Below are positions 1-64,000 of a DNA stretch of 64,000 nt, one piece after another. Both the position numbers and the translations under genes were made by a program. Source of the stretch: Hydrolagus colliei. Taxonomy: Eukaryota. How positions within the stretch are numbered: position 1 is the stretch's first letter; every line of letters begins with the position of its first letter. The stretch is taken from NCBI GenBank assembly GCA_035084275.1, contig CM068745.1, positions 59,954,001-60,018,000 of the forward strand. The letters are read 5' to 3'. The notes beneath the pieces are model-generated. The model was not told the DNA's origin and searched no databases. It was given only the letters and a program-made list of their open reading frames with translations.

Positions 1-295
1 CTGCCTTCGCTCCTCTGGGTCTGGCCTCCTCTATGTCCCCCGAATCCTACACTCCACCCTCGGCAGCAATGCCTTCAGCCACTATGCCCCGAGGCTCTGG
101 AACTCCCTTCCTCACTCGCTTCGCCTCGTCCCCTCTCTTCCTAGTTTCAGGTCACAGCGCTTTCTCTTCGACCGCCCTTTTGGTCACCTTTCTGCCCCTG
201 CCCCTGGCTCGGTCCCAGGATCCGCTATTGTAAAGTGCTCTGAGACGCCGTCCAGTGTGGAGGCCGCTATATAAATTGAAGTTGTTGTTATTGTT
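1..295 (+). mobile_element. L2 LINE 3' end (young subfamily), cut by the window edge
   Basis: Closely matches 11915-12203; ends in GCGCTATATAAATTGAA(GTT)n-type L2 tail. Confidence 0.85.
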
Positions 296-483
296 CTTCA
301 AGGCCCGCCTCAAAAACTTCCTGTTCCACGGTTCCATCAGTCACTCTCTAACCCCCAACTTTCCATCCATGCTCCCCAATCCCAACCACAACTCGGGTAT
401 GAAACACTGACTGTCCAGCACATTGAGACATCCTCCCAAAGTGAAGGGCGCTATACAAATGTAACTTTGTTTTTGCTGTTGTT
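296..483 (+). mobile_element. L2 LINE 3' end (second subfamily)
   Basis: Same 3' UTR and tail (GACATCCTCCC...GCGCTATACAAATGTAA...GTT) as 41810-41975 and 63233-63422. Confidence 0.75.
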
Positions 484-1777
484 ATCCACTCCACTCACAA
501 ATGAGTGGAAATAACCTCAACCTATTTACCTTATCAAAATACCTCATAAGTGTGACCTCTAAGAGGTCTTCTCTCAACATTCTGTGAAATTATACTTCCT
601 TATAATATAGCTTAACTTATAAACAGATGCAATTATACAGATGCCCAGAAGTTATGAAATGCAGATCGCTCCTAAACTTGAAGTTGCTAGGGAGGGTGAC
701 AGAAAGTTCATTCTTAAAGAACATGCAAATGCAGGTGGCATTTTGAAAGTTCAGAATATCTAATGCAACTATTTTACATCAACACCTGGGGCACTAGGTC
801 CTTCAGCATGAGATGCTAAAGGCAACACCAGAATTATACTTGAAAACAATCAGTTCATTTTATCAACACCATGAATAAAAAGTTGTATATGTTCTGCTTA
901 GGTGGCTTTAGAGACACAAGCTAAGACAGATAGCACATTTTAATTTTTTTGCAGACAGAACTGTTTCCTTGCATTTGTCATGATACTGGCTGCCAACAAC
1001 ACTCTAAACTGTTACACAAGCAGGTAAATGTAATTTAGAAATCAGGTATAAAGCAGACTCATCTTCTTTTAATGCATTAGACATGGTGAATCTTCATTTG
1101 AGAGTGACATGTCCTTTAACGTGCCACACAATTGAATGGAATAATAGTGTTGTTACAGTGAAATTACGTCTGTGCTTATAATGAAAATCTGTATGGTGCA
1201 ATCTTGCATTGTTTAACCCATAAGGAGAAGTGAACATGCCTCTTGGGTCAAGAGCGAATCCATGTCTCCACACTGCAAGAGTCTTGTAATTAAGCTTTGT
1301 AAAAGTGTTCCTTTGAGTTGAGAAATCAGTCTCAGCAACACAATTTATGTCTTTTGTGAAGAATACAACAGTTTGAAGATCAGATTAATGACCTGACAAA
1401 ACAGAGAATGTAACATATTGTGTTGCCTCCACTGCTGCCTTAACCAACATCAGATTATGATCTTTCAATCACAGTTTTAATCAATGGCAAGAAAGCAGTA
1501 ATTCAAAGTTAAACCAATCCACTACTGAAATCCAAATAGAATGTGATTAAGCTTCACTGCATGGCTGTTTGTGGGATATTGCTGTTCATGGAATTGGTTC
1601 CCTACAGGGTGCACAGGGGATCCTGTAAAGACAACTTTCAGATGTCCTCCTGATATGAAAGGGGTTAGACCAGATGCAAGGATTATTACTATTTTGTGAT
1701 AAGATTGAGCCGAATTCAAACACCGACATAACCTGGTTAATTTTTGTTTCCTGATATTTGATTTATTTACAGACCTC

Positions 1778-2107
1778 AGTTCGTGTAGCTCAGTAGTTAG
1801 AGCACCCGTCTTACAAGCGAGAGACCTGTGTTCAAATCCAGGCACATCAGGGCAAAACCTTGGGCAAGTATCCTTACTCCACACATCACACAATCCTCCA
1901 GAAAAATCCACAATGATAAAAATTGGTCAAATTGGTCATTTTCAATCCACGACTGTTTGTGGGACACTGCTGTGCTCAATTGGCTGCCGTGTTCCACCCA
2001 CAAAGTTAATTCACTTTACAATAAATTCTGTAAAGCGCTTTGAGACGTCGATAAGATGTGAAAAGCGCTGTATCAAATGCAAGGATTATTATTATATTAT
2101 TATTATT
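1778..2107 (+). mobile_element. tRNA-derived SINE, full length (short subfamily)
   Basis: A-box TAGCTCAGTAG, B-box GTTCAAATC, CCTTGGGCAAGT block, Deu-like CTGTTTGTGGGACACTGCTGTG..AATTGGCTGCC, L2-like tail, (ATT)n end; many copies in window. Confidence 0.9.
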
Positions 2108-3859
2108 CTGCAAGGCCACACTGAAATGTTGTGAGTTGAAGAATGATGTGTTTGCTATGTCACAGGGTATCTCAAACAATGTCATGCCCAACTCTAGGAC
2201 CACTCAACCAATAAGCTTTAGCTTGCAGTGTTAACTGGAGCAGAATGGGAATAATCCTTGCCTCTCCAATTGACTGTTCTGCATCTCCAAGTCCAATGTT
2301 TGTGTTAATATAACCAGTGAAAATTATCACACTGAATGTAATATTTTTACCCAAAAAATAAGCCAGTGTATAAATAACAGAGATAATGGCACCTGTCACC
2401 CCATCCACACGCACACATTTCTTGTGCAGGGCTATTGATATCAAATATTATAGTGCCTCTTGCCCTACTCCAAAATCAGTGAACTCAGCTTTAGACCAAG
2501 GAATTGAATTTCAACATGTCATGCCAATCTGCAGAGGTTCACAGGTTAGTTTCGATCAGGCATATTCTTAACAGGTATCTGAATTTTACATGAGCTGAAT
2601 CTAAAGCCTGAAAGCTCTCCCAAATGCCCATCAACCAGCTGTCATATAGGAGTGTGTAACTAATAGATTCCTTGGGGAAACTGACGTGGTAAACATAATT
2701 TCACTCCACTCCAGTGCATATTCTTGGGTTTACACCTTAATCAAATCAATCTGAAATACACTCCTGTGATGTTAAACATTCCAGTCTAATACCATTTGAA
2801 TGCGTAAGACACAGGCTGGCCAAAACAATGACTTCAAAGTTGGCATAAGACCCTGCAAATAATAAATTACAATTGATTCTGGTACATTCTATGAAGTAAC
2901 AGAACTGATCTCTATTGTGCAATGACCTGCAGCTTCGAATTGTTAAATTGCAACACAGGTATTCTTATCATTCTGATACCTATGTCTGTAACATCCAAGC
3001 ACTGGCATTATGATCCACAGAAATGGTCAGAATTCATTTATTTCATAGTTTTTGTCCACCACTTCTCTTCTCGGCAGATTTGAAGATAGTTTTCACAACA
3101 ATTAATTTCCATTCACATTTCTCATGCCGGTCAAGCAAGAAAATTAGAATTCTTCTCGTTTATGATTCATTTTTGATTCTGACAGGCTACTAATCCAGAG
3201 TGACCTAGACAAGGAATTCACTAATCTGCTGATGGCAGAAAACAAAATGTGACTGGACATAAAGCAAATTACTTCATTAGTGACACAGCACATGGTACCA
3301 TCAGAAATTTAACTGGCATTTCGCAGCACATGGCCATGTAATTTATCATTAAAGACCAGAAACAGAAATGAGAATTTCAGACAGCTCAACAATGCAGTGA
3401 AGGATGCACTTATTAATTGTATATGTTTTGCTGTTAGACCACAGGCAGAAAAATACCACTTTTTCTCAGGGTGCAAAAAATTGTTGTGATTACCTCAGAA
3501 ATATTGTCAATATAGAATACTTCACATAATCTGGAGCAAGTTACAAAGCAGTAAAATGTTGAAGTGTATCATATTGATGGGGTGGGTGGTGGGTGCAATG
3601 TTGAAGTTGTTTTCTTGTTCAAATGAATGTTAAACTGAGCTCTCACCTCCATATTCTGGTGGACATTGCAGATTCAACGGCAACATTTAGAAGGAAGTGA
3701 GTTTCTCCAAGGTCATGTTTTTTGACCTCAGCCATGTCCAAATTGGCTGCTGCGTTTGCCTTAAATTAAACAGGTAAAACACCCTTCAGCAATACCATGT
3801 GAAGCTCAAGAGCTCTTTGTTTCACTGAATTAAATGACTCAGAGACATAGAGGTGTACA

Positions 3860-4368
3860 AGATTCTCAATGAGATGACAATGTAAATACAGATGCCACAG
3901 GATATTAGAACAAGAGGGCATAGTTTTAGAATTGTAAAGGTCAATTTCAAAACAGATACCAGAACGTGTTTCTTTACACAGAGGATAGTCAATGACTGTG
4001 ATAGGTTGCCAGTAAAGATGGTGGAGGTCAGGACACTGACTCATTTAGAAAGAAGCTTGATACTGTGAGGAGTGGGGCGGTCGAGAGGGATGAGATCAGA
4101 TGAGTTGAAGAGTCTTCTTCATCCAGACTAATTTTATGATCATTTGACATGCAATGTTGCAGCACACAACCAGCTTTACTTTTTTGTAATAGAAATAAAG
4201 AGGTAGATCCATTATGGATTTGAAAAGGGATGTAGAAAGATATTTGGAACACAGAGGTTTGGATGCATATGAGGATTGACTAAACAGCTTGCTCTGACAG
4301 CCAGAGCAATCTCAATCGACTGAATGGCCTCCTTTTGCACTGTGCATTTCCCACTGTTTTATGATTCT
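3860..4368 (+). mobile_element. Two degenerate CR1 LINE 3' fragments
   Basis: AGAACAAGAGGGCATAG (TRGH-like) and TTCTTTACACAGAGG (FFTQR) motifs; GACTGAATGGCCTCCTT...TATGATTCTA CR1-type 3' end. Confidence 0.6.
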
Positions 4369-4459
4369 AAGTGAACAATATCTTTAATTTTAGCAGTTTA
4401 ATAGATGCTCGATTTTTGCTAGCACAAGTAGTGCTGTCATGGCAAACAATAGTGCAAAG

Positions 4460-5224
4460 TAGGGTCCAGTGATATATCGATATATCGCTAAAACCCGATA
4501 TAATTTTCATATCGATACGCCGATATAGGCATTTCAAAAATATCGATATATCGAAAAGTCGATATATCGAGGGGAAAAAATCGGAATGCGCGCACACTGA
4601 ACTACAAGACCCAGAATGCTCATCTCTATACACAATGCACAGACCGAGGTGCAAAGCCGCCATATTGTATTCATATCCTAGAATACAATAAACAGGTATG
4701 CAAGGGGTGAGGGGAGAGAGACGGCTGGGGGGGGGGAGGGGCAGAGAGACAGCGGGGGGGGGGAGGGGGAGAGAGACGGCTGGGCGGGGAGGGGGAGAGA
4801 GATGGCTGGGGGGGGGGAGAGAGAGAGACGGCGGGGGGTGGGGAGCGGGAGAGAGACGGCTGGGTGGGGTGGGGGGGGAGAGGGACAGTGGGGGGGGCAG
4901 ATGGGAGAGAGGGACGGCAGCAGGGGGGGGATGGGGGGGAGAGACGGGGTGGATGTGATAATATACAGATAGATAGAGATGTGGGGGATGTGAGGGAGGA
5001 AAGAGACACAGAGACACAGGCAGAAAAACACAGAGATGGAGAGAGTGAGTGTGAGAGACACAGAGCGAGAAAGATATTTACCTCCTGAGGAGATAGGCCC
5101 CGAATGCGCGCACGCCACGCGCATGCGCAGTATGAAAAACCCCAAAATATCAATATTTCGGTATGTCTCGATATGAGCCCATCGATATATCTAAATCGGA
5201 AAATTTTCATATCGATGGACCCTA
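4460..5224. mobile_element. Non-autonomous hAT DNA transposon (MITE), copy 1, with internal VNTR
   Basis: Termini TAGGGTCC...GGACCCTA; perfect 8-bp TSD GTGCAAAG (4452-4459 and 5225-5232); subterminal ATATCGAT repeats; 4 copies in window. Confidence 0.92.
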
Positions 5225-5294
5225 GTGCAAAGTAAGTCCCAAGGGTTCAAACCTAGAATCCCCAAATAAAAAAATCTATATTTTATTTTGGTCA

Positions 5295-5685
5295 ATACAA
5301 ATGTAATTTTATTGTTATGTTGTTTCATGTCAGGATCACTTTTCAAAGCACTTCAAAGGATATACTGTGACATGCAGAGACTGTAAGTGTAGGTGAACGC
5401 AGCAGGAAATTTGCACAGAGCCATCACATGAAGTGATGTTTTTTATTTCAGACAATGTTGACCAGGACTCCATATTTATAGTCATGATACTTTACATTGC
5501 ATGTGCAATTCAACAGTGAAGCAGAAATTCAGTTTAACATCTCATCTGGCACCTCTAAACATGGAGCACCCCGCGAACACTGTACACGAGTGTTAGTCTA
5601 GATTGTGACTCAAAAGTACTGACTAGGCCTTGAACTGATAACCTTCAGATACAGACTTGAGAGCACAGTACTACCAACTGAACTA
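5295..5685 (-). mobile_element. Old Deu-domain tRNA-SINE
   Basis: Reverse L2-like tail, GTTTAACATCTCATC Deu core, degenerate tRNA head (CTTGAAC...CCAACTGAACTA). Confidence 0.6.
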
Positions 5686-7669
5686 TGCTGATGCACCATT
5701 TTTTGAGTAAGGCCATTGTTAGACTCATTTCTGCCCCATTATAATATCATTATGTTCATCCTGATCCAGTAGAATTTGCTAATAAACTCATCCATTTCGA
5801 TCCAATGAAATAAGCTTACCAAACATGTGGACAAGATAGAATGTCTAGATTTAAACATAATTGGACAGGTTTAATAAGTACTAAAACAACTGCTGTCGAA
5901 TAACGGAGTTCATACTTGTATTTTAAAGGGATAATTGGCATCTCTGGGGATTTCTCAGTATGGCTCCATTCCACAAATTCAGTTATGGAGCTGTTGTGTT
6001 GGACACTGTGATTTGTTTCCACTATAGCAGGTCAGCTGCGACTTGTGCTGTGAATTATCTTCTCATTTTTTTCTTCAATTTTTTTTAAGGCCAGCTGAGA
6101 AATAATGCATTGTAGAACCAAATACAATTGGCAACACAATTATATAATTGCACTGTCAACGCTATCAGTACTCCCTCCTCCAATATACAATACAACCTCT
6201 GCCAACATAGCATTCAAACATTATCCAAATTACAAATTTATTTTAATGTGCTAAAGGTGAAATAATTATTTAATTTCATAAACAATCTTTCAATTGAATA
6301 TTGCTCAAACTGAAAGCATTAAAAATAAATCAGAACTATATTAAAGACTGTGGGGGAGTATTCAGTACCAATAACGTTGGCATGTTATATTAACTATACT
6401 TAATAAGCAATTTGACTTACGACGCAATTCAATCCAGTTGAAGTGCATGATATTGTGTCCTATCCAAACCATGATTGTTTCATCCTCATTTTCATCATTT
6501 CACAGGATTTGCTGTTGTGTATTTTAAACCATGCACTACCCTGTTAAAAGAAATCTCACACGCTCACGTTCAAATTATTAAATGAGAAATGTACATCATA
6601 TGCTCAATCCTCAGTCTTGCATAATAGCTGGACCCAAAGAAAATATGATAGTTGTTTTTCCCAATTATAGAGATACAACATCTGAGTGCTGCTAAACATG
6701 GATTACCAGTTAACTGATTTGGTGTTCTGTAAAGCAATGTTCAAAAATACATGCTGCAGAATAAAAAAAATCAGGTCTGCTAAGTGTCAAGCTCGATAGT
6801 GACAATTGCTTTTTTACCCTAGTTGCGTCAAAGGTCAAGTTATTGCCTAAATATGCTTCTAGGAATGGATTAAATGACGCAATATTTTAATGATAGATTT
6901 AAGCCAATTCTGAAAACACGGCCATCTAACCCTGGATACCCAGTGACCACAGCTGATGGTTAGTTTATGGTTGTATAGCTAACAAAAAATAGTTTACTCT
7001 ACGATTAAACACATCTTCACAGATTAACATCTCTCATAATGAGTTACACAGAGAACATACACAGGAATTTGGAAAGAGTATAACAGGAAAGTTCTAAGCT
7101 ATGTACAGTATATATCCTTCATCATTTTACAATTTACAAATCTAAACCTACAGTACAAGGATAGTTTTCTGGGAAGAGCTGCATTTCCATTGATTGGGCA
7201 GCCAATTGATTATTGCATAAAACGAGCAATGTACAACAGTAAGTCATCACATCCTTGATCCAACAAGCTGCATGCATGCCAATTCTGCACAGAGTGCAAA
7301 GGGGATCTTCCACTTTATCCCCTACAAAAAGAATTGTCACAATTGCTGTGAGAAGTGAAACAAATTAGTGGATTCATGGAGGATTCTACAATTAGTTAAT
7401 CTTATTAAATAGCATATGAGCTGAAAAGATAAATCACTTTATGATACCAGGCTCCTAAATTGTATCAAAATTGTATCCAAGGAGTGACACATTAGTTTTC
7501 CATTAATCTGAGCAATAGAAATTCCACAATAATGACTTTCCATATCCTGCTTATTGTCATTGACCTTTCCTACCACTGTAGCTTCCTTGGAATTATTTGA
7601 TTTCTCTTTCCTTTGTTTGAAAATACCTCTTCCACAACTGAAATATTGCACCTGGTACCTTTATTTCTC

Positions 7670-7872
7670 TTCATAGATTCATACAATTATACAGCACAGA
7701 AGGAGACCATTTGGCCCATAGTGTTCGTGCCAGCTCTTTGAAAAGAGCGATCCAAATCAATCCCACTCCCCCGTGCTCTCCCCATAGCCTCACAAACTTG
7801 TTCTCTCCAAATAATTATCTATTCCTCTCTTAAAAGTTGTTATTCAATCGGCTTCCATAACCTTTCAGGCCA
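7670..7872 (-). mobile_element. CR1 LINE 3' end
   Basis: CATAGATTCATA tail followed by CAGCACAGAAGGAGACCATTTGGCCCAT; homologous to 47467-47720 and 57185-57450. Confidence 0.8.
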
Positions 7873-8691
7873 GAAATAATTATTCTAAACTTTCCAATTC
7901 TTCTTCACACATAATGAAATCTACTAGCTCTGACTTCCTCTAGACTGAAATTTTCATTCTTGGCAACTATATGGTCACTCTCAACAAAGTTCCACTGCTT
8001 TTTCATTAACCAGGTGAGCACCGATGGTAAATCCTTAGCTCTTTTGGATGACCTTTAATATGCTGTTGATCAGTCAACCCATATCACTTGTCTACCCAAT
8101 AATGCAATGAATTTCCTGGGACTTTTGCTCACTGATGCACCATCGTGTTTATAAATAGTGAAGGCAATATTGAATAGTGTTTGATGAGCATGAATTTGAA
8201 GAAAAAACATGTGTTGTTCATTTCCAAAGTGTGGGCCAAGGAGTGATAGGATAACTATCTCTTTGATAACTATGAGCTGTACAGAAATTCCTGTTCCCAG
8301 AGGTTCTTTGATTTGGGTACATTTCAACACACTCCTGGAAAAAGCACTTGGATTATGTTAACAAAGCTACTCAAACACAAGCACAGGTTCATGACTTTCA
8401 TTTGGACCTCAGTCAATCTTAAAACACAGTAACAAAATGTAAACTAAAACTCAACTTTACTAAGGAAACTGAAGAAAATTCCAGGTGAAAGAAGTTCTAA
8501 TAGGAACTTTCAGATGCAAAAAAACAAAGTGAAACATGTCAGTTTGGTCCAAAAGCATTAATTTAACAAAAATATCACAAACGCAAACACCAGAGACTAA
8601 CGCCCTTTTTCGTTTCCAAGTTTCATAACAAGCTTGAGCTTGTGTAAGCCATTTATTAATGGATATTTCCCTTGTTTCCCCAGCTCACTCT

Positions 8692-9008
8692 ATAATAATC
8701 CTTGCATTTTGATATAACGCTTTTCACATTTTATCGACGTCTCAAAGCACTTCACAGAATATACTGTAAAGTGAATTGACTGTATATTTGTGGGCGAAAT
8801 GCAGCAACCAGTTGTGCATAGCAGTGTCCCACAATCAGTCGTGGATTGAAATGACCAATTATTATTATTGTGCTTTTTTTGGAGGGATTATTATTAAGCG
8901 TACTGAGTAAGGAAACTTGCCCAAGGTTTCGCCCTGATCTGGCTGGATTCGAACACAGGTCTCATCCTTGTAAGGCGAGTGCTCTAACCATTGAGCTATA
9001 GGAGCTCC
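8692..9008 (-). mobile_element. tRNA-derived SINE, full length
   Basis: Reverse complement of the 1778-2107 family; intact B-box (GGATTCGAAC on + strand). Confidence 0.9.
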
Positions 9009-9555
9009 TCATTCTCAATTTAGCATTTGCATAGGAATTATTACAGTCCTATCTCTCTTTATTAGTTTAACTGCAGAGGAGTACTTTCTTGTTTGGGAAG
9101 TAACATCAAAATGCAATTCTGATAGTGGAAGGAAATAATATTGCTGTGTCTGTGGTCAATATCAGTCTCAAGGCAGCTGCTCTGAGAGAGAAGCAGCCAG
9201 AAGAAGTTAGCCTTTGACAAATATTATGCTGATTGTGACACAAGATGCTTAATTCAGTCGCTTCCAGTCTGGGATCAAAAGGTAAGGAGGCCTCAGAGCT
9301 TTATTGTTTGTTGTTTCCCTCAAACTGACAGACACAAAAGGCACAGGTCATCTGAAGCTTGACACCTCTGGAATTGACCATTAACTGCTAGGAATGGAAA
9401 CAAAATTATAGCAGTGAATACATAACACTTAGGAAATGCTATCATGAATAAAACAAGCATTTTGAAACACAGAAAGGGGGAGAACCATCTTCAAATTCAT
9501 TATATGAATTCATTATATTCAGCCTAATGTGAAAATAAACAGGAATATATGATTC

Positions 9556-9870
9556 AATAATATTCCTAGCATTTGATATAGTGCTTTTTATGTCTTCTAG
9601 ACATCTCAAAGTGTTTCATAGAATATATCCTAAAGTAAATTTACTGTATATTTGTGAGCAAAATGAGGCAGCCAATTGCACACAGCAGTGTTCCACAAAC
9701 CGTGGTGGATTGACATTACCAATTTTAATATTGTGGAGTTTTTTTTCTTGAGGAATTATTATCAGGCATGTGGAGTAAATAAATTTGCCCACATTTTCGC
9801 CCTGCTGGGAATCAAACCCAGGTCTCTCGCTTGCAATGCAAGTGCTCTAAACACTGAGCTACAGGACTCT
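9556..9870 (-). mobile_element. tRNA-derived SINE, full length
   Basis: Same family, reverse orientation. Confidence 0.85.
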
Positions 9871-9881
9871 GAACTACAGCT

Positions 9882-10041
9882 ACTCCTTCGGTACAGAAAT
9901 ACAGAACTACAGATTTTTTTTTAATAGCTCTGATCTCATTAAATGATGGGGATCAAAGGTAAAGATTAACAATTAGAAGCTGATTAGCTCTCACCTGTAT
10001 TTCTCATCATCAGTGCTGTTCAGTCGCTTAAGACAAACTAA
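9882..10041. repeat. About 160-bp segment duplicated at 19582-19736
   Basis: Direct alignment, about 85-90% identical by eye, same orientation. Confidence 0.85.
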
Positions 10042-10422
10042 GCTGCCAATTATTTCATTTGCTGGCAGAAGTCTTTACAATGGTATTAATGTATTAGCTT
10101 GAGGACACAGTGCATCAGTCTAATTTGCTTAGGTTAAAACTAAATCTATTAGTGTAAAATGAAAATAATGATGGGCACTGAAGACAAAGTGTCTGATTTT
10201 TACCAAGTTTTAAATCAATCCTGTATTCTCTGTCTACTGTTTCACCATGACCAACTTAAGCATTCTTTCATCAGCGTAGGATGCTATGGACATACTTTGC
10301 TGATAAGGTTAGCCTGGCGTTAGAGCTCAAAAAGTGCCTAAACAGGAACAAACACCGTGCAATCTCAGATTGGAGCTGAAGTTTTGTGAGTGGACATAAT
10401 AATATGAGGTTTCCTGCTCTGT

Positions 10423-10739
10423 GGAGATCTGTAGCTCAGTGGTTATAGAGCACTTGCCTTGCAAGCACGAGAGCTGGGTTCAATTCCAAGCAGTGTAAAA
10501 GCTTGGACAAGTTTTCTTACTCCACACGCCTAATAATAATCCCTTAAAAAATAATTAATTGGTCATTCCAATCTACGACTGTTTGTGGGACACTGCTGTG
10601 CGCAATTGGCTGCTACGTTTCACCCACAAATCCAGTCAATTCACTCTATAGCATATTTTGTGAAGCACTTTGAGATATCTAGAGGATGTAAAAAGCACTA
10701 CATCAAATTCAAGGATTATTAGTATTATTATTATTATTA
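10423..10739 (+). mobile_element. tRNA-derived SINE, full length
   Basis: TAGCTCAGTGG A-box, GGTTCAATTCC B-box, (ATT)n tail. Confidence 0.9.
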
Positions 10740-11423
10740 GATCCCCGGGTCCTCTTTCTCTTATGCTTTGACAGCCATTTATTTACCTAAAAGATTAGTT
10801 TTATTTTTAATGGGGTTCTACTATGCTCTGTGTATTTACACATGGTGCATAATAAATTGCACTGTATCTCTTTATTTAGTTCAGTTTTTTTAAGAAATGG
10901 TAATTTTATTTACCCCCACCCCCACTTTATCAAAAATACCTTTCTCTTAAATGATCACGACAGTTATATTTGTGACAGATAAAGCTATTTATCAAAGTAC
11001 TTAAATCACCTCATATGACAAACGATAAGAGGAATTTGTCAGTTAGATGATACAACTGAGCTGATATAAGATAATAGAGAGCGACAGCTTGCTATCCTGC
11101 AGTTGCGATCTTAGAGAACAACGATGATAAAAACATTCTACCAAGTGAATCTTGCTTTCCTTTGCGGAAATATCGGACAGTGGCATTTTTAGATCATGAG
11201 GATTGAACCGTTTTATTTAACTGTGGTTTTCATTTCTGTCTTACAACTTCTAATGACTTATGAATGCTGTTTAACTGTTTCAACTCCAACATCTCTGTAC
11301 CATCACTTAGGTGTATAGAAAGATATCAACCCTCCATAGTAGTGCACTCTTTTCTCAATTAAATACTTTTCTCTGAAGATCAAGACACACCAATGAGAGA
11401 AATGTGTGAGTTTGTTTGCATAT

Positions 11424-12203
11424 CAATGTCTCCATTCACATGGCTCTCACCTCCTCCATCTTCCCGGTCTCCCACTGAAACTCTCCGAACCTGTGCGTAA
11501 CCTTTGCGTCAGGTTCGAGCCCCAATTGTCCTTCCTCCCCCACATTCAGTACCTCACCAGCATCACCTTCTTCCACCTCCGACGGATCGCCCGTCTCCGG
11601 CAATACCTCAACCCAAAAGCCGCTGAAACCCTGGTCTACACCTTTGTCACCTCACAGCTGGACTATTCAAGTGCCCTCCTCGCCGGTCTCCGCTCCACTA
11701 CAATCCATAAAATCCAACTCATCAAAAACTCTGCTGCCCGCATATTCACCCGAACCAAATTTTGCTCCCCCATTACCCCAGTCCTTGCCAGACTTCACCG
11801 GCTCCCTATCCCAGAGAGGATCGACTTCAAGATCCTTACCCTTGTTTTCAAATCCCTCCACTCCTCTGCACCCCCCTATCTCTCTGACCTCCTCTCTCCT
11901 CAAACCAGCTCCCGTTGCCTTCGCTCCATCGGGTCTGGCCTTCTCCATGTCCCCTGAATCCTCCGCTCCATCCTCGGCGGCCGGGCTTTCAGCCACTATG
12001 CCCCGAGGCTCTGGAATTCCCTTCCTCACTACCTTCGTCTTGCCCCCTCTTTTCTCAGTTTCAGGTCCCAGTTGAAGACCTTTCTCTTCAACCGCGCGTT
12101 TGGTCACCTTTCTGCCCCTGGCTCAGTCCCGGGATCCGCTATTGTGAAGCGCTCAGAGACGCCGTCCAGCGTGGAGGGCGCTATATAAATTGAAGTTGTT
12201 GTT
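11424..12203 (+). mobile_element. 5'-truncated L2 LINE (ORF2 C-terminal relic plus 3' UTR)
   Basis: ORF 11406-11957 has L2 motifs FFHLRRIARLR, FVTSQLDY, LHRLPIPERIDFKI; (GTT)n tail; probable TSD (TT)GCATAT at 11416-11423 and 12202-12209. Confidence 0.92.
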
Positions 12204-12547
12204 GCATATGCGTTTCAGACCTAAAATCATATAACATTTAGCAGTAAAAATTTCTTGCACTATGAATATGGCCTGAAATGCAGTGTTTCCTAATGGGTTT
12301 ACAAGTCATCATGATCAAGACAGTAGAGGCAAGTGAAGAAATGTGAATGGCTACCAGATGCTTACAGAGATATCTTATGCCTGTACTGTTTCTTTTACAT
12401 AAAGTTGTAGCAGCATTTGTCACTTTGAAGATTTAGCAGAGGAAGCATTTGGGGAAAATAATACCCTTTTCTATTCTACATCATGCTATGCTCAATTAGA
12501 TTAGCTACTGTGAACTGTGTGTGGCCTGAAGATCACTAAAACCACAT

Positions 12548-13288
12548 TGTGTCTTAATGAAATCTGCACTGGTAAGCAGGGATTCTTCTATTAATCTTGC
12601 AAGCCAAAGCGCTCATGGTTGGTCCTAGTTGGACAAGCAGTGGGAAGCTTGTCAGACAGGGCCATGGCAAGTTTTTTGATTATACTATAGATGGTTAAAC
12701 TCTAGCATTACCCTGTTGCAAACATTGGAGACTCTAAGCTTTGCCAAGTTGCATCTAACACTCTCCAAAATTAGGTAAGCAGGGTGCATCCCTCCAGGGA
12801 GAGAGTTTAGGATCCTTTCCTGAAACATGAAAATTGCTATGATTGGGTAGCATATACATATGGAAGTCTGATTTGCACAATCTTAACAATAATAATCATC
12901 TTTGCAGTTAATGTAGTGCTTTTCACATCTTCTAGACATCTCAAGCAATTCAAAGAACAAACTGTAAAGTATATTGACTGTATTTTGTGGAATCATCTTA
13001 AGCATGATGATTCATTTCTGAATGTGTCAGATAGTTGGCTGACTAGAAATAATAAATAGAAAAATAAAACAATTTCCTGAATTGATCTTCTTCATTATCC
13101 AGAGTAATTAAGTAGATCACACCATATTCTGCAAGTTAGCTTTCAGTCTTCTCAAAACTTTCTCTCACTAGAGAATTAAGCTTCAAGATAATTATTCTCA
13201 CCTGTGTCTTTTCACGAAATCTGTATTGGAGAGCAGGGATTCTTCCTTTAACCCTGCAAGCCAAAGCCTTCATAGGTAGGATGGTCCT
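12548..13288. repeat. Two diverged copies (12548-12626, 13203-13288) of an 80-bp hairpin-forming unit
   Basis: Shared blocks TGTGTCTT, GAAATCTG, AGCAGGGATTCTTC, TGCAAGCCAAAGC, TGGTCCT. Confidence 0.75.
12888..12990 (-). mobile_element. SINE 3' tail fragment
   Basis: Reverse of the (ATT)n/L2-like SINE tail. Confidence 0.7.
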
Positions 13289-13775
13289 TTGCTTCTGATA
13301 TTCATACAGAAAGTATGTCAACACAGAATCTAGGATCAGGTTAAACAAATTTAAATCAATAAGAATTCAGAGTTCAAGTCGCAAGATAACCGCTCAGTGT
13401 ACAGACTCATTAATTCCACATTGACTATTCCTTGATACTTGAGGTGGACATAACAACTTGCCCTTCATACAGAGTAGTGTCTTGGAGCACTTAACAATGC
13501 CATTTTTTGACTAGATGAGAAACACAAAATAATTAACTTTAAAGGCTTTAAAATATTGTATCAAGGAGATAAACTGAGCTCCATAGTCCCAGGATCTGAC
13601 TACATAAGAAACTGGAATAGAAAGCTAGCTGTATATTGAATACAAATACATGGTCAATGCTGTTTGAGTAAAATCTTGTAAAGCGCTTATAGCTATTTTA
13701 ATTGACATCAGGCGCTATAACAGATGTAGGCATTCCTATTATTATGGATCGCTGATTTTAACAAAGTGATGATAA

Positions 13776-14080
13776 TAACAATAATAATCCTTGCATTTGA
13801 TGTAGTCCTTTTCACGTCTTCTATACTTCTCAAAACGCTTCACAGAATATACTGGAAAGTGAATATATATACAGTATATATGAGCGAAACACAGCAGCAA
13901 ATTGCGCACAGCAGTGACCCAAATAGTCGTCGATTGAAATTACCAATTTATTATTGTTTTATTTTTCGAGCGATTATTATATAGGTGTGTGGAGTAAGGA
14001 AACTTGCCAAAGGTTTTGCCCTGTCTGGAATTTAACCCAGGTCTCTCACTTGTAAGGTGAGTGCTCTAAACATTGAGGTA
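13776..14080 (-). mobile_element. tRNA-derived SINE, full length
   Basis: Same family, reverse orientation. Confidence 0.88.
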
Positions 14081-14159
14081 AAGGAAGGAAGAAGGAGAAA
14101 TAATTTGTAACACAGGCTATTTGGTGGCAATTCAATACATAAGTATAAATGTAAACTTA

Positions 14160-14351
14160 AAAAAATGCAGATGCTGGATTTCTGAAACAAAAACAGAAAT
14201 CGCTGGGAACACTCATCAGGACCGGCAGCATCTATGGAGAAAGGAAAAATGAGTAAATGTTTCAGGTCTACGACCCTTTGTCAGAACACGAGGGTGTTCT
14301 GGTGAAGGGTTGACTCACTTTTCCTTTCTCCATAGATGCTGCCTGACCTGC
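14160..14351. mobile_element. Palindromic mini-element of two head-to-head Penelope terminal-repeat (pLTR) copies
   Basis: 14160-14289 is a reverse copy of 29245-29383; 14293-14351 is a forward, internally deleted copy; perfect 14-bp TSD TAAATGTAAACTTA (14146-14159 and 14352-14365). Confidence 0.88.
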
Positions 14352-14547
14352 TAAATGTAAACTTACTGGATTCAGATTGCAAGCATAGAACCAAAGGATA
14401 CAAGTTTAAAATTAACAAGCCTCAAGTGAAACTAGAGATTAGAAGAACCTTTTTTTATTTTTACGAGCATTAGAATAGTGGATATATGGAACTAAATACC
14501 AACCTAAAGTTGTTCATGACATGCCAATGAATTCCTTCAGTTTTATA

Positions 14548-14685
14548 CAAAACACAAAATACTGCAGATGCTGGAAGTCTAAAACAAAAACAGAAATCAC
14601 TGGGAACACTCAGCAGGTCAGGCAGCATCTATAGAGAAAAGAAAGTAAGTCAACATTTCAGGTCCACAACCCTTCATTAGAACAC
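14548..14685 (-). mobile_element. Solo Penelope pLTR with hammerhead-like motif
   Basis: Reverse copy of 29245-29383; minus strand reads GTT CTAATGA A GGGTT GTG GACCT GAAA T GTT GAC. Confidence 0.85.
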
Positions 14686-15126
14686 AGTCTTTAGGAATGC
14701 ATGAAAAAATACAACATTTTATGACAGATTTGGTAATTCTATACATTGAATAAGTACTGAGTTTGCCATGAAATGTCACATTTTGACCCCCATAATTTGT
14801 GTTGTTGATAGAGGCAGAGCAAGATGGATGGGTAGTTTGGTGGAAGGTAGTTAGGAATCAAATGAATCAACTGACACTCTCCTTTTCTAAATCTATGGCT
14901 GTGGCACATTACAAATTTAAAAAGACCAGAAATTGATACAAATATAAATGAAATGAATGTCCCTAAATCAAATGCATTAGTTTGTAATTATAGTCAGAAC
15001 ATTCAGTGTAAATAATGTGCAATTAAAGCTACATACTCATCAAACAAATAAGATATCCATAGTGCAATCCAGTTTACCATAGGAAAATATTTATTTCAAG
15101 CAAAATTACAAAACTGATGCTCCAGT

Positions 15127-15325
15127 GCAGAAATACTGGAGATCCACAACATGTCAATCAACATTTTAAAAAGCAAGCAGGTGAAAGTTCAGGCATTGCC
15201 CTGCATGACTTCTGATGAAGCGTTATGCCTGGAATGTTAACCTATCTTCCTCTTTCAGATGATGATTGACTTGCCATGGATTTTCATCATTTCTGCCTAT
15301 GTTTCAGTTTCCGTCATTTGCATCT
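15127..15325. mobile_element. Older head-to-head pLTR palindrome (divergent subfamily)
   Basis: Forward arm TTCTGATGAAGCGTTATGCCTGGAATGTTAACC...GTTTCAG; 15127-15207 is its diverged reverse complement. Confidence 0.6.
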
Positions 15326-16064
15326 ACGTTTTCTTTATTCCTTTTAATACTTTCCTCCCCAAGTAAATGGTTATTTAATATTTAGCCTGTTAAACTAAAT
15401 CAGCAGCTGGACTCTGCACATTTCTTCCTCAAAAAATAATGTTAATGCATACAACTTTACACCAGTGCGCAGTTTGGCATTACAAAGAAAGTCAAACAGA
15501 ATCACCCCAATTAAGTAGCCAAGCAACCAAAAATCAACACGACCTCTGGGATTCATTCTACAGCTGCAGTAACTGTGTAAAATGGGGAGCTAAACTCTGT
15601 ATAAGCCACATTTCCAGATCGCCGGTGGGTAGTCATTTAAAGATTCAGATCATGCAGTTATCACTAAACTAAGCCAAGGATCATCAGCTTCACATGATAG
15701 TGAAATAATTGAATATAAGAGAAGCAGAAAATATGGGCTTGAAATCTATTTGCCTCTAAGAAGTGGTCATCAAAACATCTGGAAATCATAGACTTCAAGA
15801 AAACACTTCAAACAAATGAGAAGCTGTGAAGATGGTCATTTGTGAAGGTTTGTGAAGCACAACACAGATTGAGTTACACCACAGAAAGAAATTACATTCC
15901 TCAATGTAGCAAGAAACGGATATGCGCTTTGAGCTCCTGGAAAGCAGATGGAAGCAGATCCACCCACTCCTTGGCCTGTACTTTTTAAGCTTATGTGCAT
16001 GCGAATAATAAAAATATACTAAACATGTATGCGGTTGAGCTACGCATATTATTTCAGCACAAAC

Positions 16065-16440
16065 CATAATCCATGTCTTTGATACAATGTCTATTACATT
16101 GGTAGGAAGTCTCAACGCACTTCACAGGATTTACTGTAAAGTGCAATGAATGCGTATTTTGTAGGTGACAGTGGTAGATAATTTTGCAATATCCCACATA
16201 TATGTATATAAAATGAATGACCAATTTTAATTTGGGGATTGTAGGCCAGGATATCGAGAGATGATGCTTATGTTTATCTGACAAACCTTAGTTTATTACC
16301 TCATCACATGGGCAACACCTTCAATAATGCAGCACTTCCCCAGCATCGCACTGGAGCTTCCACCAAGACTGTATGTGTTCCAAATCCCAAATTGTGGCTT
16401 AAACCTACAGCCTTCTGACTCAGAGATGAACCAGGCTCAT
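16065..16440 (-). mobile_element. Old Deu-domain tRNA-SINE
   Basis: Reverse tail; GGCAACACCTTCAATAATGCAGCACTTCCCCAGCATCGCACTGGAG body; tRNA-head remnant. Confidence 0.65.
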
Positions 16441-18589
16441 ATATATCAAATACATATTGTTCCTTGAAATTAACAGCATCTGTTATGCTACTGGTTTAGT
16501 GCTACTCGATAATAGGTTCAAGTAATAGGTTTGCCTACCTACGTATTTCATACTTTAATGCTAACTGTAAGTTAAGAGCGTTTAAATAATTACCATGCGT
16601 GCTATGTCACTAAGATATCCATTTTTATGGTTATTGCCTGGAAAAATGGGAAGCAGGTGAAAGTGAACAGTAAATATATCAAGTATTGCATTGAATACAA
16701 TCTCTTTGAAGCACCATAACCCACCCATATATTCTGAATTCACTTCTCATCTACAGTCCTAGTGAAGACCAGGGACTATGGCATAAACAGCAAAAAATAC
16801 AATACGGCTAACATTAACCTTAGCGTGCATTGCCCCAGGAATCATTTATAGCTAGTAAATTCCCCCAACGAGCTATTTGATAAATTAAGCGATTGAAAAG
16901 TCACTGCTGGCAACAACAGAGGTGGAAAATGATTATTCCACCAGATTGCCATGCAATCGTATTTACCACCCAAACAAGAGCCACACAGAAGGATTCATCC
17001 ATTACACTGTTTAAATGCTGAACCATCTAGAACCTTTGTAACTTTTAAACTGGATATATATGTCATGTAATTTATTATTTTTATAAATATTTATATTTTA
17101 GCAGCTGAGTGTCTTTTTCTATCGGCTACATATTTTAATATTAATTATAATTGTAGTTTCATAGAAAGTCATCACATTTCAAGCCTATTGTATTTGAAAT
17201 GCAGCCATAGATTGAATGAAAATCTGGTTGGGTCAACCAGGTTAAAAGAAAATTGTCTGAGGCTCGCAACAATGCCTCATTATTGTACTATTGAGATGAA
17301 ATGTTTTAATAAGCTATTTAAACACAATACGAGGCTCAATCTAGAACTGTAGAGTATTTAAAAAACAGGTCATGGTGTTTCCCAGCATCTGAGGCTGTGT
17401 AAAATACATAAATGTTTAATCAAATGGAATATGCAAAACCAATTGTTTCAAAGGATCATGTGCCTCAGATTACAATGAAATTTTCATAGGTTCAACCGAT
17501 GAAGTGCTGGAGCTTCAGAGATAGAGCCTCGTCTATCATTTGTGGACCCTTGTTATTGCAGCTAGAATTCAAGAGATTTTATGCTATTTTTGGTCTTTTC
17601 TCTGGATGTATCCTGTAACCACATACTGTACTATAAATGCTAACATTTTAGACTTCCTTTCTTCAAATATGATTTACATTTTTGTACCTCTTCTGAAAAA
17701 TATTTTCAGATAAATCAGCAGAATAAAAGTGCACAGGTTCAGAGTCACAAAGGGGAATTTCAGAAAAGTCACAAGGAAGTATTTCTTTACACTGAGAAAT
17801 ACCTGTACTAGAATGGTTAACTAGAATTGTTAACTAGTATTGTTAATAATAATTATAACTAGAATATTTAACCAGGAAGGGTGCTTGGGGCCTAGACAAT
17901 GGACTTGTTTAAGAAACATCTTAGTTATAATACTTTCCAGAATTAGGAAGAAGAATGTATCCCTCTTGGGAGAGAGTTCTAACGATCTATTTCTGTGATT
18001 TCCATATATATTCCATATATTTTGCATGAAATTCTCAAATTGGTTTGAATACTTGAAAGCATGGCAATGGACTTCCTTATGTGTCAGACAAAACAAAACA
18101 GATATTGTTATAATGAGGCCTATTTTAACAAGAGTGAACATTCATGTACGGTAGTGAATGAATAATAACATCTTTCTTCAATAAAGGCGATAGTAATCAG
18201 TTACACACACCCATTTACTTCTTTATTCTCCCATTATTATCTAACATTACAAGACTTCACTCACACAGGGCACTGTAATCTTACAGTTCAACGAAGTACA
18301 TCTTACATAACTGACATTTAGGATAACAACAACACTTACTGATTTAAGCAGTTATTATGATGCAATTTACATTGAAATGGTACCTTTCACATCAAGAGGA
18401 CATCTCAAAGTGATTAACACTGCTGGCTCATCATGCAAGGTAGGGTTGGAAGTTGAAGACAGTGATTACACTGCTGATAGTTCAAATACAATTGATAATT
18501 TAGACATTAATAGAGGAACCAGTAGAAAATTGGCATTGCAATGCATAAGTCGAGTGGTGGTGCTAACAATAAATATATAGATGCTAACA

Positions 18590-18822
18590 CACCTGATAAT
18601 AATCCCTCAAAAACAAAACAATGATTACTTGGTCACCTCAATCTATGGCTGATTGTGAGACACTGTTGTGCACAATTGTATGCTGCTTTTTGCCCACAAA
18701 TATACAATTCATTTTATAGTCAATTCACTTTACAGTATAATCTGTGAATGGCTTTGAGATGTCTAGAAGATGTCTAGAAGATGTGAAAAACACTATATCA
18801 AATGCAACAATGATTATTATTA
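18590..18822 (+). mobile_element. 5'-truncated tRNA-SINE
   Basis: Body and tail of the family, with small internal tandem duplications. Confidence 0.8.
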
Positions 18823-19004
18823 TACACTTGATAGGCTGAATGGCCACATCAGTGCTATTGTTATAATAAATCTATGTGATTAACAGCTGAAATCCAGTGA
18901 GTTCAAGAATAATTTTCTACTTCTGCTGAATTATATCAATTATAATTCTTCTTATAATTGATATAATTCAAAATTCTCAGAATAGAAAGCATCAATGATG
19001 ACTC

Positions 19005-21080
19005 TGGCAACAACAACTGGCACTTAAATAGTACTCTCTCGATTTGTACTCTCCATGCAGGGTAGCATCTTAGATCACTTAACATTAGTGCAGCCTGACT
19101 CAGAGCCGCTGGGGGAGATAGCTATCAGCACGGTCGAACAGGAAGATTTTCAAGCAGGGATGGAAAAAGAGCAAAGTGGAGGCAAGGCAGAAGGATTGAG
19201 GGAGAGTGTTCCAGAGTATTGGGGGCATAGAGGCTGAAAGCGCAACCTTCGATGATGGGACAGAGGGTGCGAGGAATAAGCAGGAGCCCTGGGCCAATCA
19301 AGCAGAGGCACCAGGTGGTGAATTGGGGTTTGAGGAGGTTGGAGAGGTAGGGAGGTGCCAGAGAGTGAAGGGATTTGAACACGATTATGAGGATCTTGAA
19401 ATCAATTAATTGATGGGGAGCCAATGGAGCCTGGCCAGAATTCCTGATGTGTGGGTACAGAGTTTGGTCCAGGTAAATATGTAGGCACCAGAGTTCTGAA
19501 TGAGCTGGATCTTTTGAATAGTGAAGCTGGGGAGACCGTTAAGGAATGTGTTTGAGTAATCCTGTCAGGAGGTAACAAATCACTCCTTTGGTAATGGAGA
19601 ACTACAGAATATTTTTTTAATAGGCCTGATCTCATTAAATGATAGGGATCAAAGATAGATGAACAATTAGAAGCTGATTGGCTCTGCACCTGCATTTCTC
19701 ATCTTCAGTGCCTTTCAGTCGCTTAAGACAAACTAATCCTGGTCAGGGATTGGATGTGAGGGAGGAAGCACAGATGGGCCCCAAAATGGATACCTAGATT
19801 GTGCTTTTGTCAGTGTAACAACCACATCAACAACAAAATTACATTTGTATAGTGCCTTTCACATTGGAAGGACATCACAAGGTGTGTGTGTAAGGGAGAA
19901 CCCAAGGCATTTGAGGAACTCAGATACTATACATTGATAACAACCAGGGAGCACTGTTTCTATCTTGTTCATATTCAGCTGCTGGTAGTTTGCACTCATC
20001 CATTGCCTGATGTCTGCCAGAAAAGCTGATAGAACATCAGCAGACCCAGAGTTGGTACTGAAGAAGGCAAAACAGATTTGTGTGTTGTACATGTAATGGG
20101 AGTTATATGTGGAAGTTTACTCAGTGTCTGCGGTTGACATCGTGAAGAGGGAGCATATAATAAGGAAAATAAAAGGGCTAAGGATGGAGCCCTGGGTTAC
20201 CATGCAGGTGACCGGCTACCATTTGTCGGCATGAAATGAAGATGGTTTGTTAAGTAGGACTCGAACCATAGAGTGCGGTGCCATTAAGGTGGATGGAAGG
20301 AGGTGAGGCAGTGGAGGAGGGTGGGGTGGTCAACTGTGTTGAATAGAAAACATGAAAAGCACTATATCAAATGCACAGATTTTTAAAAAAATTATTAGTA
20401 GTATTATTATTATTGCACGCAGCAGAGAGATCCAGGAGAATGAGGAGGCAGAGGGAGCCTTGATCACAAATAGAGAGAACATAGTTTGTGACTTTGACAA
20501 GCACTGTCTCTGTTCTGTGAGCAGGACGAAAACCAGACTGCAGGATCTCTATGAGGGAGTGGAGGGAGAGTTGTGACCATAGTTCACCTGCAGCAAAACA
20601 TTCCAGGACTTTGACAAGGAAGGGTAGGTTGGAAAGAAGATGGAAGTGTGAGAGATTACAACAACAACAAAATTACACTTGTATAGCACCTTTGATAGAT
20701 CAAGGGTGTTTTTTATGAGGATTGTGATAACAGAGGTTTTCAGGGGGTGTGAACAGAGCCTGTGGAGAGAGACTGGTTGACTGTGTCAGCCAGCAGCGGG
20801 GAGAGGAGTGGGGGTTGAGTAACTAGCAACTGACGGGGGAGGGGGTCAAGGTAGCAGCTGAGTACATTGTGGTTGAGAGAGAGGAATGGGGGAAAGGAAT
20901 GTAAGGAAGGAAGAGAAGCAGGAGCCGCGGTAGAGACGGAAGGCGGTGTGAATAGTCTGGGTGGGGTGGAAGGGGACATGTGGGGAGAGTACGAAGGACC
21001 TCTTCCCACTTGGTGTTTGATGTGAGGATAGAAAGGGCTTGAAGTACACAGAGGAGGTGATGGATGTTGGGAAACAGCAT
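19005..21080 (-). mobile_element. Fragmented old L2 LINE (RT region to 3' tail) with nested insertions
   Basis: Minus-strand relics IDFKILIIVFKSLHSLAPPYLS, LADIRQWMSANYQQLNMNKIE, LDPLPRQLL; interrupted at 19582-19736, about 19817-19880, 20352-20412 and 20660-20695. Confidence 0.8.
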
Positions 21081-21984
21081 CTTTGGTTTGTTGTTTTCCT
21101 ATAAGATTACTTTGAAGTAAAAGTCAGTTTGGGCCTGTGAAAGGGAGAGGCGGTTTTAAAAAAACATTAATTTTAACTATTGAGATCTTTTTACTGCATG
21201 ATATATAATAGTTAGGACATAGAGACTATGACTTACAATTGGGTAGACAAAAGCCTTCAGACTGTGAACCACACATTCATAGTATATAGAAAGTCTCATT
21301 GAACTCTGCTCCAAATCTCTAAAGGCCTATAATTTAGGTATCACACATCCCTCTAATAAGAGTTAAACCATAGTGAATATATTAAATACAGAAAGTATAT
21401 AACAATTAATGATCCAGAAGTTCAGCATGTTGGTGGCATTGGTTTAAATCTTGTCTACTTCAAAAGGAAACTGAAGAAATATTGTCCCCAGAGCTCATCT
21501 TAACTTGTATACAGTGAGAAACGGGAATGTCCGAGTCAGGTTCAATAGCCATCACACATGTTTAAAGTTTTTAAAAAGAAAAATGTAATTCCATTATTGA
21601 AGGGTCTGCTGCAAATGAAAATACTGTGATGAAATGCTTCACTGGATTAAAAAATATTATAATAGCTGGAATTGCAGCAGGCATACACGGCTAGTATTCA
21701 ACAAAAAATGACAGCTGATAGTAATTTACATGCAATAGATTAGCTGTATAATTAGTCCCGTCTGACAGATGTGACCTGTTTATTGACCCTTATTGACCTT
21801 GGAAGCAGAACCATGCCTGAAATTAAAAATAATGAACTACAAGGGCCAGGGAAAGGCAAAGAGGGAACAGAACTCCTATTGCATAATAATGAATTGCACA
21901 AACCAATGTTTACATGTTTAATGCCTCACTTTAACTGTTTGTGGTTACTGATCAAATAAGTCCTGTAGTAATCCTTTCTTGGCT

Positions 21985-22400
21985 TCCAATTTCTTTCTTT
22001 CCTCTCTGAAGGTGGTAACTCTTATTGTAAGTCAATGTGGGAATACATATCATTGTGGGCGATGGTTCCACAGACACACCAGATTTTCAAGAACCCACCC
22101 AGGAGGCTGCCCCTTACATGTGAGCTTGGATAATTAATGTTGACAGGTTGAACACAGGAGTGAGGACATCAAAGCCAAGTCCAATTGTACTTCACCCACT
22201 TGAAATTCAGTGTTGCCAGTGGGGTGGGGGTGCAGTGCAGTACTGGATAGGTTCCAGGAGCAGGAACTTTGGCTTATTTCCATTCCCAAGGGCATTAAGG
22301 CCTATTTAGACCCACACTATTTGAAAACCTAATTCTCAACAGATTTGGGTTTAGACCTCCCTGACCTTCTATGGCACATTAATAGCAGTGATTTGTTTTT
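21985..22400 (-). mobile_element. Highly diverged SINE of a different family
   Basis: Resembles a recalled cartilaginous-fish SINE body (ACTGGATAG..CAGGAGCAGGAAC..TGGCT); related head remnant near 2465-2550. Confidence 0.4.
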
Positions 22401-25400
22401 AAACTACTAATAACACCATCAATTTAATAGTACAGTACTTGCATTTGATATCATCTAGCAAATTCTCAAAACAGGGCCTTATTTTTGAAGCCTTGTTTTT
22501 AAGAACTACAGAAAACAGAATTCAACATGAAGGCTGAATTCTACAATTTGTCAAACTGTATGCTCTAATAGAAAATAAATAGAGTATGTCTAGATCCTTG
22601 TGGAATTGCTCTCCATTGATTCTTTAACAGCACACAAACCTGAAATAGTTAATTAAGAACCGTGGCCTTTGTTTGGAGATGATTATCCTTATATTAGTAA
22701 AAAAACACAGCTTTCACTATTGGCATTTCTTTACTTGAATGCAACTAATTAGAATGGACCAAAACTTGGCTATAGAGATGAATTCTCAAACTATGAAGTT
22801 AACTTGCTACAGTCAGTCAAATAGGTTTGTGTTAATCGTATCCTTATTGCAGTAAAACAGTAGCATGTCACGTCAAGCATGAGACACCATTTCACCTCAA
22901 AGTGATACCATCTCCCATAATGTCTTTGGTCCTGAGCCGAGTGGAAAGCTATTGAATTCTTACAAGGCTGAGTGAAGTGCTCAGCAAATTAAATGTCAGG
23001 AGGTTCAGTGGCATTCAATCAATATCTGTAAAGTTTGCAGATAACACAGAACTGCAATCAATAGCGCTTACTGTATACCATACACTGTGTGAAACCCTGA
23101 AGTATTATAGATATTCGAATTGTCCTAAATGCGAGTCACTGACAAGCCTATGAGTAGAGAAATACATCATTAAGAAAAAATATATAATGGCTACCTGCCA
23201 AATGGTACCTCCCAATTTTCCCTAGTTATTTCTTGCAAGGAATATTTCAGGATTGCAAGATTGCTTGAATGCCCTGCCAATCAAGCCTCATCTAAAAAGG
23301 CCCTGTCAAAGGTGATAACTAGGGAAAGTATTTGCAAAACTGTGGAAGGATCCATGTGACATGCTCTCTGGCTGGTGAAGGGAGATTTTGTGTGGACAAA
23401 TCTTCTAAATCCCGAGATGAACTACTATTGTCATATATAACAAGCACATCATAGTCATGAATATGCAATCTGTCAACATGGTGACAAGTCAGAGAAAACC
23501 CTCATGTTACAAGCTTGCAGTTTACTTTGAACTAATTCCACACTGGATATGATGGATATTGACACAAGCTCTCAGACATCAGAGCCATTGCTAGTACAGG
23601 TGTTTAATCTACCAGTACATAACATGCGTTAGTAGAACAGCATTTTTAAAAACAATTCATAGAATATTATTTCCTAACATTCTCCATTCGTTGACCAAGA
23701 AGCCAAATATCTGTTCCCAAGTCTTTGTCTTACTTATTTCTCACTCCATGTGGATATTTTAATTCAGTATAATTATTTATATGAGCAATTGGCTAAGTAG
23801 AACAGGATTTAAAACAAAAACATTTGATTGTGAGTCCACTGTTCAAGTAATTAAACTGCCCAGGATGGAAATTCAGGTATAGCATGATATAGACACAAGG
23901 TAAAGCATTTTATACATGATCAAAAAATTCTGAGCAATGGGAAATAAATGATCATCACTTACCTATTTTCCAGATGGCTTTTGGTGCTAGGATAATTGGG
24001 AAGCAGGACACCACAAGAGCAAATTGTATGGGTTCATCTTAAAGCCCAGAGAGATCCTATTTTTGTTGACTTCACTTATTGCAAATTAGGATTCATAAAC
24101 TGGTATCCAATTTTATTGTGTGATCTGTACTGACAAGTAATAAAATAAACTATACCAGAGTGCGTCAGTCTGATAAATGCACCAGCCTACAACCATTAAA
24201 AAGCAATTCAGATGTTTATTTGATATGTATGTGCTCTGCTTAATAATTATACTTACAACTTTATTGTAGCTAGACGTGAATAAGTGGATAAGCTGAATGC
24301 TTCCAATGTCACTGGAGATCTAATAAGCATTAATCCAGTGTGGGCATTGCTTCCTGGAAGTAATATGGTGAAAATAAATTGTTTAGCGACATAAAAGATG
24401 AGGTAACCAGGGTAACTACTGACATTTTATATTTTTATTTTCAGCTTCATTTGGCACATGCATCCATGCTTTGTTCAAATATTTATTTTGCAAGACGCCT
24501 GTAAAAATATGTTATGTTATCTATGTTATGAAGATATGTTAAATCTCAAGCTTTTCCATCCTTTCAGCTTGGACATATTTAGCAGAAGTCACTGGTTTTA
24601 CTGGAAAAAAAATGGTAAATATTTAATAGAAAAGAAGTTAGGATATATAATGGACAAGATTATTCAGTCCTGAGTAATCTTTTCAGAACTTTTGCCTCTA
24701 AATGCGTTTTGGTCAAAGAAACTATGCTTCACTGTTCAAACCAACCGTTCACTGTTCAAACCAACAAACAGTCCACATCTATGAAACACTGACACCCATT
24801 CACAATCTGTTTCTTTATGTCTTGAATATGACTTCTGCACATCAGTGATCTCAAATTGGTTAGCTCCATACGTGCCAGAGATGGGTAGTGTACGTTTGTA
24901 AATGGGAAATCTCGATTTACTGTCTAGCACCTATCAAATAGGTACACCTATCAAATATATAAATAACGTATGTTTAGTTTTACCATGGTAACCATTCATA
25001 CACAGGATACATGTGCACACTTCAATGGAATACTTTCTGATACAGACAGGAGAATGAATTCTGTATGATGCATGGTTTGCTGAACCTTGTTGCATGAAAC
25101 TTAACTCAAATAATTATGTTTTCCAAGATCAGTGTGATTTACTGACCACACCTTCAATAGATCAATGCAAGGTAGTGTTCCTTTGGCAGTAATATAGAAA
25201 TATTAAAATTCAGGCACTAAAAGTAGAGGTAATAGAATTTAGAGAAAATGGACACAATCGTAAATAATAAGTGAAATTTGTAACATTTCATAACCAATTT
25301 GATATGATATAACATTCAGAAGGGAATCATTCAAAATTTACCCCAAATATCTACATGTTCACTTTTTTATTTTGTTTACAAAGAAGAACCTGAATCAAAG

Positions 25401-26477
25401 ATTGCATTTGTTAGAAGGTTCATTGACAGATATTTGCTAAAGATTAACAGTTTTCTGACTTTAAGCATCTATTTAAACCTGACTAACATCATAGACAGAC
25501 ATAACAAAAGTATCTGAGACACTGGAGTGTTTGGCACCCATTCATTACTGATGTGCTCTTAGCCATCAGTGGAATGCAGTTACTGTTTCTGAGGCTTTCG
25601 TGCTCTGGCCCATGTGATCCGTGGAGAGTTGCATTTCTGAAACAGTAAAATTCAGAAATGAAGTTAAAAGGAAACGTACTTAGCAATGAAATGATTTCTT
25701 GAGCCTCACATGAAAGAAATTCTGCCACAAAGTATTCAAAGGTAGTCTCACTGAATTGAATTTCTCTCATGCTTAACTTCTTAAAGCTGAAGGAATGTAA
25801 GATTTAACAACACGTCTTGAAATTAACTGATTCTGGAAGTATGAATCATATACAGTATCTACATATACTTATCAGAACAAAATAGGCATATGCCATGACC
25901 AAATCCCAAATTTCAAACCTGATCGATTCTAGAATTTTGAGCTGGAACCAAACTTAGAACTTGTTATTGGTCTCTTCAATTCAAGTCATGTAAGATTTAG
26001 CAATTTTCAGTAAATAATGGTAAATTCCCATGTGGGTACTGGTATTTAATGCTACCAGAATCATGTGTGGCGGTGGGCTGCAGGAGTGAAGTGTTTTGCT
26101 TGAAACTATTGTCATCAAACAGAGCTTGTGAAACATCTGTTTTCCAAGTACAGTTTAAAATTAATGATTGAGGATTTTGCTTTCACCACAAAGGAAATCG
26201 GGAGCATTGAGTTTGGAGTGGGAGAGAGGTGAGAATGGAAATCACTTGCAAATACACAGTCACATCACCTCACAGTAAAACTGTGATGCACTATGGGATA
26301 TCCTCCCAACATGAAACAGGATATACCAGAGGGAAGGATTTGTATGCATTGGAAAAACTGGATGAAGTATCAAATGGAAAAGGTTTGAGATTTTGGCTGG
26401 AAATATCTAGAAGAATCAGAAATTAGGTTTTGTGGACCACCTGCATAGAAAAGACTAAATGCTTTGGGTTAAAATAG

Positions 26478-26536
26478 TTGTTGATAATGGTCACACCATT
26501 ATCAACAATAATAATCAATATTGATGATAATTATCA
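26478..26536. repeat. Cluster of three perfect palindromes
   Basis: TTGTTGATAATGGT-cac-ACCATTATCAACAA (14-bp stem), ATCAATATTGAT, TGATAATTATCA. Confidence 0.9.
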
Positions 26537-28119
26537 CATTTTTTATTCCAAGATTTCCATTTCCAGCATCTTTCTGCAGGCAAATTCAGATCATTCTGAG
26601 TTTTCTAGAACAGAAAAGTAAGGTAGTCTATCGTCTCAGATTCACGTGCTCTGACCAGTTAATTTCAAAGTGAATGCAAAACACTGGGATTGAGTTTCGT
26701 TCATCACCTCACAGAACTCAGATGGATCAAGCATCAAAACACCAGGCATCTTGTGTTATTTCTGTTGTACACTCTATGTGTTTATATCACATCCATCTCC
26801 TTAAACACTCTACAAATCACAGAAATGAAGGATGCAGCTATCAAATATGAATCATATTAGGTTCAATTATTATGACAGAATATAGTTTTTTAATCTCATT
26901 TGATAAATATTGCAGTCAATAAAACATTTAGAGTTACAAGTATATACAAATGGCTAGAAAATATTTAGAATAAATTACAAAATGAATTTAACTGCACCAT
27001 AAAACAGTGTTCATAAATAACCTGGAACATATAAATCAGCCTTTTGGTTCAATATCTAGCTATATAGAACATGCAGAAATCTATTGGAAAAATACATTTG
27101 AACTTTGATGTTAACAGCACCAGAAAGGAATTCTGACAACAATTAGTTCAAGAAATCCAAACAAGTAAGTTATAATGTGAAGGATCAACACAATGCATAA
27201 CCTGCATTTCTCTGATCCTTTCACTAAAAACAGCTTTTTATTCCTGTTCATCAATTCAACTCATTAAATGTTCTGATTGATTTTGGTTATTCACCAAGGT
27301 AAAATCACCAGGTAAAATCTAAATTTTGTAATAATAATGTTTTTTAAAGCTGGAGTCACTCAGTGTAATTATTCTTCCTCATATTGTATATATGCCCATT
27401 TGAGAAAACATTGATAAACCTTGCGATGTAAATATTTTTGCTGTGGAGCCAAATGTACGTAGGCCAGCTTTTCCAATGATGGTGTGAAGCAAGAACGTCA
27501 ACTAAAAATTATCATGATCTGAGTGCAACATCTTAACTTGGAATTTTTATTCAAAACTTTTATGAGTTTGGAGATTGTACAGTTGCACCTCTCCGTATGG
27601 GCATCTCAGTCATGAAAGCAACTAACTGTCCAGGCATAGTATGCCTTTGTTTCCTTTTGATGACTGCAATCCCAAATTTTTGAATATATTTGTATACTGA
27701 ACTGAGTTACAACAAGAATCCGCAGGCACTAAAACCGTCCGCTCTACAGGCAAGAACAAGATTGGTGGATGGTCCAAGGCTTCGTACAAACTATTGTGCC
27801 AAAGTCAGGGCAGGGATATTCACACTCAGACAAATCAATAATTATAGAGTCGTCTGGATGTCAAGCAGTTTAATAAAGAGTAGAATTGAGAGAGGCTGTC
27901 ATCAACCTCCCCTGTTGATGATAAATAGTGTGTGGTTAGAGGTGGGTTATTAAATGGGATAAATTACTTAGAATGTAGTGGGTGAGAGACAGCAGATAAA
28001 GTAAATTGTTCTAATTTATTGTACAATGGAGACATTATAAGCTCTAGCTGAACTTTATTTAGCTCAACTAATGCAATAAACTTTGCTGCGTGAAGGAAAT
28101 ACAAGCCAACCTAGCTACT

Positions 28120-28945
28120 CCTCCTTTTCCCAGTTCCTCTGCCTCTGCCACAGCTGCTCTGACAATGCAACATTTCATACCAGAGCGACTGAGATGTCTG
28201 CTTTTTTCCTCGACTGAGGATTCCCACCAACCGTGGTAGCAAAGGCCCTTGATCGTGTCCGTCCGATTTCCTGCACTTCTGCCCTCACCCCTTCCCCCCC
28301 ATCGCGGAATCGTGATAAGTTCCCCTTGGTCCTCACTTACCACTCTACCAGCTTCACTATTCAACACATCATCCGCAGAAATTTTCGTCACCTGCAACGT
28401 GACCCATCCACCAGGGATATATTTCCCTCCCCTCCCCTCTCCTCTTTGCATTCCGAAGGGACCGTTCCCTCCGGGATTCTTTGGTCCACTCCGCTGTCAG
28501 CACCACCAGCTGCTCTCCTTCCTCTGGCACCTTCCTGTGCCAGCGCAGGAGATGTAATACCTGCCCTTTCACCTCCACCCAGACCACTCTCCAGGGACCA
28601 AAACACAGCTTCCATGTGAGACAGCAGTTCACATGTACTACCACCAATGTAGTATACTGTATCTGCTGCTCACGGTGTGGTCTCCTCTGCATTGGGGAGA
28701 CCAAGCACAGATTGGGAGACTGATTTGCAGAGCATCTTCGCTCTGTACAGAAGATCAACCCTGATCTTCCAGTCTCTCTCTATTTCAACTTGTGCTTACA
28801 TTCAGAGGCTGATCTTTCGATCCATGGTCTCCTGCGCTGTTCCAGTGACCCACAGTGAAAGCTTGAGAAACAGCACCTCATCTATCTACTGGGGACACTA
28901 CAGCCGTCTGGCCTCAACATTGATTTCAGCCATTTCAGGCCATAG
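28120..28945 (+). pseudogene. Disrupted Penelope ORF C-terminus: RT thumb, Cys linker, GIY-YIG endonuclease
   Basis: FSQFLCLCHSCSD (PxSQFLRLRRICS-like), FPLVLTYH, CQRRRCNTCP, FTCTTTNVVYCICCSRCGLLCIGETKHRL, FAEHL, GTLQPSGLNIDF; frameshifts and stops. Confidence 0.88.
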
Positions 28946-29245
28946 GAGTTTCGCCTCCACCCACCCCCCCACCACCCTCTCCCCCCATCACAATCATAAC
29001 TCCAGACACCCCCTGCCTCTCTGTTGTTTTGTTTGTTCTATCACCACTAAACACCTCTTCTCCCCAGTTTTGTTGAAACCCACCCACTTCTGTTTCTCCC
29101 CCTGAAGCCGTTAACACATATTCAACCCATCAGTTAACACACTCTTTTTTTCCTTTTCCTTTGTCTTTTTTGTCTCTTTTGTATTCCACGTCCTGCCTCT
29201 CCCCCTTTAACGTTCTTAAGAAACCTTTCCCTCCAAACAAGCCCC

Positions 29246-29282
29246 AGTTCTGATGAAGGGTTGTAGATCCGAAACATTGACT
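29246..29282 (+). ncRNA. Minimal type I hammerhead ribozyme motif (this copy probably inactivated)
   Basis: AGTT CTGATGA A GGGTT GTA GATCC GAAA C ATT GACT: helix I AGTT/GACT, core CUGAUGA and GAAA, helix II 5 bp; the consensus ACGT helix-III palindrome reads ACAT here. Confidence 0.75.
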
Positions 29283-29861
29283 CTTTTTCCTTTCTCCATG
29301 GATGCTGCTTGACCTGCTGAGTTTCTCCAGCAACTTTTGTTTTTAGTTTCAGATTCCCAGCATCTGTAGTATTTTGTGTTTTGAACCTAGCATGAATGTT
29401 GATCTGACTCTGTACACTCAAACTGCACAGGGAAATAACTACATATAAAAACACAGCTTTCAGAACCATTGCATTCGGTGGAAACATGAAACAACTTCCA
29501 GATGAAAGGCATGATAAAACTGGTTTCTTAAAGAAAGTGTGAAATTCTTTACATGGTTTTTAACTTAAGCAATTCGATCAGATCATTGTTCAGATTATAT
29601 CTTGAAGTGCTCCATGATAGAAACACAGGAAAAAAATCTTTATTCAAGATTTCTTTTTTACAGATGAAGAGAGCAGTTTAATTGGATTATTTGTGCTCAT
29701 CCAAATCATTTTGTTTGAAATCATTATCTAATATGCTTGCCCCTTATGAAAGATTATGAAATAGTTCTTCTTTGATTTCCATTCTCTTTGGTCTGTAGCT
29801 GACATTTAACCCTCAACTTAAAAAAAATATATATCTGTAATCTTGTAGAGTTGTTAATTCT

Positions 29862-29911
29862 GACTTCTGTTTTTGTTTCAGATTTCCAGCATCTGTAGTA
29901 TTTTGTGTTTC
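29862..29911 (+). mobile_element. Penelope pLTR 3' tail fragment
   Basis: Matches 29333-29382. Confidence 0.75.
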
Positions 29912-30385
29912 ATTTATTATACTGTCAGGGATGCCATCTTTCACAGGAATGGCTCCTGGTTTATTAGAAAACATCTGATATCAAATATACTATTATGTTT
30001 TCCTGGTTACATCTACAACTCATGCCTATGTTTTGTAAAAAGATGAATTAGTTGGTTGATTCCAGATAAGATAATAAAATGCATAGCCCTGATTTTATTA
30101 CACAATGTCAACAGCATTGGTCTAAATCAAATCTGAGCATTATGTCTAATATTAAGGTAACCATGCAACAAAACATATAATCAGTGAAGCAGGTAGCCAA
30201 AAGCCTCACAACTATCAATTTATTTGATTTTAAGCTACCACATTTCACAGTGTCTTCATTGTGCTTATTTATTTTGGTCAGCCAGGTGTAAATATACTCA
30301 ATCCAAATCAAGGGTATGTTTGTAGTTACTTTATTTGTTAATTTAAACACTTAAAATCACCAGTGTACTTTTGGACTTCCTTCAT

Positions 30386-30733
30386 AGAGTCCTGTAACTC
30401 AGTTGTAGAGCACTCGACTCCCAAGCGAGAGACCTTCATTTCCCAGCAAGGCAAAATGTTCGGCAAGTTTCCTTACTGCACATGCCTCAGTTACCAAGCA
30501 GTAAGGAGGATCCTGATTGTTAGTCAAACGGTGGATCACTTTTCTGGAGGTAATAATTCCTCCAAATAAAATTGGTCAGTCAATCCACGACTATTTGTGG
30601 GACACTCCTGTGCGCTATTGGCTGCCACATTTCACCCACAATATATGCAGTCAATTCATTTTACAGTATATTCTGTGAAATGCCTCAAAGACGTAATAAG
30701 GCAGTATATCAATGCAAAGCATATTATATTATT
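30386..30733 (+). mobile_element. tRNA-derived SINE, long subfamily
   Basis: Same head and tail plus an extra block GCCTCAGTTACCAAGCAGTAAG..GATTGTTAGTCAA..GGATCACTTT. Confidence 0.85.
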
Positions 30734-31454
30734 CCTGCACTTCTTCTTGTTGTCCATTTGCTTAATTGTCAATTTTCTCTTAAAGGAGTAACCAACATTC
30801 CTCCATTCATCTTGAGCGACTCTTGTAAAGGAATGCAGGTGTCTGACACATGCAAAAACTCAGCATCATATTTAAGAGAATCCAAACCATGGTTGCATAT
30901 CTGCCAGCTATATATTAAAATTTCCTTGTGCTTGTTTCATTATGCTTATCTGATTGAAGCCTCGTCTAGATTACATGTTACACACATAGGAACTTTGGTT
31001 AGTAACGGAAATCAACACAAGTCAGACCTCAGTAAATTACAGATATCAGATCTTGTGTTTGGTTCAGTTGATGCTGTTCTATCTTTAACAACAACAACAA
31101 CTTTGATTTATATAGTGCCCTCCACTCCAGATGGTGTCCATATCTTTAGCTGTTGATAAGAGCTATAATCCAAAACACTAGCTCTCATCTTCAGTGCCTA
31201 ATCTTTGAACACAACCACAAGTAGCTCAATCTGTACACAGGAATGTTTTGGAGCAGCCATTTAACATTTTTAAACAAAGCAAAAATTGTACAAGGAGCTG
31301 GAGTGGACACAATATAAATGAAAACGTGCCTGTTAAGATTCCGTTGCTTACACCTTATTAGAGTGCAATTGAACACAAGTAAGATTATATTGCTTTCCAG
31401 TGTTATCATTATTAATCATGCATCCTAAAGGAGACTGAGCATAATTCTTACATG

Positions 31455-31592
31455 AAATAAAACACACAATACTGCAGATGCTGGAAATCTAAAACACAAA
31501 CAGCAACGGCTGGGAACACTCAGCAGGTCAGGCAGCATCTATGGAGAAAGAAAGGTGGGTCAACATTTAGGGTCCACAACCCTTCATCGTGG
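31455..31592 (-). mobile_element. Solo Penelope pLTR inserted in a SINE tail
   Basis: Reverse copy of 29252-29383 starting inside the hammerhead core; perfect 10-bp TSD TTCTTACATG (31445-31454 and 31593-31602). Confidence 0.88.
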
Positions 31593-31602
31593 TTCTTACA
31601 TG

Positions 31603-31905
31603 TTTCATCATATAATTGAGATGTCTCAAAGAACTTCACAGAATATATTGTAAAGTGCAGTAACTGTGTAAGTTTTCAACGAAACATGGCAGACCACAGT
31701 GTCCACAAACAGTCATGGAGTGAGTGACCACATTTTTGGGGGGAGTGATTATTACCCCCAGAAAGCAATTCACTAATCAACTAACAACCAGAAAAACAGG
31801 CATCTGGATAAGAAAACTTGCCCAAGGTTTTGCCCTACCTGAAAATCAAACCTGAGTCCTCTTGCTTGCAAGATGAGGGCACTAGCCACTATATTACAGG
31901 ACTCC
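31603..31905 (-). mobile_element. tRNA-derived SINE, long subfamily
   Basis: Reverse orientation; head ends TACAGGACTCC. Confidence 0.8.
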
Positions 31906-33482
31906 ACAAACAAACTGTCACAACTTTTGCCCAATGTTTGCAACCCGATTCTTAATTATTTTTGTTATCTTAAATTTGTGGCTTCTCTTTACCAACTTGT
32001 GGGCCAGTGGAAATATATTGCTATTTATCAGAAAAGAACTCTTCATAAGCTTACAGAACTCTATTGTGTCATCTGATAAAAAAAAGCCTTAATTTCAGAC
32101 CTTAATAACATCTCATCACAGTGCATAGCACTTTTCTTATTCCTTTTACATTTTTCCTATATTGGGTCCCCCCATATTGTCTGAAGAAATCCAACGTTAC
32201 TCATACATCAATAGTTTCCTTACCTCTGGTTATAAAACTAAGGAATCCATTTGCTTATTTAAGGGCTTTTCTACCTGTAAGTTTGCTTTAATGATTTGCA
32301 TGTCTACACAGCAATGTGTTTTGTCTGTAGTTGTGTTTCATCTGCAAAGCTCTTCTGCCTTGGGTTACTGCTCTGCTTTTCTACTCCATTGAAAATCCTA
32401 ATCCTATAATTTAAGGTTCACAGTATTTTCAGGTTGATCAATCTACAATTTACTGTGCTTCTCACCTTCTTACATGCCAATTTTTAAGCCATTTTGTGTA
32501 TTAGGCTACCTAATTGTTTACTTCATTTTCCAAACCTTGGAAGCCTCTCAGAAGTTTTTTTTACACACAACCTATGGTTTCACATTCAGCAGTGTAACAA
32601 AAGCAACAAATTGCATTTATATAGCACCTTTCACATCGGGAGGCCAGCTCAATGTACAAGACACTTGAGGATTGAAGCCTCTTAATGGTCTCAAAGATCA
32701 GAATAAAGAGAAAGAACATCAACCCTCTCTATTTTCCTTTGTTTCCCAGCCAAGAGTTATTTCATATAAAACAAATCAGTGTAAAATCCAATATCTTTCC
32801 TGTCCAGACTGAATTTAAAAAAATCTGAAACGAGGTGTTAAAACTGAAGGACTTATGTTAAAGTAATAAATTCACTTTTCCATTCTTATAGAATTATTAA
32901 TCGCCAACCATACTTTCTCTGCATAAATGTGACCTGCTTTTTAATAAAAAGCCTCAATGGCAGATTGTTTTTCTCTGGGGGTTTGACAGGATCTAAACTG
33001 AAAAAAGGATCAAAATAGAGTGCATGGGGTCTGGGAGAGGCTGCGACTCCTACAAAGTGAACCCTCAGGGAAAAACCTCCCTAGCTATGACACAAGGGAA
33101 CTACTTTCCAGAAGGCTTTACTTACAGGAAGTTTAGTAATGCAGAATATCCTGGCACCTTCTGTTTGCACTGAATTCGAAGAGCCACTGATTGAATGACT
33201 CTCTGGACCATGAACATAGCAGCCTCATGCGTCAGTTCTGTTTAAATGTGACTAGTTTTAGTTTTACGGAAAACAAGAACATAAACAAAGAAAACTCAAC
33301 AAGTATTAAGGCTTTTACAGTCTCTTTTGTGGGTGGGCAATTATTTGGGGGGGGGGCTCAAGATAAATAACCTGAATGATATTCAAGTTCATTACTTTGC
33401 ATTCAATATATCAACAGGTTTTGGCAGTCAGCTGTGATGTGGCACAGCTTAGTGAAATATCTATTTCTAGCAACCAGCACAA

Positions 33483-34521
33483 TAGGGTCCGTCGATATGG
33501 AAATTTTCCGATTAAATATATAGATGGGCTCATATCGAGATATACCGAAATATCAATATTTTGGTTTTTTTCGTATTGCGCATGTGCGCGCGGCGCACGC
33601 ATTCGGAGTGCGCGCGCATACGGAATGCGTGTGCGTTTCCGGGTGCACGCGCATTCCGGGTGCGCGCGCATTCTGGGCCTATCTTCTCAGGAGGTAAATA
33701 TCTTTTTCTCTCTGTGTCTCTCACTCTCTCCATCTCTGTGTTTTTCTGTCTGTGTGTCTCTGTGTCTCTCTCCCTCTCTCCTCTCTCACAACCCCCCCAT
33801 CTCTATCTATCTGTATATTATCACATCCACCCCGTCTCTTCCCCCCCCTCCCCCCGTCCATCTCTCGCACCCCCCACCCCCGTCGTCTCTCTCCCCCACC
33901 ACCCCCCCAGCCATCTCTTTCTCCCTCCCACCCCCTGCCATCTCTCTCTCCCTCCCCCCCCAGCCGTCTCTCTCCACCCCCCCAGCCGTCTTTCTGCCCC
34001 CAGCTGTCTCTCTCCCCCTCCCCCCAGCCGTCTCTCTCCCCCTCTCCTCCCTCCCCCCAGCCGTCTCTCTCCCCCCCTAGCCGTCTCTCTCCCCCTCCCC
34101 CCAGCCGTCTCTCTCCCCCTCCCCCCAGCCGTCTCTCTCCCCCTCCCCCCAGCCGTCTCTCTCCCCCTCTCCTCCCTCCCCCCAGCCATCTCTCTCCCCC
34201 CCCAGCCGTCTATCTCCCCCTCCCCCCAGCCGTCTCTCTCCCCCTCACCCCCCCCCAGTAGTCTCTCTCCCCCTCACCCTCCCACCCCCCCAGCCGTCTC
34301 TCTCACCCCCCACCCCTTGCATACCTGTATATTGTATTCGAGGACTGTGAATACAATATGGCGGCTTTGCACCTCGGTCTGTGCATTGTGTATAGAGATG
34401 AGCATTCTGGGTCTTGTAGTTCAGTGTGCTCGCATCCCGATTTTTTACCTCGATATATAGATTTTTCGATATATCGATATTTTTGAAATGTCTATATTGG
34501 CGTATCGATATGAAAATTATA
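33483..34521. mobile_element. hAT MITE copy 2 (right end deleted)
   Basis: Starts TAGGGTCCGTCGATATGG; opposite orientation to copy 1; about 20 VNTR units; last ~40 bp including the TIR missing. Confidence 0.88.
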
Positions 34522-36807
34522 GTAAACAAGTAAACAAAGAATGGATTTAGAAGTATTGTGATTTTGATTCCTTATTCATTGTTAAAAAAAGATGTACCTA
34601 GAGAAAAAATAAATAACAGTGACAATATGTTCTCCCAACATGAAAGGCACTCTACAAATATAATTTATTATTGCTGTTAATACCAATAACGTAAAAAGTT
34701 TTCCAAACACAGAATTGTTATCAACATTTGATCATCTAGTTTGAAATTTCTTGCAAGACAGCAGAATTTATAACATGTCAAAAAATAAAATTACATATGG
34801 ATCGAAATATGTATGTGTGTATCTAGTATATACACACTCAACCCATAAACCTACACACCCACACTCTCCCCCCACCCACAACTTCACCCTTTCCCCACAC
34901 CCCCACACAGCCCATCCTCCCACTCACTCCCCTTCTCCCCCTCCTCCCCCCTCTACACACACACCCACATTTCCACACTTCTATTCACATAAAATCACAT
35001 CAAAAACAGAAACTTAAAATAAATTAACATTTGGGTTAAAAATCAAGAAATTATAATCACAGGCAATGGGATGATTCTGGGTGTTGTTTGGCTGAGAAGA
35101 CGATGATAACAACAGCAATTTCTATTTATATAGCACCCTTCATGTGGGGTAGCAATTTGGGAGGGATAACTACAACCATTTATATTGTGCCTTCCATATC
35201 GCGAGGACTTTTCAGACAGTAAGATTTACGAACCTTCTGAGGTTTTTCTGCAATTTGTTTTAGAGAATTTGGTTTAAATATCGGTACTGTTTCCCGTAGA
35301 TTTCAGGAGCAAAATTTAAGACAATTAGTTCTGTGCCTACCAGTTTGCCGATGCACATTTTCAAATTCTGTTTCCACAATGATCTTCCATTATATTTCAT
35401 CAGTTCTTTGCATCTTGACCAAGTAAACCTTCTTTGGGTATATCTTTCCTTTGTGCTTGATTCTTTCCACAAGCAGTAAAAATATTATGAGAATAAAGCT
35501 CTCATTGATCCTGTCAGTGAACTATAAGAGCTATCCTAATATACCCTTTTTCTCTTATCCTGTTATTCCCCCCCTCCCCCGCCAGTGGTGAGCCCCACCA
35601 TTGTCAAGCACTCTGGAACGCTATTCTACATGAGGGGTGCTTTATAAAGGCAAGTTGTTTTTGTTCTCTCACTTTTCTGCAGAGTCCATCTGGTTTGCTG
35701 AAGCTATTATTTCTTTCCCTTCCCCCCCGCTTCCATTCTGTCTTTCATTCGCCTCCCGATATTTTCACTGGACCTCTTTGACTTTTACTGTGGATGTGGT
35801 GGTACTCCTGACAGGAAAGGCACTATACAAATGTAATTTTGTATTGTATCTCTACAGTAGCTTCTTGCTGAAAAGTAGAAGGGAAACAAAAGGGGAAAAT
35901 GCCCCACTGTGAGACATAAATTGTTTATGCTTCCAAGAGGAACAGAATGAAGGTTTCATTACTAGAATCAGTTCATCCAGGATGATTTAATAGGCATAAC
36001 AACAGGTTTTAGCTGCATAAAGTAGGGTGTCAGCTGTGGATGAGTGTGACCATTAGATTGACAGGAGAAACAATTGGCTGTGAGCAGTCAACCAACCTGT
36101 GTCCTCGGACACAAGGATGTTGTGACATTGCAACTGGAGAAGAACAATCTAAACAGCATCAAAAGAGCTTTAAGCTGAAAACTAAGCCCTTGGAGAGCTC
36201 CCCGCTTCCTGCTCCCTCTTGGTGTGCAATACAGGTGGTTCAAGAAGCCTCTCTTGATTCCTGATGCTTCTCTTCATAATTTCCAGTTGCAAGCAACAAA
36301 GAGAAACCTCTCTGTGATATTCTCTTTTACTTTACGTATCAGGGGTCCCATGGTAGGTGGTCCTCAGAAAAAAGCATGACAACTGAATGCGTTTGTCTCC
36401 TTGACAGTCTTCTGTATGTGACTGAACCACTTTCTGATATGCTGCCAAGGTTTCACTGTTGTGAAAAATCAAAGCAGCTCAACGGCGCTATTCCCAGGCT
36501 GTTCTTTGTGTTCTGAAGCTTGGTCCAGTCACGGTGGTCCCAGAGATGGGGCCTCAGCTGCCATTCCATAACAATCTGTATTTCCTGCTCCACATATCTT
36601 GGTTTACCCGCCAACCATTTATGGAGAACAAATCTGGAAGGGACAGGGCCATTGCTGCCAAGAAAAAAAACTACAGAAAGAATAAAATATGAATGGACTA
36701 CATTAATTTTAAGTTCTCCCTTCATCTAGGACCACTCTCCCCCTCCCCACCCCTCAACTTGTAGCAAGGCTAAAATTTATCTCAGAGACTTGTGCTCTGT
36801 TTAGCTT

Positions 36808-36990
36808 TTGTATTGTGAATTGACAGTGTACTTTGTGGCAAAACGCGGCAGCCAATTGTGCACAACAATGTCCAATACACAGTCATGGATTGAGTGTCCA
36901 AATTTTGTTTTGTCATGTTTTTTAAGTGATTATTATCCCCAGAAAGTGATCCTCCAATCAACTAACAACTGGGATCCTACTTACTCCACC
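36808..36990 (-). mobile_element. SINE internal fragment (long subfamily)
   Basis: CGCGGCAGCCAATTGTGCACA and CCCCAGAAAGTGATCC..ACTAACAAC blocks. Confidence 0.7.
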
Positions 36991-37084
36991 TACACCCCAT
37001 TGTCTGCCTCTGAACGTACATTACGCCAAATGCAGATGAAACTCTTATACTGTAAATACTTTTTTCACCTCCCTCCTAAATTAC

Positions 37085-37720
37085 TCAAACGTACTAGCCA
37101 GAACACTCTCCCTCATTCCCTCCACATTACCCCCTCCCATTTTTCAATTCCTGACTGAAAACCTTCCTTTTCAATCTTGCATCAGGTCACTTCCTCCACA
37201 CCTCCCCCAGCCAGTCTCCAGCCCTGTTTAGTGCTCTGAGACTCTGCCCTTAGGGTGCCATATAAATGCAAGTCGTTGTTGTTATCACCTCTTTGAGATG
37301 TCTCAAATCACTTCAAACAACATACTGTGAAGTGAATTTAGTATATTTTGTGGGTGATTTTTGTCAAGAAAGATCACATTTTGAAGAATTAGATATTTAT
37401 ATTTAAAGGCCATATAGTAGACACAGCAAATTCTTAATTATCATAGGTTGTCAACAATATGTTTGGGGTGGAACAAAAGGCACGATCGAAGAGGAAAGTC
37501 TTCAAATCGGCCTTGAAAGAGGAAAGGGAAGAGGTGAAACGGAGGGATTGAGGGATGGCATTCCATAAGGTGGGAGCGGAGAAATTGAAGGCCCGGCCTC
37601 CGATGGTGGGGCGGTTCGGGCGGGGGGCTTGGAGCAGGCCAAGTCCTGTTGAACGGAGGGTGCGGGTGGGCATGTAGGGGGAGAGTAGATCGGCTAGGTA
37701 GGATGCGGCAAGGCCGTGTA
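37085..37720. mobile_element. L2 fragments (37085-37283 on +, 37460-37720 on -) plus a SINE piece
   Basis: L2 tail GTGCCATATAAATGCAAGTCGTTGTT; minus ORF PTRTLRS..IGGRAFNFSAPTLWNAIP..FKADLKTFLF. Confidence 0.8.
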
Positions 37721-38744
37721 TTCTTCGGAGCTCTGATTTACCCCTGCAACTGTAATTTAACGTGAGGTATTATCACAGTTCCATGCTTGTATACTTTCAT
37801 GAATTTTAGAACTGTTCCTAGTACTGTAGTTCAGCACTTAAGGCAATGGGGTCAAATTTGTGGTATTTTCAAACACATTCCATTCCTTATTTAAGGAATA
37901 GCACTAACATAGCTTTTAATAATCATCTCCCCTTCCCTTAACCTTTGGATAATGGTAATGTCTAAACCTGCCTGAGAAGCAGAATTCCGGCTTCTGTTAT
38001 CTAGCATAATTTTTAGAGTGCATAGAAACTTTCAAACTTAGGAAGAGGATAGTGGTCTGACACAATTTGCATCGGGCCAGCTTCCCGTTAACTAAAATGA
38101 GAGACCATTTTCTTGTGGTCACCATAGAGATTTCACCAAATTCTCAGCCAGCCAGCCACACTCCCTCCTTCTTAAAGGTTGTAGCCATTCTGACCATTGG
38201 ATGTTCTGTGCATAGCAATCAACTACTAATCTATGAAATACTGACTTTGCTCAGCTTTTTATATTTACTTTAGCCAGTATGCCACAAACCAGCAGTCTCA
38301 TGTCACATAAACACACTGGAAGTCAATATACAGTACTTATCTACTGTATAGTGACTTGTTTCTAGAATGGTTTTCCTATGGGTTGGAAGAACTCATTTTG
38401 ATTGCTGAAAGAGGATTTTATTTGCCACTTAGGAGGCTTGTTGAAAACAAATGAGCATACATGGTATTAATGAAAAATGTAGCAACAAGGATAGAAATTT
38501 GATGGGTGAAAGAACAGAGGTTGGGATCACATGGTTGTCATTCACAATTGAGAGATATAAATAGAGCTGTAAATAGAGATGGGACACCGCTGTGCAACTT
38601 GGGACATCATTCCGATGTGAATGGACCTGGCAGTGGGTCAATTCTGATAAAGATAATAATGAGAATAGATTGATTAACAGTGCTAATCAGGGCATCAGTG
38701 TTGATAAAACACAATATATTGCCAAATAAAGTACCTTTAAGTTA

Positions 38745-40001
38745 CCCAGGTAGCAAGCCCGTATGGGGCCTATATGAGCATGACCTGGGCCATATGGGCA
38801 TGGATCAACCCATATATATCCCATAAGGGGCCCATATGGGTTAGTCCATATGGGTATCTACTTGGGCTAGCCCCTATGGGTATTATATGGGGAAAACCTG
38901 GGCAAGCCCACGTGGGCAGAATATGGGCTGGCCCATTGGGGTATCATATAGGAAAAGCCTGGGCAAGCCCATGTATGGAGTGGCCCATATGGGTTTCATA
39001 TGGGAAAAACCTGGGCAAGCCCATATGGGCAGGAGATATGGAAGGCTTTCAACAGTCAATTCACTTGATTCACTTTGCAGCAGAGTATGGTGGAGGTCAC
39101 ACGGTGTGTGTGAGAACTGGGACCAGTCAGTCAGTCAGGCTGTGATTGCTGATGATGTCAGTGGGTGGGCGGGGCTCCTGGTCCCCGCACCTTTTGGGCG
39201 GAAATCCCGCAGTTGAATCCATGCAGGTCAGAGTAAAGGCACGAGTGACCTGTTGTTAAGCAAGTATCTTTTTGGGAGAGCACATGACATAACTTAAAAG
39301 GTGTCATTTGGCCATGCACAATGTACATTTTGGCAAGGGAGGAAGTTCCCAGCCCATTTGAACACAAACAGCACAACACATCCAAAACATTACCCCTGCT
39401 ATTAAAAACATACACATTATTCTATTGGTTTCTATCTTTCATTCTTGCGACTTCTATCCAATCAAATTGTTCGTTAAATTCTCTTTTTGGGTTACTAGAA
39501 AAGGTATAAATGATATATGGTCAAAAAGTTGATTACACTTATCATCCAATCACAGTTGCTATATAAGCCACAAAATGCAAGAATAACGGATCTTAAGATT
39601 CTTAAATCACTGTAAACCATAGCATCTTATTGAGATTTCTCATGTGTTCCCATGTGAGTAGGATGCTAGTCAGCATCACATTAGCAATATATGGTGATTT
39701 ATTTTTCAATTTCATAGATGAACCCCATATAATGCCCATATGGAATGGCCCATATTCTGCCCATATACTGTTGGTGCACATGGGCCCCAGGTGAACCCCA
39801 TGTAATGCCCATATGGGATAGCCCATATTTCACCCAGATTTTACCCAGATTTGCCCAGATGGGCCCCAGATTTAACCCATATGGGCCAGCCCAGATGAAT
39901 CGTGCAGAATTCTGTGGGGCCCATATGGACCACCCCATATGGGACCCATATTTTGGCCCATATGGGACCCATATGGCCCCCATGTGGGCTTCCTACCTGG
40001 G
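38745..40001. mobile_element. Non-autonomous DNA transposon, EnSpm/CMC-like
   Basis: Imperfect ~24-30 bp TIR CCCAGGTAG(C/G)AAGCCC..ATGGGG; TA on both flanks (2-bp TSD); dense subterminal CCCATATGGG arrays at about 38760-39040 and 39720-39985. Superfamily is an inference. Confidence 0.8.
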
Positions 40002-41089
40002 TAATTATATTTGATTTTTAAAAATTGATCAATGAATTCAACCTAATTCCTCAGTTAAGCATATTTAGATGGTTAAATTACTCCTGAATTTCCACACCTT
40101 ACAATGAATCAAGCAAGTAGTCACATCACATTGGCAAAATTAACTTCAATATATGTCTGGGTGAAAGCTTCAGGAATTACCTCTGCAAAAACAGTCTGAC
40201 TGCCTTAACAGCTGTGCCTCCCTACACAGAGCTACTGTTTACACTAAACATTTTGTAGATTTGACATACGTGCTGTAATCTCGAAATACCTCAGATTAGT
40301 CCTTACATCTATTGAGAATTCTGTAAGCACACAAACATATCCCTGTTATTAACATGTAGCTCCACACTGCACAGGAGGAGTCTGGCCTGCTGGTTAGTGT
40401 TAGATTATAGTAGACTCCGAGATGCCTTTAAATCTCCCCATAGATTGGAAGTAGCCTGTTGCTTTGAAACTTGGAGCAGCTATAACCTTTGCATCATGGA
40501 TAATACAACGGCAATCAAAGAGGATAATTGCAAGTCAGCAGCAAAGGCAATGAGGAGGGGGCTATATGAGTGAGCATGGATTTCCTGAGGCAAAAATGAC
40601 AGTTACTCCTGGTTTGTCAATGCTAAATGATTGGCTGTAAATTCTGTGAAAATGGTTATTTTTCTTCTGAGTCTTTCCTCCCATTCCTCTCTCCGCTGTT
40701 GATTGTTACAAAGCTAACATTATAAAAAGAAGCAATTTACTCATGCAGGATATTGTTCCTACTGAATGTCATAGTTAAAGGAGTGAACGTATTTTAAACT
40801 ACTTCAGTTGGGAATTCAACCATATTGATGTCAAGCTTACTGGCATTTAAGCAGAACATGGCTGGTTAACTCAATTTAATCAGTTCTGGCTTTAAATATT
40901 TGGTGCAATTGACATTTTAGACCCTCTTATACATTGTGCAAATTTGATACAATTCTGACAAAGTTATCACCAAAACAGGCGTCTGTAAGAGAAAATTAGG
41001 GAATGACAATAATAATTAGCATTATCTTCCAGATCTGCCTTACGTGGTCCAAATCTTACTATTATCTATGCTTTATTACCAATAATGAC

Positions 41090-41975
41090 TTCTCCTCCAC
41101 CCCCCGCAATGTCACGAGTGACATCCCCAGGGCTGTGTCCATGGCCCACTACTTTTCAACATCTACATGCTCCCCCTTGTTCACATTGTCTGCAGACTCG
41201 GAGTTAACTTCCATATGTATGACACCGAACGCCATTGTTTTGCCTCCGCCCTCGATTCCCGGACCACTGCTGTCCTGACAGACTGCCTGTTGGACATCAA
41301 GTCCTGGATGAGAGCTAACTCCGAACTCAACCACTAGCAGCATCAACCCCCATGGATGCACACTTCACCTCAGTAAGCTAGTCAGAAACCTTGTTGTCTT
41401 GTTTGATCCCCAACTGTATTTCCCCCCCCCACATCCATGCCATAACATGCTCTGCCTTCCCTCACCTCCACAATATTGCCTGACTCTGGCACTACCTCAT
41501 CATCCAGAAATCTGCAGCCTGTGTCCTCTCCCACACAAAGCTCCATGACTCTATTATGCCCATTCCCACACGACTCCACTGGCTTCCGAGCACCCAAAGG
41601 ATTCAATTCAAGATCCAAGCTTACCTTTAAAGCCATCTATGGCCTTGTTCTACCCTATATCTGCAACCTAATATACTACCAATCTGTACACTCAGCAGGC
41701 TACAGCCTGTTCTATGTCCCACAACCCACCCGCCCCACTATCGTTGGCCGAGTCTTCAGCCATTCAATACCATCCCACAATCCCTCCACCTCACCCCTTC
41801 TCTAGCCTCCTTCAAGTCCCACCTCAAAACCCTCCTCTTTGATCGTGCCCCTTCTCTTCCCTCTAACCCGATCCCAAGCCCAGCTTGGGTCCAAAACACT
41901 GACTGTCCAGTGGCTTGTGACATCCTCCCAACATGAAAGGTGCTATACAAATGTAACTTTGTTGTTGTTGTTGTT
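41090..41975 (+). mobile_element. Degenerate L2 LINE (RT to 3' tail)
   Basis: GACATCAAGTCCTGGATG (DIKSWM), CTCCACTGGCTTCC (LHWL), (GTT)n tail; another L2 tail abuts tail-to-tail at 41976-42270. Confidence 0.8.
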
Positions 41976-42341
41976 TGTAGAGTGCCCTTCGTATAGGCTA
42001 ACATCCTGAAGAGCTTCACAAGATGGGAGTCGGACACCGAGCAAAAAGGGGGATGACATGGAAGTGATGGTGGAGGTGACAACAGATGCAGTCAAAGAGG
42101 TAGGTTTTTAGGCTAGATTTAAAGAGACGTAAAGAGGGGGACACAGAAGAATAGAGAGAGAGAGATTAGCAGCAAAGTTGCTGAAGGCTTAGCCAAGAAT
42201 AGTGGCATGGAAGGGACGAGGAATGTACACCAAACCCACATTTGACAAGCAGAGGAGGCAAGCAATGCCATTGCTGCAGACATAATGATAATGATTAACA
42301 GCTGTATTAGTTTATTATATAAAGTCAGTTTGGATTTCTAC

Positions 42342-43057
42342 TAGGTTCCGTCGATATGGAGATTTTCCAATTTAGATGTATCGATGGGCTCATATCGAGA
42401 TATATTGAAATATCGATATTTTCGGGGTTTTCGTACTGCGCATGCGCGTGCAGCGCACGCATTCGGAGGTGCGCGCGCATTCGGAGTCTATCTCCTCAGG
42501 AGGTAAATATCTTTCTCTCTGTGTGTCTCTCACACTCACCATTTCTGTGTTTTTTTGTCTGTGTCTCTGTGTCTCTCTCCTCTCTCAGATCCCCCATCTT
42601 GATCTATCTGTATATTATCACATCCACCCCATCTCTTCCCCCCCCACCACCCCATCGCCGTCCCTCTCTCCCACCCCCCCTCCCCCCCCACCCCCCCTCC
42701 CCCCCCCCCCCCTCCCCCCACCCCCCCTCCCCCCCCCCCTCCCCCCCCCCCCCCTCCCCCCCCCCCCCCCCCCCCCACACCCCCCCTCCCCCCACACACA
42801 CCCTCCCCCCCCACCCCTTGCATACCTGTATATTGTATTCGAGGACTATGAATACAATATGGCGGCTTTGCACCTCGGTCTGTGCATTGTGTATAGAGAT
42901 GAGCATTCTGGGTCTTGTAGTTCAGCATGCGCGCATCCCGATTTTTTCGATATATGGACTTTTCGATATATCAATATTTTTGAGATGCCTATATCGGCAT
43001 ATCGATATGAAATTTATATCGGGTTTTACCGATATATCGATATATCGCCGGACCCTA
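42342..43057. mobile_element. hAT MITE copy 3
   Basis: TAGGTTCC...GGACCCTA termini; perfect 8-bp TSD ATTTCTAC (42334-42341 and 43058-43065); VNTR reduced to near poly-C. Confidence 0.92.
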
Positions 43058-43729
43058 ATTTCTACTATATGACGCACAATAATATCTGTAGCCGTCTGGT
43101 TTGTGATTTCTGTTCAGTAAAGTTATCAATCTTTGCCCAATGAGCTGGGAATGGGATTTTCCCACGATAAGCACACACCATAATAATTAGTACAATTGCC
43201 AGGAAGTATATGATAAGTTTTGATTGTTAACCAAAGTCAGTAAATATATCAGTAATAGGAAAATCACTCCCTTGAATTACAGCTGTAAAAATTTATATGT
43301 ACCACATGAGATGATGACAACAGTCAGCTTCTATTAAGATAACTCACCTACAGGAGACCTATTATATAACATGATATTTGGGTCCATAAAATCCTAACCA
43401 GCCTTACAACATCCATTTTTATATCATCATGTCACCAACTCCATAGCTCAAGACATCACTGCATGGTACCAGGAAAAATATCAGCTTACCTTACAAAAAA
43501 TAATGTCTGCCTTCCAGATCATTGAGTCACCAACCATAGCACTTCCTGTGTGCTCTACTGGGTTAGCTGATGACCTAGTCACTTTTAGTGCACCAGAAGC
43601 CAGCCACAGGTCCACAAAGCACACACATTACAAGTGAATCAGCATTAATAATAATAATCCTTGCATTTGATTTAGAACTTTTCACGTCTTCTAGACGCCT
43701 CAAATTGCTTCAGAGAAAATACTGTGAAA

Positions 43730-43901
43730 TGAAACAAAAACAGAAGTCGCGGGGATAATTCAGCATCTATGAAGAAAGGAAAAGTGAGTCAACTTTTCGG
43801 GTCCACGACCCTTTGTCAGAATGAATTTTGATGCTGCCAGAGTTCCCAGCGACTTCTGTTTTTGTTTCAGATTTCCAGCATCTGCAGTATTTTGCATTTT
43901 T
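43730..43901. mobile_element. Head-to-head pLTR palindrome
   Basis: Reverse arm 43730-43821 with hammerhead motif (CTGACAA A GGGTC GTG GACCC GAAA A GTT GAC), forward arm 43829-43901; imperfect TSD ATACTGTGAA/ATACTGTAAA. Confidence 0.8.
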
Positions 43902-43910
43902 ATACTGTAA

Positions 43911-44858
43911 ACAACAACAAAATTACATTTATAGAGCGCCTTTCACGTCAGGAGGACATCAGGAGTCGCTGAACAATTAGGTCGGGACCTGAATGGGGGG
44001 AGGGGGGGATGTCGGAGTAGGGGGAAGGAGAGTAGGAGAGGGGGAAGAGTTAGGAGGGGAGCAGAAGGCACAGTCGAAGAGGAAGGTCTTAAAACCAGCC
44101 TTGAAGGAGGAAAGGGAGGAAGTGAGGTGAAGGGATTGTGGAATGGAGTTCCATAGTGTGGGAGCAGACAGGCTGAAAGCCCAGCCACAGATGGTAGGGC
44201 GGTTAGGGCGGAGGACATGGAGCAGGCCAGAGCGTGCTGAACGGAGGGAACGGATGGTCTGATAGGGAGACAGGAGGTCAGAGAGATACCGTGAATGGCC
44301 TTGAAGGTGAGGACGTGGATCTTGAATTCGATCCTCTGGGAGATGGGGAGCCAGTGGAGCCAGGCGAGGGTGGGAGTGATGTGGTTGCAGAGCCTAGTGT
44401 GGGAGAGTACATGAGCTGCAGAGTTCTGAATAATCTGCAGCTTGTGAAGGGAGGAGCTGGGAAGGCCGATGAGGAGAGAATTCCCATAATCGAGCCTAGA
44501 TGTAATGAATGCATGGATGAGTGTTTCGGCAGCATGGGGGGTGAGGTAGTGGTGGAGTCTGGCAACGTTACGGAGGTGGTGAAAGGCTGTACTGGTCATG
44601 GTGCGGATATGAGTGAGGAAGGACAGTTCGGGGTCAAACAAGATGCCTAGATTCCTGACTGGCTTTGAGAGATGGAGAGAGCAGCCTTGAATGCTGATGT
44701 TGTCTGCTCCTGAGGTGGGGAGGCACTGACATGAGCTGATCAGGAAAGCCTCCATCTTGTTGACATTAAGTTGGAGGAAATTGTCCCTCATCCAGGACTC
44801 AATGTCGGACAGACATGCAGTAAGGACGCAGGTAGTCCTGGAGTCGAGGGTGGAAGCG
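43911..44858 (-). mobile_element. 5'-truncated L2 LINE
   Basis: ORF 43943-44791: WMRDNFLQLN, VRNLGILFD, LIHAFITSRLDYGNSLL, LHWLPISQRIEFKI; (GTT)n tail. Confidence 0.92.
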
Positions 44859-46439
44859 GTTTGACTGTATATTTATGGGAGAAACATGGCAGCCAATTGC
44901 GCACAGCAGTGTCCCACAACCAGTTATGGATTGAAATAACCAATTATATAATTGCTTTTTTCAGGGATTATTATTAGATGTGTGGAGTAAGGAAACTTCC
45001 TGGAAATGAACCCAGATCTCTTGCTTACAAGGCAAGTGCTCTAACCACAGGGCTGCAGAACTGCACATTATAATTATATAATGAAGTTAATTATAATGGG
45101 GCTGCTGTATACTATAGCTTCAGTTTTACATTTGCCAAAGAAAATGTTGCTTCTTAAATGAACTTGTCTATTGCTACATTGTGATAAAATACAACATAAA
45201 ATACAAATTATTATTGATAATTATAATAATTATTATTATATTTAGAAAATGGTGAATGTCAAGGAAAAAATGATCTGTGTGTTTCCAGAATATTATGTGA
45301 AATGTCATGACCTATCTGTAGTTATTTAGAGTTACAATGTCATCACTATGTGAACGAAAATGCAGCTTAAATAGGTAAATACAGTAACAGCAAGAATATC
45401 AGTCTTGAATATTAGCTTGGACAAGACCTGGACTCAGATAAGCTGATGTGCATCTTTAACATATAACAGAACCCATAGATACACTGACATCAACACATAC
45501 TGATGAAGCAACAGCCAGATCTTCTCGAAAATGTGCAAACTACAGTATTTAAATTGCTTTTGATTGCCCAACATTATGGTGACCTCATAAACTCTAAAAA
45601 GGATTCAAACTTGCTGGAATATGCATGAGGTGTGTGTTCGGTATTTCAGTATGTGAATGAGTATGCTGCATCTGTTCGTGTGATTTTAGTCTGTATTTGA
45701 TTATATATGGTCCATATGAGTTTGTGAATTTCCTGCATTCATGTAAATAATTATGACAAAGCATGTGATAGTTATAACTACTGAGAGTGTGTATCATTTG
45801 TGACTGGTGCATGTGAGTTTGTGTACATATCCATAGTACAGTAGTATTGTGTGTATATAATGTATATACAGTAGTATGCATTTGGTAGTATGCAATGCAC
45901 ACATATGTATCTGTATGTATTGGATTCATCTGCATGTTGTTTGGACAGTTAGACTCAGTGATTACAGCCAATATGTGATTAACAAAATATAAGACAACTG
46001 GACATATGCGATTTTAAGACGTTTTGAACCTGAGGTAGTTTACACTGTGAAGATACTGAAATTAAATATCCCAATTAGTCCTATGCCAATGGTTTAATCA
46101 TCACAATTTTCCACTGGAGAGATAAGATTGAAGAAGGCCGTTTAGTTAATTTGATCTTATCCTTCAAGACTACACAACCTATCATCCTCTTATTGTATCA
46201 TCAAACTGTTTTTTAACTGAGTCCAGCATCCTGGCTTCAATTATCTTTCCTGGTAACTTGTTTCAGCTGTTAATTACCTTTATTTGAAATACTTCCAGGC
46301 ATCTGTTCTGAAATTGCTCTTTCCAGGAATTATTTTCTTCCATGGAGGGGAAGGAATTTCACAAACCATCAACTAATTTTAGAATAAGTAAATAAGGCAG
46401 TAATCAAAACAACCTTTGACAGCCCCTGTGGTTGACGGA

Positions 46440-47187
46440 AAATAATAATAATAAAAGTAATAATCCTTGCATTTGATATAGAGCTTTTCATGTCTTCTAA
46501 ACATCTCAAAGCGCTTCACAGAATCTACTGTAAATTGAACTGACTGTATATTTGTGGACGCAACACGGCAGCCAATTGCCACAGCAGTGTCCCACAAACA
46601 GTCGTGGATTGAAATGATAAAATGCCTCTGATTAGATTATACATTCCTGGATTTTCATAGAATCATGGAAATTAATACCAGAAAGGAGGCCATTCAACCC
46701 ATTGATTCTGCACTGGTTTAAGAATACGTTTTTCAATTCCACATCATTCCCAAACCTCTTCAATCCTTCTCTCATCACCAGTCAGCTCCATATCTTTCTC
46801 AAAAAATGAACATGCTGACTGTTTCTTATATAAACTGTCTTCCTTACATAAATATATATTCTCCCCAATATTCATGTTAGACTAACTAGCCCATTTTTCT
46901 TCATATAATTTCTCAATCCTTTTTGAAGAATCTAAAAATTAGACTTGATATCTTGTGGTTGTTGCCTGAAAATTGTTTATTGTGCTTGTCAACCAAATAT
47001 ACAGTCACTAGATTTGACAATAATTATTGTAAAGCACTTTGACCTGTTTCAACACTGTAAGCGTAATATCAAAAAGAAACAATTATTATCTTCCAATCTC
47101 AAATGGATCACCTATATTTATGAAACCTAGATATTTGTGGTACCTTGCAGTGCACAAATTGGCTGCCATGTTTACTCATAAAATATA
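46440..47187 (+). repeat. Local duplication, copy A (copy B at about 52010-53380)
   Basis: Long collinear matches through shared repeat junctions and unique sequence, e.g. ATTCTCCCCAATATTCATGTTAGACTAACTAGCCCATTTTTCTTCATATAA. Confidence 0.9.
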
Positions 47188-47189
47188 GA

Positions 47190-47326
47190 GGGGTTTTTTG
47201 AGGGGTTATTATTAGGTGTGTGGAGTAAGAAAACTCACCCAGGGTTTCACCCTGACCTGCCATGAATCAAACCCAGGTCTCCCACTTGTAAGGTGAGTGC
47301 TCAAACCACTGTGCTTCAGGACTCCA
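47190..47326 (-). mobile_element. SINE 5' (tRNA head) fragment
   Basis: Reverse head ending CAGGACTCC. Confidence 0.75.
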
Positions 47327-47466
47327 CTAAAGTCTCTGAAATTCTGGAAAATGTATTCTTTAATAAGGTTGATTACAAAAGCAATTGGAAACAATGAGTA
47401 GATGTATATTATTGGATCTTTTTCAATACTGTTTGAAATTAAATGCAATATTGCAGGCATACTGAC

Positions 47467-48235
47467 ATCATAGAATCATAGAATTTTACATCATAAAAGG
47501 AGACCATTCGGCCCATCGAGTCTGTGGTTAATTCTCATTGGAGCAGAGAAGTTTACGATCGAGTAATCTTTGAAAAGAGCAATTCAATTCCACTCCCCAG
47601 CTCTCTCCCCATAACCGCACAAACCCATCCTCCCCAAATAAACGTCTACCTCTCTTTTAAAGGTTGTTATCGAATCAGCCTTTACCACCTTTTTAGGCAA
47701 TGCATTACAAGATTTGAACAACTCGCTGAGTGAATAAATTTCTCCTCATCTCCCCTCTGCTTCTTTTAGAAACTGTTTGAAATCTGTGACCTCGGGTCAC
47801 TGACACACCCAGCAGTGGAAACAGTTTTTCCCTGTTTACCTATCGAATCCCCTCATGATCTTGAAAACCTCTATTAGGTCTCCTCGTAACCTTCTCTGCT
47901 CCAATGAAAATAAACCTAGCCTCTCTAGCCTTTCCTCATAACTGAAGTCCCTCATTCCTGGTACCATCCTGGTAAATCTCCTCTGCATCTTTTCCAATGC
48001 CTTAACATCCTTTCTGAAGTGTGGTGACCAGAATTGAACACAGTAGTCTAGCTGAGGCCTAACCAAAGTTTTATAGAGGTTAGTCAGAACATCCTGACTT
48101 CTGTACTCTGTGCCCCTGCTTATAAATCCCATATGCTTTTTAACACCCTTAACTACCTATCCTGCCACCTTCAAAGATTCACTGACACAAATCACCAGGT
48201 CTCTCTGTTCCTCCACACCCCTTAACATGTATCTC
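47467..48235 (-). mobile_element. CR1 LINE 3' portion
   Basis: ORF 47836-48132 LYKTLVRPQLDYCVQFWSP...YEERLERLGLFSLEQRRLRGDLIEVFKI; (TTCTATGA)n-type tail. Confidence 0.93.
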
Positions 48236-48319
48236 CTTGAACAGTGCAAGTTCCAAAAATGTAGCGCAAGTGTTGACTACAAGAATCACCATAGGTATTC
48301 AGAAAACATATCTAAATAG

Positions 48320-49646
48320 TAGGGGCCGGCGATATATCGATATATCACTAAAACCCGACATAATTTTCATATCGATACGCCGATATAGGCATTTCAAAAA
48401 TATCGATATATCGAAAAATCGATATATCGAGGTAAAAAATCGGAATGCGCGCACACTGAACTACAAGACCCAGAATGCTCATCTCTACACACAATGCACA
48501 GACCGAGGTGCAAAGCCGCCATATTGTATTCATAATCCTAGAATACAATATACAGGTATGCAAGGGGGGAGAGACGCCTGGGGGTGGTGGTGAGGGGGAG
48601 AGAGACGGCTGGGGGGTGGGGGGGAGAGAGACGCCTGGGGCGGGGTGGGGGGGAGAGAGACGGCTGGGGCGGGTGGGGGGGAGAGAGACGGCTTGGGGGG
48701 GGGTGGAGGGGGAGAGTGATGGCTGGGGGGTGGTGGGGGGGAGAGAGACGGCTGGGGCAGGGTGTGGGGGGAGAGAGATGGCTGGGGGGTGTGGGGGGGA
48801 GAGAGATGGCTGGGGGTTGGTGGGGGGGAGAGAGACGGCTGGGGTGGGGTGGGGGGGAGAGAGACGGCTGGGTGGGGGTGAGGGGTGGAGAGAGATGGCT
48901 GGCGGTGGTGGGGGGAGAGAGACGGTGAGGGTGGGGGTGGGGGGGGAGAGAGATGGCTGGGGGGGTGGGGGTGAGAGAGATGGCTGGGGGTTGGTGGGGG
49001 GGAGAGAGACGGCTGGGGCGGGGTGGGGGGGAGAGAGATGGCTGGGTGGGGGTGAGGGGTGGAGAGAGATGGCTGGGGGGGGGGGTGGGGGGGAGAGAGA
49101 CGGTTGGGGTGGGGGTGTGGGTGGGTGGGGAGAGAGACGGCTGGGGGGGTGGGGGGGAGAGAGACGGTGGGGGGGGTGAGGGGGGGAGAGAGACGGCTGG
49201 GTGGGGAGTGGGGGGGGAGAGACAGACGGCAGGGGCGGGGAGGGAGAGAGAGACGGCTGTGGGGGTTGGGTGGGGGAGAGGGACGGCGGGGGGGTGGGGG
49301 AGAGTGACGGCGGGGGGGTGGGGAGAGACGGGGTGGATGCGATAATATATAGATAGATAGAGATGGGGGGGGATGTGAGAGAGACACAGAGACACAGACA
49401 GAAAAACACACAGATGGAGAGAGTGAGAGACACAAGAGATAAAGATATTTACCTCCTGAGGAGATAGGCCCTGAATGCGCGTGCACCCGGAATGCCCGCG
49501 CACTCCGAATGCGCGCGCACTCCGAATGCACGCGCCGTGAGTGCATGCGTAGTACTAAAAACCCCCAAATATCGATATTTCGGTATATCTCGATATTAGC
49601 CCATCTATATATCTAAATCGGAAAATTTCCATATCGACGGACTCTA
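48320..49646. mobile_element. hAT MITE copy 4 (longest VNTR)
   Basis: TAGGGGCC...GGACTCTA termini; perfect 8-bp TSD CTAAATAG (48312-48319 and 49647-49654); about 25-30 VNTR units at 48563-49335. Confidence 0.92.
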
Positions 49647-52553
49647 CTAAATAGTAAAAAATAGACTCAATGTCAGAAATGAATAAATAATGTTGTATAA
49701 TTACAACATGTAAACTCACCCAGAAGACCATTGTATTTTCAAACAAGAGTGGGCAGAATTGATTTAATGTAGTTTCTTTAGTTTAGTTCTTTTTTTTAAT
49801 AAAAGGCCCGAATGTAAGCATTTTCCACAATTCTTTGCCACTGTAAATTCAATTGGTTCATGAGGTGAATGTTTGTATCTTGTCTGTCACAAGATAATGT
49901 TAAGGAAAGGATGTTGCTTTTCAACAATTTTAGGTCAGGTACCATTTTCTGCTGTTTTGCTTATTGCCACAGAGATAATTATTCTTCAGAGAAAGTGTAG
50001 TTCATATATTCTAGGATTCATTTGGACACAACTGCCTAAATCAGTTGAGTGAAATGTAGAAACTTTCCCATCTTTGTTTTACAGTGAAAATTGGATTACA
50101 CTGTGCACTGTATTGTGGTCTGAGAAGCAGCCAGGATTACAGGTCATTGGGTCCCCTTTGTTGCAAGATGTATATGATTTGCTGGCTGCAAGTGCATTCA
50201 CTAAATTTGGAAATAGTGGGATGCATTACAGTGCCTCTCTTGTTTCAATAACTTGGCTAAATTACAACCAGTCAATATCCAGATGGAAACAGTTGATGTA
50301 ATGGAAGTCGCATTTCATGCTCTTTACAATACAGCCTCAAAAAGAACATCTCGACTCAATTTTTCATGTGCGTTAGTGGAAGCTTAGGCTGGTAAAGGTC
50401 TAAACAAAGAGTCAATTGATTTAATATCAAAGATTTTTTTTCATACAACATACATCATAATCACACAATATGTGTTGTAGATATCCTCTCATACATCCGA
50501 TGAACAGAGGACCAGAATGTTTTGGTTTTCCTCAGACTAAGGAAATCCTTTTCTTTTTTTATGTTATAAAAATTGAATTAGCTCAATAATGTTGCAATAC
50601 AGTAGACGGAAGCAACGTATAAATCATGAAAACAAATTATGTTTGCTGTTCATTTAAAGAAAAGCAATAACCACATTTGAGACATCAAAGGGAAAAAAGA
50701 GAACAGATTAAAAAACAAAACATAAATGCAGGTCATGTAATCTATTTTGGGGTATATTTTAGTACTTCTGCATCATATCTTTTAACATAATTTCTGGCAC
50801 TTTTCCCACTATTCTCTTGGAAAATTGAAATAGCTGACCCAGAATATGCTCACATAACTTGTCGGGCTGTGTAGTGAATGTTAAGATGGTGCACTGATGA
50901 ATTCTCTGAATTGTTAGAAGTAAAGCTGAACAAGAGGCAATAGCACTAAATACCAGCAACAATATTACTGAGAAGAGAACATGAGTACATATGGGAAAAG
51001 AAGAAAATCTGAACAGCAGAATCCCATCTTTCTACAACTCATGTAAATCCACACTATTTTGAACCTCACTCAAGTTATTGAGGAAAGGTTGCATGGAGTT
51101 TTTCTTTGTTCCTCTAAACATACATCAAGGAAACACAGAAATATATGTTCAGTCTTACATTCTGCATTGCATAATGTATGCCCTTAACCAATTGTGTCTT
51201 CCTGCCATAAGATTTCCAGGGTCTAGTAGTTACCTACCAACTATCAACCTACTCTTGTACAATAAAAGGCCTCCATCCCTCTTGTAAAACCAATTGCATA
51301 TCTATTCAACCCTAACTAACTTACTTTTCCATAAGAAATCTTCAGTCTTTTGTACCTTCTGATAACACTTACTCAAATGGCAGAGCAAATATGATGGCCC
51401 AAGTGATTGGATGTGTTCTTAATACAGCACAACAAATGAAGAAAATGACTAAGTATAGTGAAATTATAATTTGCGATGAAGTAGTGTAATCTTTATACAT
51501 TCCACAAGGTTCTTAAACTATCCATTAAAGCCTTTGTTGGAAGTTTTAAAAATATCAGTGAATTTAACCCAGAAATTGAGAACAATGCAGCAGCCTTTTA
51601 CCAATAATGAAACACTGAAAAGATAGTTAGATGCAGGGGTACAATTTGCAGCCTGCTACACTCAAATGACAAACATTAGGAGGCAATCTTTGAAGACAAA
51701 TACATCATGGGAAATTAATATAAAGTTCAGAAAATAGTAATGTTGAACCAGATATGACAATAACTGAGTGGAGCAAACCAAAGCTGCTGGTGTTCCTGAA
51801 TCAATGGCAAACAAACAGTTTAGGAATTTGTTGAGCATTTATTGTTAGGCACAAATTGGCTGCCACATTTGCCTACAAATACAGAGTAATTACGTTCTAC
51901 AGTAAAAATTCTGTGAAAGTTTCAGATATTTTGACAATTTAAGAAAGTGCTTTATCAAATGCAAGGATTATTGTCATTTTAATTGGAAGTAATTTGGGAA
52001 AAAAAATCCAAATAATAATAATCTTCTAGATGGCTCAAAGCACTTGAATTGATTGAATTGATTGTATATTTGTGGGCGAAATGCGGCAGCCAATTGTGTC
52101 CCACAAACAGCAGTGGATTGAAATGACCAAATGCCTCTAATTAGATTATACAGTACATTCTTGGATTTTCATAGAATCATGGAAATTAACACCAGAAAGG
52201 AGACTATTCAACCCACTGAGTCTGCACTGGTTTAAGAATAAGATTTTCAATTCCACAGTATTCACAAACCTTCAAGCCTTCTCTCATCACTGGTCAGCTC
52301 TATAACCTCCTCAAAAAATTGAAATAGATTTATAAAATATACCATACAGCTTCTAAATGCATACTGACTCTTTCTTATATCAACTGTCTTCATTACATGA
52401 ATATACTTGACATTCTCCCCAATATTCATGTTAGACTAACTAGCCCATTTTTCTTCATATAAAGTCTCAATCCTTTTTGAAGAATAAAAAAATCAGACTT
52501 GATATCTTGTGGCTGTTGCCTGAAAATTGTTTATTGTGCTCGCCTAAAAAATA

Positions 52554-52960
52554 CAGTAAAAACTTTGTTATCTGGTATCCTCAGGACCTGACTGTTGCCG
52601 GTTAATTAAACATGCCGGATATTCGAGCGGCAAATTGCTGCAAATCCTACACAAAAAGTTAACTTATTTTAAAACATACCATATGTTTGAACCATAAACT
52701 AAATAATAACAGAATATTTTATGGATACTTACCAATAAAGCATTCCAGCACACTCGGTAAAATAATCAGTAAAAAACATTCCAACATTCGGTAAGTTTAT
52801 TAAGTGCGCATGCGCACGCATCCATAAAGTGAGCATACCGCGGAGTGTCCCGGATGCCTACGGTATGAGATCCGGTTGATAGAATGGTGAATTGTATTGG
52901 GAGATACTGGTTGGTTGATCGTACTGGTTGGTTAGGTGCCAGATAACCAAGCTTTTACTG
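52554..52960. mobile_element. Tigger/pogo-like (Tc1-mariner) MITE
   Basis: About 24-bp TIR CAGTAAAA(A/G)CTT(T/G)GTTATCTGG; TA TSD; empty site in the paralogue near 46998. Confidence 0.9.
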
Positions 52961-53129
52961 TACACAGTCACTAGACATGACAGCAATTACTGTAAAGCAT
53001 TTTGAACTGTTTCAACACTGTAAGCGTTATATAAAAGATAAACAATTATTATCTTCCAGAGCTCAAATGGATCACCAATATTTGTGAAACTCCATGGAAT
53101 AATAAGCTGTCCAAAAAAACAAACCCAAT

Positions 53130-53312
53130 AATAAAAAAATTGGTAATTTTAATCCTCAACTGTTTGTGGGACACTGCTGTGTCCAATTGGCTGATGCGAT
53201 TCACCCGCAAATATACAGTCAATTCTCTTTACAGTATATTCTGTGAAGTGCTTTGCGACATTGACAAGATGTTAAAGCACTATATCAAATGCAAGGATTA
53301 TTATTATTTATT
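53130..53312 (+). mobile_element. 5'-truncated tRNA-SINE
   Basis: Body plus (ATT)n tail. Confidence 0.8.
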
Positions 53313-56300
53313 ATGGATATTTGTATATCATTGCAAGACATTGCAATGTGCAAATTGGCTGCCATGTTCACTCATAAAATATACTCATTCCATTTTACAG
53401 TAAATCGTGTGAAAAACTTTAAGATATCTTGACAATATGATAAGTTATTGTATCAAATGCAAGGTTTCTTCAAAATATGAATCAGAGCCTCATACATGTT
53501 CACAAAATGGTTGCAATATATCCAGTCAGCTGATAATTAATTCCTTGATGCTCTGCATAACACAAGCTTCACTGATATCTCTGTAGTGTAGATGCTTGAG
53601 ATAAAATTGCTGTGTATTGAAAGTGCCTACTGTCTGTTGTCTTCATTTGTGAAGATTGATGTCCTGCTTCATCTGAGAAAAAGATGACATTGTCAAAACC
53701 AGGACAAAGATCAGACACGCCAAAACATTGCAGCCATTGACCTGAAGATGCAGCATCATTCTCATCAATCTTATCTCCTGTCAAAGATAATGGATGAGTC
53801 ACTTAATGCCACAGTCAATCTGTTCCCAAACACCATCTGATACACAATATAACAAGCAGGGAGAACTTTGCCATTCACATCTCAAAGAAATTAAAATAAT
53901 AATGAATGCTATGTATTCATCCTCCAAATCCTTAAAAAAAACGCTCTTGACCCCCTCCAAACAAAGTACCAACCCATTCACCTCAGTAGGATTGCACTAG
54001 CCTGGTTCAAATCCTACCTAATGAATCACCTTCACTTTATATCCTCAAACGAGGAGTTTTAGTGTGAATGTGTGATTCTAACTGAAGAGCTAAATCCATC
54101 TTGGAGATTAGATGGGTCTGGGACAAGAGGCTTCAGCAAAGAAGGAGACTAATAACATTTTTCTAACATCAGTGACTTTCAACAAACAGTTCCTCTACAT
54201 AAAACAAAAATAAGTTGCAGTTATTTCACACCCCTCATGCAGAGTAGTGCCCCAGAGCGCTTGCTAGGCTGGAGGGAGGGGTAGGTAACTAAAGGAATGG
54301 TTGAATAGGAAGGTCTTCAAACATGGAAGGAAGGAGCAAGATGAAGGGATAGAGTAAGATTGTTTCAGAGTTTAGGGGCCTAGTAGCTGAAAATGTAAAT
54401 AAACAGTATCACTTTATAGAATTGGGTGCAAATCCTGAAAAGATAGGAGAATCACATCTCCATTAGCCCACATAAATCTTTTTTTTGTTAAAAACAGCAC
54501 GTTTCAAATAATTAACAGAATTTTTGTTATTGGGACTTTAATATAATCAACAAATACAAATTTCTCCCTGCTCAACTGACATAATACTTGAATAATAGTT
54601 ACATTTTGTCCAATTTGAGCAATCTTAGGTTGGATGCATTGCAGCTGAGAAGTCTGAGAAGTCCTCCTGACATAAAAGTTACCTATGTATTAAAATCCAA
54701 GGATTATTATAGTTACAATAGGTCAAATACAAGTTCACGAATGCTGAATTGCCATTTTTGTTATCAAAATGTGGTCAGAGTGTCCAACCAATAAGTGGCT
54801 GTATTGAATCAAATTCAGCAATTAAATCTAACTTATTCCAACTTAGATCGGTTGAGTATTCAGTGTACCATTCACCCTAGTGCCCACCTGGGATCCATTT
54901 ACATTAGTTCAGGACTCCTATTATTCCAGGTTATTCTCTTACTTCAACTATTGTCTATATTTCCTTTAATCTTAGGTTTTCCTTCCAGGACATGTATTAC
55001 GTACACTTTGCAAATGATCTTACTGCAATTCATGGTGTTGCCCTTCTCATATCTGCACTGTGTGCAAACACCACATACTGCAAACGCTATACATGTGTAA
55101 TTTTGTTGGTGTTGTTGTTTATTTCTCTGTGAAGATTTACAAGATGAGAAAAACAGATTCTCCTTTCATGTTCTTCATATTTTGTTCTTCAGATTATTAA
55201 ATCATACTTCTTGGGGCCTGGCATTTGGCTGACCCATGCAAGAAATCATATTCTTTTCATTTATTTATATACCTACACTTATAATGATGATATCGTAGTA
55301 GTCAAAGAAGCACAGGTACCATTGTCAGTATTGCACAACAGATATGTTACAAGGGCAGCATAAAATTCCCAGATATGATATCCCTATCTAATTGGGTAAA
55401 ACTTCCATTGAGCTTCACACACAGTGCCTTTGGCAATGGCAGCATTTGGGGGGGATTTCCCATTCTATTGCACTTCATCAGATGTGCTGCACAAAATGCT
55501 CAAGGGAAGTGTGATACTTGTTAAAAAAAATGTCATAAATTCCCCTGGAATTGGACTTCTAGTTCACCCATCATCCTCAGCGGGCATCATCCTTTTGTAA
55601 AGAAAATCTCACAGAAAAAAATAAGTTGCAGGTGAACTGAAACCATTAAAAACAAATCTCAATGGGCAGTATGATAATGTGATTTTATCCTACATTCAAT
55701 TCTGAAATATACCAATAATGTGGAATGTGAGGATAAGCAGGCCTGTTGAAGTGGTAAACTATATAGATGTGTAATTTATCTCATCTTTATCTCCAACACC
55801 TACCACTTTACAGAGCAGTACATGGCCATTGATCCTGTAATACTATGCATTTCTAACTCTGACCTGTGATTATATAGGAATACAACAACAGCAAAATCAT
55901 ATTTATAGAGCGCCTTTCATGTCGGGAGGACATTTTTCAATGTCCTTCAAGGACATCGGGAGGAATACTTCAAATAGAAAACACCTGATTGGTGGAGAAA
56001 CACCACCACATTTACAAAGAATCACTTCTAGAAGTTTGAAAACAATGATTTGGCATGCTTATGTTAGACAGTCTGAAAAATTATACCTTTCCAGGACTAA
56101 AAATTATTCTATTTAGAGATGAATTGGAAAAGTGAGATACAAATATATTTGTGAATTTGTGAATATATTTGTAAATGCTTTCATTATTGAGTGCTCAGCA
56201 TTTAGTGAGTTAAAACCTACTCCAATTGGCAACTGATGAAATAAGATACATCAAATTATAATAATTGGTTGCCAAGACACCAGATGTCTGCTCTGGACTG

Positions 56301-57184
56301 TACAACAATAAAGAAAAATCAAATATCACCAAAACAAAGCCATGTTTGAAATGTCCTCTCGATGTAGAAGGTGCTCTATAAATATAATTTTGCTGTTGTT
56401 GTTTTGTTCTTTCTGCAGGTAACTTAGATATTTCCCTCCAGTTATACCAATTATACTGGTGATCGTGGTTCTGTAGCTTTGTCAGATTTGCATTCCTTTT
56501 TCCTCAGATGGAGAAAGGAAACAGTTGATAATTTGTTGTTAACAAATCCCTTGTGGCTAGCCAAATTCCCAGGTGGTTAATTTACTGCACTGAGAGTACT
56601 TAAGACATCACAAAGCCTGATACAGAAAGGAAAATCCTTACTAATTACTGCAGTGCACTGCTTTCGAGGGGCTTGTCAAATCAATGCTTTCTTTTAACCT
56701 TCATGCAGTTTTCCCTTTGATCCCAGCCAATACATTAATCTTTTTTTCCTTTTGGAGCCTTGACAGACAGCACTCTGTGGCTCTAAATTTAATGTCAAGC
56801 TTTTCAAGTAGCTGAAATTCAAGTGAGCCTAGTAATGGGCGATCATTTGAATCAAATGCGCACCAAGTAAATTCTGCTTGTGAAGTTGTGAAGCATTTGG
56901 CTCCATGTTTCAGTGTGTTTCATTCACATAAAAGGGATCTGCTACTGTTTCTAATTAGTTAACAAATGAATGTTTCAAATAGAAACATATTTATTTTGTT
57001 AAAATTTGCTTCACATGAGCTGTAAGAAAAAATTGCATAAATAATATTAAATGTAACTATTACCTGTTCGCAAGTAAAGGATGTCAAAGTAAGCAATTTT
57101 TCATTGTGTCTTTTATCTAATTTACTTTTAGTGCAAAAAATCATTATTGTGGAGAAATCACTGTTAATACATTGCAGTAAAACT

Positions 57185-57450
57185 CATATATAGATTCATA
57201 GAATTAAACAGCACAGAAGGAGGCCATTCTGCCCATCATGTCTGTGCTGCCTCTTTGAAAAGCGTTGCCCAAATCAATCCCTCTCCACATAGCAATGAAA
57301 ACCTGTCCTCCACAAATAACTATCTACTTCTCTCTTAAAAGTTGTTATCGAATCAGCTTTCACCACTCTTTCAGGCAATGTATTCCATATCAAAAAAACT
57401 CACTGTGTGAAAAAATTTCTCCTCATCTCCCCTCTGTTTCTTTTAACAAC
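57185..57450 (-). mobile_element. CR1 LINE 3' end
   Basis: TAGATTCATAGAA tail, CAGCACAGAAGGAGGCCATTC; homologous to 47467-47765. Confidence 0.8.
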
Positions 57451-59932
57451 TCACTCACCTGTTATGTTTGACCCTTCTGTTAACCTCCCAAACCATTCCC
57501 TCAGCCCCCATCCAAACAGTTTCCAACCCCCAATTTAGAATCAAAACCTTGAATACCCAGTATTTTCTATTTACTGTTGTTGCTTATGTAGAAGAGAAGG
57601 ATTCTATATATGAAGAGGAGAAGGTTCACATGTTACTAAGTCTCTAACATGGTCAAATAGTTTCCACCTGCATGAACAATTTGGAATTAGCTGAATCTCC
57701 TCAAGAAGCTTTGTTCCCATTTTTTTGTCTCTTGTAACCAATTTTAAAAAAAGAGCCTAAGCTCATTAACACCAGTTCTGACTTGGCATTAAATAAAAGC
57801 AGTCATTTTCACATGCAGCATCCAAACAGAATTTCTAACACAGCAGTACTTAATTATCCTAAATGGGCACTTAGCAGACCTAATTGTTTTTTTTACACTT
57901 TGGTGCAGGCCATTTTCAGGGTTTGTTTTAAAAGGGTCAGGAAGTCAGTAGCTGTGTTAATGTCATTTAATGCTAGCTCCAAATTCTGAGTGCCATTTGC
58001 ATATGCTATCAACGATGTAGAATGTTACCCTGAGTGCATTTAACTGAGGCCTGTGAATCACTGATTATTGGATAACTAATGGCACATGCCTGCAAGCAAG
58101 TTGGTTATAATTCTTGCTTGCGATCACCTCGGCTTGTATTTTTGTGATTTTATGATGACTATTTTCTAAATGTATGAGAACACTGTAATCTTAATCAACC
58201 CCAATCTTCAATTTGGGTGTTTCATTAGCATTTTAGTTCAATTTATTGTACTTGTGTGGTGGCCAGTGTTATACTGACAAACAGGATGCTCCAGGTAATT
58301 TATATGGAATGAGTTTGGGACTGAGGGATTAACAAATGTAAGGTATACTTTAAATTTATCAAGTATTATTGAACAAATGTTCATCATCACTCCCTGTGTG
58401 TATTTTCACCTCACAGTCTTCATGTTGCATTCCAGAATGTGTTCATCATTACCTGATAATTCAACAATTCTGATGTCAGACAACCACTGTGTTATTACAG
58501 CTATGAAGTTGTAGAGTTCTTCATTCAATTGCAAACTGTTCTTCATATTGTTTTACTGAAATGGAATCAAAATCCTATGGAAATAATAATAATCCTTGCT
58601 TTTGATATAGCCCCTAATCATATCTTTGAGATGTCTCAAAGTGCTTCACAAAAAATAGTGTAAAGTGAATTGAATGTATATTTTGTGGGAGAAACGCCTT
58701 GCATAATAAAGTTATGCCAGCAAGGAATGAACTGTAGTTTAGTATGTTTTTGATCACTGACTTATAAATTAGTATTTGCATAAGTAGTACAGCCCCAAAT
58801 CAATCTGGGGAAATGTAAAAGTCCTAAATTCACCCAACAGAATCCATTATTCAAAGGCATAATAGGTCTCCCACGAATATCACTGCAGTATATCCTGGAA
58901 ATTCTAGTCTTTGTTTGCAATTAGCACTCGATAGTACTATCATGTATTTGGAGAACAGTTTTATTAAAGCAACATTTATATTTGTTGGTGAAAATTGGTA
59001 ATGATTAGATGAAGTATAGAAAGTAAAGACTAGGAAATAAAACGTCTCTGATTATTAAAGTCAATGCTGCTTGCAAACTAACCTTGAGGTTATCAATTTC
59101 AGTTTTCTGTTTTGTGCCCTGAAGCATTGTTATATTTTTCCAGGTTAAGTGCTGATGGCTCAGAGAAAACGAGATGTAACTCTAACTCCAGACAAGCAAG
59201 CATTATTCTCTTACTTCATTTTTGTATTATAAACTCACACTTCCAGGATTGATTAATTTACTCACTAGAGGAGTATCGGGCACACTTGCCATTCAAGGTC
59301 AGGAAATGCATTGACAATAAGCGAATAAACCCCCCCCAGTGTTCTCAGTAAGGAGGGAATTGATTACATATTCTCTTCAAAATCCTTGTTTTTCCTTGAG
59401 ATTTTAATGAGAATATTTTAGTTGTATCTATTAGTGCCCTGTATTCCATCTCAGCTTGTTTAAGGATTCTGAGAGTATGGATAGCTTGAAGCTTGTTTGT
59501 GAGAAGAAAGCTTTGTTTGAGCTAAAGATACATATGTGGTGTCATGGTAATTTGGAGTGGTAGCAAGCAGATTGTTTTTCAGTTTTATTTGGCTTGCAAA
59601 ATGTGATCAACAATTTTTTAGTTCAACACAAAAATATATCACTGACACATATAATCTTACAATTTGAGGTCTAGTCACGATTGTGCTCTATCTTGGCTAT
59701 CTGCATTTTTATTGACGAACCTTGTTCATTACATTGAACATCAGTGAATACTTACCGTTGCACTTTGCTCTGACAGATGTAAAATTATGATACTTTTAAT
59801 TACTATTTAACTGAGGATTTTGAAGAATAATTATACCTTACTGACAGATTTTTAATTGGTCAACAGCTGTCAGCAATTGACTGGTGCCGATGGTGTGGGA
59901 AGAAGCATTACAGTTTTCACTAAAGAGAACAG

Positions 59933-60260
59933 TGGAGTCATGTAGCTCAGTGGTTACTCACAAGCAAGAGACCTGAATTTGATTCCCAACACAGCGAAAT
60001 GTTGAACAAGTTTCATTACTCTACACACCTCTATTTAACTACTAGTAAGTAGGAACCTGGATATTAGTCAATTGACGGATCGCTTTTCCTGGGGTAATAA
60101 TTTCTTCCAAATTAATTTAAAGATAATTAAATTTAAAGATAAATCAGTCACTTAAATCCATGACTGTTTGTAGGACACTGCTGTGTCCTCAAGATATACA
60201 GTCAATTGATTTTGAGTATATTCTGTGAAGATCTTTGAGATGTCTCAACAATGTGATGAC
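59933..60260 (+). mobile_element. tRNA-derived SINE, long subfamily, diverged
   Basis: GGAGTCATGTAGCTCAGTGGTTA head; AGTAAGTAGGAACCTGG..TTAGTCAA block. Confidence 0.8.
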
Positions 60261-61349
60261 ATTGGAGCAGATTAACATCCAATGTAATCCTATCATAGTT
60301 ATGGTAAGGCGAAATAGCAAAATGCAACTATTATTATCTTAACTATTTATTATTATTTAATCAAATAGAGTTAAACAACCATGAAATATATCAACATTAT
60401 CACTCTGTGGGCATGTCCAAAATTCTGGTGGGTTTACCTTGAAAGAATTATTAAATATAAGAATAATGTCAAGGTGTCGTCTATAGGAAGCATGGGACAG
60501 GCTGGGTTTCCAGTGTAGAAATTGAATTGTTAATTTGAGACCCACTGGTTTTGTGAGTTTACCTAATTAATTCCTAATTCCCTCACACTATACTTGCAGC
60601 CAGCACATACATTCCTCTTTTATCTCATCCTTGAAGCTTTCAGTGAGGAGTTATCAGTAACATCTGTGTGGTCTTTCCCCTGATAAAAGGGCAATTGATT
60701 CCACATATCTCCTCATGCCATTAGCCTCTGCTGCTGCATGTAAATAGTGACTTCCTATAATTATAATAATCCTTGATTTGATATAGCATCTTTCACATTA
60801 AAAAGCTGTCACAAAGCACATCACTGATTGTCTCTATCCAGCAGTACTGAAGACTCTGCTACCTTCTCATCATTAGTGTCTGAAATCCTATAGATGGACA
60901 AATGCATAGCTGACCTCTAAGGCTGTGAGCTAATCAGAAGTTCCCCATTGTAATTGATAACTCCCAAACACCTCACAAACAACAACAAAATTTATAGATC
61001 GCCTTTCACAAAATCCTGACAGCTGATAGTTACCATACAGAAACACTCTAGAAAGCATTTGCAATTGTTTAATACTGCTCAATACTCCTCAACGGTTCAA
61101 TAGTGTTTGGTACTATATATCAATTACAATGGATAAACAGGCTTTTACTGTATTAATATTATTCTACTATTATCTGGTTGATAGAAAATTGCTTGGAATA
61201 CATAGCCTGTAAGCTTAAATGAGCAACTAGGTAGACTTTAATGGTCAGCACCTCAGTTGAGGAAGCTCTGGTTGGAGCCAACAGAATAGCTTCTGTTTTG
61301 CAAGCACTTAAGTTAGAGAAAGGCAAGATTTATCTACAATTTGCTGATT

Positions 61350-61530
61350 GTTAGAAAAGGAGTGGTCCTGGAGTGAAGATGTAGGCAGAAAGCTAGATTT
61401 GGATGTCATTTACAAACATACAGAAGAAGAAAATGAACAGACTGAAGGTAGAGTCTTGAGGAACACTGCAAGTGACCATGTGGAGCAAGAGAAGAATCCT
61501 TTAGAGGACACATAGTGAGGACATTGGCAC
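61350..61530 (-). mobile_element. Very old L2 RT remnant
   Basis: Minus strand VTCSVPQDSTFSLFIF (GVPQGS-like) followed by a degenerate YADDTQLY-like stretch. Confidence 0.45.
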
Positions 61531-62174
61531 AGGCAAGAGTCAAATAGGCATGTGGTACCAAGACTTGCCACGTAGTGGAGTGATAATCTTGGTATATTTT
61601 AATTACTTTCAGTCTGTTTGTCACTAATGGATGCGAGACTGAAAAATACATTACAATTGATTAAGGAAGCAATCTGTTGTTTCATAGATTAAAGAGCAGA
61701 TGTAAGTCACTTGAGATTTCTACTGCAATACACACTTAATAAATCAATATGATACTGAACACTGCAGTTATGGGAGATTTGCTAGACATATTACAAATAG
61801 TGACAAGCTTCCAGCATTGTGAAGTTGACAGAATGTTGACCTAATAGCTAATGTAATCAACATATTGCATTACAAAATATTGAGCTACAGATTATTAAAC
61901 TCTATAGTGCTTCTTTCAATTAATAAGTATCTAACAAAACATATGCCTTGAAGAAATATGCCTATTTATGTGTTAATATATTTTAAATCTCTAAACCTCT
62001 GAATTCTCAATCATTTATCACCAATATACTTTTACTAAACAGCAGGTTACTGTGTGAATCTGTTTCCATAGCCATTTCTGCTCTTTGTACAACATTGGCT
62101 GAGTACAAAAACATTCAGAGAAAAGAATTATAATGTATTTCTAGTACTCATGGCTAATGAACTATCCATCCTTT

Positions 62175-62452
62175 GGATGAGACGTTACATCAAGGACATC
62201 TGTGCCTAGTTCAGGTGAATTTTAAAGATCCAAAGACATTATTCAAAAGTGGAAGGGATCTTCATTCTTCCAGATAAAATTGGTCATTCACTCAATCACT
62301 GTTTATGGTACATTGCTATGCCCAATTGGCTGCCATGTTTACTCACAATACACACTCAACTTTGCAATATAATTGTGAAGCGCTTTGGGACATCCTCCTG
62401 ACATGAATGGAGCTATATCAAATGCTATTATTCATAATGCAGTATTATTATT
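62175..62452 (+). mobile_element. Deu-domain SINE fragment
   Basis: CTTTGGATGAGACGTTA..CAGGTG..TAAAGATCC Deu core, AATTGGCTGCC, GTGAAGCGCTTTGGGACATCC tail. Confidence 0.75.
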
Positions 62453-62734
62453 AACTAATGTGAATGAAATAAGCATTCCAGGGCATTTAGTCAAACATTT
62501 AAATTTCCAAATGTAAGTATTGTACGATCCATTTAAAGACCATAATTTATCTTGAAATTTAAGGTTACTCAGAATTACAAAATTCAATTCAATCTTAATT
62601 TAGCATCCAGTTCATAACTTCTTGAAATTAGAATTGTGGAAAATTCTTAAACTGTATTTTAAATTGTAAGACAAAATACTGTGACAGGCTAAGACCAGGT
62701 AAAGTTTAGGGTGTTTGTTGGTTTATCCTATCAG

Positions 62735-63422
62735 CCTCATCCTTGCTTGGCTCCATTGGCCCCCATCACTCAGAGGACACCGTTGAAGAACCTGAATCTC
62801 ACCTTCAAAGCTCTCTATGGCCTTGCTCCTCCCTATCTCCTAACCACCTATCAACCTGTCCCCTCCCTCCATTCAGTGAGTTCTGGACTGCTTCAGCCTT
62901 TCTGACCCCACCCTCTGGAACTTCATCCTACAGGCTCTCCACCTCAATCCCTTCCTCGCTTGTGGAGCTCTGGTAGCTCAGTGGTTAGAGCACTCGCCTT
63001 ACACGCATGAGACCTGTGTTCGAATCCAGGGAGATTGGGGCGAAACCATGGGCAAGTTTCCTTACTCCACATGCCTAATAATAATCCATCCATGTGCGCA
63101 ATTGGTTGCCGAGTTTCACCCACAAATATACAGTCAATTCACTTAACAGTATTTTCTGTGATCGCTTTGAAACATCAATAAGATGTGAAAAGTTCTATAT
63201 CAAATGCAAGGATTATTATTATTATTATTATTGCTTCCTTTAAGACCTATATCAAAACCTTCCATTTCGACCGTACCATTGGTCACCCTTCTATCTCTAC
63301 CCTCTCCACCCTCCACCCTTCCGAATCCCAATCACCAGCTCGGGTGTGGATCCCTGACTGCCCGTTGCTTTGGGACATCCTCCTGTTGTGAAAGCTACTG
63401 TACAAATGTAGTTTGGTTGTTG
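62735..63422 (+). mobile_element. L2 3' fragment interrupted by a SINE
   Basis: LTFKALYGLAPPYL relic before the SINE; L2 3' UTR and tail after it. Confidence 0.8.
62964..63232 (+). mobile_element. Young tRNA-derived SINE
   Basis: TAGCTCAGTGG A-box, GTTCGAATCC B-box, (ATT)n tail. Confidence 0.9.
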
Positions 63423-63613
63423 TGATGCATAACATGTCAATTCATCTCCTGACTCCTGAGAAACTTTAAATGACTCAGTAAAGGTTCCAGCTTCCTTCCA
63501 AAGCTCCAAGCAGCACTGAGCATGTATATATGGGATGCACATGGAATGTGCGAGTCTAATCTAATCAGATTCCACACTCATTTTAGTTGCCTGCCGGTGC
63601 TTTGCTCACTGAC

Positions 63614-63745
63614 CAGTGGAGTTGGGCATGTCATGAAAGGTTTCCGAGTTGCTTTCTCCCTCCGTGTTTTCAAAACCTTTCTTCTTCTGACTGTTCTTTC
63701 GGTATCCTTCTTATTTCTAATTTTGCTCGGGCTCCCACTCCATTT
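63614..63745 (-). other. Candidate 132-nt exon of an unidentified gene
   Basis: TGTTTTACAG acceptor, CTG|GTCAGT donor, phase 0-0 open frame KWSGSPSKIRNKKDTERTVRRRKVLKTRREKATRKPFMTCPTPL, purine-rich, CpGs retained; protein not recognised. Confidence 0.3.
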
Positions 63746-64000
63746 CTGTAAAACACTTTGTGACATTTAACTACATGTAATGTGTGTTTATCAGTGTATG
63801 TCATGCACTTGAAATTGAAAAACACATCCAGGTTATATACAAACAGTGCACTATTCCAGATTCAAAGCTTATCAAGCGATTTGAATGCCAATTGCCAGGA
63901 TGTGATACTTGGCTAAAGAAATCTGGGTGCAAATGGTGAAAGTCAGACTTTAAAGATCCCTAAATATTGAATACATATCAAGAAATGGTATGTATTTGAT

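Follow-up and report, generated by a model that had tools for sequence, protein, structure and literature searches.

A 192-bp insert at positions 14160 to 14351 of the window, the whole stretch of 64,000 nucleotides of Hydrolagus colliei DNA that was analysed, turned out to be a head-to-head pair of short terminal-repeat (pLTR) stubs, likely made in a single event on the RNA of an autonomous Penelope-like element (PLE) and not copied from a palindromic parent. Such stubs and palindromes are best explained by a two-primer run-off model, to which we assign a probability of roughly 75% and in which two cDNAs primed on the two target strands would run off the 5' end of the RNA and be joined.

The insert lies between perfect 14-bp target-site duplications (TSDs) and, as a sequence-only reading of this DNA had claimed, consists solely of two head-to-head pieces of a Penelope pLTR, which are joined through an 8-nt junction. 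The pLTR positions given here are counted from the A of the AGTTCTGA start (+1), which corresponds to window position 29246 in the long copy of the element. The parts of the insert are as follows.

14146-14159, plus strand: left copy of the 14-bp TSD, identical to 14352-14365
14160-14287, minus strand: left arm, subfamily-B pLTR +2 to +130, with the "long" end that includes the tail
14288-14295: head-to-head junction, by sequence and fold two non-templated paired bases on either side of a 4-nt loop
14296-14351, plus strand: right arm, subfamily-B pLTR +2 to +74, tail-less, with a 16-nt deletion
14352-14365, plus strand: right copy of the 14-bp TSD

The arms are not the two copies of about 140 bp with hammerhead cores at the centre that had been described. 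The right arm is only 56 nt long and stops at +74, which is neither of the two usual arm ends and falls about 25 nt short of the usual short end. The left arm reads CTGACAA...GAAACAT, a hammerhead core altered at two conserved places, while stem II and the GAAAC box are gone from the right arm through its deletion. That deletion recurs in just one other arm (L089), an unrelated insertion with the identical 16-nt skip over hammerhead stem II (14296-14312 in the window). The stretch from +9 to +37 is touched by 7 of the 24 internal deletions listed, as if the reverse transcriptase (RT) slipped over a folded stem. The junction was covered without a mismatch by a 101-nt contig of run X1, possibly the source sample; in place of a readable empty-site joint, the contigs of this run held repeat pile-ups. 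The predicted fold of the insert, with -93 kcal/mol on either strand, has the hammerhead sequence base-paired within it, so that the hairpin potential of 14160-14351 is real on paper. The insert had been traced to the Penelope copy at 28116-29383, and of this the Penelope pLTR holds good but the exact copy does not: the arms share 80% identity with the repeat at 29245-29383 and fit a sister subfamily better (score of 208 to subfamily B and 176 to subfamily A). By these similarities, we class the insert as subfamily B and the long copy as subfamily A.

Related copies were found at six other places in the window.

14548-14685, minus strand: solo subfamily-B pLTR, +2 to +137, a separate insertion for which no TSD was found
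15127-15325: head-to-head pair, now decayed, of a pLTR family that is related but older
28116-29383, plus strand: 5'-truncated, broken Neptune-like Penelope copy of subfamily A, with an 8-bp TSD
29863-29910, plus strand: tail-only pLTR fragment, about +88 to +136
31459-31594, minus strand: solo subfamily-B pLTR, about +6 to +137, with a perfect 10-bp TSD
43730-43901: head-to-head pair of subfamily B, left arm +3 to +105 (short end), right arm +57 to +138 (long end)

Both of the additional pairs named by the sequence-only reading proved real. The one at 43730-43901 is flanked by the expected imperfect TSD (10 bp, one mismatch), but its arms span less than the 140 bp or so ascribed to them, and instead of central hammerhead cores there is a right arm with no hammerhead sequence at all. 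The pair at 15127-15325, around which a TSD was searched for and not found, is borne out by its arm-to-arm alignment score of 64, against a shuffled mean of 19 (SD, 3.4; maximum, 30; 500 shuffles). Seven more copies of this older pLTR family were seen (L310 to L316, the last with a possible inverted partner), and no ORF match was found in their flanks.

The parent element, reconstructed by walking upstream in genomic copies, is about 3.2 kb long and is made up of a pLTR, the tail, an ORF with the RT, a CX4CXXC linker, a GIY-YIG region, the 3' untranslated region (UTR), and a second pLTR, in this order. The long copy in the window retains the end of the RT region, the linker, the GIY-YIG region, the 3' UTR, and the pLTR (29246-29383), with its RT-end/GIY-YIG frame broken. 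For the parent ORF, the Atlas returned RT clusters at 0.98, and the RVT_1 match, with an E value of 3.4e-4, fell short of Pfam's cut-off. Pfam gave no GIY-YIG match for two short window frames; the motif VVYCxxCxxCxxxYIG, with two internal cysteines, is present in genomic copies. The element thus has an RT followed by a C-terminal GIY-YIG with two cysteines inside the motif, as well as pLTRs, a partial tandem or inverted copy, a tail of 30 to 40 nt, and TSDs, the features that define EN+ PLEs. The CX4CXXC linker was seen in the window copy and in most of the 15 copies printed. A CX2-5CxxC linker upstream of GIY-YIG is given as the mark of Neptune and Nematis, with Penelope and Poseidon being without it, in the available text of PMC8557442. 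Because of its linker, which is missing from Poseidon, the parent appears to be a Neptune-like element of the Neptune or Nematis clade, and a Poseidon identity was dropped on the same motif. The copies fall into two subfamilies, lying about 4 to 6% (A) and 7 to 9% (B) from their own majority sequences, and ORF-bearing copies are known for both.

The abundance of the stubs was determined in a blind sample of 125 stretches of 10 kb each (1.25 Mb), taken at round coordinates on 18 contigs. It contained 38 arms, that is, 8 head-to-head pairs and 22 unpaired arms, or 30 insertions in total. Scaled to 1.0 Gb, these numbers give about 24,000 insertions (16,000 to 34,000) and about 6,400 pairs (2,800 to 12,600); ORF-less pairs of pLTR against pLTR account for about a quarter of the insertions. 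Retro-insertions of this architecture, made of a Penelope pLTR and devoid of an ORF, are therefore indeed recurrent, as had been proposed from the window. A genome search with the insert as the query yielded palindromes in 40 of the 40 best candidates scored, and 30 loci were read. The full set comprised 283 arms and 59 head-to-head pairs, 51 of the latter coming from similarity searches or the window rather than from the blind sample. Nine loci that duplicated the window or other loci were left out, as were arms scoring below 40, and two loci whose arm runs on into the ORF (L225 and L300) were removed before the comparison of long and short ends. TSDs were found for 34 of the 59 pairs (8 to 16 bp, mostly 14 to 16 bp), 18 of 35 solos, and 1 of 59 controls. 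In pairs and solos alike, many TSDs of 14 to 16 bp have one mismatch 3 to 7 nt from the left end, which may be a trace of primer-template pairing at insertion.

At their 3' ends, 116 of the 283 arms stop near +102 (short) and 157 near +137 (long), the difference being the tail of about 35 nt. Among the 59 head-to-head pairs, one long and one short arm were combined in 51, two long arms in three, and two short arms in one, while four had some other end. The long-plus-short combination was found in 51 of the 53 classifiable small pairs (P = 1.6e-13 against 50%) and still in 24 of 26 (P = 5e-6) once the loci retrieved with a palindrome query were dropped. It was also present in all 11 classifiable ones of 12 inverted copies of 516 to 2,366 bp, and since these long copies follow the same rule, the small palindromes represent the low end of one continuum. 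The two arm ends match the pair of internal sites, one on either side of the tail, at which the RT starts in the anole element; the protein of that element is reported, in the accessible parts of PMC11167929, to cut and extend both DNA strands. A one-sided tail is already in print for PLEs (PMC3846280 and PMC8557442, as far as their available text goes). The short end lies in a pyrimidine tract, +92 to +108 (29337-29353 in the window), which is closed by CAG and resembles a 3' splice site.

The 5' ends pile up at a single site. Eleven of the 22 unpaired arms of the blind sample begin within -3 to +6, four further in and seven further up, an excess of about 21-fold per base (P = 1.6e-11). Starts distributed uniformly along the 3' UTR, the pattern against which the sequence-only reading had asked to be checked, were thus not what the blind sample gave, and because the starts accumulate at one site, the ends are not plain truncations. 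In the 107 arms ending there, the base matches the element at +2 in 89, at +1 in 66, and at -1 in 47, and the match is at background from -2. A T replaces the A at +1 in 24 of these 107 arms and in 2 of 101 that run on; this T may have been added, or a modified nucleotide in the first position may have been misread. Three ORF-bearing copies (L230, L234, and L244) begin at the stub site and continue through the tail into the ORF, and because they share its start, the stub equals the first 100 to 137 nt of the ORF-bearing element.

This site does not coincide with the predicted ribozyme cut but lies 33 nt to its 5' side; to judge by the build of the motif, cleavage would leave +34 as the first base. 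Only 4 of the 283 arms begin within +31 to +37, one of them merely because of the deletion in the reported insert, against 113 within -3 to +6. The sequence around +1 fits the initiator consensus, YYANWYY. An internal promoter with an initiator and a downstream element is described for Drosophila Penelope (PMC2377424, in its available text). Seven of 24 unpaired arms and two of 24 paired ones have a G at -1, the expected signature of a cap; this is weak and not convincing, and for this reason a transcription start at +1 is something that we infer from the DNA ends.

According to the two-primer run-off model, the endonuclease would nick both target strands about 14 nt apart, and each nicked 3' end would prime the RT at one of two internal start sites on the pLTR RNA. 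With the 5' pLTR copy as the template, the cDNA would run off the RNA 5' end after 100 or 137 nt; transcription probably begins at this end, which is an initiator-like site coinciding with the first base of hammerhead stem I. Head-to-head joining of the two cDNA ends would follow, accompanied by minor losses, fillers, or microhomology. A single short cDNA would produce a solo stub, two would produce a palindrome, and one short plus one long cDNA would produce the classical inverted-pLTR element, and the stubs, once inserted, would decay like any dead copy. In LINE-1 twin priming, both target strands also prime cDNA, resulting in an inversion inside the TSD, but there each cDNA is copied from a different part of a single RNA, whereas here both would cover the same part, from two fixed start sites.

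The same palindromes would be formed by fold-back self-priming, in which one cDNA or antisense RNA turns at its 3' end and copies itself, and the endonuclease, cleaving where the tail begins or ends, determines the second end. Self-priming is a published proposal for head-to-head junctions of PLEs, which includes the antisense RNA version (PMC3846280, in the portion available), and it agrees with the clean hairpin junction of the reported insert, with the overlaps of 1 to 6 nt at many junctions, and with the minor variants common to both arms. In 36 of 51 pairs the short arm lies inside the long one; these pairs could have arisen by fold-back copying of the long arm and do not discriminate. 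In 15 of the 51, however, neither arm is contained in the other, the tail-less arm extending beyond the 5' limit of the tailed one by 6 nt or more, and in three longer loci (L110, L114, and L116) the ORF is in the tail-less arm and the tail in the inverted one. Because these 15 pairs and three loci hold sequence specific to each arm, both arms were copied from RNA; sequence unique to each arm is also found in L273. Trimming after joining may cover the small cases but hardly the ORF-long ones, and we regard self-priming as an unlikely origin of the palindromes. In 58 of 59 pairs, both arms belong to one subfamily, and the arms of a pair have minor variants in common in 31 instances, against 11.3 ± 3.2 for shuffled partners, so they usually come from one source, although the sharing of variants could be explained by arm-from-arm copying or later gene conversion as well. 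No A/B chimera at +1, which would be a sign of two RNAs, was found in the 87 cases compared, 86 being concordant and one unclear.

It is likely that each insertion generates its stubs afresh and that they do not belong to a self-spreading family of ribozyme RNAs. Among 51 pairs there were 50 distinct junctions, and a 3-nt microhomology can account for the only signature found twice (L011 and L013); on this count, a palindromic master element was rejected. After Bonferroni correction, none of 132 columns separated the stubs from the repeats attached to a 3' UTR (groups of 53 and 42 arms were compared in subfamily A, and groups of 45 and 121 in B). Both groups had the same majority sequence, except for two CpG sites in B, and their divergences were alike. 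Neither of the marks of a master of their own, a shared junction or diagnostic bases unlike those of the autonomous partner, was thus present in the stubs. Because the junctions are distinct, no column is specific to stubs, and the divergences are alike, we consider each pair a separate event. Solo stubs might nonetheless, at least in part, retain an internal promoter and, through their own transcription and re-insertion, constitute a non-autonomous family of the SINE type. Among the unpaired arms, half are indeed +1 stubs, the initiator and downstream element of Drosophila Penelope are internal (PMC2377424), and pLTRs are said to suffice for mobilisation in trans in the available text of PMC3846280. 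Against such a family speak the matching ages, the lack of a separating column, in a test that would miss young stubs with the sequence of the master if they contributed little, and the lack of palindrome junctions in common, and we find it decidedly improbable, even as a partial explanation.

Templates in the form of ribozyme-cut short or circular RNAs, that is, retrozymes, are even harder to reconcile with the data. Vertebrate retrozymes are reported to derive from PLE pLTRs (10.64898/2026.07.22.740005, in its available text), and the majority sequences of both subfamilies could, as judged from their letters, form a minimal type I hammerhead whose stems are kept between A and B. Hammerheads were recognised here by boxes and stems only (CUGANGA and GAAA boxes, stems I and II, a palindromic 15.2-16.2, and NUH), which the A and B majority sequences possess and the arms of the reported insert do not. 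With Rfam, no hammerhead was found at the gathering score in the window, nor at E ≤ 10 in three well-kept copies. Intact cores were present in 23 of the 97 attached arms, 10 of the 48 solo arms, and 11 of the 62 paired arms, and not one of the 59 pairs kept both cores; moreover, cores on opposite strands cannot act as a dimer on one RNA. An apparent excess of core-breaking CpG change in the palindromes did not persist when the loci retrieved by searching with the insert were excluded. The arms do not begin at the predicted cut, and among all 283 there was no head-to-tail array made of pLTRs only, let alone one in which two or more units in a row contain a complete hammerhead; four same-strand neighbours lay within 600 nt, none of them such an array. 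A retrozyme origin of these inserts, which we hold to be very improbable, is thereby largely refuted; the pairs are a known kind of structure and probably by-products. The "ribozyme-bounded," "retrozyme-like," and "non-autonomous family" of the sequence-only reading accordingly find no counterpart in these counts, and its mobilisation in trans is not needed, because the stub is simply the beginning of the ORF-bearing element. Least probable of all is a reading in which a 3' splice site, and not a transcription start, accounts for the fixed 5' end. A pyrimidine-rich stretch closing in CAG does precede +3, and an intron of D. virilis is described, in the accessible text of PMC4209133, as ending where helix I begins, but there is no common upstream exon, -2 and beyond being at background in the 107 arms, and the match often takes in -1, +1, and +2, which would be intronic.

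The two-primer run-off model may be part of a wider scheme, which we offer tentatively and consider rather doubtful. Penelope RT would normally start near the RNA 5' end, synthesise a strong-stop cDNA of 100 to 137 nt, as in retroviruses, and jump to the 3' pLTR to copy the rest. Both target strands would be used simultaneously, each with its own start site; failed jumps would leave the solo and mirror-image stubs, and misdirected jumps the composite copies. Composites were found at 8 of the 30 loci obtained with an N-terminal query (L220, L226, L230, L234, L238, L240, L244, and L248), four of them inside one TSD. They comprise a 5' part extending to a variable break, 303 to 993 nt into the body, and then the pLTR from +1, and the joint of L238 contains an A run plus a G. 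Such copies look like cDNA that ran off at +1 and jumped to the end of a cut-short RNA. The A/B comparison lends the jump no support, given the concordance of 86 of 87 cases, in subfamilies that differ in age. If true, the strong-stop scheme would provide one mechanism for pseudo-LTRs, inverted copies, and the one-sided tail. No two-primer or strong-stop model for Penelope was found in the literature covered, from which subscription papers were mostly missing, so that absence is not proven.

Much of what these inserts display is in print, namely, inverted pLTRs, one-sided tails, and minimal hammerheads on opposite strands. The inverted-pLTR insertions of EN+ PLEs, as presented in the available text of PMC3846280 and PMC8557442, likewise have a head-to-head inverted 5'-truncated copy, a tail at one end, a TSD around the whole, and solo pLTRs. 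There the tail is called optional and the inversion is ascribed to self-priming or endonuclease resolution, and the origin of inverted and tandem Penelope ends is called undefined (PMC8557442). What differs here is that the smallest, ORF-less form was counted and obeys the long/short rule with a fixed 5' end. The minimal type I hammerheads of metazoan pLTRs (PMC4209133, in part) have the same 4-bp stem I, extra base before stem II, and palindromic ACGT in the place of helix III. The same source ascribes dispersed single hammerheads and opposite-strand pairs 100 to 700 bp apart to truncated PLEs and suggests cleavage and circles as templates, whereas the ends of the inserts described here miss the cut. 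The anole Poseidon element PAc, the in vitro reference, resembles our Neptune-like element in its internal start sites and the use of both strands, and its activity did not need hammerhead cleavage; it is of another clade, and the main text of PMC11167929 is without cDNA joining, run-off, or stub palindromes. Metazoan non-LTR retrozymes are also ORF-less and pLTR related and contain hammerhead-type sequence, and dispersed retrozyme monomers are counted among them too (10.64898/2026.07.22.740005). According to the accessible text of PMC7229834 and 10.64898/2026.07.22.740005, however, they are arranged head-to-tail, with a complete hammerhead per unit and a circular RNA, whereas the inserts of H. 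colliei occur singly or as inverted pairs, and most of their cores are broken. We found no paper on such stubs in cartilaginous fish in the same, largely subscription-free, literature.

The family itself is ordinary, and the stubs are valuable as a fossil record of the unsolved Penelope reaction. Thousands of stubs with fixed ends lead to sharp predictions, namely, that the RNA starts at +1, that each DNA strand uses a single start site, and that run-off and a jump take place. The approximately 6,000 inserts predicted to be capable of forming a hairpin could also feed editing or small-RNA pathways.

Other repeats are frequent in the window. An abundant dispersed repeat has Rfam tRNA matches at 1779-1846, 9797-9868, 10429-10493, 47252-47323, and 62974-63029, most likely the heads of tRNA-derived SINEs, and many pLTR stubs lie within or adjoin repeats with such matches. 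G-rich/C-rich minisatellite blocks with a period of about 24 to 29 nt (4720-4957, 33824-34446, 42624-42947, and 48575-49305) sit inside a second repeat family, which is found in both orientations.
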